Made by a program: the position numbers and the translations under genes. From contig CM069134.1 in the NCBI GenBank assembly GCA_035221665.1, forward strand, positions 32,240,001-32,304,000: a stretch of DNA of 64,000 nt, written 5' to 3'. The notes below the pieces were generated by a model. It saw only the letters and a list, made by a program, of their open reading frames with translations. It did not search any database and was not told the origin of the DNA. Each line of letters begins with the position of its first letter. The stretch's first letter is position 1. Positions 1 through 64,000 of this stretch are shown piece by piece. Origin of the DNA: Okamejei kenojei (taxonomy: Eukaryota).

Positions 1-312
1 TGGGGTGGCACAGTGGCATAGCGATAGAGCTGCTGACTTACAGAACCAAAGACCCGGTTGCGATCTTGATTATGGGTGCTGTCTGTACTGAGTTTGTACG
101 TTTCTCTCTGTAAACGGATGGTTTTTTTTTTCCTCTGGTTCTCCAGTTTCCTTCCACACTCCAGACGTACAAGTTTATAGGTTAATTGCCTTAAGTACAA
201 AAATTGTAAATTTTCCCTGGTGTGCAGGATAGTGTTCGTGTACGGAGTACACACCGGTCAGCACTGACTCGGTGGGCCGAAGGGTCTGTTTCCGCTGGAT
301 CTCTATCTCTAG
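1..312 (+). mobile_element. tRNA-derived V-SINE (HE1-like)
   Basis: tRNA-like head with A/B-box remnants, central gggtgctgtctgt..gagtttgtacgtt..ggtttt domain and LINE-like tail gggccgaagggtctgtttcc. Confidence 0.85.
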
Positions 313-1362
313 TCCAATTGGATAATCTTGAAATCTTCTCAATGGGATATGCTTATCCACCGTTGCGCCTTAATTTATCTCTCAGCCTTGTTATTATTCT
401 GGTAATTCTACTGCACTTCTTCCAAGATCAAGTATCCTTTTGATATCAATATATATATTTCTACAATGTAATACTCCATCTGGGTCCTGACCAAGGCTTT
501 GCACAGCTGCAACATCACTTTGTCAATTTTGAATTGCAGCTCCTTGAGATAAAGGGCAATAGTCCATTAATCTTTTTGATTACATGAGTGCTGGCTTGCA
601 ATGATTTGTGTGAATGAATACCCAAAACCATTGTCCCACCATTAGTAAATATTGATTTGTCTTTCTTGGATCCCAAAGGATGATCTCACATTTCCCAGAC
701 CGAACCACATCTTCCTCACTTTTACCCAACTACTTGGTCTGTCTGTTATTGTGTGTAGGTTATAATTTTGCTCTGATTGTAGGAGTGAAATAAATTTGCC
801 CTTTGTTACCAGTCTAATGCTGTATTCCTTGAGTTACTCCAGCACTATGACAGTAATCTATAAGATGTGCTGCCTCAAATGCAGCTGATGTCATCAAAAA
901 CCCACATTCCTTGGCCACACTTTCATTTTGCTACAACCAGTGGGAAGAAGGTATAGGAACTTGAGAATCGTGACCACCAGGTTCAAGAAAAGCTTCCCAT
1001 AATCATCAGGCTCTTGAACCTTAACCACTACCTCAGCAACTATGATCTTTTATGGACACAAAGTGCTGGAGTAACTCAAAGTAGGCATACCTTGGAGATT
1101 TTGCAGTGGAGCAGTCAAAATGTAGAAACAAGGAACTGCAGATGCTGGTTTGCACAAACTGATACAAAGTCTCGAGTAACTCAGTGGGTCGTATCTCTTG
1201 AGATTTGGGATAGGTGATGTTTCAAGTCGGGTTCTCTTCAGGCACAAGAAGGGTCCCCACATGAAATGCATATTTTCATCGCCTTTTCATCAAATCAATT
1301 CCTTCCGTGGGTCCTGTGCATGTTGTGAATTGTCCCTCTCCCAATTTATTTTGAAGTTTTAC

Positions 1363-1398
<36 letters not shown>
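1363..1398. repeat. (ATT)n microsatellite
   Basis: Twelve ATT units. Confidence 0.95.
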
Positions 1399-1400
<2 letters not shown>

Positions 1401-2269
1401 GACAGATTGGTTGATGGTGGAGACAGTTATTGGTTAACATTAAATCTTGTAATCTTTTATTATAAAGAAAATAACTTTTCATGTTTTCCAGCCAAGCGGA
1501 TAGTCAAGAGTGAGGGAAAAAACTCTTTCCTTTTCTGCATCTATATAATGTGATCGAGCATTACATGATTTGAATTCTTTCCCGTGGTTCTGACATGTTG
1601 AGACAAACAGAGCTTTCTAAACACAATTTCACTTAGTGCAAATGCAGTTTTAATCGTTAATATCATACTTTATTTTGAGTATTTTTCATCTTTAGAGTGC
1701 TATGAAGTTCAAGTTGGTAATTTACAGGGATGAATTTTTTTATATTCACTTAGTTTTAAACCATAGTTCATTCAAAGATTCATTAAAGTTATGTTACAAC
1801 TTGGTGTCAGGATGTGTCGGATACTTGCGATCTTTTGGTAGCATCAAAATTGAAACTTATTGTGATCTGAAAAACTAATGGAGAAGCAATGTTCTGAATT
1901 TTGACTGAGTGAAAAATTGTTCATAAATTATAGAAGTAGAATTAGGCCATTCGGCCCATCGAGTCTACTCCACCATTCAATCCTGGCTGATCTATCTTTC
2001 CCTCTCAACCCCATTCTTCTGCCTTCTCCCCATAACCCCTGACACCCATACTGATCAAGAGGTTTGAAATTCCTGCTGTGTCCTAACCGGGTGAGAGATT
2101 GACAAGGCAATTTGTATAAGGAATACTTTGTCTGATCAAAGCTTTTTAAAATGATTTGCTACTTTTGGTATAATGAGACTTTGCATTTTTTTACTCATTG
2201 CATGTTGCTTTTATGATCATGATTAAAGTAGGAGCAAAGAACCATTTTAATTTTTTTGTTTCTTAACAG

Positions 2270-2481
2270 AAAAGATGGAAAGAGCTTTCCAATGAAGACC
2301 AGGATCCTGTACCAGACCATGCGCCTCCACCTCCCCAACCTCCTAAACGGGCCCTTCCACGACATAACGAGAATAGAGCCCCTCATTTATCGGCAGAGGA
2401 AGCAGCAGATGCAGAAAACAACATTTCCACAGAAGAAAGCTCAGTACAAGAAAAGGAAGATAGCAAAACAGAGTATGTAAA
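2270..2481 (+). CDS. PTPN2: PTPN2 (T-cell protein tyrosine phosphatase) internal coding exon, linker after the catalytic domain
   Basis: Acceptor tttcttaacag ends at 2269. The frame from 2270 (not the ORF-track frame) reads KRWKELSNEDQDPVPDHAPPPPQPPKRALPRHNE...EKEDSKT, matching the KRWKELS.ED motif after the PTP domain of PTPN2/PTPN1. Two phase-2 donors exist, after 2472 (gtatgt) and after 2481 (gtgagt). Confidence 0.9.
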
Positions 2482-3651
2482 GTGAGTTTGAGTTTTCTAA
2501 AGAAACCAACTAAAATAGTCACCTTTGTTTACTACCCCCTTTATCTTTTGAGCTCTTAACTTTGGACTTTCTTGTGCCAGAAGGAATAGCAGAAGCTGGT
2601 TTACACCGAGGATAGACACAAAATGCTGGATTAACTCAGCGGATCAGGCAACATCTCCGGACAAATGAAATAGGTGAAGTTTCAGGTCGAGACCCAAAAT
2701 GTCACTATTCCTTTTCTCCAGAGATGCTGCCTGACCTGATGAGTTACTCCAGCATTTTGTGTCTTTCTTTGGACTTGTGGTGGTGATATTTACATAGTTT
2801 CCTGCTGTTACTAATGTGCTTACATGGCTAGGAGTTTCCCATGTTGTGCAAACACGATTGACAACATAATTTAATTAGATTTGGTGAAATAATCTGAAGT
2901 CAAAATTTAGGACATGATCCCCACTTTCTATTGTTTTAAAGTAATGCTAGTAATTATATCTTTCATTTAAATCCATCTTTGCTATCAAATTTACTTTTTA
3001 CCTTGGCTAGAAGAACAAGGATATGCTGCAAATTCAAGAGAATATTTTTAATATTATTATAGAGAATATTTTTAATATTCTCTAACATTTGGATAGTAAG
3101 AACATAATTTACCATGCAATGAACATAAGGAGGGATATGGATTATGTGCAGGTAAATAAGAGATGGTCTTGGCACCATGTTCAGCACGGATATTATGGGC
3201 CGAAGGGCTTGTTCTTGTGCTGTTCTAGATTATATTGTGGTATGATCAGTATTTAAAATAAAATTCCAACCTTTAAAGGAATAGTGCCATAGCACTTAAT
3301 TTTTAATCATTTGTTTTTATGTGCTGTCACTTGAATCTATCAATTTTTTACATTTAAGACATAGTGATAATGTTTATCATTAAAGGTTCTATATCTTAGA
3401 GTAAGAAAGGCTTCCTGAAAATGTACTTTCCCAAATGTTTAGAACAAGTATGTTTGCAAGTGAATTCTAATATTTCACCTCCTACCACTAGTATTTTGCT
3501 AATTACTGTCCTATGATGTCTATATGATGATATCTTGTTTATGTTTTGAAAGTTTTTTCAGAAAAATGTGTTTCTAAAAGACATGCAGATTTGTGGGTTA
3601 ATTTGCTTCAAATTTGCTCTCAACGAGTCAATGAGAAAGCTGGATAACATA

Positions 3652-3942
3652 GGCGGTCACGTTGGCGCAGCGGTAGAGTTGCTACCTGACAGCGAATGCA
3701 ACGCCGGAGACCCGGGTTCAATCCCGACTACGGGTGCTGTCTGTACGGAGCTTGTACCTTCTCCCTGTGACTGCGTGGGTTTTCTGTGGGGATTCTGGTT
3801 CCCTCCCACACTCCAAAAACGTACAGGTTTGTAGGTTAATTGGCTTCTGTAAATTGTGATTGGATAGCGCACAGGGTGATGATCACTAGTCGGCGCGGAC
3901 TCGGTGAGCCAAAGTGCCTGTTATCACGCTATATATCTAAAG
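3652..3942 (+). mobile_element. tRNA-derived V-SINE
   Basis: ggcgcagcggtagagttgct...ccgggttcaatccc head, V-domain and tail. Confidence 0.88.
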
Positions 3943-4560
3943 TCAAGTAAATTGTTGGCATGAACTTGATAGGGTGAAGGGCCTGTTTTCATGCTGCACT
4001 TCTAAACTAAATTAAACTAAATCAAATCATGAAGGATAAATTGTGCCCTTAATGCTATTGCTTGAAACACACAGCTTTACTGTATTAGAGCTGTTATTTC
4101 TTGGTACCCTTTGAACCTTTTTGTTTCTTGCCTTCCAGATGTTGCATCATGTACGAGGCACCGATTCCCAGACCTCCACTGATAGTGGTTTAAGTTGATG
4201 ACTAGGAAATGTATGATTTGGTCTCTCAATCATTTGAAATCCACCATGGTACAGATGAGGCATAGTTGGCTGCCTTTTCAATGTTCTTGATCAGATATGT
4301 TGCAGCAAAGGAGCTCATTGAGTCTTCTCATGGTGCAAATCAATCTGGCCCAACTCCCCAGCTTTATGTAGAGTTGCCGATTTATTATTTTCCCTTGAGC
4401 TTATTTCAGGTGTGTGTGTCCCAGTAAATCTGAGGTTTCGGGTTCTAGCCCTATGTGATGTATAATTGAGAAGTAAACTCTATCCATTTCATTTTGTACA
4501 GTTCTTGAATAGCTTATTGTTTATTACTCTCTCAGTATCACTTTCTTGTTTGTCTTTCAG

Positions 4561-4756
4561 TAACGTCCGTAAACGACACCGCGAGGATAGGATAGCAAAT
4601 ACAGCGCAGAAAGTACAGCGAATGAAACAGAAGCTTAATGAAACTGAGGTGAAACGAAAAAGGTGGTTATATTGGAAACCTATTCTCGTTAACATTGCTG
4701 CAGTTACTACCCTTGCAATTGGAGCTATTGTTTGCTGCTCTTTGTATTTTCAGTGA
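4561..4756 (+). CDS. PTPN2: PTPN2 terminal exon, TC48-like isoform (basic region plus hydrophobic C-terminal anchor)
   Basis: Acceptor tttgtctttcag ends at 4560, phase 2. It encodes NVRKRHREDRIANTAQKVQRMKQKLNETEVKRKRWLYWKPILVNIAAVTTLAIGAIVCCSLYFQ*, close to human TC48 LRKRIREDRKATTAQKVQQMKQRLNENERKRKRWLYWQPIL. AATAAA occurs at about 5031 and 5287. Confidence 0.93.
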
Positions 4757-7700
4757 TCAATCTGTAACTTCATTTAAGGGTCTACAGTAGCATATTGCAT
4801 CTGAGGTTTCCGATGCTGAGGATTGGTGTCTCCCCTGCACAAGAACTGAATGTTTTTTCAGAGTTGACAGGTCAGGGAAGAATACAGTAGGGTGGAGCTA
4901 ACCGTTTAGTTTTAACTCAGAAGTTTGCAACATAGTTACTCAGGTTTTTGGATTGTCAGATGTCTGAATATTCAAAACTACCAGACAAAAACAAAATTCT
5001 GTTGTAAATGAACTATCAGACCTGTGCTGCAATAAATCTTTGGTTAAACGTTGTGCTTCCATTAAAAGCAGTCTTTCTCGAGTTCATGAGATTTTCCAAA
5101 AGGATGTTGGTGTCTTATTTTTGCTAGTAAAAGATAAACCAGCAAGGAACAGAAAACAACTTCTTTGCATGCCTTATCGCTGGGTTCTTTACTGCTTTAG
5201 TCTGCTGCTCTTCTGCATTTTTTTCCTCAAACCGTTTATTTCTTGACCAGCAGAATTGCTGTGCACTTAAAGCAATTGTTTGCATTAATAAAGTCACTTC
5301 TGGCTTAACATTTTCAGTTATTTTAGGTCACATGTTTTCCATTTTGTTTATAACCCTGTATGAAAAAAATACAGCTATTAATTTGGCAAAGGCTTTGGAA
5401 GCCGCTTGGAAATATAATTTTTAATTTTCTAAACAAAGTGATCTAAGTATGGTTGATTATTTACTGTATTATTGTGGATGTCGAAAATACTAGTTAATTC
5501 CTTAACCCATAGAGCTGTTCAATCACAATTATTGATTTTTTTTTTTCAGCAGAACTTTCATTTTCACAGTCCTGTAAAGCACATCTCTCAACATCTCTGC
5601 AAATTTTCAATTCAACTTCCTATTTAATCCACAGGCATAAAATATCTGTATTGAAAGTTAAGTCATGTATTTTATTTTAAAAGTACACAGTCCATTATAA
5701 AGAGATTGATGTATAAATGCTGGCAAGACATCCAAAGTTGCGTCTGTGGGTTAAAGAGTTGAGAAGTATTTCTTGCTAGTTAATAATGTCACTATCCCAA
5801 GATGGTACAATCTTATGTATTGGGCACGAAAAGGGTAATCTGTTCAAAATGACACCAGCTCGCATTTAAAATTTGTAATAACTTTACATTCCAGAAAGAC
5901 CAGCTGAATAAAATTCACTCTTGAGTAGTATCTTATATTGTATGTCTATGTTGGGGATGATGCATCGTACTACATGATGATGGTTCTTGTAAACCACTAC
6001 AGCAGAACCTGTTAATGAAAATTGTTGGTCCACTTTGCAGTACATGTTGTATCCTGAATCATTGCTACTCATATGATTAGTGAACTTTGTATATAGATTA
6101 ACGTTCCTTAATGATAGAAATCTGGTATTGCACATTAGTTTTTTATTTAGTTTTAGAATATTTCTGCGTGACCTCAAAGAGAAATGTTCTAATTTTTGAA
6201 CCCAAACCTAAAGGGAGGTGGGTAATGAGGGTAGACGTTGTTAGTGTTGAAAATCATGCACTGATGCTAAAAATGGGTTGGATCAAAACACGAGTAAGAA
6301 TTAGCCACCATCAGCAGTATGTAATGCATTAAATATATACAGCAATGTTTTTATACTTCAGCAATGAGGCCAAGAATGTTGCTCCCCTATTTCCTGAATG
6401 TGGCAGGTGGCATATTAATGGGCAATGGTTGATTTTCACATATATCGAGTAAGCAATTTTCTCATTGATTTTTAAAAAGAGGTTCAGGACAAAGGCCGTT
6501 TGACAGAACTTGTTGCTGATGTATTTTGTAATAGACTTGTGATGACAGTTTATTGCCGTGATCATTGTGAGATGCAGCTCATTTGTCAATCTCCAGTTTC
6601 GACTTGGACTTTGTGTTATTCATGAACAATTCCCAGTCTATGTTGCTTTAAGAGCTTATATATATAAGCAGAAGTAAACTGTTCTATTATAACCTTCTAC
6701 CTCGGTGCTTCTCTGCCTAATGCCCACTCTCCTAGTTTCCTGTGGATTCCAAACATCAGCCTTGTTTTGAGATACTAAACTGTTTAGATATTGAGCAGGT
6801 TGCAGCTCACCATGCAGTAGTTCACAGGACATCTCGAGAGAAGTACATGTCTATCAGCATCTCCAACATAATCTGACAGTTTTGCCAAGTAGATTCAATG
6901 TACATGCAGATCAGGAGCAGGGTTTGTGCTAAAATCAGGAGACTTTACCTGTTAAGAGTAGCCACAGTGGGGAAGAAATACGGACAAGGTACTGAACCTT
7001 TTCAGAAGGTCTTTTCAAAAGAGCCTGCTTCATGATTTTTTCCCCCAACTTATCTCAAATGGAAATATTGCATTATTTTTGGTCACTATTAATAACATGG
7101 AGATATACAAAGTTATATGCATAGTATTGAAAAGTTAGTTTGAAAAATGAATGCTTGATTTCAGCCCCCCTACCTCAAGATGTCAAGGTTTTTTTTTTAA
7201 TTTTCTATTTAAAGGGAAAGTAGAGGAGGTAATTGAGACCTGGATCAGATCTGCCAAAACCTTATTGAATGGTATGGCAAACTTGAAGGGAACCTTCTTA
7301 ATTATGTTCTATTGGCACAATCCATTTATGGTCGAGGCAGTTTCCAAACTCAGCAATTACTGATATAAATATGGTGGCCAACTGGTTCTTAATTTGACCA
7401 CGCCATCTATGGACATACACTTATGCTTATGAAATTAATAGCTATGGAACCATCAAGTTGTGGACATACAAGAAGATCATTGTCCCTGAAGGCAATAGTA
7501 TTTGCATTTTAAGCCGAAAATGCTTGAAATACTGTGGGATAAATTTGATCAATTTATAATCCAGACCTGACACCTTTTACTTTGTGCATTTAAGCAATGG
7601 CACTCTTTGGCTAGTGGGAGATACTGACCAGAAATAGCTTTTTTTTAGGAAGATGGTCTTCTAAACCTCGAGAGTGGATACTTATTCTAAAATAACCTGG

Positions 7701-8275
7701 AAATTACCACAGTTGTGTTACAATCTCATGAGCTGTGGTTTTAAAGGGTGTTCTGAGTAATAATACAATACTGATAGTGAGTTCTGTTTGGTGTCATGGT
7801 CAAGCACAGGAACAGGCCCTTTGGCCCACGATGTCTGCCAATCGAGATACAAAATAAAACTAATTCCATCTGCCAGCATCTGGTCTATAGGCCTCCATTC
7901 CCTGCCTGTACATGTATCTATTTAAATGCCTCTAAAACGATCTTGCTGTATCTGCTTCCTCCACCTCTCCAGGTAGCACATTCCATGCACTGACCATCCT
8001 GTTGCCTCTTAAATGTCCCTTTTTTTTTTTTGCATTTTCCACTTCTCACCTTGAAGCTATGTCCTCTGATAATTGATCTTTCTAACGTGGGAGAAAGACA
8101 TTCTACCCTATCTAAGCCTCTCATAATTTTATATACTTCCCATCAGGTTGGCCTTCAGCCTCTGACGCCTCAGAGAAAACAATCCAAGTTTGTCCAAGTT
8201 TGTCCCTTGTAGCTAATGCGTAATAAAAAGGAAATGCAGATGCTGGTTTATGCCAAAGATGGACATAATGCTGGA

Positions 8276-9303
8276 GTAACCATATAACATATAACCATAT
8301 AACAATTACAGCACGGAAACAGGCCCTCTCGGCCCTTCCAGTCCGTGCCGACCATTTGTTTTCCCCTAGTCCCATCTACCTGCACTCAGACCATACCCCT
8401 CCATTCCCTTCACGTCCATATACCTATCCACTTTACTCTTAAATGTTAAAATCGATCCTGCCTCCACCACTTCTGCTGGAAGCTGATTCCACACAGCCAC
8501 CACCCTCTGAGTAAAGAAGTTCCCCCTCACGTTACCCCGAAACCTCTGTCCCTTAATTCTCATGTCATGCCCTCTTGTTTGAAACTTCCCTACCCTCGAT
8601 GGGAAAAAACGTATCCACGTCAACTCTCTATCCCTTTTTCATCATTTTAAAGACCTCAATCAAGTCCCCCCTTAACCTTCTGCGCTCCAAAGAATAAAGA
8701 CCTAACTTGTTCAACCTTTCTCTGTAACATAGTTGCTGGAACCCTGGCAACATTCTAGTAAATCTCCTCTGTACTCTCTCTATTTTGTTGACATCCTTCC
8801 TATAACTAGGCGACCAAAATTGTACACCATACTCCAGAATTGGTCTTACCAATGCCTTGTACAATTTTAACATTACTTCCCTACTCCTATATTCAATGCT
8901 CTGATTTATAAAGGCCAGCACACCAAAGGCTTTCTTTACCACCCTATCTACATGCGATTCCACCTTCAGGGAACTATGCACAGTTATTCCTAGATCCCTC
9001 TGTTCCACAGCATTCCTCAATTCCCTACCATTTACCATGTACGTCCTATTTTGATTTGTCCTGCCAAGATGTAGCACTTCACACTTATCAGCATTAAACT
9101 CCATCTGCCATCTTTCAGCCCACTTTTCCAAATGGCCCAAATCTCTCTGTAGACTTTGAAAATCTACTTAATTATCCACAACACCACCTATCTTAGTATC
9201 ATCTGCATACTTACTTATCCAATTTTCCACCCCATCATCCAGATCATTGATGTACATGACAAACAACAGTGGACCCAACACAGATCCCTGAGGCACCCCA
9301 CTG
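8276..9303 (-). mobile_element. 5'-truncated CR1-clade LINE (RT C-terminus plus 3' UTR), relatively young
   Basis: The 170-aa ORF has WQMEFNADKCEVLH, LVRPILEYGVQFWSP and RRRLRGDLIEVFK; tail repeat ccatataacatataacc; inserted inside a Penelope-type repeat. Confidence 0.92.
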
Positions 9304-10154
9304 GTAAGTCAGCGGGTCTGGAGAAAATGAAAGGTTATGTTTCGAGTTGGCACCCTTCTTCAGGCTCTGAAGTCTGAGTCTGAAGAAGGGTCCCAACCCA
9401 AAACATTACCTCTCAATTTTCTCCAGAGATGCTTCCTGACCTGCCGAGTTACTCCAGTATTTTGTGTCTAATCCAAGCAGCATTCTGGTAAACCTCCGTT
9501 GCATCCTCTCTAAAGCCACCACATCCTTTCTATAATGGGCCGACCAGAGCTCCACACAATACTCCAAATGTCCCCTAAACAAAGTCGTGTTTTTGTTTAA
9601 TACAAGTGCAACGTGACTTTCTGGCATGTTCCAGATTTTTTGTTTTGTTTTGAAATTGAATTTGACCAAACTACACACCGTGGCTACTGCACGGTGGCAC
9701 TTCTGGTGAATGTATTGAAGTAGAAGAAATGAGATGCAAGATGGTTGGCAGAAGTTGAATGGGATGCAATGAAAATGGCTGGAGTTAACACTATGAAATT
9801 AATATGAATAGGGACAGTCCATGATTTCTGAAGGAAGTAAATAAAATGTTTGTTAAGTGGAGCAGAGTTACGGACTGGACAGCAAGGAATCAGATACCCA
9901 AAGGGTCCAAGATGATTGTGGTGATCATCTACACAATTCCCATTTGCCAGTGTTTGGTCTTCATCTCGTTATTCCTTTCTCAATAAAACCGCCCTCAGGT
10001 ACCTACATTTCACTGAAAAATAATCTAATCAATCTATTATAAACACAAGAGACTAATTTTGAAATTAAAAAGAAAAGCATTAGAGGAACTCAGCAGGTCA
10101 GGTAGCATCTGCAGAGAAAAATGGACAGGTGACGTTTTGGATTGGGACCCTTTT

Positions 10155-10430
10155 CGTTTAGTTTGGAGAGACAGCATGAAAACAGACCCTTCGGCCCACA
10201 GATCACCCTGTACATTAGTTCTATCCTACATTCTATGGACAATTTACAGAAACCAATTTACCTACAACCCTGTATGTGTTTGGAGTGTGGGAGGAAACCA
10301 GAGCACCCAGAGAAAACCCCATGGAGTCACGGAGAATGTGCAAACTCTGCACAGACAGCACCCGTAGTCAGGATCGAACCCCGGTCTCTGGAGTTGTATG
10401 GCAGCAACTCTACCACAATGCCACTGTGCC
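10155..10430 (-). mobile_element. tRNA-derived V-SINE
   Basis: Reverse complement of the same consensus. Confidence 0.85.
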
Positions 10431-11003
10431 ACACTTCTTATCCTTCCTAGTCTGATGTAATTTTGTAAAACCATGTAACCCTGGCCATCCATTCCAGACA
10501 ACAACTTGCTGAAACTCTTTGGCACACTTACTAATGCAACAATATCTGTTTCCTGTAGAGTGGTGATCAGAACTGTACACCATACTCAAAAATATGTTGT
10601 ACAGCAGCAACATGACATCCCAATTCTTATACTCAATGCCTCTGCTTTTCAAGGCAAGCATGCCAAATACCTTTGTCACCACCCTACCCACTTGTGTCTC
10701 AGTTTTCAGTGGGCTATAGACTTGCACGTGAGGTGGTGAAGTTTGTGATGGAGGAATGTGGGAAGAGAGGCTTCACTCATTGCTGTCTTTACCGGTCACG
10801 TCATGGGATGCTGTTCTTCCACTGAGTCCACATCCTGGGAGGTGAACTGATCATTCATGTCATCATATATATATATATATATATATATGATGATGTTAAA
10901 ACTGATCAATACTTTTAATTTTGAAATAAAGCATGTCATGATCACCGCGACTGCCTGATGCTATGAATATAGAGCAACATTCTGAAAAGGAGGGGGAAAT
11001 TAG

Positions 11004-11150
11004 NNNNNNNNNNNNNNNNNNNNNNNNNNNNNNNNNNNNNNNNNNNNNNNNNNNNNNNNNNNNNNNNNNNNNNNNNNNNNNNNNNNNNNNNNNNNNNNNN
11101 NNNNNNNNNNNNNNNNNNNNNNNNNNNNNNNNNNNNNNNNNNNNNNNNNN
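11004..11150. other. Assembly gap
   Basis: Run of N. Confidence 1.
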
Positions 11151-12149
11151 TTGTGTGTGTGTATAAGTATGTATAAGTATGTATATGTGTGTGTGTATAT
11201 ATATATATACACACACACACAACAAATTAAAAATTGGAAGGATTTCCTAATTTCCCCCTCCTTTTCAGAATGTTGCTCTATTCATAGCATCAGGCAGTCA
11301 CAGGTGATCATTAAATGTTTTATTTCAAAATTAAATGTATTGATCAATTTTAACATTTTAAATTGGTACAATATGGGCAAGCATGTATCTGCCCCTAGGC
11401 TAAATAACTCAAAAGACAATGAAGTATTTATTTACACAGCCACTAAAGCAATCAACACTTTTGTTATCTCTCCAGTATATCTATACTTCACCTGAAATGG
11501 CTTTTTAAACCAATTGTAAATCAGTAGAAAGAAAAGTGACCTACATTCATGCACTGCCTTTCACATATTCAGAATCTTCCAAAGCGCTTTACAGCCGAAG
11601 AAGTAATCCACGTTCTTGTTTCCGCAATAACCTTATTGATATGTGACCTTGGTAATCAGATTCTTCTAAAATATTTACTTCTTTGTCTTATCACTGACTG
11701 GCTTAAATGCGCACCCTGGAAAATTTCCCAGCACAGGCCATTGGGTGATCTTCAAGTAAACTCTTTAAAGTTATAAAATATTACCTTCAGTTATTTTGCG
11801 GGGGGGAACAAATGGAAATGTTTGTATTCACAAAATAGGAGTGATTAAGTTGACCAACAAAAGTAATGACAAAGGGTTGGCATATGGTGATAATATTTTT
11901 CCATTATTATTTACATTCATATTTTCATCAATAATTATTTCTTGTTACTCATCAGGTGAAGTATCATACACAATAATAAGTCATGTCTGTGGACAGAAAG
12001 CCTGCCATGCACAATTTAGATTTTTTATTCCAGTTTTCAACCACAAGAACAAGTTTGAATTCAAACTTTATAGAAAAATGTTTCTTTTTATCATAAATCC
12101 ATGTGTTTAAGCACCACATTAAAAACAAAATGTTTCTCTTCAACTGCAG

Positions 12150-12180
12150 GTCCAAACTGAGGAATGATGAGGGAAGTTAA
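12150..12180 (+). CDS. PTPN2: Probable PTPN2 alternative last exon (TC45-like short tail R-SKLRNDEGS*)
   Basis: Acceptor tgtttctcttcaactgcag ends at 12149. It is phase-compatible with the internal donor AG|GTGGTT at 4662/4663 and is followed by about 1.3 kb of AT-rich, largely repeat-poor sequence with AATAAA near 13225 and 13485. Confidence 0.65.
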
Positions 12181-15100
12181 AGCTTTTAAAATCTCATTTA
12201 AGTGTAAGATGTCTGTGGTGCATCTTACATTTGATTAAACATGGTCATATTCCTAATATGCATTGTCGTAACTTACTGAATATTTTATATAATTCATAGG
12301 AGAGCTATATTTTTTAACCCCATGAAGACATGCCACAGTTTTAATTAAAGATAGTTTAACATTTTCTGCAAATATTTTACTGTGATAAATTGTTGAAGGC
12401 TAAAAGATTTCTTGCAACATTTCATTATATCTGTGTGCTTCTAGAAAACATTTTGCCTGTTATAGACATGTGTTAACAAGTGTAACACTTCCTCATGCAA
12501 AAAGTAATCGTTTCCTAATACTTCTAGACAGGACAGTGCCGGTGGGCAAATGTCACTTTGGAAGCTGTGAAAGACAAGACTCTTCTCTTTGGCAGGATAG
12601 GCCATATGGCCCGCCTAATCCTGTCCTGTCTTGTGATTCAAGGGGTCTCGCTTTAGCGTTAAGAACTGACTCATAAGTGTTCCCCTCAGTCTCTATATGG
12701 ATCAAAAATATGTGCCCATGTTCTTATAACTGGCAGAAAATAGATGAATACAAATATTATTGATTGACTTCACTGTAAAACAAATTAATTGGAAATCTTG
12801 AGGTGTGCCAATTTACTGTTTAATATTTCTCCCAAATCTGTATTATAGAAACAGAATCAGTGTTAATAATCTCCTATGTAATAGTGCACAAGTGCCACCT
12901 GTCTTTTTCCAAGGTATTAAAATTTGTGAATTTGAAATTTGTGGTTCTACTCTTTTATTAAAATGTTCCTTTGCTTCAGGATTCATACTTGCATGTGACA
13001 TGTTCATCTCTGCATCGTCACTGCACTGTGGCCATACAGTGAAGTGGGTTTTTTGGTGGGTGGACCACCCCCCTCCCCCCACAGTTCCACTGATTCATCC
13101 TGTACACACCAGGCCAATTGTGAGCAGGTGGGGCTAGTGTAGATGGGGCATGATGGCCGGTGTGGGCACGTTGGGCTGAAGGGCCTGTTTCCACGCTGTA
13201 AGACTATGACTCTGCCGCTATTGCAATAAAGCTTTAACGTGAATGGAAAACAAATGCAAGCTGCTTACAAATTGTGATCCACACGCAAACAATTAATACA
13301 ACTGTTCTTTCAAACTATCTGGATGTCAAGTTACACAATCCAGTTAATCTACTCAGACCATCTGAAAACATTCAAAATCAATAACGTTATCTAAAGACCA
13401 GGATTTTTTTTTTCCATTGGTTTCTTGATTGCAGTGCTTGTGAAGTACTTAGTAATGTGTCGATACAGTGAAACTGTTGCATTGAATAAATGTTTTATGT
13501 TCTGTATTGTATGTCATAGGCTAAAGACTGTCTGACTGCTAACTCCACACAACAGATGCCACATTCTGCACCTATTTTTATCAGCCGTGGAAAATGACGA
13601 AAAATACCGTACAAGGACAGTGAGGTCCGCTAAGCAGGGGACCTCAATGTAACTGTTTACAGCGTAAACTACTAGATGCAGGAGACAAAACACATACCTG
13701 ACCCCACGGGACTTCTGCAGAGGGTGGATTTCATGTATTGTCACATGTTTTATAAAGCTTATCGTCTGCGCCTTGCCAAAAAAAGTTAAAAGAAGGCTTT
13801 GTACTTTAGTCATTTCACTGTGTTGTATTTTTATACCTTTTGATCTGCATTAAATGTTCTGGATTAAAAAATAATTGTGATTGCTCTTCTTTAAGTGGGA
13901 ACCCACAAAGATTATCTATAATTAACTAATATTGTTTATTTTAAGTTACCTTTAATCATTGCATGTTAATGGCGAGTGTACATAAGTACATGAATTACTG
14001 GTTTGATTTTCTGTACATGTAGTTAGTTAATCTTCCTGTTTAAGTCAATAAATTTATAATTCTGATTTATTGATCATATGGGTGATTGCCTTGAATTACC
14101 CTGGTCTTTATGGAATCAGTGTTTGACCTGAAAGTATTAACCAGATAAATCCAGGTTACAGAGCCATGGACAAAGGATGGAGATGTGTAACCTGTGGTGA
14201 AGAAGTGTGATTTGGATGTGATGATAATCCCATGATTTTGGTCCATGCTGGAAGTCAACAGGCTTACGGCTGAAGTCAAGGTAATGCTGGCGAGTACCTA
14301 CGGTGAAACCATTTGGTAGAGTCGTGGAGCAATGTGTTGTGTTCAGATAACAGAGTGAATAACAAGGTATTTTATTACATTACCAAATAAGGCACATAGT
14401 ATCTCTGTATGCACTCGCAAACCCCAAGTACGCCATCCTTTATAGCATTTCTTATCTCAGCAGACCGTGCCATGTCCCCTCCCAGAGCTAATCATAAGCC
14501 CCTTGTCTGCAGTGTTTCTGCACTACTAGCTGTAGGGGGGCACAGGTGGTCCGCCCAACGTGTTGTACTCGGCAAAACAAGATGTTCCGAGGCATTGCAA
14601 GTTCCCAGGCATGAACAGGTGCAAATACATCTCCCACTTGTATTGAACATCTTGTTTGTAAAGGGTTTGGAATGTTGTACTGCTAATTTGGCTGAAACTC
14701 CATTTTAACTGATATGGTCTATCTTAATGTATTTTCAGGCAAGTTTTCCATCATATAATTAAACATTGGAATAAGTAGAAATGCTTTAGGTAAGCACCTG
14801 TTTCAGAAGTATTCTTAAATAAATTGCATTCAAATGGAGTATGGAGCGTGTGAAACCACCAGAGTGGTCTGAAGATCATTAGAGTACACTTCTCCTTATA
14901 GGTTTTCCACCAATATCACCTCACTACAACCACCTTCACAGCCATATAACCTAGAAAAAAATGGAAAAAATAATTTGTAAATGTGTCATAACACTCTTAA
15001 TCACATCACTGCTGATCAAAGATCTTGGTGATCTTATGGACAAGTTATCTCAAAAGACAATGAATTTGTGAATTTATGGAATTCCCTGCCACAGGGGGCA

Positions 15101-17063
15101 GTGGAGGCTAAATCACTGGATGGATTAAGAGAGAGTTCGATAGAGCTCTAGGGACTAGTGGGATCAAAGGGATATGGGGAAAAGGCAGGCGCGGGTTATT
15201 GATTGGGGACGATCAGCCATGATCACAATGAATGGCGGTGCTGGCTCGAAGGATCGAATGGCCTCCTTCTGCACCTATTTTCTATGTTTCCATGACGCCC
15301 ATCTACCAATTCTAAAGATTTACTGTTTTGGGAAATTTGGATGTCCAATTTATATCTGAGTTCAAACTTGTGCTCCTGATAACTAATCAATTAATACATC
15401 TATTTACAGCCCATTAATCAATCAGCTAAAGATAGTTGGCCCAGGGGTGGTTATGCTGGAGATCTCTTGCACTGATATTGTGTTGTGATTATTGATCTTT
15501 CGATAATTGTTTTTCCTTTTTTTCCAGAATTTGCAATTTAATAACTTTCATTTTGTGTTAGGGATAAACCCAAAACTGAGCTTTTTTCCCTTTGACTTCC
15601 ATTTGGGAGGGCTGAAATCGCATGGTTTCAGCCTTGATGTTGAGAGCTAGTCGCCTGAGTTCTCTAGCGTTCCAACTTTATATCCATCCCTGGATTAAGG
15701 TCATACTCAGTTGTATTTTGTGGAATGCATATTGAATTTTGACAACTAGTTTATTCGTGAGTTACTTTTTTTTTAAACATATGTTAAGTATAGCTTGGGA
15801 GAATGTAAAAACCACAAGATAATCTTGGCCTTATTTCACAAAAATTCAAGAAATATCATGTGATTGAGAATCTTTATTGATTATTCCCAGAAGCCCAATC
15901 ATCGGACAAAATGCTCCAACAATTGTTCATCCTGCTTATAGATACACAAACAATCTGTTGGAGGAACTCAACGGGTCAAGCAGGATCTGTAGAGAAAACA
16001 GTTAACACTTTGGGTTGCAGTACCAGTCCGTCTTAATCTACATTGAAGGATCAACCACGAAATTATTTGGATTAGGTTCTCCAAGATAATTTCTCCAAAA
16101 TTGTATAAATTTATGACTGGTAATTACCTTAAATCAAGTAAGCATATTTTACAGGGGAGAAGCAGTGTAAACAACATAAATATTTTTTCTTTAAAAGCAA
16201 CCATATGTTTGTGGACTACCACTTTTACAGAGAACATGGAATAGCATAGCACAAAAACAGGCCCTGTTCACCCGAGTTCTCTGCCCCACAATGTGCTGAA
16301 CATGATGCTAATACTAACTTTTGCCTGCCTGCACGGAATCCATAACCCTCCATTCCCTGCATATCCATATGCCTACCCAATAGTCTCTTGAACGTTACTA
16401 TCATATGCTTCAACCCGGCAGCATGTTCCAGGCACTTACTCTGTGGGGAAAAAAAACTTGTCCTGTATATCTTTAAACTTTAAACAAATGGATAAGATGA
16501 AGAGAGGGAATCCAGAAATTATTTGTCCCAATGCAGCAGACGTCTGACACTGCAAATTAGATGGGCCTTGAGTAATAAAGTGATGGAGCAGATTGTTACA
16601 GCTGAGACTTTAATGCCATCTTGTGGAAGTCTGAATAACTCAAATATGATGCATGGGGGAGGGGTTGCTCTTTGGGAGGAGGTATATGTACAATTTATGT
16701 CATTGCACCTCAAAAAGACCAGAGCCGATGGATATCAAGTGAGTTAAGGTTACTATTGGGTAAGGGTTCAACAAGCTTGGCAAGAGGTGGGAATCTGACT
16801 AATTTTAGGATGGAGAGAGGCTATGTTGGTTTATGATATGAGACCTAGCAAGGCAGAAGAAACAAAAGTTTGATAACAGACCAAGGAGAATGGCAATGCT
16901 TCATGGTCATCTTTATGGTTAATTTTGAAAGAAATGCAGTCAAATTTGTGCCGAAGTAGAAATTGTAGTGTAATATGGCTTAAAAGACTGTTCCATCCTG
17001 GTTACAGGATTTTCCAATAAAATTGAGATTTTGTTTTTGTAAAAGGAAGTTTAAATATTTTAT

Positions 17064-17358
17064 AACCATATAACATATAACCATATAACAATTACAGCAC
17101 GGAAACAGGCCCTCTCGGCCCTTCCAGTCCGTGCCGACCATTTGTTTTCCCCTAGTCCCATCTACCTGCTCCATTCCCTCCATACCCCTCCATTCCCTTC
17201 ACGTCCATATACCTATCCACTTTACTTTTAAATGTTAAAATCGATCCTGCCTCCACCACTTCTGCTGGAAGCTCATTCCACACAGCCACCACCCTCTGAG
17301 TAAAGAAGTTCCCCCTCACGTTACCCCTAAACTTCTGTCCCTTAATTCTCATGTCATG
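17064..17358 (-). mobile_element. CR1 LINE 3' fragment, same subfamily as 8276-9303
   Basis: Near-identical to about 8278-8570, including the tail repeat. Confidence 0.9.
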
Positions 17359-17584
17359 TTATAAAGAAATAATTACAACTGTGACATAATGGAAAAGTAA
17401 CACAGATAGCTGCATATCGTACATTAATTGTATGTAAGTGTAATAAGTACTGCCATAAATACGGTAGACACAAAATGCCGGAGTAACTCAGCGGGACAGG
17501 CAACTTCTCTGGAGAGCAGGAATGGGTGACGTTTCGGGTCGAGACCCTTCTTCATAATCAGACTGCCATAAGTACCGTCCGTAT

Positions 17585-18175
17585 CTCTTGTTCCAAGAGA
17601 TGTAATGCTGAGGCTCTATAAGGCGCTGGTCAGGCCACATTTGGAGTACTCTCGAGTTAATTTGGGCACCATATCTGAGGAAGGAGATGCTGGCTCTGGA
17701 GAGGGTCTAGAGGAGGTTTACAAGAATGATTCCAGGAATGAGTAGGTTCGCATATGATGAGCGTTTGGCACCACTGGGCTTGTATTCGCTGGAGTTTAGA
17801 AGGTTGAGGGGGGACCTCATTCAACCTTACAGAATAATGAAAGGCATGATAGAGTGGATGTGGAAAGCATGTTTCCACTGGTGGGAGAGTCTAGGCCTCA
17901 GAAATAAAGGATGCTCTTTTAGAAAGGAAATGAGGAGGAACTTCTTTAGTTATAGGGTAGTTAATCTGTAGAACTCATTGCCACAGAGGACTGTGGAGAT
18001 CAAGTCAGTGGATATCTTTACGGCAGATATAGACAAATTCTTGATTAGAACGGGTGTCAAGGGTTATGGGGAGAAGGCAGGAAAATGAGATTAGGAGGCA
18101 AAGATCAGCCATGATTGAATGGCGGAGTAGACTCAATGTGCTGAATGGCATAATTCTACTCGTATAACTTGTGAA
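17585..18175 (+). mobile_element. CR1 LINE 3' fragment
   Basis: LGLYSLEFRRLRGDLI and RNFFS.RVVNL motifs, followed by the typical 3' UTR. Confidence 0.85.
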
Positions 18176-19134
18176 CTTTTCCCTGACTCTCCGTCCGAAG
18201 AAGGGTCACGACCCAAAACGTCACATATTCCTTTTCTCTAGAGATGCTGCCTGACCCGCTGAGTTACTCCAGTGTTTTGTGTCTGTCAATGGAAAAGTTA
18301 ACATGAGTTAAACTGAGGTACTAATAAATACCAGTCACAATACTGGGAGAGCCTTGGAGACCCCCAATTAATTAGAGGAAGACCAAACAAACAAATATAC
18401 AGGCAAATCTCCAGTGCAAAACTAATAGGGTGATTTAAGTAGGGAAATATCATTAACAGTACTAATTACAACAGAAATTGTTGGAAGTATAAAAGATGCA
18501 GAATTCTTACAATGGATGCAGGAATATTTTTAAGGAGTACTAATGTATTTCAACAAGATAGGTAGGAGTTCTAAGCTGTTTCAGGGAGTAAATTCATCAA
18601 CCAAAAAAATGAAGTGCTGGAGGGTAGACAAGGTGCTGGAGTGGAGGGTAGACAAGGTGTTGGAGTCTAGAAGGGTCCCGACCCGAAACGTTACCTATCC
18701 ATTTTCTCCAGAGATGCTGCCTGACCTGCTGAGCTACTCCAGCATTTGTTACTTCTGTGGAGGGAATGGCTAGACAACATTTTAGGCTGGAACCCAAAAC
18801 ATTGTCTGTCCATTCCCTGGTCAGGCTGGACAAGAGACGTGAGGTACAGTAAAGTCTGGCAAATGAAAGTGTGTGAGTCGGATGGGAACCAGCTGGTAAT
18901 GATATTCCCAGGTGCCTGCCGCCTTTGGCCTTATTGCTGGTACATTTTTGCAGGTACTGTCGGAGTAACCTGGATGAGTAACTGAATGCACTTTGTTGCT
19001 AGTCCATACACAGGGACCATTGCACTTATTTTGGTGTGAATTAATATTTCAGCTGGAGCACCCTACACTGTGAACAGCTCGATTTTAATCCGTCTTTCTG
19101 CTGACTGGATAGCCGCAACAGAAAGCTTTTCACT

Positions 19135-20568
19135 CTGACACGTGCCGTCAGGGTAAGCAAGGTAGGCACTGCCTACCCTGACTAAAATTATGAAATGGCA
19201 ATTCTTAAATATAAATAGTAAAGGCATGGGAGAATTATGCCTATATAAGAGATCGATCTCTTAGGTAGGCATAATTCTCCGTGCCTTTCATCCGCAGCGC
19301 TTGTTATGCGAAGCTCTGCAGCCCACGTGCCGTCAGCGCTGCCAGCCGCCAGTTTCAAGGGAAGCTGAAGGCAGCAGAAATTCTTGGCGGGATTTTCAAA
19401 TCTGTATTGCCATTATTTTAATAGTATCTCAGGAAACAAAGAGTGAAGAATGGGCTTAATGTACCAATAATGTGGTAAGTGCATTTCTTGGTGCTTTATG
19501 TTTTTAAATGCTGTATTTCCCAGGGTGGGGGAGAGCTCCGTTCACAGTGTTTGGGGAGTCTGGCGTTGTGAAGGAGGGGATTGGAGTCAGTAACCCACTT
19601 GCCACACTCCGGTCTGAGTGCAGGTAGATGGGACTAGGTGAGAGTAAGTGTTTGGCACCGACTAAAAGACCGAGATGGCCTGTTTCCATGCTGTAATTGC
19701 TATATGGTTTTATTGTGAGTTTTAGCTTGGGTGGCGCCGCAGCGCTCCGGGCACAGACAGCAGAACTGGCCGCCACTTCAGAGGAAGGAAGCAGCTAGGG
19801 TGACTGACTTTGAGCAGCCGCCGGGACCCGACAGCAGAACCGGCTGCCACTTCAGCCCCTTCTGCTGGTCCCCACTCACCTCTGGCAGTGCTCTCAGTCT
19901 GAACATCTCTCACCTGCCGCTCGCCGGCCGGCTTCCCGCAAATCTGTAAATTCCGACAGCACGTTCACGGGACCAGTTGAGGTTACTTGGCTGTGGGAAT
20001 TTAAGGATTTGCCGGACGCGGTTGACATGAGCGAAGCCGGCGAGCGACAGGTGAGAGATGTTCAGACGAAGAGCACTGCCAGAGGTGATCAGAAGGCACT
20101 GAAGGGCAGCCGCTTCTGGTGTCGACCCAAGCTGCTTCTATCCCCGGAGGTGGCGGCCAGTTCTGCTGTCCGTGCCCGGAGCGCTGCGGCAGCGGTGAGT
20201 GAGTTACTGATATGATCTCTGACCCCCTCCTTCTCAACACACCTGCCTTCTCGCATCTTCAACCCCTGGCACAGACTCTCCACACGCTGTGAAAGCAACT
20301 CTCCCTCCAATTGGACCCTTGAATTAGTATTGTCATTCAATAAGATGACAACTGGTTCAACGTCCCGGTGTGCTCCCGTTTTTCCCACCATCTCTCCACC
20401 TGCCTTCATCCTCCACCCATTCAGTAATTAAAAAAATGAAGGAGATTGAGAAGCCTTGGGGGAAATTGAATTGTTGCTTATTTTTTACGAAGAGAACAAT
20501 CTGCGCATGCGCGGTTTAAGATTTTTTTTTAAAGCCGGCTGACTGCCTACCCTGAGTGCAAGTGCCTG
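19135..20568. mobile_element. Non-autonomous hAT-like DNA transposon with internal foldback
   Basis: 8-bp TSD TTTTCACT (19127-19134, 20569-20576). Imperfect 25-bp TIR: CTGACACGTGCCGTCAGGGTAAGCA versus reverse complement of the right end, CAGGCACTTGCACTCAGGGTAGGCA. It interrupts another short repeat. Confidence 0.8.
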
Positions 20569-21739
20569 TTTTCACTGTACCTTGGTACACATGATAAACT
20601 AAACTAGGCTACTTTATGTTGGCTGGGGTTAAGCTTCTTAAAGAGTTCTTGGAGCTGCATTCATTCAGGCAAGCGGATGGTTTGCCATCATGCTCCTGAA
20701 CTGTTCCTTGCAGATGGTGGAAAGGCTTTAGGATGCTGGGAGGTGCGTCATTCACAGGCAGAACCTACCTTGTAGCCATCGTATTTCTGTTGCTAAAGAT
20801 AGGCACAAAATGCTGGAGTAACTCGGCATCTCTGGAGAGATGGAATGGGTGATGTTTCAGGTCAGGACCCTTCTTCAGTCCAGTTGAAGTTCTAATGAAT
20901 GGAGACTTCCAGATGCTGAGGGTTGGAGAAAGAAAATGGTGACATCAATGCTTCTGAACCTCAAGAAGAGGTGATCGGAACGCTCTTGTGGAAAGTCAAA
21001 CCCCGATAGTTTTTGAGATGCACGTGTTACAACTTGTAATTTAGTCATCTAGGTCTTGCTGCATAAAGACAGATAATTTCATTTGCTAAATTATGAATGC
21101 AATTGTCAGCAAGCAGCCCAATTTCTAACCTTACGATGGAAGGAAAGTTGTTGATGAAGCAGCTTCAAGATCGTGGGCTCCTGGACAATGCATTGAGGAA
21201 GGTCTGCACTGACATCCTAGGAGATTAAGCTCCAACAATCACAACCACAACCCGCTTTGCAAACTGCAGCTCTAATCATTGATGAGCTTTACCCTTGATT
21301 CTCGTTGACTTCAGCATTCCCTTGTGTACTCGTGGGAGTCTAGGACCAGAGGTCATAGCCTCAGAAATAAATGGACATTCATTTAGGAAGTCAATGGACA
21401 TCGAAGGCAGAGATAGATTCTTGATTACACGGGTGTCAGAGGTTACTGGGAGAAGGCAGGAGAATGGGGTTGAGGGAAAGATAGATCAGCCATGATTGAA
21501 TGTAGACTTGATGGGCCGAATGGCCCAATTCTGCTCCTGTCACTTATGAACTCTCTTCTGTCAATGGCAGTCACTTTCACCTCACCGTGTTATGGAATTT
21601 AGTTCTTTAAGCCAAGTTTGGGCCGAGGCTGTGGTGAGGTCTGGAGCCAAGTGAGCCCAGCAAATTCCAAACTGTGTTACTATTTTCTTGCACTAGTATT
21701 GGGATCATTAATACATAATCAAATTCAATAAATTAACTA

Positions 21740-22113
21740 CAGGAAACCCTCACAATAACTGACCACGGATAGCGTCCGTTATTGCTGATTGTCCGCTTTA
21801 ACCGAGTAAAGAGGTGGGTGCACAGTTTAACCCTAGGCTGAGATGGAACAAGCGTGGTGTCGGGGGCTAAACAAATGGGAATTCCGAGGCCACGGGACCA
21901 CCGTGTCGCCGGTCCCACACGCGTTGCGGCAGGGATGGGCCCGGTACTCGCACTCTTCATGCTGTTCGCTCTCTCCGCTCCTGCAACCAGAAGCACGTCA
22001 TTTTGAGCCAGCTCATCAGGTAACTGGCAGAAGTAGGGGGAGGTGCAACGGGAGCCCCGTCCGCTAAAACCAAAATCCACTATATAGAGTTCCGTTATTG
22101 CACGTGTTCACTG
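21740..22113. mobile_element. Possible Tigger/pogo-like MITE
   Basis: ta|CAGGAAACCCTCACAATAACTGA versus reverse complement of the right end CAGTGAACACGTGCAATAACGGA; CpG-rich interior. The right TA is not preserved. Confidence 0.4.
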
Positions 22114-22816
22114 CGTGTGTATTGCGTTACAGGCCCATTGTCAGTACATGTGACAATTAGGCAGTCTTAACTGTTGTTAAGTGCAAATCAAGAAACTGCA
22201 GTGGCTGGAAATCTGAAATATAAACAGAAAATGCTGGAAACACTCAGCAGCTTGGGGAAACGGGTTAGTGTTTCAAGATGAAATGCATTGGACCTAAAAC
22301 ATCAATTCCTCTTTCCACACATGCTGCCTGAGTGTTCCCATCATTTTCTGTTTTATCACTCATGCACTGTGGTAGGACGCATGTACTTCATGTTAGAAGT
22401 GATAGGATTTTATTTAATTTGAAGGTGTCACAGAACACAAATAAAAGGTTCAGCTGACATTTCTGACTTTCGTTGACCAAAAGTGAACCAAGTCCTGAAA
22501 TAGTTAATGTGAACCAGTTTACTTTACAACCACTGTGCAAGTACAAGTTTCACCATTTACATTCCTGTTTGCACCGCCGGGTAGGAAATCTCTTAAACCT
22601 TTTGGCAACGCTTTCCATATAAATGATTAAATCTTACTGCCATTTGGAAATGGCTTCAGCTGTTCTTCTGCACCATAGCAAACGACTGGCATCTGAGATA
22701 GCAGCAGTTTACATCCACAAAATGTGCATCATTTCAACTTGAAAACTAGAGGAGGTGACAGAAGTTCTTAGATTTAACACGGGTGGAATTTTATTTTAGT
22801 GTGTCCTCCACATTCT

Positions 22817-23050
22817 TCATTCTTTTTTCTTCCTAAAGGAGACCATGCCTTTGGTTTCTTGGATTTTCTCGGTTAGCAGTTCCTTAGTTTCCTCCATTTT
22901 TTCAGAAAATCGCTCTTTAGTAACTTCCATTCTGTCTTGTATGTAAGCCCTCATCAGAGGCGGAGTGGACAAGTAACCACGGGAGCGGAGATATTTCACT
23001 GCAAGCGAAGTTCCTCCCAAGGTCACTGTGTACCTAGCTGGTGTGGCAAG
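22817..23050 (-). CDS. FAM210A: FAM210A last coding exon
   Basis: Minus-strand acceptor tgttttgcag; encodes LATPARYTVTLGGTSLAVKYLRSRGYLSTPPLMRAYIQDRMEVTKERFSEKMEETKELLTEKIQETKGMVSFRKKKE*, matching the FAM210A C-terminal coiled coil. Confidence 0.95.
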   Translation of the reverse strand, partial: LATPARYTVTLGGTSLAVKYLRSRGYLSTPPLMRAYIQDRMEVTKERFSEKMEETKELLTEKIQETKGMVSFRKKKE

Positions 23051-23261
23051 CTGCAAAACAGACAAGTACAAACTTGAAGAATGGTAAGAGTTGTAACAGT
23101 ACACAATATTGGAGATATCAGTGATAGTTTTGTTTATTGTCGCATGTACAGAGGTACATTGAAAAGCTCTTTTGTTGCACGTTATCCAGTCCGCGGAAAA
23201 ACCATACCCGATTACAATCAAGCTGCTGACAGTGTACAGATATGATAAATGGAATAACAGC

Positions 23262-23542
23262 GCACAACGGCGCAGCTGCTACCTCACAGCGCCAGAGACC
23301 CGGGTTTGATCCTGACCTCGGGTGCTGTCTGTGTGTATGGAGTTTGCACGTTCTCCCTGTGACCGCGGGGGTTTCTACGGGGTGCTCCGGTTCCCACATC
23401 CCAAAGACTTACAGGTTTGTAGGTTAACTGGTAATTGTAAATTGCACCTAGTGTGTAGCGAGTGGATGGGAAAGTGGGATAGCATTGGGTCATCGATGGT
23501 CGGCTTGGACTTTGTGGGCCAAAGAGTCTATGGCCATATGCT
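23262..23542 (+). mobile_element. tRNA-derived V-SINE
   Basis: Same consensus, in the last FAM210A intron. Confidence 0.85.
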
Positions 23543-23919
23543 GTCTCTCTAAATAAAACTAAATCATTCCTACCCCCCACCCGACCTCTACAACACAGCA
23601 TCTAATTGTCCCCAGAAGCTTTGAAATAAATTGTCTTCTTAAACAGCTACTGTTGACATCATGAGATTGCTGCCGCAGAGCTGAAGCGTTCAGATGTGCC
23701 CTGTACCTCAGTACACGTGACGATAAACTAAACTCCAATATTTGGACTTGGTGCCAATGAGGTAAGCGAGGAAGATGCAAAATCTAGAGGGGAATCTGTA
23801 TACAGTGATATCCCCGTGTTTCATCCCCCCCCTCCACCTTCTAGCCAGCAGAGGGCAATAAAATGCAGGATCCCATATGCACAGCAATGGAAATACCAGT
23901 TAACACACACTCTACTCAC

Positions 23920-24031
23920 CTTGTACAATGCATACGCAGTCAGTGCATTTCCACCCGTGGAATGGTTCAAAATTTGTATTATTCCTTTCGGCGCTCCAAC
24001 AAACTCTAGGAATGGGACCACATTAACGCCC
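23920..24031 (-). CDS. FAM210A: FAM210A middle coding exon (112 nt, DUF1279)
   Basis: Acceptor tcctttcag, donor gtgagt; encodes GVNVVPFLEFVGAPKGIIQILNHSTGGNALTAYALYK; phases fit both neighbouring exons. Confidence 0.95.
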
Positions 24032-24699
24032 CTGAAAGGAAAGAACATATAAAACTAAATTGTTTTCCCCCCCAAACAATGCTTTTATAAATTGGTTGAA
24101 CGGTTTTGGTTTGTATTTATGGTTCAGTTCAAGAATTATTACTTTTCACTTTAATTATCACCAATTATCACAATATAAAAAAGTGATGATTATCACATCA
24201 CTGCTAAATTTGAGTATCTGAGTAAAAAAAAAAAAATCTGGTTACATTTCTGGATCACAGCACAATGTATCGGAGGAACTCATTGGGTCAGGCAGCATTT
24301 GGGGAGAGAATGGACAGGTGACTTTTCATTCTACATAGTTTCTACCAAAGACACTAGAGCTTTCTACGATCTTTGGTTTCTACAAGCAATGTCAATGTGT
24401 TACCTATGTATTCAAAGTCTTGCATTGCTGCCTGTGTTTTTGCTATTCCAAGCTGAAGCCTACAGGAATTGAAGAGACATTTTTTACTTGGTTAGGAAAC
24501 TGGCCGAGTGTTTAAATTGGATGATGTCAGGTTGGCTTTTACTGGTGTCTTGCAAGGACGTGTTTGTGGCCTCAATATACACTGTATTTAGAAATAATTA
24601 AGAAACTGGGACAAGAAGTCAAGCCACCATGTTTATTAATAAACAAATGAGTATAGATTAAAGCACTAAATTGCAAGGGGATACGAATGTTTAAGTGGG

Positions 24700-25310
24700 C
24701 AAATGTGCTGGAGAAACTCAGAGGGTGCAGCAGCATCTATGGAGCGAAGGAAATAGGCCAAAATCCTTCTTCAGACTGATGTAGGGTGGGGGGGTGAAGA
24801 AAGAAGAAAGGAAGAGGAGGAGCCAGAAGGCTGAGGGAGAGCTGAGAAGGGGAGGAGACAGCAAGGGCTACCGGAAATTGGAGGTCAATGTTTATGCCAC
24901 CAGGGTGCAAGCTGCCCAAGTGGAATATGAGGTGCTGCTCCTCCAATTTCCGTTGGTGCTCACTCTGGAGAAGGCCCAGGACATAAAGGTCGGATTCGGA
25001 ATGGGAGGGGGAGTTGAAGTGCTGAGCCACAGGGAGACCAAGTTGGTTAATGCAGCCCGAGCGGAGGTGTTCGGCGAAACGATTGCCAAGCCTTGGTCTC
25101 ACCGATGTAGATCAGCTGACATCTAGAGCAGAGGATGCAGTAGATGAGGTTGGAGGAGATGCAGGTGAACCTTTGTCGCACCTGGAACGACTGCTTGGGT
25201 CCTTGAATGGAGTCGAGGGGGGAGGTAAAGCGACAAGTGTAGCATCTCTTGCGGTTGCAGGGGAAAGTGCCTGGGGAGTGGGTGGTGCGGGAGGGAAGGG
25301 AAGAATTGAA
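24700..25310 (-). mobile_element. Penelope-like element fragment (GIY-YIG endonuclease region plus terminal repeat)
   Basis: RLGNRFAEHLRS..LPVAQHFNSPSH..DL.VLGL..RKLEEQHLIFHLGSLHPGGINID is the typical PLE GIY-YIG C-terminus. Confidence 0.85.
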
Positions 25311-27819
25311 CTGGTTAATGCAGCAAAAATAGACGCAAAATGTTGCAGTAATTCAGCAAGTCAGGCAGCATCTCTGGAGAAAAAGAATATGTGACGTTTC
25401 AGGTAGAGACCCTTCTTCAGATTGAACCGTTCTGGAGATGGGCTTTGACTCGAAACATCACGTATTCCTTTTCTCCAGAGATACTCACTGACCCGCTGAG
25501 TTATTCCAGCACTTTGTGTCTATCTTCAGTATACACCAGCATCGGAATGAACAAATTAATTAATTGATTGATTGATGCGTTTATTGGACTAGTATGTACA
25601 CATACAAGGAATTTGCCTTGGTGCTCTGCTCGCAAGTAACAACACGACATACAGTAGACAATTAATAATAAAACATTAAGAATAAAATATTATAGTTTAA
25701 ACATGGAATGAAATAAAATACCAGATCAAAAGGAGGCTATAGACTTATGGTTATTGAGTAAAGCTACTGCTCGTGGAAAAAAGCTCTTTTTATGTCTGGC
25801 TGTAGCGGCTTTGACAGGCCTTCTTTCACAGGTTAATGCAGCAAATGGATTTCATGCATATAAATCTGATGTTAAAAAGACGCAACCAATATTTTTCTAA
25901 CTGGTGAAAAACGGAGAAAGGGAGGTCTGACGACTTCCACATGGATCATTAACTCGACATGGATGCAAGAAAATATATCCAGAGGTCTCGTGTTATATCA
26001 CGAGAAGAATATAATCATAGTGGAGGTTTTGCTGCAGTGAAGATTAAAAGCAGCCGTTCTGGGCACCACACTGGAAAGGATCGAATGACCTTGAAAGGAA
26101 TGCATCTTAGATTGTCATCAATGATTACATCACAAGGTGGAATCACACAAACATTCCCTGGAGCTAAGAAAGTCGGATCAGAGTTTACAAAACATTGGAA
26201 CAGATCTTTCTCTAATCCACAAGCTGTTACTGACTGCCCTTGGGACCAAGCTAGAAGGAAGAGTATGGCTCAGGAGCAGTGTTCTATGGAGAGAACAGCA
26301 GGGAGCAGAGGGCAAGGCACAGTGCACAGCCTGGCCGATGGTAAGCATTTGCCTGTGCTTGTTCCAAGACTGGCTGCAATAAAGAATGCAAATCAGAGAC
26401 AGGAGAAAAATGTGGCAGCAGGAACAAATGATAATAAAGGAGAAAAAAAGGCCAACGGCTTCAATAGCTTTGTCTTTGTCCTTGATCAAAAAAATACGGT
26501 AGTAAGCTCGTGAAAAACAAAAGGGCTGCAGGAGCTTCCAGACTAATGTCAAAAGCATTAGAAAAAGGAGAACATGGGTTCTTTATGCATAGAAACAGGA
26601 GACCCTAATGAGAAAAAAAGCAAACTGACTGAATTAAACATGTCCTTGCTGTTTGTCTTTACTATAGATACAAAAAGCCTCTGAGATATAATAAAGAACT
26701 GAGGAAATAAAAGTATTGCATTTGAGAAGAAATTCTGCCTGAAGTTAATATCTAAATATTGAGAGGATCCTAGATATCAATAAGTCTATCACAGGTACTG
26801 ATCCCCTCACCATCAAATGGTCTAAAAGGCAGTCAATATCACCAAAGATCCACACCACCCTAGCCACGCTCTCATTCCACTTCTATCATTGTGAAGAAGA
26901 TACATGAGCATGAAAACCGTGATTACCAGGTTCAAGAACAGTTTCTTGGTTCAATTACCTTAGTTTATTGTCACGTGTACCGAGGTACTGTGAAAAGCTA
27001 ATCAGTCAGCGGAAAACCTATACATGATTACAATCGAGCCACCTACCACGTACAAATACATGATAAAGGGAATAACGCTCAGTGCACGATAATGTCCAGT
27101 AAAGTCCGATTAAAGGTAGTCCGAGGGTCACCAATGAGGTTGATAGTAGCTCAGGACTGCTCTCAAGTTGTTGATAGGTTGGTTCAGTTGCCTGACAACA
27201 GGGAAATTCTTCCCAGCAACCATCAGGCTCTTGAACACCTCACAACATTAACCTCAGCAACAATGATCTTTTACAGACATTATCTTTGGTTATACTATGG
27301 ACTTAAATTTTGCAGTATTATAGTCACCTAGTATTATGGTTAGTTATTTGTATTTTTGATTATTATATATTTATCTGTGTGTTATTGCACATGGGTCTGT
27401 TAAGCTACAGCAGGTAAAAATGTCATTGTTCCCTTGTAGTATGTAACAATGAAACGCTCTTGCCTACTGGACCTGATGATTTAAGTCTAATTTGAAAGAG
27501 GTGATAGTAGAGAAAATTAACACACGTTAACAACTTGCAAAGTTCTGCTGGTTCAGGAAATGGTTCGGGGCAGAGTGGAGCAAAAAGAAAAAGTGGCCAA
27601 ACTGTTTAATGAAGGAGAGAGAGAAAACACGGAATTACCTACTTGGTCTTGTATTGGTCACCTGGAAAACGTATAATGAAGAAAGAGATATCAAGACTGG
27701 ATTGAACAGAGTCAATGCAAATTTATTTAAAGCAGGGAGGGGCCTCTAAACTTTTCAGCATGAGGACCACATTTTATATTTGGCACATTTTTGTGGGCCG
27801 TAGGGAAAAAAAAGAAATG

Positions 27820-28040
27820 TCACACATACACACACAGTGACATATACACACACACACACACACACAGAAACGCACCGTGGACTCCCATATACAGAATCAC
27901 ACACAGACACATAGACCCACACACACACAAACACACAGGGCCTCTTACACTCTCTCTCACACGCACTGTGATCACCCCTCAGGCATATTAACATAGACAC
28001 ACACATAATGCTCACCCATCGGGCACATGCACACACACAG
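27820..28040. repeat. Degenerate (CA)n tract, preceded by a possible hAT-like left end at about 27733
   Basis: CA-rich sequence; cagggagg..ctaaacttttcagcatgaggaccac just upstream. Confidence 0.7.
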
Positions 28041-28564
28041 TCGGCTACCGATCCACCGATCTCCGCAGGGCTGGCGATAGAAAGAGGGGGGGAGGAAGAG
28101 AGGGGGGGGGGGGAAGAGAGAGTTGGCGGAGACCAGGACAAAGGGTCCAGGTCAGACATTACCTTGGTGAATGGTGGAGCAGGTGAAATGGCTGACTCTG
28201 GCTCCTAGTTCAACGTTAAGAGGGTAATATCAACATCTATCACAGTGTTAAAATCTTCACCTTCCATCAATATTGAGTAGCATACTTAGTGGAACACACA
28301 ATTTTATTTTTGCCACAGATCCAGAGCTTGTGAACCTCTTCAGAATCACAAACATTACGTCCATCTGTCAGAAGCAGACAATCTCACTGAGCTACTCTAG
28401 TGGGGTGGAAGATTGCAACCTTCACGTGGTCTTTCCTGTTTCGACTAATGCAATCAACTCAACATGCACAAATGGAAGATCAAATAGAACAAGTTGTCCG
28501 ACAACTTTAGGCTGTGCACGCCACATGAAAGAAGAAGAAGCTACTCTAGTGTTTATTTATTAAG

Positions 28565-29065
28565 CTAGACCAAGTGGGACCCGTTGGGTCCCTATCACAC
28601 GGGAGGCCTGGTCCCCCAACGCAACCTGTTCCCCCAATGCAATATTCCACCACTCACCCATAGGCTCCAACTGTGCAGGGGCGGCTCATTTCCCCTTATT
28701 CACCCCTCCCTCATTTTAAACTTTAAAAAAAATGCTGACAGAAAAAACTATTGGATTTCACTTGCTGCCAGGACTCAGTGTCCTGTGATTGCAACATTGT
28801 TGCGGGCAGAACCAGCAAGCATTTGGATTTTTGACACTGAGAAGTTGTGAAAAGTAATTTTTTTACAGTTTTAAATGTGAATAACGTAAAATTTACTATC
28901 AATCTGAACGAAAATTAACACACCATACCACAGGATGGTAAGGTGGTCCAAATATTGTAGCGCTATTGTGTACAGTTTCGGCGTAATTCCAGGCATGAAT
29001 CGCAAGCGCGCGCGCGCACACACACACACACACACACAGAGTTTTAGTAATGTAATAATATAGAT
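28565..29065. mobile_element. Helitron/Helentron-like non-autonomous element
   Basis: CTAG terminus followed by hairpin GGGACCC-GTT-GGGTCCC (28576-28592); internal (CG)n(CA)n; other end ttttagtaa..atatagat; no TSD seen. Confidence 0.55.
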
Positions 29066-30149
29066 GCTGCCTGGAATAGCAGAGTCATTAGCTACAAAGA
29101 GAGATTGGAGAAACTTGGATTGTTTTCTCTGGAGGGTTGGATGCTGAGGAGAGACCCGTTTGAAGTATATAAAGTTATGGAAGGAGTAGATAATGTCGAG
29201 TCAGAATATTCCCCACCTCAGAGTGAAAATGCCTAAAACTAGACAGCGTTGCTATAGGGTCAGATGGGCAAAGTTTAAAGGAGATTTGCAGGGCGTTATT
29301 TATTTTTTTTAAAGCAGGAGGTGGTGGGTTGCCAGGAACATACTGCTAGATGTGGTGGTGATGGAGGCAAATACGATATGGATCACGTGCAGGCAGATCT
29401 TGGCATCACAGACAGATTGTGGGCCAAAGGGTCTGTTCCTGTGCTGTACTGTTCTGCTTCTCTATAAAACAAAGCTTCTCTAATCTCTCTGGTAAAGTAG
29501 AATATAAAATAAATTGCAAATGCCAGAAGTATGGAATTCAACAGAAAAATCAGGATGTTTGCATAATGAATCCCATTTTAAACTCTGCAGCAAACTGATT
29601 ATCAAAATTAAAACATTATCCTTCCAGCCACGGAGAAAAGCAGATCATAGATTTAATGCTTAACGTTAATGATACATAATTCACGGTAACTAATCAGGAC
29701 TTGCTTGGCCTTTAATTGATTGCCTAATTAAACTCCTGATTAAATCTGAAAGATGTTCAGTAGAAATCATGTTGTATTAACTTTAAGATAGAATCCATTT
29801 CTGGATTTCACACCCCAGTGAATGTTGTAATCCAACAGTTCGTCTAATTGTTATGCAGGCATTCTATTCCCAGTTACATAAAGGTTGTATTAATGATTGA
29901 TTTAGGCCAGTCACAGTGAATGAATGGGACTACTATACATGGACCAGGTAACCTCAGCAAACAGATTTGCCAGCTGGGAAGTCTAATTAATTCCTTTAGA
30001 CTGTAAGAGTCAGTATAGCATAGGCCAGGACTTAACTGGAGGAGGGAGACTGCACTTCACCCCTTCTTGGAAAGCCTAACCTTTTGCCCAATTAGGTTTT
30101 CAGAAACTGTCAGTGTTGAAGTGAGGAGACTCTGTATTCAATTGCTTAA

Positions 30150-30450
30150 AGGGTGACACGGTGGTGCAGCAGTAGAGTTGCTGCCTTACAGCGCCAGAGA
30201 CCTGGGTTCGATCCTGGCTATGGGTCTGACTGCAGAGTTTGCACGTTCTCCCTGTGACCACGTAGGTTTTCTCCGGGCACTCCGGTTTCCTCCCACGTTC
30301 AAAAGATGTGTACATCTGTAGGTTTATAGACATCTGCAAATTGTCCCTAGTGTGCAGGATAGAACTGGTGCACAGGTGATCATTGGTCAGCATGCATTTG
30401 GTAGGCTGAAGGGCCTGATCCCATGCTGTATCTCCAAACTAAACTAAACT
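30150..30450 (+). mobile_element. tRNA-derived V-SINE
   Basis: Same consensus with (aaact)n tail; a 5'-truncated copy follows at about 30730-30950. Confidence 0.88.
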
Positions 30451-32029
30451 GCAGAGGCTTTATAAGATTTTAATTAAAACTGGCAACAATCTCATCTTTA
30501 ATCACTGATAGTGGAACTCATGCAAGCACTTGCAACATGAGACTAAATGCAACTGTCACTATTGAGGATTAATTGACCCAGATATGCTAGTCTTTCATGT
30601 GTTTGTGTGGGAGCTTGCTGAGAAATGAGAAATACTCCAAATCATCACACGTTGAATTGCCAGCCCAAGAGCAGATGAGGAATATCTTAGCTGAAAGAGT
30701 TACATAAACAACGGCCTAATCATTCATAATGTCGGTATGGAGTTTACACGTTCTCTCCGTGACCGCGTGGGTTTCCTCCGGGTGCTCCAGTTTCCTCCCA
30801 CCGTCCAAAGACACCTGGGATTGTAGGTTAGTTGGCCTCTGTAAATTGTTCAGAGTGTGTGGGGAGTGGGGTAGCAATGAACTAGTGCAAATGGGTGATC
30901 TATGGTCAGGCTGGACACGCTGGGCCACAGGGTCTGTTTCCATGCTGCATCTTCATGTCAATCAATATCTAGCCATTCCAGAGTTGTTAAGACAGATACA
31001 CTCTGTTGCTCTGGATCAAAATTAACTTCCCAGGCAATAACCAGGTGGTCATCAGTCTGACCTGCTCAGTTACTCCAGCTCTTTGTACCCTAGCAGGTGG
31101 TTTTCATCTCTTTCTAATAGTGGGTTGTCATTAGCTTAGAGATCGCGGCATCCTTTCTTAGATAACGTGTTCATGGTGTCCACACATCTTGAATTGTTGG
31201 GGTTTAGTCATCAATCATTAGAGCAGAGAACAGGCTCCAGTGGTATGCATAGTACCACAGTAGAAAGAAGACCAGGTGAGACCTGGCCCCATTGTATCAA
31301 TCAACAAACAGTAGATAAAATGTCACGGAAATGGGGGCTGCACAAAGAAAAAGTGTATACCATCAGTTCTCAGGAACATTTACCAACAAATAAATCGATC
31401 ACACACACTGCAGCTTCAACAGAAATGCAAAGCTATTTGATGAGGGGCAATTTTATCTAAAATTTGGAATGCACAGCCGAAGTGGGTGGTAGAGGCAGAG
31501 GCTCTCACGTCTAGATGGGCACATGTATTGCTAGGACATAGAAGTGACGGTAAATGGGATTGGTATAGATGGGTCAACAATCAGCATAGACAGGGTGGGC
31601 TGATCATCTGACTAAAATGGTACACATTTAAAGGTGGTGCAGGAAAAGGGATGAAGGCTGCACAATAATTTGAAGGCAGTAGAATAAAGAGTCACAGGTT
31701 AGCATAACTCCTTCGCTCTTTCATAAGAGCGAAGGAGTTATGCTAACCCTTATAAAATGACAGACCCTTCAGCGGTCAGTTTTGGCATCCTACATTAATA
31801 TGATCGAGGAGTACAAACCAGTTATCCAAATGGCACCATGATGAAAAATCATTTAATGTAACCGGCCTAAAGAATCAGTGCAGTTTCCTGAGAATAGAGA
31901 AGTTAAGATGAGATTTGAAGGAAGGGCTTCCTTCTGATAGAATAAACCAAGTGAAATAAATTTCCACTGGTTTAAGAGCTGATAGCTACGGGAACAGCTA
32001 CATGGCAAAAGGACACAAACTGAGCTGAA

Positions 32030-32640
32030 CAGCAGATGCAATAGATGAGGTTGGAGGAGGTGTGAGTGAACATCTGCCTCAACTAGATAGACTGTCGGGG
32101 TCCTTGGATGGAATCGAGGGGGGAGGTAAAGGGACAGGTGTTGCATCTCCTGTGGCTGCTGGGGAAAGTACCTGTTGAGGGGGCGGATTGGGTGGGAAAG
32201 GACGAGTTGACCAGGGTGTTGTGGAGGGAACGGTCTCTGTGGAAATCAGAAAGGGGTGGAGATGGGAAGATGTGACTAGTGGTGGGATTCCGTTGGAGGT
32301 GGCGAAAATGTTGGAGGATTATATGCTGTATGCGACGGCTGATGGTGTGGAAGACGAGGACAAGGGAGACTATGTCCTTGTAACGAATAGGAGGAACGGG
32401 AACAAGAGCGGAGCTGCGGGATATCGAGGAGACCCTAGTGAGAGCCTCATCTATAATGGCAGAGGGGAACCCCAGTTTCCTAAAGAATGAGGACATCTCC
32501 GATGACCTGGTATGGAAAACCTCATCCTGGGCGTAGATGCGATGTAGATGGAGGAATTGGGAGTTGGGGATAGACTCTTTACAGGAAACAGGGTGGGAAG
32601 AAGTGTAGTTTAGATAGCTATGGGAGTCAGTGGGTTTGTA
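32030..32640 (-). mobile_element. Penelope-like element fragment (RT thumb and Cys linker)
   Basis: MSSFFRKLGFPSAII..LVLVFH..FHRDRSLHNTLVNS..GTFP..RRCNTCPFTS; homologous to 25130-25300. Confidence 0.8.
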
Positions 32641-33543
32641 AATGTGTTCAGGGCTGCAAGGATACGGGGGAGTGGGAAGACTTTGCTTTGGTGAGGTTTA
32701 GCAGAATGCTGCCTGGATAGTGGGTCTCTGCTACAAGAAGTAGCTGGGTAGACTTGTAACATCAGGGGTTAAGGGGAGACTTGATAGAGGGCAGAGCTAT
32801 TAATTGAGAGGGGAGGGCGTTTATTGGAGATGTACTGGCAAGTTTTGTTTTTACACAGAGTAATGGGGGACTGCAGTGGTGCTGGGGCAGATTTGATTGT
32901 GGCATTTAAGGGGGTTTTAGATAGACACAAGTAAGTGCAGGGAATAGAGGGATATGGATGAGCAGGCAGGCGAGACCAGTTTAACTCAGCATCATGTTTG
33001 GCACAAACATTGTGGGCTGAGGGGCCCGTTCATGTACTGTTCGATGTTCTATGATTAGGCTACTCTTTGAATGAGACTGCATGGATATGAAGGACAGATA
33101 GGCATCCTTGCCGTATTATTCTACAGCTTAAAAATCGTTGACCCAGTGTGCTCAGGTTTCCATGTGTGGATAAGCTGAATGCTTGACCATTAACTGATCA
33201 CCTTTTGTCACCTCAACATTATAGCACCAGACCCTCAATAAAACCTGGCAGAGACGAGGTTCAATGTTTGTGTTTAGAAATGTGGCGTCATACAAGCCTT
33301 GCCATATTACGGCACTGATGCCAAATTTGGAACAGTCTCGGGCCTCACTGAAGCATGTTCACCACGGTGAATTTGGGCCGGAATTTTTTTTAACTCAATA
33401 TCCCAACAACATTATCGTGAAATCACAAGAAAACTTTAAATCATACAAATGTATGTTCATATTTGTGAATAATGCTCCAGTAAGGAGTTTTCAATTTACA
33501 ATCTGTTTTATTAGCTTAACAATTGAACATGCAACATACTTAC

Positions 33544-34046
33544 TTTGATGCTGCATAATAAAATGTACCAAACCATATGCTGGATGTCAACAAATGCACT
33601 GGGATCACGACTTTTCCGTACTGTTTGAATGTCTTTTGGAAACGCTGGAAGAGACCAATGGAATGGTCTTGGAGAGGATCCTTTTCTACATCTACCACCT
33701 CTGGGTTTACTTTTGTCTCGGAAAAGTATTTTTTTTGGACCGTGTCAGACAAGGTGTCTTGATCTGGGTCACTACTTGGTAAAAACTTGGGGTCTTCCGG
33801 CTTGGCGTCGTCTGACTTGGCTTTGGCAGTGTCCTTCTGGTCCGTGGTTGCTGATTCCACTTGGGATTCTGGCCTCCTCTGTTCTAACGCAGAAACTGAG
33901 CAGGATGTGTGTACGAGTTGTCCCGGGTGAGGGAGAAGAAACGGCGTCTTCCCACACGTGGCTAGAAATATGCGAGCGGCACAGTGTCGGACATTACAGA
34001 CTTGCTTCGTGTGCCAAAGAACATTTTGGAGGAAGTAGCTCTGCAT
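33544..34046 (-). CDS. FAM210A: FAM210A first coding exon (probable mitochondrial presequence plus start of DUF1279)
   Basis: ATG at 34046; ends DPLQDHSIGLFQRFQKTFKQYGKVVIPVHLLTSSIWFGTFYYAASK with donor aa|gtaagt at 33544/33543. The exon acceptor (ttcctcccccccccag) places the exon start at 34091. Confidence 0.93.
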
Positions 34047-35321
34047 TTTTAAGTTTCCAGTCTGATAACTGCTAGTCTAATAATGGAAGAACTGGGGGGG
34101 GAGGAAAAAAAAATCACGTGTTACAAAACATGTTCAGTCAGATTACTAATGGCTTTTCCAGTCACTGTACACTTGGTACTCCACTTTTCAGTAAAAACAT
34201 GCTTGAGGTTATATTTCATTTTCAACGTAGTAAAGCAAAACCTTTCAGCCTCTTCTACTTGAAGGAGATCGTGAACAGTCACATGGGTCTTTCAGTACTA
34301 CCAACATAATGAAGTTATAAATCATTAATAATGCTTGTAAAGAAAATGCCCTCTAATTTTATACTTACTTTCTGTCAATACAACCTTTAAGTCGAGGCAA
34401 GTGTTTAATTGTCTTATGTACCAAAAATGGAACAATGAAACTCTCACTTGCAGCAGCACAACAGGTCTGTAAACACAGTACTCTAAACACAATAAGACAA
34501 AAAAAGTTCAATAAATTTCAAAAAGGATGTCCAAATTTAACATCCAAATATACTGCCAATGAATTATCCTGAAGTGCGATCATTGTTTCATGGGAGATTG
34601 TGTCAGCCATTTATGCTTCACTTGGTCTCAAGTAGCAGCAATCAGTTCTTCCATTATTTTTAGATGATATTTCATCTGTGAGATTGAACTTCAGAGAATA
34701 TTTTCTCAACAATGCAGAAGTTCCTTTCAAATTGATCCACTTGACATGGTTAGCAAGGCAAGATTGATAATATGTAGGACTTGAGAGCCATTTACAAGAA
34801 ATATGTTCTACTTTAGCAAACTAGTACTTTTCAATCAAAAGTTGCCATGGATTTATTTTATACTCTGAACTTTTTTCTGTGGTTTATTCTGGGATTACAG
34901 AGTAATAATTTGACATATCTGTTGTGCAGCTGCAAGTATTTCATTGTTCCATTTCAGGAGACATGACAATAAACACACTTGACCTCTCTTTAATGCTATT
35001 TGTATCCATTTCAGCCTCACTCTGCTGTGTTGCCCTTATCTACACTTAGTTTCTTCTCTCAGATCTCCCTTTCCCCCCTCACCATTTCCCACCTTGCTTT
35101 TGACAGTTATTTGTAAGTTTGGGTGGATATATGGATAGGAATGGTTTATAGGGAAAGGAGCAAAATACAAGCAAATGTGACCGCCTCAGGTTGGCAACTT
35201 GGTTAGCATGGATGAGCTGGGTAGGCCTGTCTCTATGTTGCATAAATCTGACTCTAATTTCTCTTCATTTGGGAATTGTTACATTAAAATGGCTGATTAT
35301 GCAAGTAGAGTTATATAGCAC

Positions 35322-38165
35322 AAATAGACTATAGGTGCAGGAGTAGGCCATTCGGCTCTTCAAGCCAGCACCACCATTCAATGTGATCATGGCTGATCAT
35401 CCCCAATCAGTACCCCGTTCCTGCCTTCTCCCCATATCCCCTGACTCTGCTATCTTTAAGAGCCCTATCTAGCTCTCTCTTGAAAGTATCCAGAGAACCG
35501 GCCTCCACCACTATCGGAGGCAGATAATTCAACAGACTCACAACTCTCTGGTGATAAAGTGTTTCCTCATCTCCATTCTAAATGGCTTACCCCTTATTCT
35601 TAAACTGTGGCCCCTGGTACTGGACTCTCCCAACATCAGGAACATGTTTCCTGCCTCTAGCATGTCTAAACCCTTAATAATTCTATATGTTTCAATAAGA
35701 TTCCCTCTCATCCTTCTAACCTCCAGAGTATACAAGCCCAGCCACTCCATTCTCTCAGCATATGACAGACCCGCCATCCTGGGAATTAACCTTGTGAGCC
35801 TACGCTGCACTCCCTCAATAGCAAGAATGTCCTTCCTCAAATTAGGGGACCAAAACTGCACACAATACTCCAGGTGTGGTCTCACTAGGGCCCTGTACAA
35901 CTGCAGAAGGACTTATTTGCTCCTATACACAACTCCTCTTGTTGTGAAACCAGCATCCATCACTGCCTGCTGTACCTGCATGCTTACTTTCATTGGCTGA
36001 TGAACAAGGACCCCCAGATCCCCTTTTCACAACTTGACACCATTTAGATAATAATCTGCCTTCCTGTTTTTGCTACCAAAGTGGATAACCTCACATCTAC
36101 CCACATTTAACTGCATCTGCCATGCATCTGCCAACTCACCCTGCATTTTCATAGCATCCTCCTCACAGTTCACACTGCCACCCAGCTTTGTGTCATCTGC
36201 AAATTTGCTAATGTTACTTTGAATCCCTTCATCTAAATCATTGATGTAGATTGTAAATAGCTGCGGTCCCGGCACCGAGCCTTGCGGTACCCCACTAGTC
36301 ACTGCCTGCCATTCTGAAAGGGTCCCGTTAATCCTGTCGACCAACCAATTTTCTATCCATGTCAGCACTCTACCCCCAATACCATGTGCCCTAATTTTGC
36401 CCACTAATCTCCTATGTGGGACATTATCAAATGCTTTCTGAAAGTCCAGGTACACTACATCCATTGGCTCTCCCTTGTCTATTTTCCTAGTTACATCCTC
36501 AAAATATTCCAGAAGATGAGTCAAGCATGATTTCCCCATCGTAAATCCATACTGACTCGGACCAATCCTGTTACTGCTATCCAAATGTGCCGCTATTTCA
36601 CCTTTTATAATTGACTCCAGCATCTTCCCCACCACCGATGTCAGGCTAACTGGTCTGCAATTCCGTTTTCTCTCTCCTGCCTTCCTTAAAAAGTGGGATA
36701 ACATTAGGTACCCTCCAAGCCACCTGAATCTATAGAACATTGGAAAATGATCACCAATGCATCCACAATTTCTAGAGCCACTTCCTTAAGTACCCTGGGA
36801 TGCAGAACATCAGGCCCTGGGGATTTATCAGCCTTCAGTCCCATCTGTCTACCCAACACCATTTCCTGCCTAATTGGGATTTCCTTCAATTCCTCCGTCA
36901 CCTCAGATCCTCTGGCCACTAGTACATCAGGAAGATTGTTTGTGTCCTCCTTAGTGAAGACAGGTCCAAAGTACCTGTTCGACTCATCTGCCAGTTCCTT
37001 GTTCCCCATAATAAATTCACATTTTCAGTCTTCAAGGGTCCAACTTTGGTCTTAACTATTTTTTTTCCTCTTCACATACCCAACGAAGTTTTTACTGTCC
37101 TCCTTTATATTCTTGGCTAGCTTACCTTCGTACCTCATCTTTTCTCCCCATATTGCCTTTTTAGTTATCTTCTGTTGCTCTTTAAACATTACCCAATCCT
37201 CTGGCTTCCCGCTCATCTTTGCTATGTTGAACTTCTTCTCTTTTATTTTTATACTGTCCCTGACGTCCCTTGTCAGCCACGATCGCTCCTTACTCCCCTT
37301 GGAATCTTTCTTCCGCTTTGGAATGAACTGATCCTGCACCTTGTGTATTATTCCCAGAAATACCTGCCATTGTTGTTCCACTGTCATCCCTGCTTATGTA
37401 TCTTTACAGTCAACTTTGGCCAGCTCCTCCCTCATGGCTCCATAGTCCACTTTGTTCAACTGTAACACTGACACCACCGATTTACCTTTCTCCCTCTCCA
37501 ATTGTAGAATAAAACTTACCATATTATGGTCACTACCTCTTAATGGATCCTTAACCTCAAGTTCCCTTATCAAATCCGGTTCATTACACAACACTAAATC
37601 CAGAATTGCCTGCTCCCTGGTAGGCTCCAATACAAGCTGCTCTAAGAATCCATCACAGAGGCACTCCACAAACTCCAGTACCAACCTAATTTAGTTGGGA
37701 TCCAGTACCAACCTAATTTTCCCAGTCTACCTGCATGTTGAAATCTCCCATAACAACCGTAGCATTACCTTTACGACATGCCAATTTTAACTCTTGATTC
37801 AACTGGCACTCTATATCCAGGCTACTGTTGGGGGCCTGTAGATAAGTCCCATTAGGGTCTTTTTACCCTTACAATTCCTTAGTTCAATCAATACTGACTC
37901 CACATCTCCTGTTTCAATGTCACCCCTTGCAAGGGACTGAATATCATTCCTCACCAACAGCTACACCATCCCCTCTGCCCACCTGTCTGTCTTTTCGATA
38001 GGAAGTATATCCGTGCGTATTCAGTTCCCAGCCCATGCCCTCTTGCAGCCATGTCTCTGTAATTTCCACAACATCATACTTGCCAATTTCTAACTGAGCC
38101 TCAAGCTCGTCCACTTTATTTCTTATACTTCGCACATTCATATACAACACTTTGACTTCGGTATT
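35322..38165 (-). mobile_element. CR1-clade LINE, near-complete but degraded ORF2 (APE endonuclease plus RT) with 3' tail
   Basis: Fragments KVLYMNVRSIRNK..DVVEITETWL, AILDLVL, GSDHN, KSPGPD..HPRVLKE, YLDFQKAFD, GVPQGSV.GP.LF.IYINDL, KFADDTKL and LVRPHLEYCVQFWSP are spread over several broken frames. Confidence 0.93.
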
Positions 38166-40034
38166 CACCTCAAAAACAGGCCATTTGGCCAAACTTGCCC
38201 ATCATGACCAGTCTACAGTAGTTCCACCAGCCCTCTAAACTGATCCGTATATCTGTTCTAATGCCTTTTAAATGTTGTTATATTAAATCACTAAAATAAT
38301 CACTATGCTATTTAAGGAAGATATGAGAGGTAATCTAGAGTATCTAGAAACATGCCTTATCAGGAAATTCATACAACCAGCAATTTAAGGATACAGTGGT
38401 AGGACACTGAATATTTTCAGCTGACCAGACAATACAAGCATGACAAGACAGTACAAGTATGACAGTAAAACATCAGACAAGTTCAACAAACTTGAATTAT
38501 TTTTTTGAAGAATGGATGTTTTGTAGATATTATTGATATGCATTCCAGAAAGGATGTGAAAGTTCTTCAAGTAAACCACAGTTAAAAAGCACATATTGAG
38601 GCACATTACTGAGTTGCTTAAGAACTTGATTAGTAACAGGAGAGTGAGATTAGGAATAATGGCCAGGTATTCAAACTACAGGACTCAAGGTGTCCTCCAA
38701 GGATATATGTTTGGACATTAATTATTCTCCTTAATAACAACCAACTTAGACAATAGGTTATAAAGTCATATCTTCGGGTTTGGCAATTCCAATTGGTAAG
38801 CAGCATTTTTTGTAGTTTATTTGGAAGAATTAGGTTATAAACAAATATTAATAAAGTGAAATTGCTGCTGGCAGTTTAAACTAACCTACAGTCAAAGCTG
38901 CAATTTAACAACGGAGGTATTTTTATCTGCAGATATATATGTGAGCCTGACCACATGAGTTGAGCCAAACAGATGATGTGTATCATGTTCAGTTCAAGCT
39001 GGGTAGTTCTTGTTCAAAAGATTTGGCTAAGGTCAGGTCTGCCTGGGCTCATTCACACCAGGACAATGTGCTTCATATTATTGCATGTGACATCTGCTCT
39101 AGATCAAAAGCAATTGATATGCAGCACAGCAAGGACCTGCTTTCTATTTTCCCTGCAAATGTCTCTGGGTCAGGTCATATTTGGAAAAGGCCAGGGTTCA
39201 GGTTTGGATTGGTTGCAAGCCAATTTCAGATTGAATTTTAATTTTACATCCAGACAATTTGTGTCTCCAGTCTTAATTGCCAGAGAGAGAACATTTAAGT
39301 TTATACAATCTTTTTTTCTTAAACTTCTTATCGTCTCACTTAATTTAATGCTCCTTTTGTCCTCCATTTCTCTTTCTCTACCCACTTTGGTTTTAATGGT
39401 TGTAATTAATTTCCTTCTATCACTCTGGTTTAATTCTAAATTCTGAAATCTCATCAGAAGACATGTTTCCTTTGTACACCAACATCCTAGTTATCATTTA
39501 TCTTTGTCTGAATTCAATTTCCAGCAAATTGCAGTATCCCCCCCCCCCCCCCCACCACCACCAAGCTGAAGTTTTGGGGCAAGGTATGTAAAATTCTGGC
39601 AAGGCCAGTGATTAGATGCCGTGCGCAAGTTAATCCGAGGCAACTTTAAACAAGTCTGTACATCACATGGAATTTTGACATTTTTGCCCTATTCTTGCTT
39701 TTACGACACTTTGCAAACCTCCTTCCACACCATTATATTTAATGCCGTCCATGCAATCTTCTAATCCTTAATAAGCAGAACCCAAAAACCTATCGGAGAA
39801 TCCAAACACGAATAACATGATGTTGTACCTGAAAGTACCACAGGTCGTGTATAAAGTATTTATTTGAAGAGCAGCAGAATGTCTAGTCAGCTAGCAATTG
39901 GGGAAAACAGAAGATTTATGCCAGCTTTCTGAAGAGCTGCCTTTCAAATTAGCAAGATAAAGAACAAAGCAGATATTTCCTGTACCAAACAAGTACAACA
40001 TCTATGCTGAAACTCAGGTACCGCTGTCCGCTGT

Positions 40035-40135
40035 GACCAATGAGATGTCAAGCTGAGACACTGTCTGCTTTTTCAACTGAACATACAAGATCTATTCCAT
40101 TGTTTTGAAGAACGGAAGTGTTCCTGTTCCTCAAA
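40035..40135 (+). mobile_element. Possible degraded DeuSINE (SacSINE1/AmnSINE-like) core
   Basis: atgagatgtcaagctgagacactgtctgc...aagatctattccattgttttgaagaa resembles the Deu-domain as I recall it. Confidence 0.35.
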
Positions 40136-41282
40136 ATAGTGCAATAGATATCTTTTTGGGTATTGTGAGATTATGAAAGATGTACGGTAAAGGCATATCT
40201 TACTTTCATTTGCCATTTCTTTTGGAAGGTTAAGGTCATCCAAAAGTGTGTTGTGTTCAAGCTCAGTTACCTTACCACTGTGTTTTTTATAGCAAAGGGT
40301 ATATCATCGATAGTGCTGAGCATTTGTCTCATATTTGGTTTTCAATCTTATGGATTTGATGCCCATCCAAACTTAGACATTACATTTCTTGGGATTGTAA
40401 GAGGGCCAAACTTATTTTTTTTAAAGTTACTTGAAGGCAGTCTCAGATCAGATAGATTATTAATCACAGGATTATCAATCCTTGAACTGGATAATTAGAG
40501 ATGCTTTGTCACAGATCTAATTATCCACATCTTTAATTATCCATGCTGAGTCATTTTTAGAGCACAATGAAGCATTTTCTGCATTGCATAATAAGCTGCA
40601 CCCTACCCAGAATTGGCAAGGCTGCCAGATATGTGTTAAAGAAAAGTACTTCAATTTTTGTCTGGGCAGGCCGCAGCCTGCTGAACTGGATCTTGAATTC
40701 TCCAACTTCAGATAACTTGCTCTGTCGTGTTGGCATCAGTACTGGCCATTCATGCTTTCCTTTCCTCTCTTCCACCCCCACCCCTTTATTTTGGACTTTT
40801 GGGCAGACCCAATAGACCAGTCCTGTATTATCAGCCAGACTTAACATTAGCAGTATTTTATATACACAAAAAAAGTTACCTGTCAAATCATTTTCCCTTA
40901 TTACAAAACACAATGCTGGAGGATCTCAAAATTGTTAGATCTCATAGTGCATTGCTAAAGATTCCAGTTTCTTGTGTGTACACATTACCTTTCCCACCTT
41001 CTCTGACATTTAAGCAAAATATAGATCAGTAGTCAAAAGAAGAATCCTGACCCAAAACATCATGTCCACAAAAGCTGCCTGACCCACTGAGTCCTTCAGC
41101 ACTTTGTGTTTTGCTCAGCATCTGCAGTGTCTCCATTCTATAGTTAGGCTACATTACTTTCTCTTATTTTTTTAGGTTTCATTGAATGAGGGGCTTCGAG
41201 CTGGAAGTTCAGTCTGCTTTGCCTTCCGCAGATACACACAAGAAGTTGAAGAGGTAGCATCCATCCCTGGAGAAAAGGAATA

Positions 41283-41315
41283 GGTGACGTTTCGGGTCGA
41301 GACCCTTCTTCAGAC
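41283..41315 (-). ncRNA. Candidate minimal type I hammerhead ribozyme core in a Penelope-type repeat
   Basis: The minus strand reads GU-CUGAAGA-A-GGGUCUCGACCC-GAAAC-GUC-ACC: a CUGANGA box, a stem II hairpin, a GAAA box and a GUC cleavage triplet. Confidence 0.6.
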
Positions 41316-41539
41316 AGAGGCAGGAGAGAGGGAAACGAGAACCTTCCACAGAGTCTGCCCGGCCTGCCGAGCTTTTCCTAGCATTCTCTGTTATGATCTC
41401 AGATCTTCCTCGCAGCAAGACACGAGGGACCCACATGGGCTGGAGTAACCTGGCACGTTTCATGTCCACAGTCACTCTGACTTGCATCCCATTCAATTCA
41501 CACTTTTCTGTAACTTGGCAGGGTGGGAGTGTGAATGAA

Positions 41540-42110
41540 GGCCGGCCAGGGGTTATTGGGCTGCGGCTCCTCGCCAGCCTCGCTCCCCTTTAAAAGCCCT
41601 TCAGAGCCCGAGGCCTTCCTCGGCCCCTCCCTCCCTCCCTCCCTCCGGGCGCTGTGAGCGGCACTCGGGGCCCGGCTCGGGCTAATCTGCTCTCCTCTTC
41701 CCCCACCGTCATCAGCCGCTCATTAAACCCAGCTCACCTTCCCACCAAACGTTTCTTTTTATTTTTGTGATTTCCCTCAACCGCCTGCTCATCCGCTCCT
41801 CGCCCAGATGGCGATCGCTGGCAGCCACGCATGCGCCGACATGAGGCCGTGGGGCACTCTGGGTGCTGTAGTCTCGCCGCGAGGCCCCGCGCCGCCGGAC
41901 CTGTGACCGTAAGTACTACAAATCCCAGGGTGCGCCGCGCCGCGCCGGCAACTGCGCATGCGACCGAAGAGGGAACACAGGGCGATGTAGTCCCCAGGGT
42001 GGGTGACTCAGTGAGTGCCGCGACCGTGCGGACTACAAATCCCAGGGCTCACCGCTCCCGGCTCATCCCAGGCCCGCCCGCCCTCCTGTCTTGTTGCCTG
42101 GGTGGGTACA
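41540..42110. promoter_or_regulatory. CpG-island promoter of FAM210A with ZNF143, NRF1 and YY1-like motifs
   Basis: Three ACTACAnnnCCCAG motifs (41854-41872 reverse, 41915-41933, 42032-42047); CGCATGCG NRF1-like sites (41827-41836, 41953-41962); CAGATGGCG YY1-like site (41805-41813). Confidence 0.8.
41738..41830 (-). other. FAM210A: Probable non-coding first exon of FAM210A
   Basis: Minus-strand donor aag|gtgagct at 41738/41737 lies inside a GC/CpG-rich island, directly downstream of the promoter motifs. The 5' end is approximate. Confidence 0.6.
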
Positions 42111-43334
42111 CGTGTTTAGCAGAGAGCAAAGATCTTTGGTAGAGAGCAAAGATCCTATAGCAAGGCTCTGCTAAAGGATCTTTGGTAGAGAGGGTGATGT
42201 ATCAATAATCAAGGTAGACAAAAGTGCTGGAGAAACTCAGCGGATGAGGCAGCATCTATGGAGCGAAGGAAATAGGCAACGTTTCGAGCCCGAAACCCTT
42301 CTTCAGATCAATAATCCAGTGTTTTAGCTCCGTAACCCTTGCTTTCCCCCTCTCTCCATCCCTCCGCCATCCTAGTTCTCCGACCAGTTTGACTGTCCTT
42401 TTTTAATTTTACATTAGCTTCCACTAGCTAACAACGATCTATTCTAGATTTTCTTTGAACCCACTTCCCCTTTGACCTTTCGTTTTTACATCTTACCCTT
42501 CCATATCTCTCTTTTACCTCTCCCCTGACTCTCGGTCTGAAGAACGGTTTCGACATGAAACGTCACCCATTCCTTCGATTCAGAGATGCTGCCTGTCCCG
42601 CTGAGTTACTCCAGCATTTTATGTCTAACTTTGGTGTTTTATAGTCAGTGATATGCGAATTACCATACAGCCATACGAAAAAAAACTACTACATAAAAGT
42701 TAACATAAACATCCACCACAGCGGATTCCCCACATTCTTCACTGTGATGGAAGGCAAAAAAGGCCAATCTTCTTCTTTATATGTAATGCTAATCGATTTC
42801 ACATAAAAATAATTAGAAAAAGGTCCACTCCTCTCCTCAACCTAAAAGTACCTTATTTTTAATTTAGAGATTCAGCAATTACCCAATTCTGATGAAGTCT
42901 CTTGATTGAATCATCAACTCAGTTTCTCTCTCCACAGATGTTGCCTGACCTGTTGAGTGTTCACTCATTTTCCTATTTTATTTCAGATTGCTGGCATTTG
43001 TAGTATATGTAATTTTCACATCTTGGAAATATCCTGCAGTTTCAGGGGATACAATTGAAGGAAAAATTGATTAACTCTTCAAATAACATCCTATTCTAGA
43101 AGTTGAACATAGCAGATGTATCTGACTGCTGCACATTTTAGTTTATTACTTTTAGAGATACAGCACCCTTCGGCCCACCGAGACCACGCCAACCATCAAG
43201 TCGTCAAGTCAAGAAAGTTTATTATCATGTGTCCCAGACAGGACAATGAAATTCTTGCTTGCTGCAGCACTACAGAATATTGTAAGCATAAATACAGAAC
43301 CGTTCAGTTTAGACCATCGATCACGCGTACACTA

Positions 43335-44318
43335 GTACGGCGGTAGTGTTGCTGCCTTATAGCGCCAGAGACCCGGATTTGATCCTGATCCTGTGATCTT
43401 TGTGGGTTTTCAACGGGTGTTCCAGTTTACTCCCACATTCCAAAGACGTGCATGTTTGTAGGTTAATTGACTTGGGCTAATTGTAAATTGTCCCTATTGT
43501 GTAGGATAATGCTAGTGTACGGGGTGATTGTTGGTTGATGCGGACCCGGTGGGCTGAATGGCCTGTTTACACACTGTATCTCTAAATTAAACTAAACTAA
43601 ATTTGTTCTATGTTACCCCGATTTTGCAACCTACAGACTAGGGTCAATTTACCGAAACCACAGTGAGGCATGGTGGCGCTGTAGTAGAGTTGCTGCCTTA
43701 CATAGAAACATAGACAATAGGTGCAGGAGTAGGCCATTCGGCCCTTCGAGGCTGCACCGTCATTCAATATCATGGCTGATCATCCAACTCAGCATCCTGT
43801 ACCTGCCTTCTCTCCATACCCCCGATCCCTTTAGCCACAAGGGCCAAATCTAACCCTCCTAAATATAGCCAATGAACTGGCCTCAACTACCTTCTGTGGC
43901 AGAGAATTCCAGAGACTCACCACTCTCTGTGTGAAAAATGTTTTCCTCATCTCGGTTCTAAAGGAATTCCCCCTTATCCTTAGACTGTGACCCCTTGTTC
44001 TGGACCTCCCCAACATCGGGAACAATCTTCCTGCATCTAGCCTGTCCAACCCCTTCCGAGTTTGATCCTGACTACAGGTGTTGTCTCTACGGAGTTTGTA
44101 CATTCTCCCCGTGAACGCATGGATTTTCCACAGGTCCTCCGGTTTCCTCCCACACTACAAAGATGTGCAGGTTTGGAGGTGAATTGGCTTCGGTGAAAAT
44201 TGTAAATTGTCCCTAGTTTGTAGGATAATGCAAGTGTATAGGGTTTGTTGCCCCGCATGAACCCAGTGGGCCAAAGGGCCTGTTTCTGCACTATATCTTT
44301 AAACTAAACTAAACTAAA
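43335..44318 (+). mobile_element. Two V-SINEs; the second is interrupted by a minus-strand CR1 3' fragment (about 43702-44057)
   Basis: The SINE head at 43663-43701 resumes at about 44058 after the LINE piece encoding GLDRLDAGRLFPMLG..FFTQRVVSLWNSLP. Confidence 0.82.
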
Positions 44319-44739
44319 TGTTCTCTTTGTTAGAAACAACTTGTTTAAAAATTAGGATTAAATTCCAAAGCCAAAAGAAATTCAATCCCAAAGGACCTCA
44401 GGAGTGTGGGAAAGAGGTGCATTTAGAACATTTAATTGGATCCAAATGGTACTAGAAAGGCCGACACATCAGAGGTGGTTTGGGGGAAATGTGGATTTGT
44501 AACTAATATTATGAGAGGCAGCATTACAAAATTACCAGAACCTTTTTCCCCGGATGGAAAAATCAAATACTAGAAGGTGAGAGTGACAAAGTTTAAAGGA
44601 GATTCGTGGGGCAGGTTTATTTTACACAGATGGTAAGTGCCCAGAATGCGTTGCCAGAGATGGTGGTGGCGGCAGATATGATGGCATTTAGAGGTTTTTG
44701 GATAGGCACATGGATATGCATGAAATGGAGGGATATGGA

Positions 44740-45570
44740 TTTTTATTTTATTTATTTATTAAATTTTATTTTGGATTCAAGGTCCAGACAAGGGACAACA
44801 TTACATAAAATCCATTGCCTATAAAAACACCATAAAATATAAAATCTTAGTAAATCACTTATAAAAACATCATAAATTATATACAAAAAACACAATACAT
44901 GATTTAAAATCCAGAATTAAAAAGAAAGATCAGTGTCCTACAACGAGACAGTGATACCAGTGTCTCCACAACTGGGATTCGTAGCGTGTAGTGCTAAACC
45001 TTATGTTTGACAAGGCCACGATACATATGATTTCTTAGATTAGCTTCTAAAGTATTGACTCCTGCAACCACAAACATGTTACTAGCACTACACCCTCTAG
45101 GTTTCCTTAGCAGTGTTCTCATGGCATCATTATAGGCCACCTTTAGTCTCTGCAAACTTGTCTTTCCGTAGTTTGACCACAGGTGCGCAGTATAGAGTGG
45201 CGTGCAATATGCTCTAAACAGTGACATCTTCACCACATCTGTACATGCACCAAACTTACGCAAGAGAATATTCGCCTGTACATACAGCATACGTCCTTGC
45301 CTATAAATATCCTCATCATCTGTCATTTGTTCTGTAATAAAATGCCAAAAATATTTTACCTTATTACAGACACTAAGATTATTGTCAGACAATTTAAAAT
45401 CAGGAAATTTTAAACATTTATCCTTTTTGGTTCTACAGATCATAACAGCACTCTTACAGGCATTATATTTAATATCATGTTCCACACCATACACAGAACA
45501 TATAATTAGGAGCTGCTGGAGACCAGCGCTAGATGGACTAAAGACCACAAGATCATCTGCATACATAAAT
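44740..45570 (-). mobile_element. Non-LTR retrotransposon 3' fragment, not the resident CR1 family (L2/Daphne-like group, clade uncertain)
   Basis: Open 190-aa frame YADDLVVFSPSSAGLQQLL...LFRAYCTPLY...LKVAYNDAMR; A-rich tail at 44740-44770; inserted into a CR1 3' end. Confidence 0.8.
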
Positions 45571-47439
45571 GGTTCACTAAATGAACAGTGCAGGCATCAG
45601 GTTCGGCACAGACATTTGGACTGAAGAGTCTGTTCCTGTGCTGTACAGTTCCATGTTCTATGTTCTATTTAGATTTACAGCTTCCGTAGTATTTTTTCAA
45701 GAGTGTTTAATTGTCATATGTGCCGGCCACAAAGCAATGAAATTCCTACTAGCTGCAGCTTAACATGCCCATTTTTGTAACAGAAAAAATAATCTTTTTA
45801 CTATCTTCACTAGTTTCTGTTCCACTGCCCTTTGCAACTTAAAAAAAAACCTCTAACGATTTCCTGTTCTGATTAAAGGCAATTGATCTTCACTCTTCAC
45901 TCAGAGGGTGGTGGGTGTATGGAATGAGCTGCCAAAGGAGGTAGTTGAGGCAGGTACAATAACAATATTTTTGAAAGGCACTGGGATAGGTACATAAATA
46001 GGAAAGGTTCAGAAAGATATGGACAAAATGCGTCAAATGGAACTAATTTAGATGAAGCATCTTGGTCAGCATACATGTTGGGCCAGAGGGTCTGTTTCCG
46101 TGCTGACTGACTCTATGACTCTCTATCCGAAACATTAAATCTGTTTCCCTCTCCAAAGATGTTGCTGCCTGTCTCCATTTGCTACTTTTAGCTTGTCCTT
46201 TCTCAATTTTCACTATTTGCGGGGTGGGGGGTGGGGGGAGGGATGTTCACTAGCAAAGGCAGCATTGATTACCCATTTCTTCTTGAAATCTAGTAGAATG
46301 GTCCTATAGTTTAGGTTTAGATTTATTATTGTCACATGTGCTGAGGTGTAATGAAAAACGTTGTTTTGCATGCCTATCCAAACAGATCAGATAAACCATA
46401 CATAGATGCAATCAGTTCAAAAGTATAATAGATAGAGCAAGGGGAGAGATACAGAGTGCAGAATATTGTTCTCAGCATTGTAACACATCGGTTCCATAGA
46501 TAGTCTGAAGAAGGGTCTCGACTCGAATAGTCACCCATTCCTTCTCTCCAGAGATGTTGCCTGTCCTGCTGAGTTACTCCAGCTTTTTGTGTCTATCTTC
46601 AATTCCATGTATAAAATCCAATGTCGTCAATGAGCTGGAGATGAATCGGACAGAACCCTAACTTATGGAAGTACCGTTCAGAAGGCTAATAATATAAGGG
46701 AAGAAGTTATTCCTGAGTTATTTCAAGCTTTTGTACCTTTTGGCCCCGATGTCATTCTTGCCAAGAATGAGAAAAGTGGTTCATTCCTTCTGTTAAGTGA
46801 ATGAGTAGACAGGATAATCTGGCACTGCTATGATTTATGTGGAAACTATGTCAAAGTCTATGAAGGGGTCCAGGAGTTTGGAGGAAATCAATTGTTTTCA
46901 AGGTTATATGGCAGTTTGTCTTTTTTTGTTCTTTGTGTTAATCTATGTGCGGCACTGAATACCTTGCAATCCCAAAGAAAGGTTCATTTTCTTTACTCCA
47001 ACGTTGTCAAAGATTGCTAGCACACCTCATGTGGTGTTGCTGGATAAACTGGAAGGTTTTCTCCTGACGTAACAGGGAAACCTGTTGTATTATAGCAGCT
47101 GTTCAATTCCCCATGCAGCTACAGTGATGATCATAGACAATATCATCTGTGATTCTGGTTCAGTCACTTGTGAATTTGTGGCACGTAGCACAATCTAATT
47201 GACAAATTCAAACTGTGGGGAGCAGGGAAGTTTGCGATAGATTTTAAAGGCACTGAAGGAAATGACAGTAAAGTAGAGAGCCATTAGAAGATGCTATGGT
47301 AGTTTGCATAAACATCCTTTTGATTGGAGAGAGACACTGAAGCCCTGCAAATGTTTGTGTGAGCTGCCTTTCCTAGAACTCTTTTCATACATCCAGGATT
47401 CTTGTTGCATTATTTTGGAGTGTAGCTAAGTACAGATCC

Positions 47440-47790
47440 AATGCCATCTGTAATTTTGCTGATGACACCACTGTGGTTAGCAGAATCATGGCGGGTGATG
47501 AGTCAGCATGCAGAGAAATAGAACACCTGGTAGATTGGTGCTGCAAAAACAAACTCGCTCAACGCCAACAAGACCAAGGAATAAATGGTACTGACCTTCC
47601 TGCCACCAAAGGGATCTACAAGAGTCGCTGCCTCAAAAAGGCAGCCAGCATCATCAGAAACCCACACTATCCTGGCCACACTCATTTCATTCCTGCCATC
47701 GGGAAGAAGGTATAGGAGCATGAAAACTGTAACGTCCAGGTTCAGGAGCAGCCTCTTCCCTACAGCCATCATAAGCTATTAAATACTACA
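47440..47790 (+). mobile_element. Rex1/Babar-like LINE fragment, internally deleted
   Basis: FADDTTVV.RI..DESA.REIE.LV.WC and LPSGRRYRSMKTVTSRFRSSLFP.AI. Related 3' pieces occur near 935-1050, 26800-26945 and 48945-49150. Confidence 0.7.
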
Positions 47791-47876
47791 GCCTCCATAA
47801 GTTTCGAACTACTTGGCGGGGGGGGGGGGGGCATTGTTATTTTGGCCTTTACTCTATTAATGCTTTTTTATATATT

Positions 47877-48703
47877 ACTAGACCAAGTGGTACCCATCCG
47901 CTCAACACGCGGTTTCGGAGGGGAGGGGGGTGAGGGGTGTGTGGCCTGCGGTATCGCACACACACTAACTACCCCCCTTGATATTATATTAATATTATTC
48001 ATTCGCTCCGTTTACCCCAACCCCCACCCTATCCACTCACGTATAGCCCCGAACACGCAGGCGCGGATAGAGAGGGAGAGGGAGGGAGGTAGACAATAGA
48101 CAATAGGTGCAGGAGTAGGCCATTTGGCCCTTCGAGCCAGCACCGCCATTCAATGTGATCATGGCTGATCATCCCCAATCAGTAACCCGTTCCTGCCTTC
48201 TCCGCATATCCCCTGACTCCGCTATTTTTAAGAGCCCTATCTAGCTCTCTCTTGAAAGCATCCAGAGAACCTGCCTCCACCGCCCTCTGATGCAGAGAAT
48301 TCCACATAGAGAGAGCGAGGGCAGAAGCAGGCAGAGGACAGGGGCAGAAGCAGAGGGCAGGGAGCAGAGGGCAGGGAGCAGAGGGCAGGAGCAGAGGGCA
48401 GAGGACAGAGGCAGCAGGTAGAGACAGAAGGCAGAGACAGAGGGAAGAGGCAGAGGGCAGAGACAGGGCAGGCAGAGGCAGAAACCAGAGGGCAGCAACA
48501 GAGGCAGAGTGGCAGCAACCTCCCCACCATGCGCCGACACGAGGACCCTGAGCGTGGCGGGCGGGCAGGCTGGCGAGCGAGCGTCGACCAAAGGACCGTG
48601 GGTTGGGCTGCTGCAGTCTTCAGCTATGATCTTTGGTCTTCAGTCCAGGGTCCGACTTCATCTCCGGCTGCATCTTTTGAATAACGGGGAGGAGGAGGGA
48701 GGG

Positions 48704-48738
<35 letters not shown>

Positions 48739-48941
48739 GACGTCACTTGCAGCGCGAGGAAGACCCATTTCGACGTCATCAGCTGAAAGGCAGTCATTTT
48801 TAAATTCAACGTTTTGAACATTTTCAGTAATAACTTGAGAAATAAAGCATGACATTTTCAGATAAGGCGATTTTGGACTCCAGGGGAAAAATGTCCACCG
48901 GAATATGTAAAGATTTTACCGTTACCGCGTCTTTTTTCCGC
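47877..48941. mobile_element. Second Helitron-like element, with nested LINE tail and simple repeats
   Basis: Shares the terminus CTAGACCAAGTGG with 28565. It contains a CR1 tail (about 48090-48305), a GGCAGA-type repeat and poly-G. The far boundary is approximate. Confidence 0.45.
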
Positions 48942-50119
48942 AAAGCATCTACATGAGGCGTTGACTCAACAAGGCGGCATCCATTATCAAGGATCCCCAC
49001 CATCTGTTGTGTCTTCTTCTCACTGCTACCATCGGGTAGGAGATACAGAAGCGTGAAGTTCCACGCCACCAGGTTCAGGACCAGCTACTTTTCTTTCACT
49101 ATTAGGTTCTTGGACCTGCACAACCCTAATCCTACCTCAGCAACAAGATACTACGGACTCCTCTTGTACTCCCGTGGACTTGTGTTCTAATAGGGATTCC
49201 ACTTATGTCTTTTTTTTGCACTGTCTGGTTCTTTATTACTGTCTTTCAGAATTATTTGTGTAATTTATAAATAGTTTATGTATGATTTATGATTTACTTG
49301 TTTGAGTCTAGGTGCCTGCGATGTTGCTGCAAGGATGATTTCCACTGTACCTGTACCTCACCGTACTTGGGCAAATGGCAATAAACTCAACTTAACTGTT
49401 AAACATTTAAATGGTACAATATATTATTGTCATAAATAAGAATGAAATATAATCAAGGGATCAGGCCTCATTAATATTGTAGGTTAACATCTATTATCAA
49501 GGATCCCCACCATCTGGCCATTCCCCCTTCTCACTGCTACCCTTGGGCAAGAGGTACAGGAACCTTTCACCAAAATATAGCTGAATGCAGGTGAGAAGGG
49601 AGAGTTTTAATGCAGATCTGAGGGGTAAATTTTCCACACACAGAGAATTTGGTATCTGAAATGAGCTGGCAAAGAAGGTGGTGGAGTTAGGAACAGTCCT
49701 TTTGTGTATTACCCCGCATCTGCAGTTCTTTGCTTCTTTGGCTGCTCCACTGCAAAACCTCCTCAAGGTATGCCTACTTTGAAGAAGTCCTCCTTCTCTC
49801 TCGGACGGGAGTTCTGTGAGACCCTCTCTCATTGCTCCCCCTCTGTGATTCCTCCTGCTCTCCAAACTTTGCCGCACCCCTTTTCCAGTTTTCTTCTCCT
49901 CCCGGTATAATCAGTCTGAAGAAGGCTCTTGACCCGAAATGTCACCTATCCATGTTCTCCAGAGATGCTCTCTCACCTGCTGAGCTACTCCAGCATTTTG
50001 TGTCCTTTTAACCAACAACTGCATTAGAGGGATCTGGAACTAATGCAGGCAGGTGGGATTAGTATAGATATGGTGGAACGGCGCCAAAACCTGGCGAGTC
50101 TTGCATATAGTGTAGGAAG

Positions 50120-50330
50120 GAACTGCAGATGCGGGTTTATACCGAAGATAAACACAAAAAGCTGGAGTAACTCAGCGGGTCAGACAGCATCTCTGGAGAA
50201 AAGGAATAGGTGACGTTTCGGGTCGAGACCTTTCTTCAGACTGAAGAAGATTCTGAAGAAGGGTCTTGCCCGAAACGTCACCTATTCCTTTGCTCCAGAG
50301 ATGCTGTCTGACCCGCTGAGTTACTCCATA
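50120..50330. repeat. Palindromic pair of Penelope-type terminal repeats (one of more than 15 copies in the window)
   Basis: gctggagtaactcagcgggtcagacagcatctctggag...ggtgacgtttcggg and its reverse complement, head to head. Other copies lie near 2615-2765, 9310-9470, 17465-17555, 18180-18285, 25330-25525, 41265-41315, 42215-42630, 46500-46600, 49910-50005, 50905-51370 and 55165. Confidence 0.85.
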
Positions 50331-50462
50331 CTCTTGCATATAGACTTAGTGGGCTTTTTCTAAGATTTATGTACATATTGTACTAGTGTTTGGCAATAAT
50401 CTCCTGATCTGTATGCAAAAAAATCCCAATTTCACTGTGCCTTTGTACACGTGATAATAAAG

Positions 50463-50882
50463 CAGGGGTCGGCGACCTACGGCCCACGGGCCGGATCCGG
50501 CCCGTAACCCGAAATCATCCGGCCCGCAGGCGGTGTTTTTTCCAATTAATTTTCGCGACCTGGGAACTGCAGCCAGTCCCGGGGACGCGAGGGATCTGGG
50601 AACTGCAGAAAACTAATTTAAAAACACGTGAAAACTAATGCGAAAAACAACACCGTGTCACATTACTATGTATTATTAGTATGTATTATTACTAATTTAT
50701 GTATTATTAGTATGTATTATTACTAATTTATGTATTATTAGTATGTATTATTACTAATTACTAATTAAGTTAGTATATATTATTATTACCTCCATTTATT
50801 AATTATGGCGCTAGATATGGCCCGCCATCCGCTCACAGACATGGGTCCTGGCCCCTATGCAGAACAAGGTTGCCTACCCCTG
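50463..50882. mobile_element. hAT/Charlie-like MITE
   Basis: TIR CAGGGGTCGGCGACCT / AGGTTGCCTACCCCTG; perfect 8-bp TSD TAATAAAG (50455-50462, 50883-50890); internal 31-bp AT-rich tandem repeat, about 3 copies. Confidence 0.9.
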
Positions 50883-52102
50883 TAATAAAGAAACCATTGC
50901 TTGAATAGACACAAAATACTGGAGTAACTCAACAGGACAGGCAGCATATCTGGATGGGTGACGTTTCAGGTCGAGACCCTTCTTCAGACAGAGAGTCGGG
51001 TGAGAGGGAGACACAGAGATAAAGATTACAAGATGTGAAAACGAGACATTCAAGGGGATGAAGTTCAAGGAAAATGTAGAATATATAATCGTTAGCGAAG
51101 GAAAGGTGACAACGAAGTATAAATGTAATTAAGGCGACAGTCAGACCAGTCTGTGGGATTGATAGTTCTCTCTCCAGTCTGACTGTCCCCTTGATTACAT
51201 TTTTATCTTTGTATGCTTTGTTGTCACCTTCACCTAACTAACAATGAGCTATGACCTGTATTCTTCAGCTACGTCTAAAGAAGGGCCTTGAACCGAAACG
51301 TCACCCATTCCTTCTCTCCAGAGATGCTGCCTGTCCCCGCTGAGTTACTCCAGCATTTTGTGTCTATCTTCAATGTAAACCAGTATCTGCAGTTCCTACC
51401 TACACATTGGTTGAATAGATATGGTGGGCCTAAAGGACTATTTCTGTGCTATACAACTCCAAGACTGCATGTTAATATTCCAGGGTGAATTAATAAACTT
51501 GAATTTGACAGCTTATAGAATAACAATATTTCCCAAGGGGTTCGATAACACAATCAATTTTTATTGAATGGGAAACTTCATTAACGGTGGAGTATGTATG
51601 TACTTCGTTGCCAATTCCAATCTTATATGATTCTCCATTTAATCTGGTTTCCCCGAGCTCTGCACATGCAGCCGATGAACGGTGAATCCATTCAGGACAT
51701 TTCCTTTTTATTTCCCTCCCCGAGGAGCAGCATGTTCCATTTCACGGCGAAGGGTCCGTGGTGATATTTTGCAAAAATGTAAAATGCAATGAAACAACAG
51801 AAAATTCAGATCCGTCCGAGAAACTGCGGGCATCGGGTATTTTAAAAATGAGAATTAAAAAAGGCGTTTAGTTTTTTTTTGCATTACCATCAGTAATCAT
51901 TTCTGGGTCTGTAGTAAATTGGTAGAGGAGCAGACGCTGAGGAGCTTTGCAGCACCAGTGAACAGATTTCAGTTGCAGCCGCGCCGTGCTGGAAGGTAGC
52001 TGGGAGTTTGGCTTCAGAGGCAAGAACGGAGTCAGAGCTCCTGCCAGCTCACAAGCTGGGATATTGCTGGAGCGCGATCGCATTCAAGTGCGCACTCGAA
52101 GA

Positions 52103-52287
52103 ATGGAAAATGCAAACAGAGGCACAAAATGGTGTTCCTTGCTCCTGTGGATTATATACCTCTTGCTCCTGACAGAAGCGAAGAAAGCGGTGAAGTGCCC
52201 CGCGGGATGCACTTGTTCGAAGGACAATGCTTTGTGTGAAAATAGAAAATCCATTCCTCACAGTTTCCCGCCTGGCGTAGTTTCATT
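52103..52287 (+). CDS. LGI1: LGI1-like (leucine-rich glioma-inactivated family) coding exon 1: signal peptide plus LRRNT; orthology to LGI1 uncertain
   Basis: [62 protein letters not shown] resembles LGI1 [44 protein letters not shown]; donor gtaagt at 52288. Confidence 0.85.
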
Positions 52288-52599
52288 GTAAGTACTGTCT
52301 CAGTGGTGTGAAATGTGATTGTTATTTAACAGTAATGGAAACGCCTTGAGATGCTCGTTATATAAATGGTGCATTGTCACTGTCGGGCAGGAAAGGGATA
52401 CTTAGATACAACCATCTCTACCTATGTTAGTTACATCTTTGTCAAGCACCGGCTAAAAATAGACTATTGCGATTACAGATATACAACTGACAGATAATTA
52501 GATACAGTAGTCAAAAGGAAATGCGTCCATTTGTCAACATTGCCTATCGATTGAAGCACTGATCATTCTTGTGTCTTAACGGATTTAATTTATTTACAG

Positions 52600-52671
52600 A
52601 TCATTTGTGAAGTCTGGTTTCAGCGAAATCCCAGAAGGCAGCTTCTTAACCCTGCCGGCTCTGCAGCTTCT
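52600..52671 (+). CDS. LGI1: LGI1-like coding exon 2 (72-nt LRR exon)
   Basis: Acceptor tatttacag, donor gtaaga, phase 2-2; SFVKSGFSEIPEGSFLTLPALQLL versus LGI1 [24 protein letters not shown]. No exon 3 was found before 64000. Confidence 0.9.
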
Positions 52672-53763
52672 GTAAGATTATTTCAGTGTTTATTCGCGTG
52701 GGCAACGGTGTCTTTTTTTGGTAACACAATTTCACTTCATATTTCATTGCCGAGAAGCGACACTGTTTTCGACCGTGATTATTGCAGCAGGCATTGTTTA
52801 TATTTAGATTTGCAATCAACAAGTTAGATTTAAATCACAACACAATTGCAACAAATCGCAACGAGATTAAAAATAATAATAATAATCCATGGTTCTACCA
52901 AAACTCCAACGCAGCGGGCGTAATTTGCCTTATTATTGCCAAATGATGATTTAATTATTCAAGATTTAAAATATCAATCATTTTTTATTATTTACACTGG
53001 GTGTTGTAACAACAGACGGTTGGACGTGGAAATGCGTTTTTGCAATAATTTTAGGAAAAATAATTAAGGATTTAAAAAGCCGCATCCAAACTCGAGAAGG
53101 GAATCGCATATCCTTGGCACCTCAACCCTATAAGGACTGCAGTGGGATCGACTGCAGTAAAATGTGTAATGGGGGCAAGATTAAATTTTGTTTAAAATTA
53201 CGGCCACAATGCTTTACATTCCTTGCCGGGGAAGACGAGCAAAAACAAAAACATTGTAAACATTGGAATTACTTTACATGCGCTGTGTCGGGCCCAAGAC
53301 ATGTCAGGTAGCAGTTTTAAATAGACTTGTGCGTTGCAGTGTTTTGCGACATTATTTAGAAATTATCCCGCAAAAAACGTTCCCAGGAAAGCTTTAAGCA
53401 TTACTTGAAACCTCAGAGCGCACAAGGGTCTTGCCCAAAGACCTATGATCTTTGGTCTTGCTCGTAGTCAGAATAGTTCTCAAGGTAACTACAGATAGCA
53501 TCGTTTCATTGCTGTGGAAATGGTACAGAGTTATATTTATGTGGAATCAGCGTGTACCAGAGTTGTAGACACCATACAAAACGGAAAGTTCTGCCCAATT
53601 CGTCCATACCAACTAAGATGCCCCATTTAAGCTAGCCCAATTTGCCCACCCATCTATCCCTCTCAATCTTTCCTATCCATATACCTGTCTTTTAAATATT
53701 GTTATGGTATCTGTCTGAACTACCTCCCAGGGCACCTCGTTCCATATACCCACCACTCCCTAT

Positions 53764-54313
53764 AAGCGAGTTCGGTTTTCCGACTGCGCATGCCCAGGTC
53801 AAAGGTCGCTCGCGATAAATATTCTCTGCACCTGTGCTGCTGCATGTATACAGACCTGCGTTTCATCCGTAGTCAGGATTGAACCTGGGTCTCCGGCGCT
53901 GGACCGTCCCCGTCCCCTCACGAATGTCCCATCCCTGTCCGGGGGAGGTCGGGGATGTCTGAGGTGACCCTGGACTGACGGGAAACCGGCCCGGAGGTGT
54001 GGCGGCCCAGGCTTACAGCCAGTGTGGAGAAGAAGCGCTAACTCCACTGCTCCGGGCCAGTGTCCCGTCACTCCAGGGTCACCCCAGACATCTTCGGCCA
54101 CCCCCGAACAGGGATGGGACACTCGGGAGGGACGGGAATGGTCCAGTAGCAATTCAACAGCGCTTGCAGCGCCAGAGACCCTGGTTCGATGCTGACTACG
54201 GATGAAACACAGGTCTGTATACATGCAGCAGCTCAGCTGCCGAGAATGTTTATCATGAGAGGAATAAGTGAATCCCATGATTCCTTGCATTTTTCGTAAT
54301 ACCAAACTCGCTT
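53764..54313. mobile_element. Foldback (palindromic) MITE-like element
   Basis: Termini AAGCGAGTTCGGTTTTCCGA / TCGTAATACCAAACTCGCTT; inner inverted arms of about 190 bp; inserted in a LINE tail at ccctat^taaatc. The exact TSD is ambiguous. Confidence 0.8.
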
Positions 54314-55292
54314 ATTAAATCTTGCCCCTCTCACGTTAAACATGTCCTCTTGCTTTTGATTCCCCTACCCTGGGTAAAAGGGTGTGCATTCACCCGATCT
54401 ATTTATCTCATGATCGTTTACGCCTCTGTAAGATCTACTCGCAGCCTCAGGCGCGCCAAGGAATAAAGTCCTAGCCTGCCCAACCTTTCCCAATAGTCCT
54501 GGCCCTCGAGTCCTGGCAACTATCCTAGTATTTTACAGCCAGCACACAAAATACCTTTGAAATGTGATCACTTTTGGAAAGAAAAAAGGATATAGACCTG
54601 CTAATTTTCCCATAGAGAGGAGTAATAGTAATACCGCTTGGAAACAGGCACCTCGGCCCAACATGCCCACATCGACCAACAGGCCTCATCTACACTAGTA
54701 CCACCTGCCTGAGCTTGGCCCATTTCCCTCTAAACCTTTCCTATCCATGTGCCTGTCTTTTAAATGCTGCTATAGTACCTGCCTCAACTACCTCCTCTGG
54801 CAGCTTGTTCCATACACCCATCACCCTTTGTGTAAAAAAAGTTGCCCCTCAGGTTCCTATTAAATCTTTCCCCGTCACCTTAAACCTATGTCCTCTAAAT
54901 TTTGATTCCGCTGCTCTGGGTAAAAGATTCTGTGCATTTACTTATTCCTCTCATGATCAAATACACCTCGATAAGATCACCACTCATCACCCTGCACTCC
55001 AAGGAATAAATTCATAGCCTGCTCAACCTCTCCCTAACTGCTCAGGCCTCGTGTCCTGGCAATATCCTCGTAAATTTTCTCTGCACGCTTTCCAGCTTAA
55101 CAACATCTTTCCTATAGCAGGCTGACCAAAACTGAACACTACTCTGAACCTCCTCTCTTCAGAGCCTGAAGAAGGGTCCCGACCCGATACATTGCCTATC
55201 CTTGTGGATGGCATGATTGTAATCATATATAGTCTTTTCACTGACTGACTAGCAGGCAACAAAAAAGCGTCTCACTCTAGGGCGCTGTACAG

Positions 55293-55592
55293 GCTGGTAC
55301 AGTGGTGCAGTGGTAGATTTGCTGCCTTACACTGCCAGAGTCCCTGTTTCGATTCTAACTGTGGGTGCTGTCTGTTCAGAGTTTGTATGCTCTCCTTGTG
55401 GCCGCATGGGTTTTCCCCGAGTGCTCCGGGTTTCTTCCACATTCCAAAGACGCACAGGTTTGTAGGTTAATTGGCTGCGGTAAAATTGTAAAGTGACCCT
55501 AGTGTGTGTAGGATAGTGTTGGTGCATGGGGTGATCGCTGGTTGGCGAGGGCTGAAGGGCCTAGTTCCACGTTGTATCTCTAAAGTCTAAAG
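55293..55592 (+). mobile_element. tRNA-derived V-SINE
   Basis: Same consensus. Confidence 0.85.
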
Positions 55593-56059
55593 TGTATCTC
55601 AGTACACGTGACAATAATAAACTAAACTTCTCCAGAGATGCTGCTTGACCTGCTGAGTTACTCCGGCACTTTGTGTATTTTTCTTCTAAACCAGCATCTG
55701 CAATTTCTTGTTTCAACGCTCTCCATATATATTATTAAATCCAGGATACACTATCTGGCAGGGCATGATCAGAAGCATTAAGTTCTCATACACTGTGCCC
55801 CACTTAGAGCCCTTGATGATCCCCAGTTGCTGAAGGAACAACCTCCACAGAAAGTAGAGCACAGAGAACCAGTGATGCAGCAGCATGAATGGGTGAACAA
55901 CCGCAATGAAGATTATGGACAGCCTGCCTCATTACAGACAGGAGGCTTGCGAGCAGTCTCATCATTTAAATTGCTAGCTGCTCATATTTTCAGCAGAGCA
56001 CATGCTTAAGATTTCAGTATTTGGAAAAAAAGTGTGCTAAGGACATCAGCTTGCACCAT

Positions 56060-56455
56060 TCAAATATGAGACGTATGAGGGGAAACCTCATTGAAACCTA
56101 CCGGATAATAAAACACCTACATAGAGTGGTATGGAGAGGATGTTTCTAATAATGGAGAGTCTAGGACCAGCGGGAACAGCCTCAGAATAAAAGGGCATAT
56201 TTTTAGGAAGGAGTTGAGGAGGAATTTCTTTAGTCGGAGGGTGGTGAATCTGTGGAATTCATTGCCACGGGCGGCTGTGGAGGCCAAGACATTGGGTATT
56301 TTCAAGGTGGAGATTGATTGGCTCTTGATTCAGTAAGGGTGGCTAAGGCTATGAGGAGTAGACAGAAGAATGGGGTTATGAGGGAAAAATAGATCGAATG
56401 GCAGAGCAGGGCTCGATGGGACGAATGGCCTAATTCTGCTCCTATGTCTTATGAC
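56060..56455 (+). mobile_element. CR1 LINE 3' fragment
   Basis: Degraded RG.LIETY and RRNFFSRRVVNLWNSLP coding remnants plus 3' UTR. Confidence 0.8.
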
Positions 56456-56724
56456 AAACACACTGTGAAAGTGCCGATGAGGTAATTGTTACCCAATACT
56501 CTCCAGTGACGGATACTCTTTTACCAAATTAAAGTCTTTAGGTATTTGTCCTGTGGATATTTCTTTTTTGTTCCCTCTTATTTCTGTAATACAGTTTACA
56601 TTTCAGTCGTGAGGTTAGGCCAGGGACGTTGAGGCAGTTTCTCCTTGGAGTAAAGGTTTGGAGGAGATTTAACAGAGATTCACAAGGATCTTACTGGGAC
56701 TTGCTGACTTGTGTTATAGAGCGA

Positions 56725-57012
56725 GTTTAGAGTTTAAAGAGACAGCAGGCCCTTCGGGGCACGGAGTCCACGCTGACCAGCAATTCCTGCACACTAGCAA
56801 TATCCTACACACTAGGGACAATTTACAACCTTAATGAAGCCAATGACCCCAACAAAACCTGTACGTCTTTGGAGTGTGGGAGGAAACTGGAGCACCCAGA
56901 GAAAACCCATGCGGTCATGGGGAGAACGTACAAACTCCACACAGACAGCACCTTTAGTCAGGATCGAACCAGAGTCTCTGCCGCTGTAAGGCAGCAACTC
57001 TACCACCGTGCA
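56725..57012 (-). mobile_element. tRNA-derived V-SINE
   Basis: Reverse complement of the consensus; another copy at about 57475-57750. Confidence 0.85.
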
Positions 57013-59079
57013 CTGAGAGTAATTTCACGGGCTAAAGGCATGTGAAGGGAATAGAACTTATAGGATTGTTCCACTAAGGGGTAGCAGTATGTCAGTGGGC
57101 AGAATGGTCTCTTTCTCTGTCTTAATAATTCTATGATTCTGCAGTAAAGTGTGCTGGAAAGGTAATTCAGTGAGCCTTTCACATATCTATTGGAATTGCT
57201 TTCACCCTTGCTAAAGGAAATGTCTTGAATTTCCTCCAATATGTGGAAAGGTCCTGACTTGAAACATTATCTATCCATGTCCTTCAGAGATGCAGCCTGA
57301 CCCGCCGAGTTACTCTATCACTTTGTGTTTTATTCAAGATTCCAGCACCTGCAGTTTCCTGTGTCTCTTTTGAATTCCTTATGTGTCTTTCACGATATCA
57401 GGATTTCCAAATTGTTTTACAAAAGGGTTCAGTTTAATATCCCTGGAAAGAACCTCCTACATTCCAGATCCCTTCAGAGATACAGCTCGGAAACAGGCCC
57501 TTCCGCCCACTGAATCTGCATCGACCAGCGATCACCTCGTACACTAGAACTATCCTACACACACTAGGGACAATTTACAATTTACAGAAGCCAATTAACC
57601 TACAAACCGTTAGGATGTGGGAGGAAACCGGAACACCCAGGGAAAACCCACATGGTCACAGGGGGAACGGAGAAACTCTGTGCAGACGGCGACCAAAGTC
57701 AGGATCGAACCCAGGTCTCTGGTGCTATAAGATAGCGTCACCGTGCCACCCAAAGTTACAATTGTAATGGAGAGACATCCTAGATGTTTGTATTGAAGGA
57801 CGGCTAAGTATATGCTTGAACCTTCTAAACTGATCTTTTGCATTTGTACAGTTGTTTACAAAAATAATATTCTCCTAGTATAGGATTCTTGGAGCCATTA
57901 CTGAAAGCTGCCAAAATTTGTAGAATTGGCAAATCAGACAGCAAAATATCATCCCTGCTGGAGGTTTGAGCTAAAAATAGAAAGTTCTGGGAACTCAGCA
58001 GCAACTGATACTGTGGTTGTGAACTATGTGAAGATCTGTGCTTGACTGGAATTTAAATTAGATTTAAACCATGTTTAAAACAGCTTGTGGGATGAACTTC
58101 AATAAACTGCAGCTGACTAAAGTCATAGGCTCATAGTCTACTTCACCGTTCAATCATGGCTGATCTATCTCTCCCTCTCAAACCCATTCTCCTGTCTTCT
58201 CACCATAACCCTTGACACCCTTACTAATCAAGAATCTGTCAATCTCCACCTTAATAAATACCCGTGGTGCACATAGTTACAGGGAAAATAACAGTAATAA
58301 TTGCGATAACTTGCAAAAGTCAATATTTGATTTGGGACAGAGGAGTTCAAACAATATCAATGTTTTTTAATCTGCTGATAATGACGTAGACATAGTCATG
58401 GAGTTACCTAGCATGGAAACTGATCCTTCGGCCCAACTTCTCCAGACGAACCGAGATACCCCATCTACACTAGTCCCATTTGTCCACGTTTGGTCCATAT
58501 CCCTCTAAACCTTTCCTATCCATATACCTGTCCAAATGTATTTTAAATGTTGTTATTCTTCTCTGCACTCTTTTCAGCTTAATGACATCCTTCCTGCAAC
58601 AGTGTCACCTAAACTAAACACAATACTCCAAATGCAGCCTCACCAATGTCTTGTATAACTGTAACTTTAGAAAGGAGATGAGGAAGAATTTAGAAGGTGG
58701 TGAATCTGTGGAATTCATTACCACAGAAGGCTGTGGAAGTCAAATCAAAATATATATTTTTTAAGACAGAGATTGACAGATTCTTGAATAGTAAGGGTGT
58801 CAGGGGTTATGGGAAGAAAGCTGGAGAATGGGGTTTAGAGGGAAAAATACAGTAGATCAGCCATGATTGAATGACGGAGTAGACTTGATGGACCGAATGG
58901 CATAATTATATGAACTTATAAACATTACGTCCAAACTTTTCTACTCAATACCCTGACTGATGCAAACTAATATACCTTCTTGACCACCCTATTTACCTGA
59001 GACGCCCCTTTCAAGGAGCTGTATACCTCTGCTCCTAGACACATGGCTCCCGATGAGAATCAGCCCCAGTCTCTCAGCT

Positions 59080-59460
59080 GTCATATAAAATTATAAAAGG
59101 ACTGGACAAGCTAGATGCAGGAAAAATGTTCTCAATGTGGGGCGAGTCCAGAACCAGGAGCCACAGTCTTAGAATTCAGGGGAGGTCATTTAAGACTGAG
59201 GTGAGAAAAAAAGTTTTCACCCAGAGAGTTGTGAATTTATGGAATTCCCTGCTACAAAGGGCAGTGGAGGCCAAATCACTGGATGGATTTAAGAGAGAGT
59301 TAGATAGAGCTCTAGGGGTTAGTGGAGTCAAGGGATATGGGGAGAAGGTAGGCACGGGTTATTTTTATCAGCCATGATCACAATGAATGGCGGTGCTGGC
59401 TCGAAGGGCCAAATGGCCTCCTCCTGCAGCTATTTTCTATGTTTCTACATTTCTATGTCA
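59080..59460 (+). mobile_element. CR1 LINE 3' fragment
   Basis: SRTRSHSLRI..RSFKTEVRK..FTQRVVNLWNSL plus 3' tail. Confidence 0.85.
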
Positions 59461-59659
59461 TTCTCCAGTTGGGGCTGGGGATGAGAAGGGGCTGCAATCA
59501 GCACGAGGGTCGCGAAAGTGGGGTGTCTTACTCCCTCACATACCCATTGACCTTCAACCTCAGGGTGGCTGACTCCTTGAAATCTCCGCAGAGATTTACT
59601 ATGCTCACCATTTCCCTGTTTTCTTATTGGCACTTAACCTAGCGCCAGACAAGTTGATT

Positions 59660-60340
59660 CCTGTGTGTGTGTGAAGAGAGGGAAAAAATATATGTGATCG
59701 TGTGTACGAGGGAGAACTAGTCTGTCTATGTGAAGGTGAGAGAGACCGCGCGTGTGTGTGGATCGGCATGTGAAAAATAAAGTGTATCTGATTGTGTGAG
59801 GGTCAAAAGGAGTGCACATGTATGTGTGTGATAGAGAGAGAGGTAGAGTCTTTGTGTGAGAGGGTGAGTGTGAAAGAGGGAGAGGGATTCTGTGAGTGTG
59901 TGAGAGAGAGAGAGGGAGAGACTGGGAGAGGGAGTCTATGGGTGTGTGTGAAAGAGAGGGAGAGTGTCTGTGTGGGTGTGTGCATGTGAGAGAGACGGAG
60001 AGAGTGTGAAAAATGGAGAGAAAGTATCTGTGGGTGTTTGTGTATGTGTGAAAGAGAGGGCGAGGGACAATGAAAGGGTGTTCTGTGTTGGCGTGAGTGT
60101 GTGTGAGGGAGAGAGTCCATGTATGAGTGAGAGAAAGTTTGTGTGAGAGAGAGAAGAGAGTATGTATGTGTGTGGGGAAGAGGGTCATAGAGTCAGTATG
60201 TGTGTGGGAGAGAGGGGGAATTTGTGTGTGAATGAGTCTGAGTGTGTGTGAGAGAGTGTATGTGTGAGAGAGAGGGAGAGATTTTGTGTGTGTGAGAGAA
60301 AGATTGTGTGTGTGCATGCATGTGTGTGAGAGAGACAGGC
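59660..60340. repeat. Degenerate (GT)n/(GA)n low-complexity tract
   Basis: Mixed TG/AG dinucleotide repeats. Confidence 0.9.
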
Positions 60341-61261
60341 AGTAATCATAATGAGAGATTGCTGTCAGATCTACATGATTGCTGGCATGAAGCAGGGTCA
60401 CCACTGATCTACTTAATGATGTCTGTGTACTGATTCACTCCCTAATGCTCTGTGAGGAGATGGGCAGAAAATGGGGAGTCTCCCCCTCGGTGGAACGCAG
60501 CTGGCTTTGACTTTAAAATAAAATGTTTACAAATTTCTAAAAGTTTTTTTTTTTAATTTCCTGGTCTTCTGGCAGTTCCAAGTGGAACTTATTCACATGT
60601 TGTTAAGTTGGCAAGGATGCAGAGTAGAATTACGAGGATGTTGCCGGGACTCAAGGAACTGAGCAAAAGGGAGGGGTTGTGCTGGCTAGGATTTTGGAGG
60701 TTGTGGGATGAGGTGTATAACCTTGTGTGATAGAAAATCATGTTTTTAAGAAAAACAGGACTGGAGCTAGAGATTTTCAGACTCAATAACAAAGTTATTT
60801 TACTTGCAGGATTAAAAAAAAATAAAGATTTTTTTTTTGCAATATTTAATTTTGTTACTGCAAACTCAAAATATTAAAGGGTGCATGTTACAATAGGGTA
60901 TCTTGTACGTGTCAATAGAAGCGATTGCACGTCAATTTCAATTCCCACCATCAGATAAAATTGACAGCAGTGTTCGTAAAAGGCAATGGTGCCTGTTACT
61001 GCGGGGAGGTTACATATACTGTTTAAATTCCAAGACAGCTATTTTTCCTGTTTGCCAATTTCCAAAGGATCGTGTAAGTGGTTCTCTACTTCTCAATCAA
61101 AATCACATTATAACCAATTTAGCCTATAATGATCCCAGGTTCATTGATTGCCTTATAGCCAAGTCGTGTTATGGAAACACCTGTTATAGCAGAACTACAT
61201 TACTCCTGATTTTGAATGCTTGGCTAACTTGGCACTCAGCCGGAATTAAGCATAGGACTGT

Positions 61262-61583
61262 TTACGAGAGGCATAGATAGAGTAGATAGTCAGAACCTTT
61301 TCCCCTGAATGGAAATATCAAATATTAGAGGGCATGGCTTTAAAGTGAGGGGCAAAGTATAAAGGAGATGCATGGAGCAATCTTTTTACACAGAGGGTGG
61401 TGAGTGCCTGGAATGCTTTGCCAGGGTTGGTGGTGGAGGCAGATACAATAGTGGTATTTAAAAGATTTCTGGATAGGCACATGGATATACAGGGAATGAA
61501 AGGATATGGATAATGTGCATGTAGATAAAGAGATAATCTTGACATCATGTCCAGCGCAGACATTGTGGGCCGAAGGCCTGTTT
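61262..61583 (+). mobile_element. CR1 LINE 3' fragment, target of the DIRS insertion
   Basis: agagggcatggctttaaagtgag...tttacacagagggtggtgagtgcctggaatg...gggccgaaggcctgttt, then an abrupt switch to DIRS sequence. Confidence 0.8.
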
Positions 61584-61790
61584 TACTTCGGAGTCACGTG
61601 AGTGACTACGTGAAGACCCCGCCAGCACGCATGCGCGACATATCGTCGAATGCATTGCGGAAGCGACAGTCGGGAGGAGCGTCGCTCCTCCAGCGTAAGT
61701 TTAAAAAACAAGCGGAGGTAAGTACTTACCATTCTGGTAGAGTTCATGACGACTCTGTGTGGTGTGTTTTTACAGGGAAAGAACAGCACC

Positions 61791-63014
61791 ATGGAGTCCA
61801 GGAAATCACGGAGAGCAGCGGCAAAAATCACTGCTGTGGAAAGCAGCCAGCAGCGTGCCGACTCTCCAGAGCTGCAGGTACTTCCAGCAGCCCCCGACTT
61901 CTCGCCGCAACAGACCGCAGGTGCGCCGCGGTCCGCCGGCAAAACCACCCGGAAGTCGGACAGGTCCGTTGACTCGGCTGGGTCCGGACCTGAGGACACC
62001 CCGTTCGCTGATAGCGACGGCGGCCGTCTTACCCGCATGGAGCGGATGGTGGAGCAATTGCTCCAGCGTGACCTGCTTTTGCAGGGGCAGAGTCACAATG
62101 GGTCTCTTTGCAGACCCACGGCAGCATCCTATCAAGGACTGCCAAATGTCTCACCCTCTTCGCAGGGGAGCATTAGGGGTCAGAGCTGGGCTGACCCTGA
62201 AGAAGGGGACATGGCTGAAGACTCACCTGTGTCAGGGGTGCCGCAAGAAAAATTATTGGGTATGGTCAACAAATTCGCTATGCCTACCCAAAAAGGGCTG
62301 CCATTGCATCCTAAGCTGGCAGCCAGTATAAATTACATGGCAACAAACCAGCTGCAGGAACAAGCAATTAACAATATGGCAGATAAATACCTTGCGCCAG
62401 AGAATTGTATTTCTCTTAATGTGCCCGCTGTCAACAACCCCATTTGGGGCAACATGGGCCCAACCATAAGGAGCCAGGAGGTGAAACTCCAAAGAATCCT
62501 CAAGCTACTGGCTGCTGGGATGACAGCAGTAGCCAGAGCAGTTGATGGGGTTGAGATGCCTGAAGAGCTGCAAGACGCTCTAGCACTCCTGTGCAATACA
62601 CTATTTGAAATTAACAGCTACAGGAAGAGCATCATAAAGCCTGCACTCAATCCCAAATTTGCGGGATTATGCAGGCCCAGCAGTGCACAGCCGCCAACAT
62701 TGCTGTTTGGGGACAACCTACCTAAGCAGGTTAAAGACCTGGATGAGGAGGCCAAGGCAATCGGCATGATTAAGGTGCCGAACACCTCCAAAACCCCATA
62801 TCAGCGGCGGCAGCAATCCTACACATCCACCAGGCACCGTTACAACGAGAGACCATCTGGTGATGAAAGCTCAAAGGCCGGCCCACCTGCACAACGGTCT
62901 TTTTTAGACAATGGCCCAGCCCGGTCTTCTTGGAAAATGCGCCATCCACACACCGCAGCAACACAACAGAACAAGAAGCAAGGACAGAGACAACCAACAC
63001 AGCACCGCCGGTAA
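61791..63014 (+). CDS. DIRS ORF1 (gag-like), uninterrupted
   Basis: The open frame runs 61746-63014, with a strong Kozak cACCATGG at 61791. Motifs KYLAPENC..L.VP.VN..IW and LLFGDNL are like DIRS ORF1 proteins. Confidence 0.7.
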   Translation: MESRKSRRAAAKITAVESSQQRADSPELQVLPAAPDFSPQQTAGAPRSAGKTTRKSDRSVDSAGSGPEDTPFADSDGGRLTRMERMVEQLLQRDLLLQGQSHNGSLCRPTAASYQGLPNVSPSSQGSIRGQSWADPEEGDMAEDSPVSGVPQEKLLGMVNKFAMPTQKGLPLHPKLAASINYMATNQLQEQAINNMADKYLAPENCISLNVPAVNNPIWGNMGPTIRSQEVKLQRILKLLAAGMTAVARAVDGVEMPEELQDALALLCNTLFEINSYRKSIIKPALNPKFAGLCRPSSAQPPTLLFGDNLPKQVKDLDEEAKAIGMIKVPNTSKTPYQRRQQSYTSTRHRYNERPSGDESSKAGPPAQRSFLDNGPARSSWKMRHPHTAATQQNKKQGQRQPTQHRR

Positions 63015-64000
63015 CCTTGGAGGTAGGTGGGTCTGGTTGCCTCGAAAATATTGCATGTCTAGACTCATCAAGGGTTGGGGGACGGTTGCATTTGTTTCGT
63101 CATGTGTAGAGCACTTTTACCTCTGATCCTTACATACTCGGAAGTGTTCAGGGATAAAAAATTGAATTTGTATACGAACTCCCCATCCCACTTCAGCATA
63201 CACCTAATCGGAAGTTTATACTTTCACAAAAAGAGAGAACAGAAGGCCATGCTGAACTTTTAAGATTAAACACAAAAGGGGTAATTGAGAAGACAAACGG
63301 AGAATCTCAAGAGATCGTATCAAACATTGTTACCAAAAACAAAAAAGACGGCGGATGCCGCATCATTATAGATTTGACCGAACTGAATATTTCCGTTTAG
63401 TTTGCCCATTTCAAAATGGACACGTTTGTCACAGCCAAACAGCTAATCTCTGACAGGTACTACATGGCGTGCATCGACCTAAAGGATGCATACTATTCAG
63501 TACCAATACACAAGGATCATCGTGAATATCTGAAATTTGGCTGGATGGGACAGCTTTGGCAGTATAAGGCCTTACCCAATGGGTTATCACGGCACCCAGG
63601 CTGTTTACCAAATTGTTAAAACCAGCTTTAGCATATTTGAGGAAACATAACCATATTGTTATGGCCTACATATTCTCATTGTAGGGGAAAATTTAGAGTT
63701 GGCTACATTGGCAGTATCAGCCACAAAGCATCTTTTTCAAAAGCTGGGATTTATCATTCATCCAGATAAATCAAAATTGAGACCCTCCACTACCATGGAT
63801 TATTTGGGGTTCACTATCGATTCTGTTCAAATGTCTATCACCTTGCCACCAAACAAAGTGACAGACTTAACGGAAGCATGTAAAAGCCTCACTAGCATCA
63901 GAAATCCATCCATTCGGCAAGTAGCCACAGTGATTGGGAAACTAGTGGCTGCATTTCCAGCAGCACAATTTGGACCACTCCATTACCAAAATCTACAAAG
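63011..64000 (+). pseudogene. DIRS reverse transcriptase, disrupted
   Basis: In-frame stops and frameshifts. At 63661-63680 the expected AY(L/I)DDIL reads atg gcc tac a tatt ctc, so the catalytic DD is lost. Confidence 0.8.

What the first reader, a model, noticed from the sequence alone, without database searches (positions are those of the whole stretch)
41283..41315. Minimal hammerhead ribozyme core in the abundant Penelope-type repeat; one intact copy is sense within FAM210A intron 1
Seen: one of the commonest short repeats here carries CTGAAGA-A-GGGTCTCGACCC-GAAAC-GTC-ACC. It is intact on the minus strand at 41283-41315, with variants at about 9380, 17525, 18195, 25392, 42535, 46503, 49915, 50209, 50253, 50957 and 55165. 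Established: CUGANGA, stem II, GAAA and a GUC triplet form the hammerhead core, and Penelope-like elements are known to carry minimal type I hammerheads with a vestigial palindromic stem III (here ACGU) proposed to work as dimers. The repeat also borders a PLE GIY-YIG fragment at 24700-25310. Inference: this genome is seeded with ribozyme-bearing PLE derivatives, including in host pre-mRNAs. Caveats: there is an extra A after CUGAAGA and stem I is very short.
Basis: partly seen in the sequence, partly recalled or inferred. Interest (0 to 1): 0.72.

Follow-up and report, generated by a model that had tools for sequence, protein, structure and literature searches.

The report
Penelope retroelement stub with minimal hammerhead
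This is one of very many short leftover ends of a known kind of jumping gene that carries a stripped-down self-cutting RNA motif; this copy lies in the front part of a fish gene's transcript, where it is predicted to be folded shut and likely idle.

Summary
The motif is real and fits the published minimal hammerhead (min-HHR) of Penelope-like elements (PLEs); the 'extra A' is part of that consensus. The same 28-nt core sits in both terminal repeats of an intact 1,197-aa RT plus GIY-YIG element in this genome. The copy is a 109-nt stub between 11-nt target-site duplications; 14,101 exact 30-mers exist genome-wide. Across subfamily consensuses the core is unchanged (0 of 11 positions against 21 of 59). 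Inserted copies decay neutrally (8.3% against 8.8%) and show no intron strand bias (intact: 32 sense, 32 antisense). No 5' ends pile up at the cut site. Locus twist: contigs of probable RNA runs show two FAM210A 5' forms; in one the stub is intronic, in the other an alternative exon reaches into the motif. An antisense stub 230 nt downstream is predicted to pair with the motif and block its fold. Verdict: known kind, likely inert here. The scan noted this family before, in this and other genomes.

The parts
41233..41341 (-). The whole insertion: a 109-nt 5'-truncated stub of a PLE pseudo-LTR, with a deletion in its 3' half
   Evidence: 85% identity over 73 nt to the pLTR of the intact element L062; alignment A1; bounded by the duplication below
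41284..41315 (-). Minimal type I hammerhead motif: stem I 5' strand 41315-41314, CUGAAGA 41313-41307, extra A 41306, stem II 41305-41294 (4 bp, CUCG loop), GAAA 41293-41290, palindrome ACGU 41290-41287, C17 41286, stem I 3' strand 41285-41284; predicted cut between 41286 and 41285
   Evidence: Sequence; descriptor; published consensus
41342..41352 (.). Target-site duplication, 5' copy (11 nt, one mismatch to the other copy)
41222..41232 (.). Target-site duplication, 3' copy
41025..41111 (+). Decayed second stub of the same repeat, antisense to FAM210A; 41032-41062 is predicted to pair with the hammerhead motif in the RNA
   Evidence: Profile hit; pairing probabilities 0.75-1.0 at 29 of the 31 positions 41315-41285
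40989..41291 (-). Alternative FAM210A 5' exon (donor after 40989), reaching at least to 41291; its 5' end is not known
   Evidence: Joint 40989-34091 with GT-AG ends in contigs of runs X2 and X4; X4 record 24 covers 40989-41291; donor sequence; unique in the genome apart from its repeat part
41738..41822 (-). FAM210A exon 1a (non-coding, in the CpG island); with this exon the stub is intronic
   Evidence: Joint 41738-34091 in contigs of X1 and X3; donor and CpG profile
33543..34091 (-). FAM210A exon 2, start codon at 34046
   Evidence: PF06916, E=7e-09, 36.5 bits over a cut-off of 26; contig cover
24702..25309 (-). Frameshifted PLE fragment (zinc-finger linker and GIY-YIG endonuclease) with its own 3' repeat at 24702-24783, whose hammerhead core is deleted
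25330..25522 (.). Head-to-head inverted pair of stubs (25330-25434 minus, 25424-25522 plus) just upstream of the fragment; likely a separate insertion

Best explanation
The 33-nt motif is a minimal type I hammerhead motif carried in the terminal repeat of an endonuclease-bearing Penelope-like retroelement, and the copy at 41233-41341 is a truncated, neutrally decaying stub that likely does not cut FAM210A RNA. Shown: identity with the repeat of an intact element, the target-site duplication, abundance, core conservation between subfamilies, neutral decay of copies, no strand bias. Inferred: in the parent element the motif likely cuts only as a dimer or with help from the element's own protein; stubs were likely copied from uncut RNA, often ending near the first letters of the motif, which may be where the element's RNA starts; in FAM210A transcripts the motif is predicted to pair with an antisense stub 230 nt downstream.
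For: Same 28-nt core in both pLTRs of L061 and L062, around a 1,197-aa frame with RVT_1 (E=5e-06) and GIY-YIG (E=0.004) hits, both under the Pfam cut-offs. 94 of 104 endonuclease C-terminal hits are followed by the repeat within 450 nt on the same strand. Strict descriptor: 63 hits in 1.464 Mb against 0 in each of 4 controls. Core 0 of 11 positions change among 8 subfamily consensuses, against 21 of 59 downstream (p=0.027). An older family with a U7 core pairs stem I differently (U at -2 in 22 of 32, A at +2 in 24 of 32, counted by hand; G and C in the main families). Copy decay 385 of 4,651 core letters against 1,614 of 18,263 in the 3' block (p=0.23); 280 sense and 283 antisense copies, intact 32 and 32. 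7 of 582 copies begin at the cut site, like neighbouring columns; 0 of 57 TSD-defined ends do, and 21 of 57 lie at -6 to +5. Hammerhead fold is not favoured as monomer or dimer; stem II probability 0.000 in the 353-nt context. Published min-HHRs are inactive as monomers and weak as dimers; the anole PLE ribozyme needs the PLE protein and is not needed for insertion in vitro.
Against: No cleavage assay. The strand test has limited power for intact copies (sense share 37-63%) and rests on gene strands inferred from Pfam exon clusters. Core conservation against the 3' block alone is not significant (0 of 11 against 10 of 42, p=0.10), so the whole module, not only the ribozyme, is conserved. Only one family-level two-sided change was seen, in stem I, and it can also be read as a one-pair insertion; no two-sided change in stem II. 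The predicted cut site is transcribed about 230 nt before the blocking stub, so co-transcriptional cleavage could precede pairing. Energy models ignore tertiary contacts and proteins.
Confidence: 0.8

Rival explanations
1. The stub has been drawn into FAM210A as an alternative promoter or first exon, and the ribozyme at the 5' end of that mRNA form would cut off the cap when the PLE protein or a second copy is present.
For: Spliced alternative exon reaching 41291 in contigs of 2 of 4 runs. TSD-defined stub ends cluster at the front of the motif (21 of 57), where the main families read TCAGTC, like the initiator consensus (recalled). D. virilis Penelope has an internal promoter.
Against: The exon's 5' end is unknown; acceptor-like sites at 41308 and 41305 would split the core if it is a cassette exon. 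The X4 contig runs 6 nt past the predicted cut, which points weakly to uncut RNA. The motif is predicted to be sequestered. This copy reads TCTGTC at the initiator-like site. The exon would add up to nine upstream AUGs. All four runs are from one study and are only guessed to be RNA.
Confidence: 0.06
2. Intact sense copies cut host pre-mRNAs at a low rate across the genome and shape intron processing or transcript levels.
For: About 120,000-140,000 core-intact copies by extrapolation; nearby copies or abundant PLE RNA could supply a dimer partner.
Against: No strand bias and equal intact fractions (32 of 173 sense, 32 of 192 antisense, p=0.68); neutral decay, with G12 lost at CpG rates; 8 of 9 Xenopus dimers did not cut in vitro.
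Confidence: 0.08
3. The motif is kept in the parent elements for another reason (internal promoter, RT recognition or a splice acceptor) and is a catalytically dead relic even there.
For: The 3' block is nearly as conserved as the core; stem I is only 2 bp and the young element's favoured fold is a different hairpin; insertion in vitro does not need cleavage in the anole PLE; no insertion starts at the cut site.
Against: All consensus changes inside the motif fall on free positions, keep pairing or are CpG-type changes in old families; the older family keeps stem I with other letters; core mutants abolish, and a double mutant partly restores, cleavage in the anole element.
Confidence: 0.2
4. 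Chance resemblance of a repeat to the hammerhead core.
For: Rfam gives no hammerhead hit; folding z-scores are unremarkable.
Against: Full match to the published consensus at the published place, the pLTR; 63 against 0 descriptor hits, though these hits descend from a few parent elements.
Confidence: 0.02

Closest known systems
Minimal hammerheads (min-HHR) in pLTRs of metazoan PLEs (Cervera and De la Pena 2014, PMC4209133; main text parts 1-2 of 4 and supplement parts 1-2 of 3 read)
   Same: Type I layout, CUGANGAH with an extra base, G10.1-C11.1, GAAA, palindromic 15.2-16.2, NUH, location in both pLTRs, most copies dispersed and single, some in close opposite-strand pairs.
   Different: Short stems (I: 2 bp; II: 4 bp with a YNCG loop, against 4-5 and 7-8 bp in Schistosoma); copy number far above the 4,000-9,000 given for coelacanth and Xenopus; no cartilaginous fish in Table S1 or Figure S3 as read.
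Neptune or Nematis clade of endonuclease-bearing PLEs (Craig et al., 10.1101/2021.04.23.441226; passages read)
   Same: RT, then a Cys-rich zinc-finger linker, then a C-terminal GIY-YIG domain; partial tandem pLTRs; inverted 5'-truncated copies.
   Different: Clade not tested with a tree.
PAc Poseidon element of the green anole (PMC11167929; passages and section 3 part 2 read)
   Same: pLTR hammerhead; signs that uncut RNA is the template.
   Different: There the ORF starts inside the ribozyme; here the open frame begins about 125 nt after C3. Protein-assisted cleavage is shown there, untested here.
Non-LTR retrozymes (10.64898/2026.07.22.740005; parts 1 and 3 of 5 and passages read; supplements closed)
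   Same: PLE-derived type I hammerheads; one chondrichthyan was among the genomes positive for them.
   Different: Retrozymes are tandem arrays; here 34 of 690 copies have a same-strand neighbour, 318 are in inverted pairs and 338 are solo, and I see no strand bias in introns (intron against intergenic density, which that paper tested, was not tested here).

Membership tests
PLE min-HHR | Core CUGANGA, GAAA and NUH in type I order | tested here: met
PLE min-HHR | [quoted passage not shown] | tested here: met
   A at 41306; A in 92% of aligned copies; listed as a feature
PLE min-HHR | G10.1-C11.1 and a paired stem II | tested here: met
   4 bp; one subfamily has U-G at the last pair; no two-sided change seen
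PLE min-HHR | Palindromic vestigial helix III | tested here: met
   ACGU
PLE min-HHR | Helix I | tested here: met
   2 bp; U-A or U-G at the first pair among subfamilies; 3 bp with other letters in the older family
PLE min-HHR | Located in pLTRs of a PLE | tested here: met
PLE min-HHR | Self-cleavage as a dimer or with protein | not testable with these tools
   No assay; energy models disfavour the fold
Canonical hammerhead (Rfam models) | Match to an Rfam hammerhead model; stable helix III; loop 1-loop 2 contact | tested here: not met
   No hit up to E=5; no helix III stem in a monomer
Endonuclease-bearing PLE (Neptune or Nematis) | Single ORF with RT and C-terminal GIY-YIG | tested here: met
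   1,197 aa, RVT_1 and GIY-YIG hits below the curated cut-offs
Endonuclease-bearing PLE (Neptune or Nematis) | Zinc-finger linker between RT and endonuclease | tested here: met
   Cx4Cx2C motif seen in the translation; diagnostic
Endonuclease-bearing PLE (Neptune or Nematis) | Placement in the RT tree | not tested
   No reference set fetched
Non-LTR retrozyme | Tandem units each with a complete hammerhead | tested here: not met
   Focal copy is a solo insertion with its own TSD; same-strand neighbours are rare
Host-exapted intronic hammerhead (as in amniotes; recalled) | Conservation of the single copy across species | not tested
   No relatives' genomes held; the copy has a deletion and substitutions in its 3' half

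The most novel reading that the evidence does not exclude
The PLE stub supplies the start of an alternative FAM210A mRNA, so that a hammerhead sits at the 5' end of a host message, held shut by an antisense stub in the same exon and opened only by the PLE protein: a host transcript that senses retroelement activity. More widely, the PLE RNA would begin at the first letters of its ribozyme, and a million stubs would be candidate promoters.
Probability: 0.05. Interest if true: 0.65.

Novelty: new member of a known kind. Interest (0 to 1): 0.22.

Why it matters
As it stands it extends a known motif to a cartilaginous-fish PLE lineage that is still young (copies 98% identical, intact ORF) and shows, on a sample, that about 10^5 intact-looking cores sit in both orientations in introns without visible cost. 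That supports the view that min-HHRs need the element's protein or a partner. The intact element L062 offers a ready substrate for testing protein-assisted cleavage. The FAM210A alternative exon would matter only if it starts in the stub and is cut.

Tried and rejected
Rfam scan: no hammerhead family. Folding z-scores of four short stretches: nothing above shuffles. Pile-up of insertion 5' ends at the cut site as fossil evidence of cleavage: not found. Strand bias in introns: not found. Extra conservation of the core in inserted copies: not found. Upstream consensus per subfamily was muddied by inverted partners and was not used. The U7 pattern search returned mostly mutated copies of the main families; rows found with a core pattern were not used as evidence of core conservation. 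No RNA holder listed on record; runs X1-X4 are guessed RNA, two flagged 'probably DNA', although their contigs are spliced. Lack of contig cover at 41527-41737 was not used. The 5' end of the alternative exon and its presence in related species stay open. Sequence look-up in earlier findings gave nothing. Searches for a printed description in cartilaginous fish listed none beyond the 2026 preprint; these were listings only, apart from that preprint. Loci chosen by motif or ORF (L001-L040, L061-L080, L201-L230) were left out of all density, decay and strand counts.

Full report
Observation. The motif is at 41283-41315 on the minus strand. The 25-mer has 11 matches within 3 mismatches in the window and none in 100 shuffles. 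The exact 30-mer occurs 14,101 times in the 2.76-Gb genome (7,089 plus 7,012; reversed control 0). That the host is a cartilaginous fish is my recall of this repeat and a statement in earlier notes; I did not test it.

Fit to the known motif. Cervera and De la Pena (PMC4209133; main text parts 1-2 of 4, supplement parts 1-2 of 3) give the consensus NNN CUGANGAH GNNNNN..NNNNNC GAAAN palindrome NUH NNN and list the extra base after position 9, the G10.1-C11.1 pair and the palindromic 15.2-16.2 as recurrent features. The focal copy has all of them. Its stem I is 2 bp, as in their Culex and D. virilis rows. Stem II is 4 bp with a CUCG loop. Rfam gives no hammerhead hit; I expect that for a motif without helix III (my inference).

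Origin. A protein search of the genome led to intact elements. L061 and L062 hold a 1,197-aa frame with RT and GIY-YIG hits, both under the Pfam cut-offs, are 98% identical to each other, and carry the same 28-nt core in both pLTRs. The Cys-rich linker points to the Neptune or Nematis clade; no tree was built. Of 104 endonuclease C-terminal hits with room downstream, 94 are followed by the repeat within 450 nt on the same strand (this set includes loci chosen for their ORF and a few double hits). The focal copy is 85% identical to the pLTR over 73 nt, spans 41233-41341, has a deletion in its 3' half and lies between 11-nt duplications with one mismatch. It is a self-contained retro-insertion. 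The fragment at 24822-25309 is a frameshifted PLE piece; its own 3' repeat has lost part of the core.

Abundance and selection. In 1.464 Mb not chosen by motif (window, 200 kb beside it, 1.2 Mb inside nine large genes) there are 690 copies, about 1.3 million genome-wide by extrapolation from this non-random sample. A strict descriptor finds 63 hits against 0 in three Markov controls and one reversed control; by alignment 74 of the 449 copies that cover the motif are intact. A mixture model on 555 of the 690 copies gives subfamilies 4-26% diverged from their consensus. Among 8 consensuses 0 of 11 core positions change, against 11 of 17 in the spacer behind the motif and 10 of 42 in the 3' block (p=0.027 pooled, 0.001 and 0.10 apart). 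Changes inside the motif fall on the loop, H17, the first stem I pair (U-A or U-G) and CpG-type sites in old families; N7 was T in the oldest family's printed consensus. An older family (32 hits) has U at -2 in 22 and A at +2 in 24, counted by hand, where the main families have G and C; these letters were not fixed by the pattern. This is one family-level event and may be a one-pair insertion. So parent elements conserve the motif, together with the 3' block. Inserted copies do not: core non-CpG letters differ in 385 of 4,651 cells, the 3' block in 1,614 of 18,263 (p=0.23), and G12 is lost at a CpG-like rate.

Effect on host pre-mRNA. Gene strands were inferred from clusters of CUB and spectrin-repeat exons. 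Inside these genes 280 copies are sense and 283 antisense; intact copies are 32 and 32; intact fractions 32 of 173 and 32 of 192. The interval for the intact sense share is 37-63%, so only strong depletion is excluded.

Fossil ends. If cut RNA were the template, insertions should begin at the cut site. 7 of 582 copies do, like neighbouring columns. Following a lead from earlier notes, I defined 5' ends by TSDs: 57 of 256 solo copies gave one (11 of 256 in the shuffled control); none begins at the cut site and 21 begin between -6 and +5 relative to C3, against 0 of 11 controls (positions good to 1-2 nt). This fits copying of uncut RNA, as reported for the anole element. A transcription start there is an inference: the letters resemble the initiator consensus (recalled) and D. 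virilis Penelope has an internal promoter (PMC2377424, passages), but RT stalling or fold-back at the TCAG-T-CTGA near-palindrome are alternatives. 318 of 690 copies are in inverted pairs, mostly head to head (138 of 199 close pairs), with both arms of one subfamily in 56 of 77 (17% expected), the known inverted truncation of PLEs.

FAM210A. The domain lies at 33540-34073 on the minus strand. Contigs of four coded runs from one study, guessed to be RNA, show two GT-AG joints into exon 2: from 41738 (X1, X3) and from 40989 (X2, X4); one X4 contig covers 40989-41291. So the stub is intronic in one form and at least partly exonic in the other. The contig ends where the repeat begins to be shared, so the exon's 5' end is unknown; it passes the predicted cut by 6 nt, a weak hint of uncut RNA. 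Acceptor-like sites lie at 41514, 41308, 41305 and 41267, and the exon, taken from 41341, would add nine upstream AUGs. A decayed antisense stub at 41025-41111 is predicted to pair with the motif: mean pairing 0.89, stem II probability 0.000 (whole fold z=-2.6). Without it, the hammerhead fold is still not the favoured one as monomer (-3.7 against -6.1 kcal/mol) or dimer (-5.7 against -21.9).

Known behaviour. A Schistosoma min-HHR did not cut as a monomer and cut weakly as a dimer or trimer; 8 of 9 Xenopus dimers did not cut; the anole ribozyme cut only with the PLE protein and was not needed for insertion.

Verdict. A real min-HHR motif of a known kind, in a host group not listed in the 2014 tables as read; the 2026 preprint sampled one chondrichthyan, and its supplements were closed. 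The scan has noted this family before: 397 findings hold my search words and 49 in this genome mention hammerheads. The new local detail is the alternative FAM210A exon and the predicted antisense lock. Interest 0.22.

Noticed in passing
window 40989-41291 (-): Alternative FAM210A 5' exon built largely from two PLE stubs in opposite orientation, predicted to form a duplex of about 30 bp; one X4 contig differs by T>C at 41220 (A>G on the transcribed strand) and a 7-nt insertion at 41126, which may be alleles or editing.
   Followed up: partly
window 41313-41320 and family-wide: The main families read TCAGTCTGA in front of and into the core: an initiator-like word (recalled), a near-palindrome at which several inverted pairs fold back, and a CAG after a pyrimidine tract that resembles a splice acceptor.
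   Followed up: partly
window 50149-50330, 25330-25522, 9290-9470, 2613-2764: Head-to-head inverted stub pairs; the first scores as a microRNA hairpin in Rfam (MIR2118, 47 bits, below the gathering score of 85), a false match.
   Followed up: partly
window 32027-32640 (-): Second PLE coding fragment (end of the RT and linker), 78% identical to L062.
   Followed up: partly
L061, L062, L069: Young, near-identical PLE copies in partial tandem; L061 and L062 have intact 1,197-codon frames whose N-terminal half is long and proline-rich. The lineage may still be active.
   Followed up: partly
window 42882-42958 (+); hits: An older repeat family with a U7 core, a 13-nt stem II region and a 3-bp stem I.
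   Followed up: partly
window 4466-4756 (+): Frame resembling the C-terminal exon of PTPN2 (recalled; Pfam gave only a weak unrelated hit).
   Followed up: no
window 51962-52291 (+): Frame resembling the signal peptide and N-terminal cysteine cap of an LGI-family protein (recalled; no Pfam hit). No RNMT exon was recognised head to head with FAM210A, though I did not search for one.
   Followed up: no
window 61722-63014 (+): 430-codon open frame without a Pfam hit; a similar stretch is in L069, so likely a retroelement ORF1 of DIRS type (recalled).
   Followed up: no
window 35311-38200 (-), 8277-9167, 44994-45596: LINE-type reverse transcriptase fragments (RVT_1 hits), the first inside FAM210A intron 1.
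   Followed up: no
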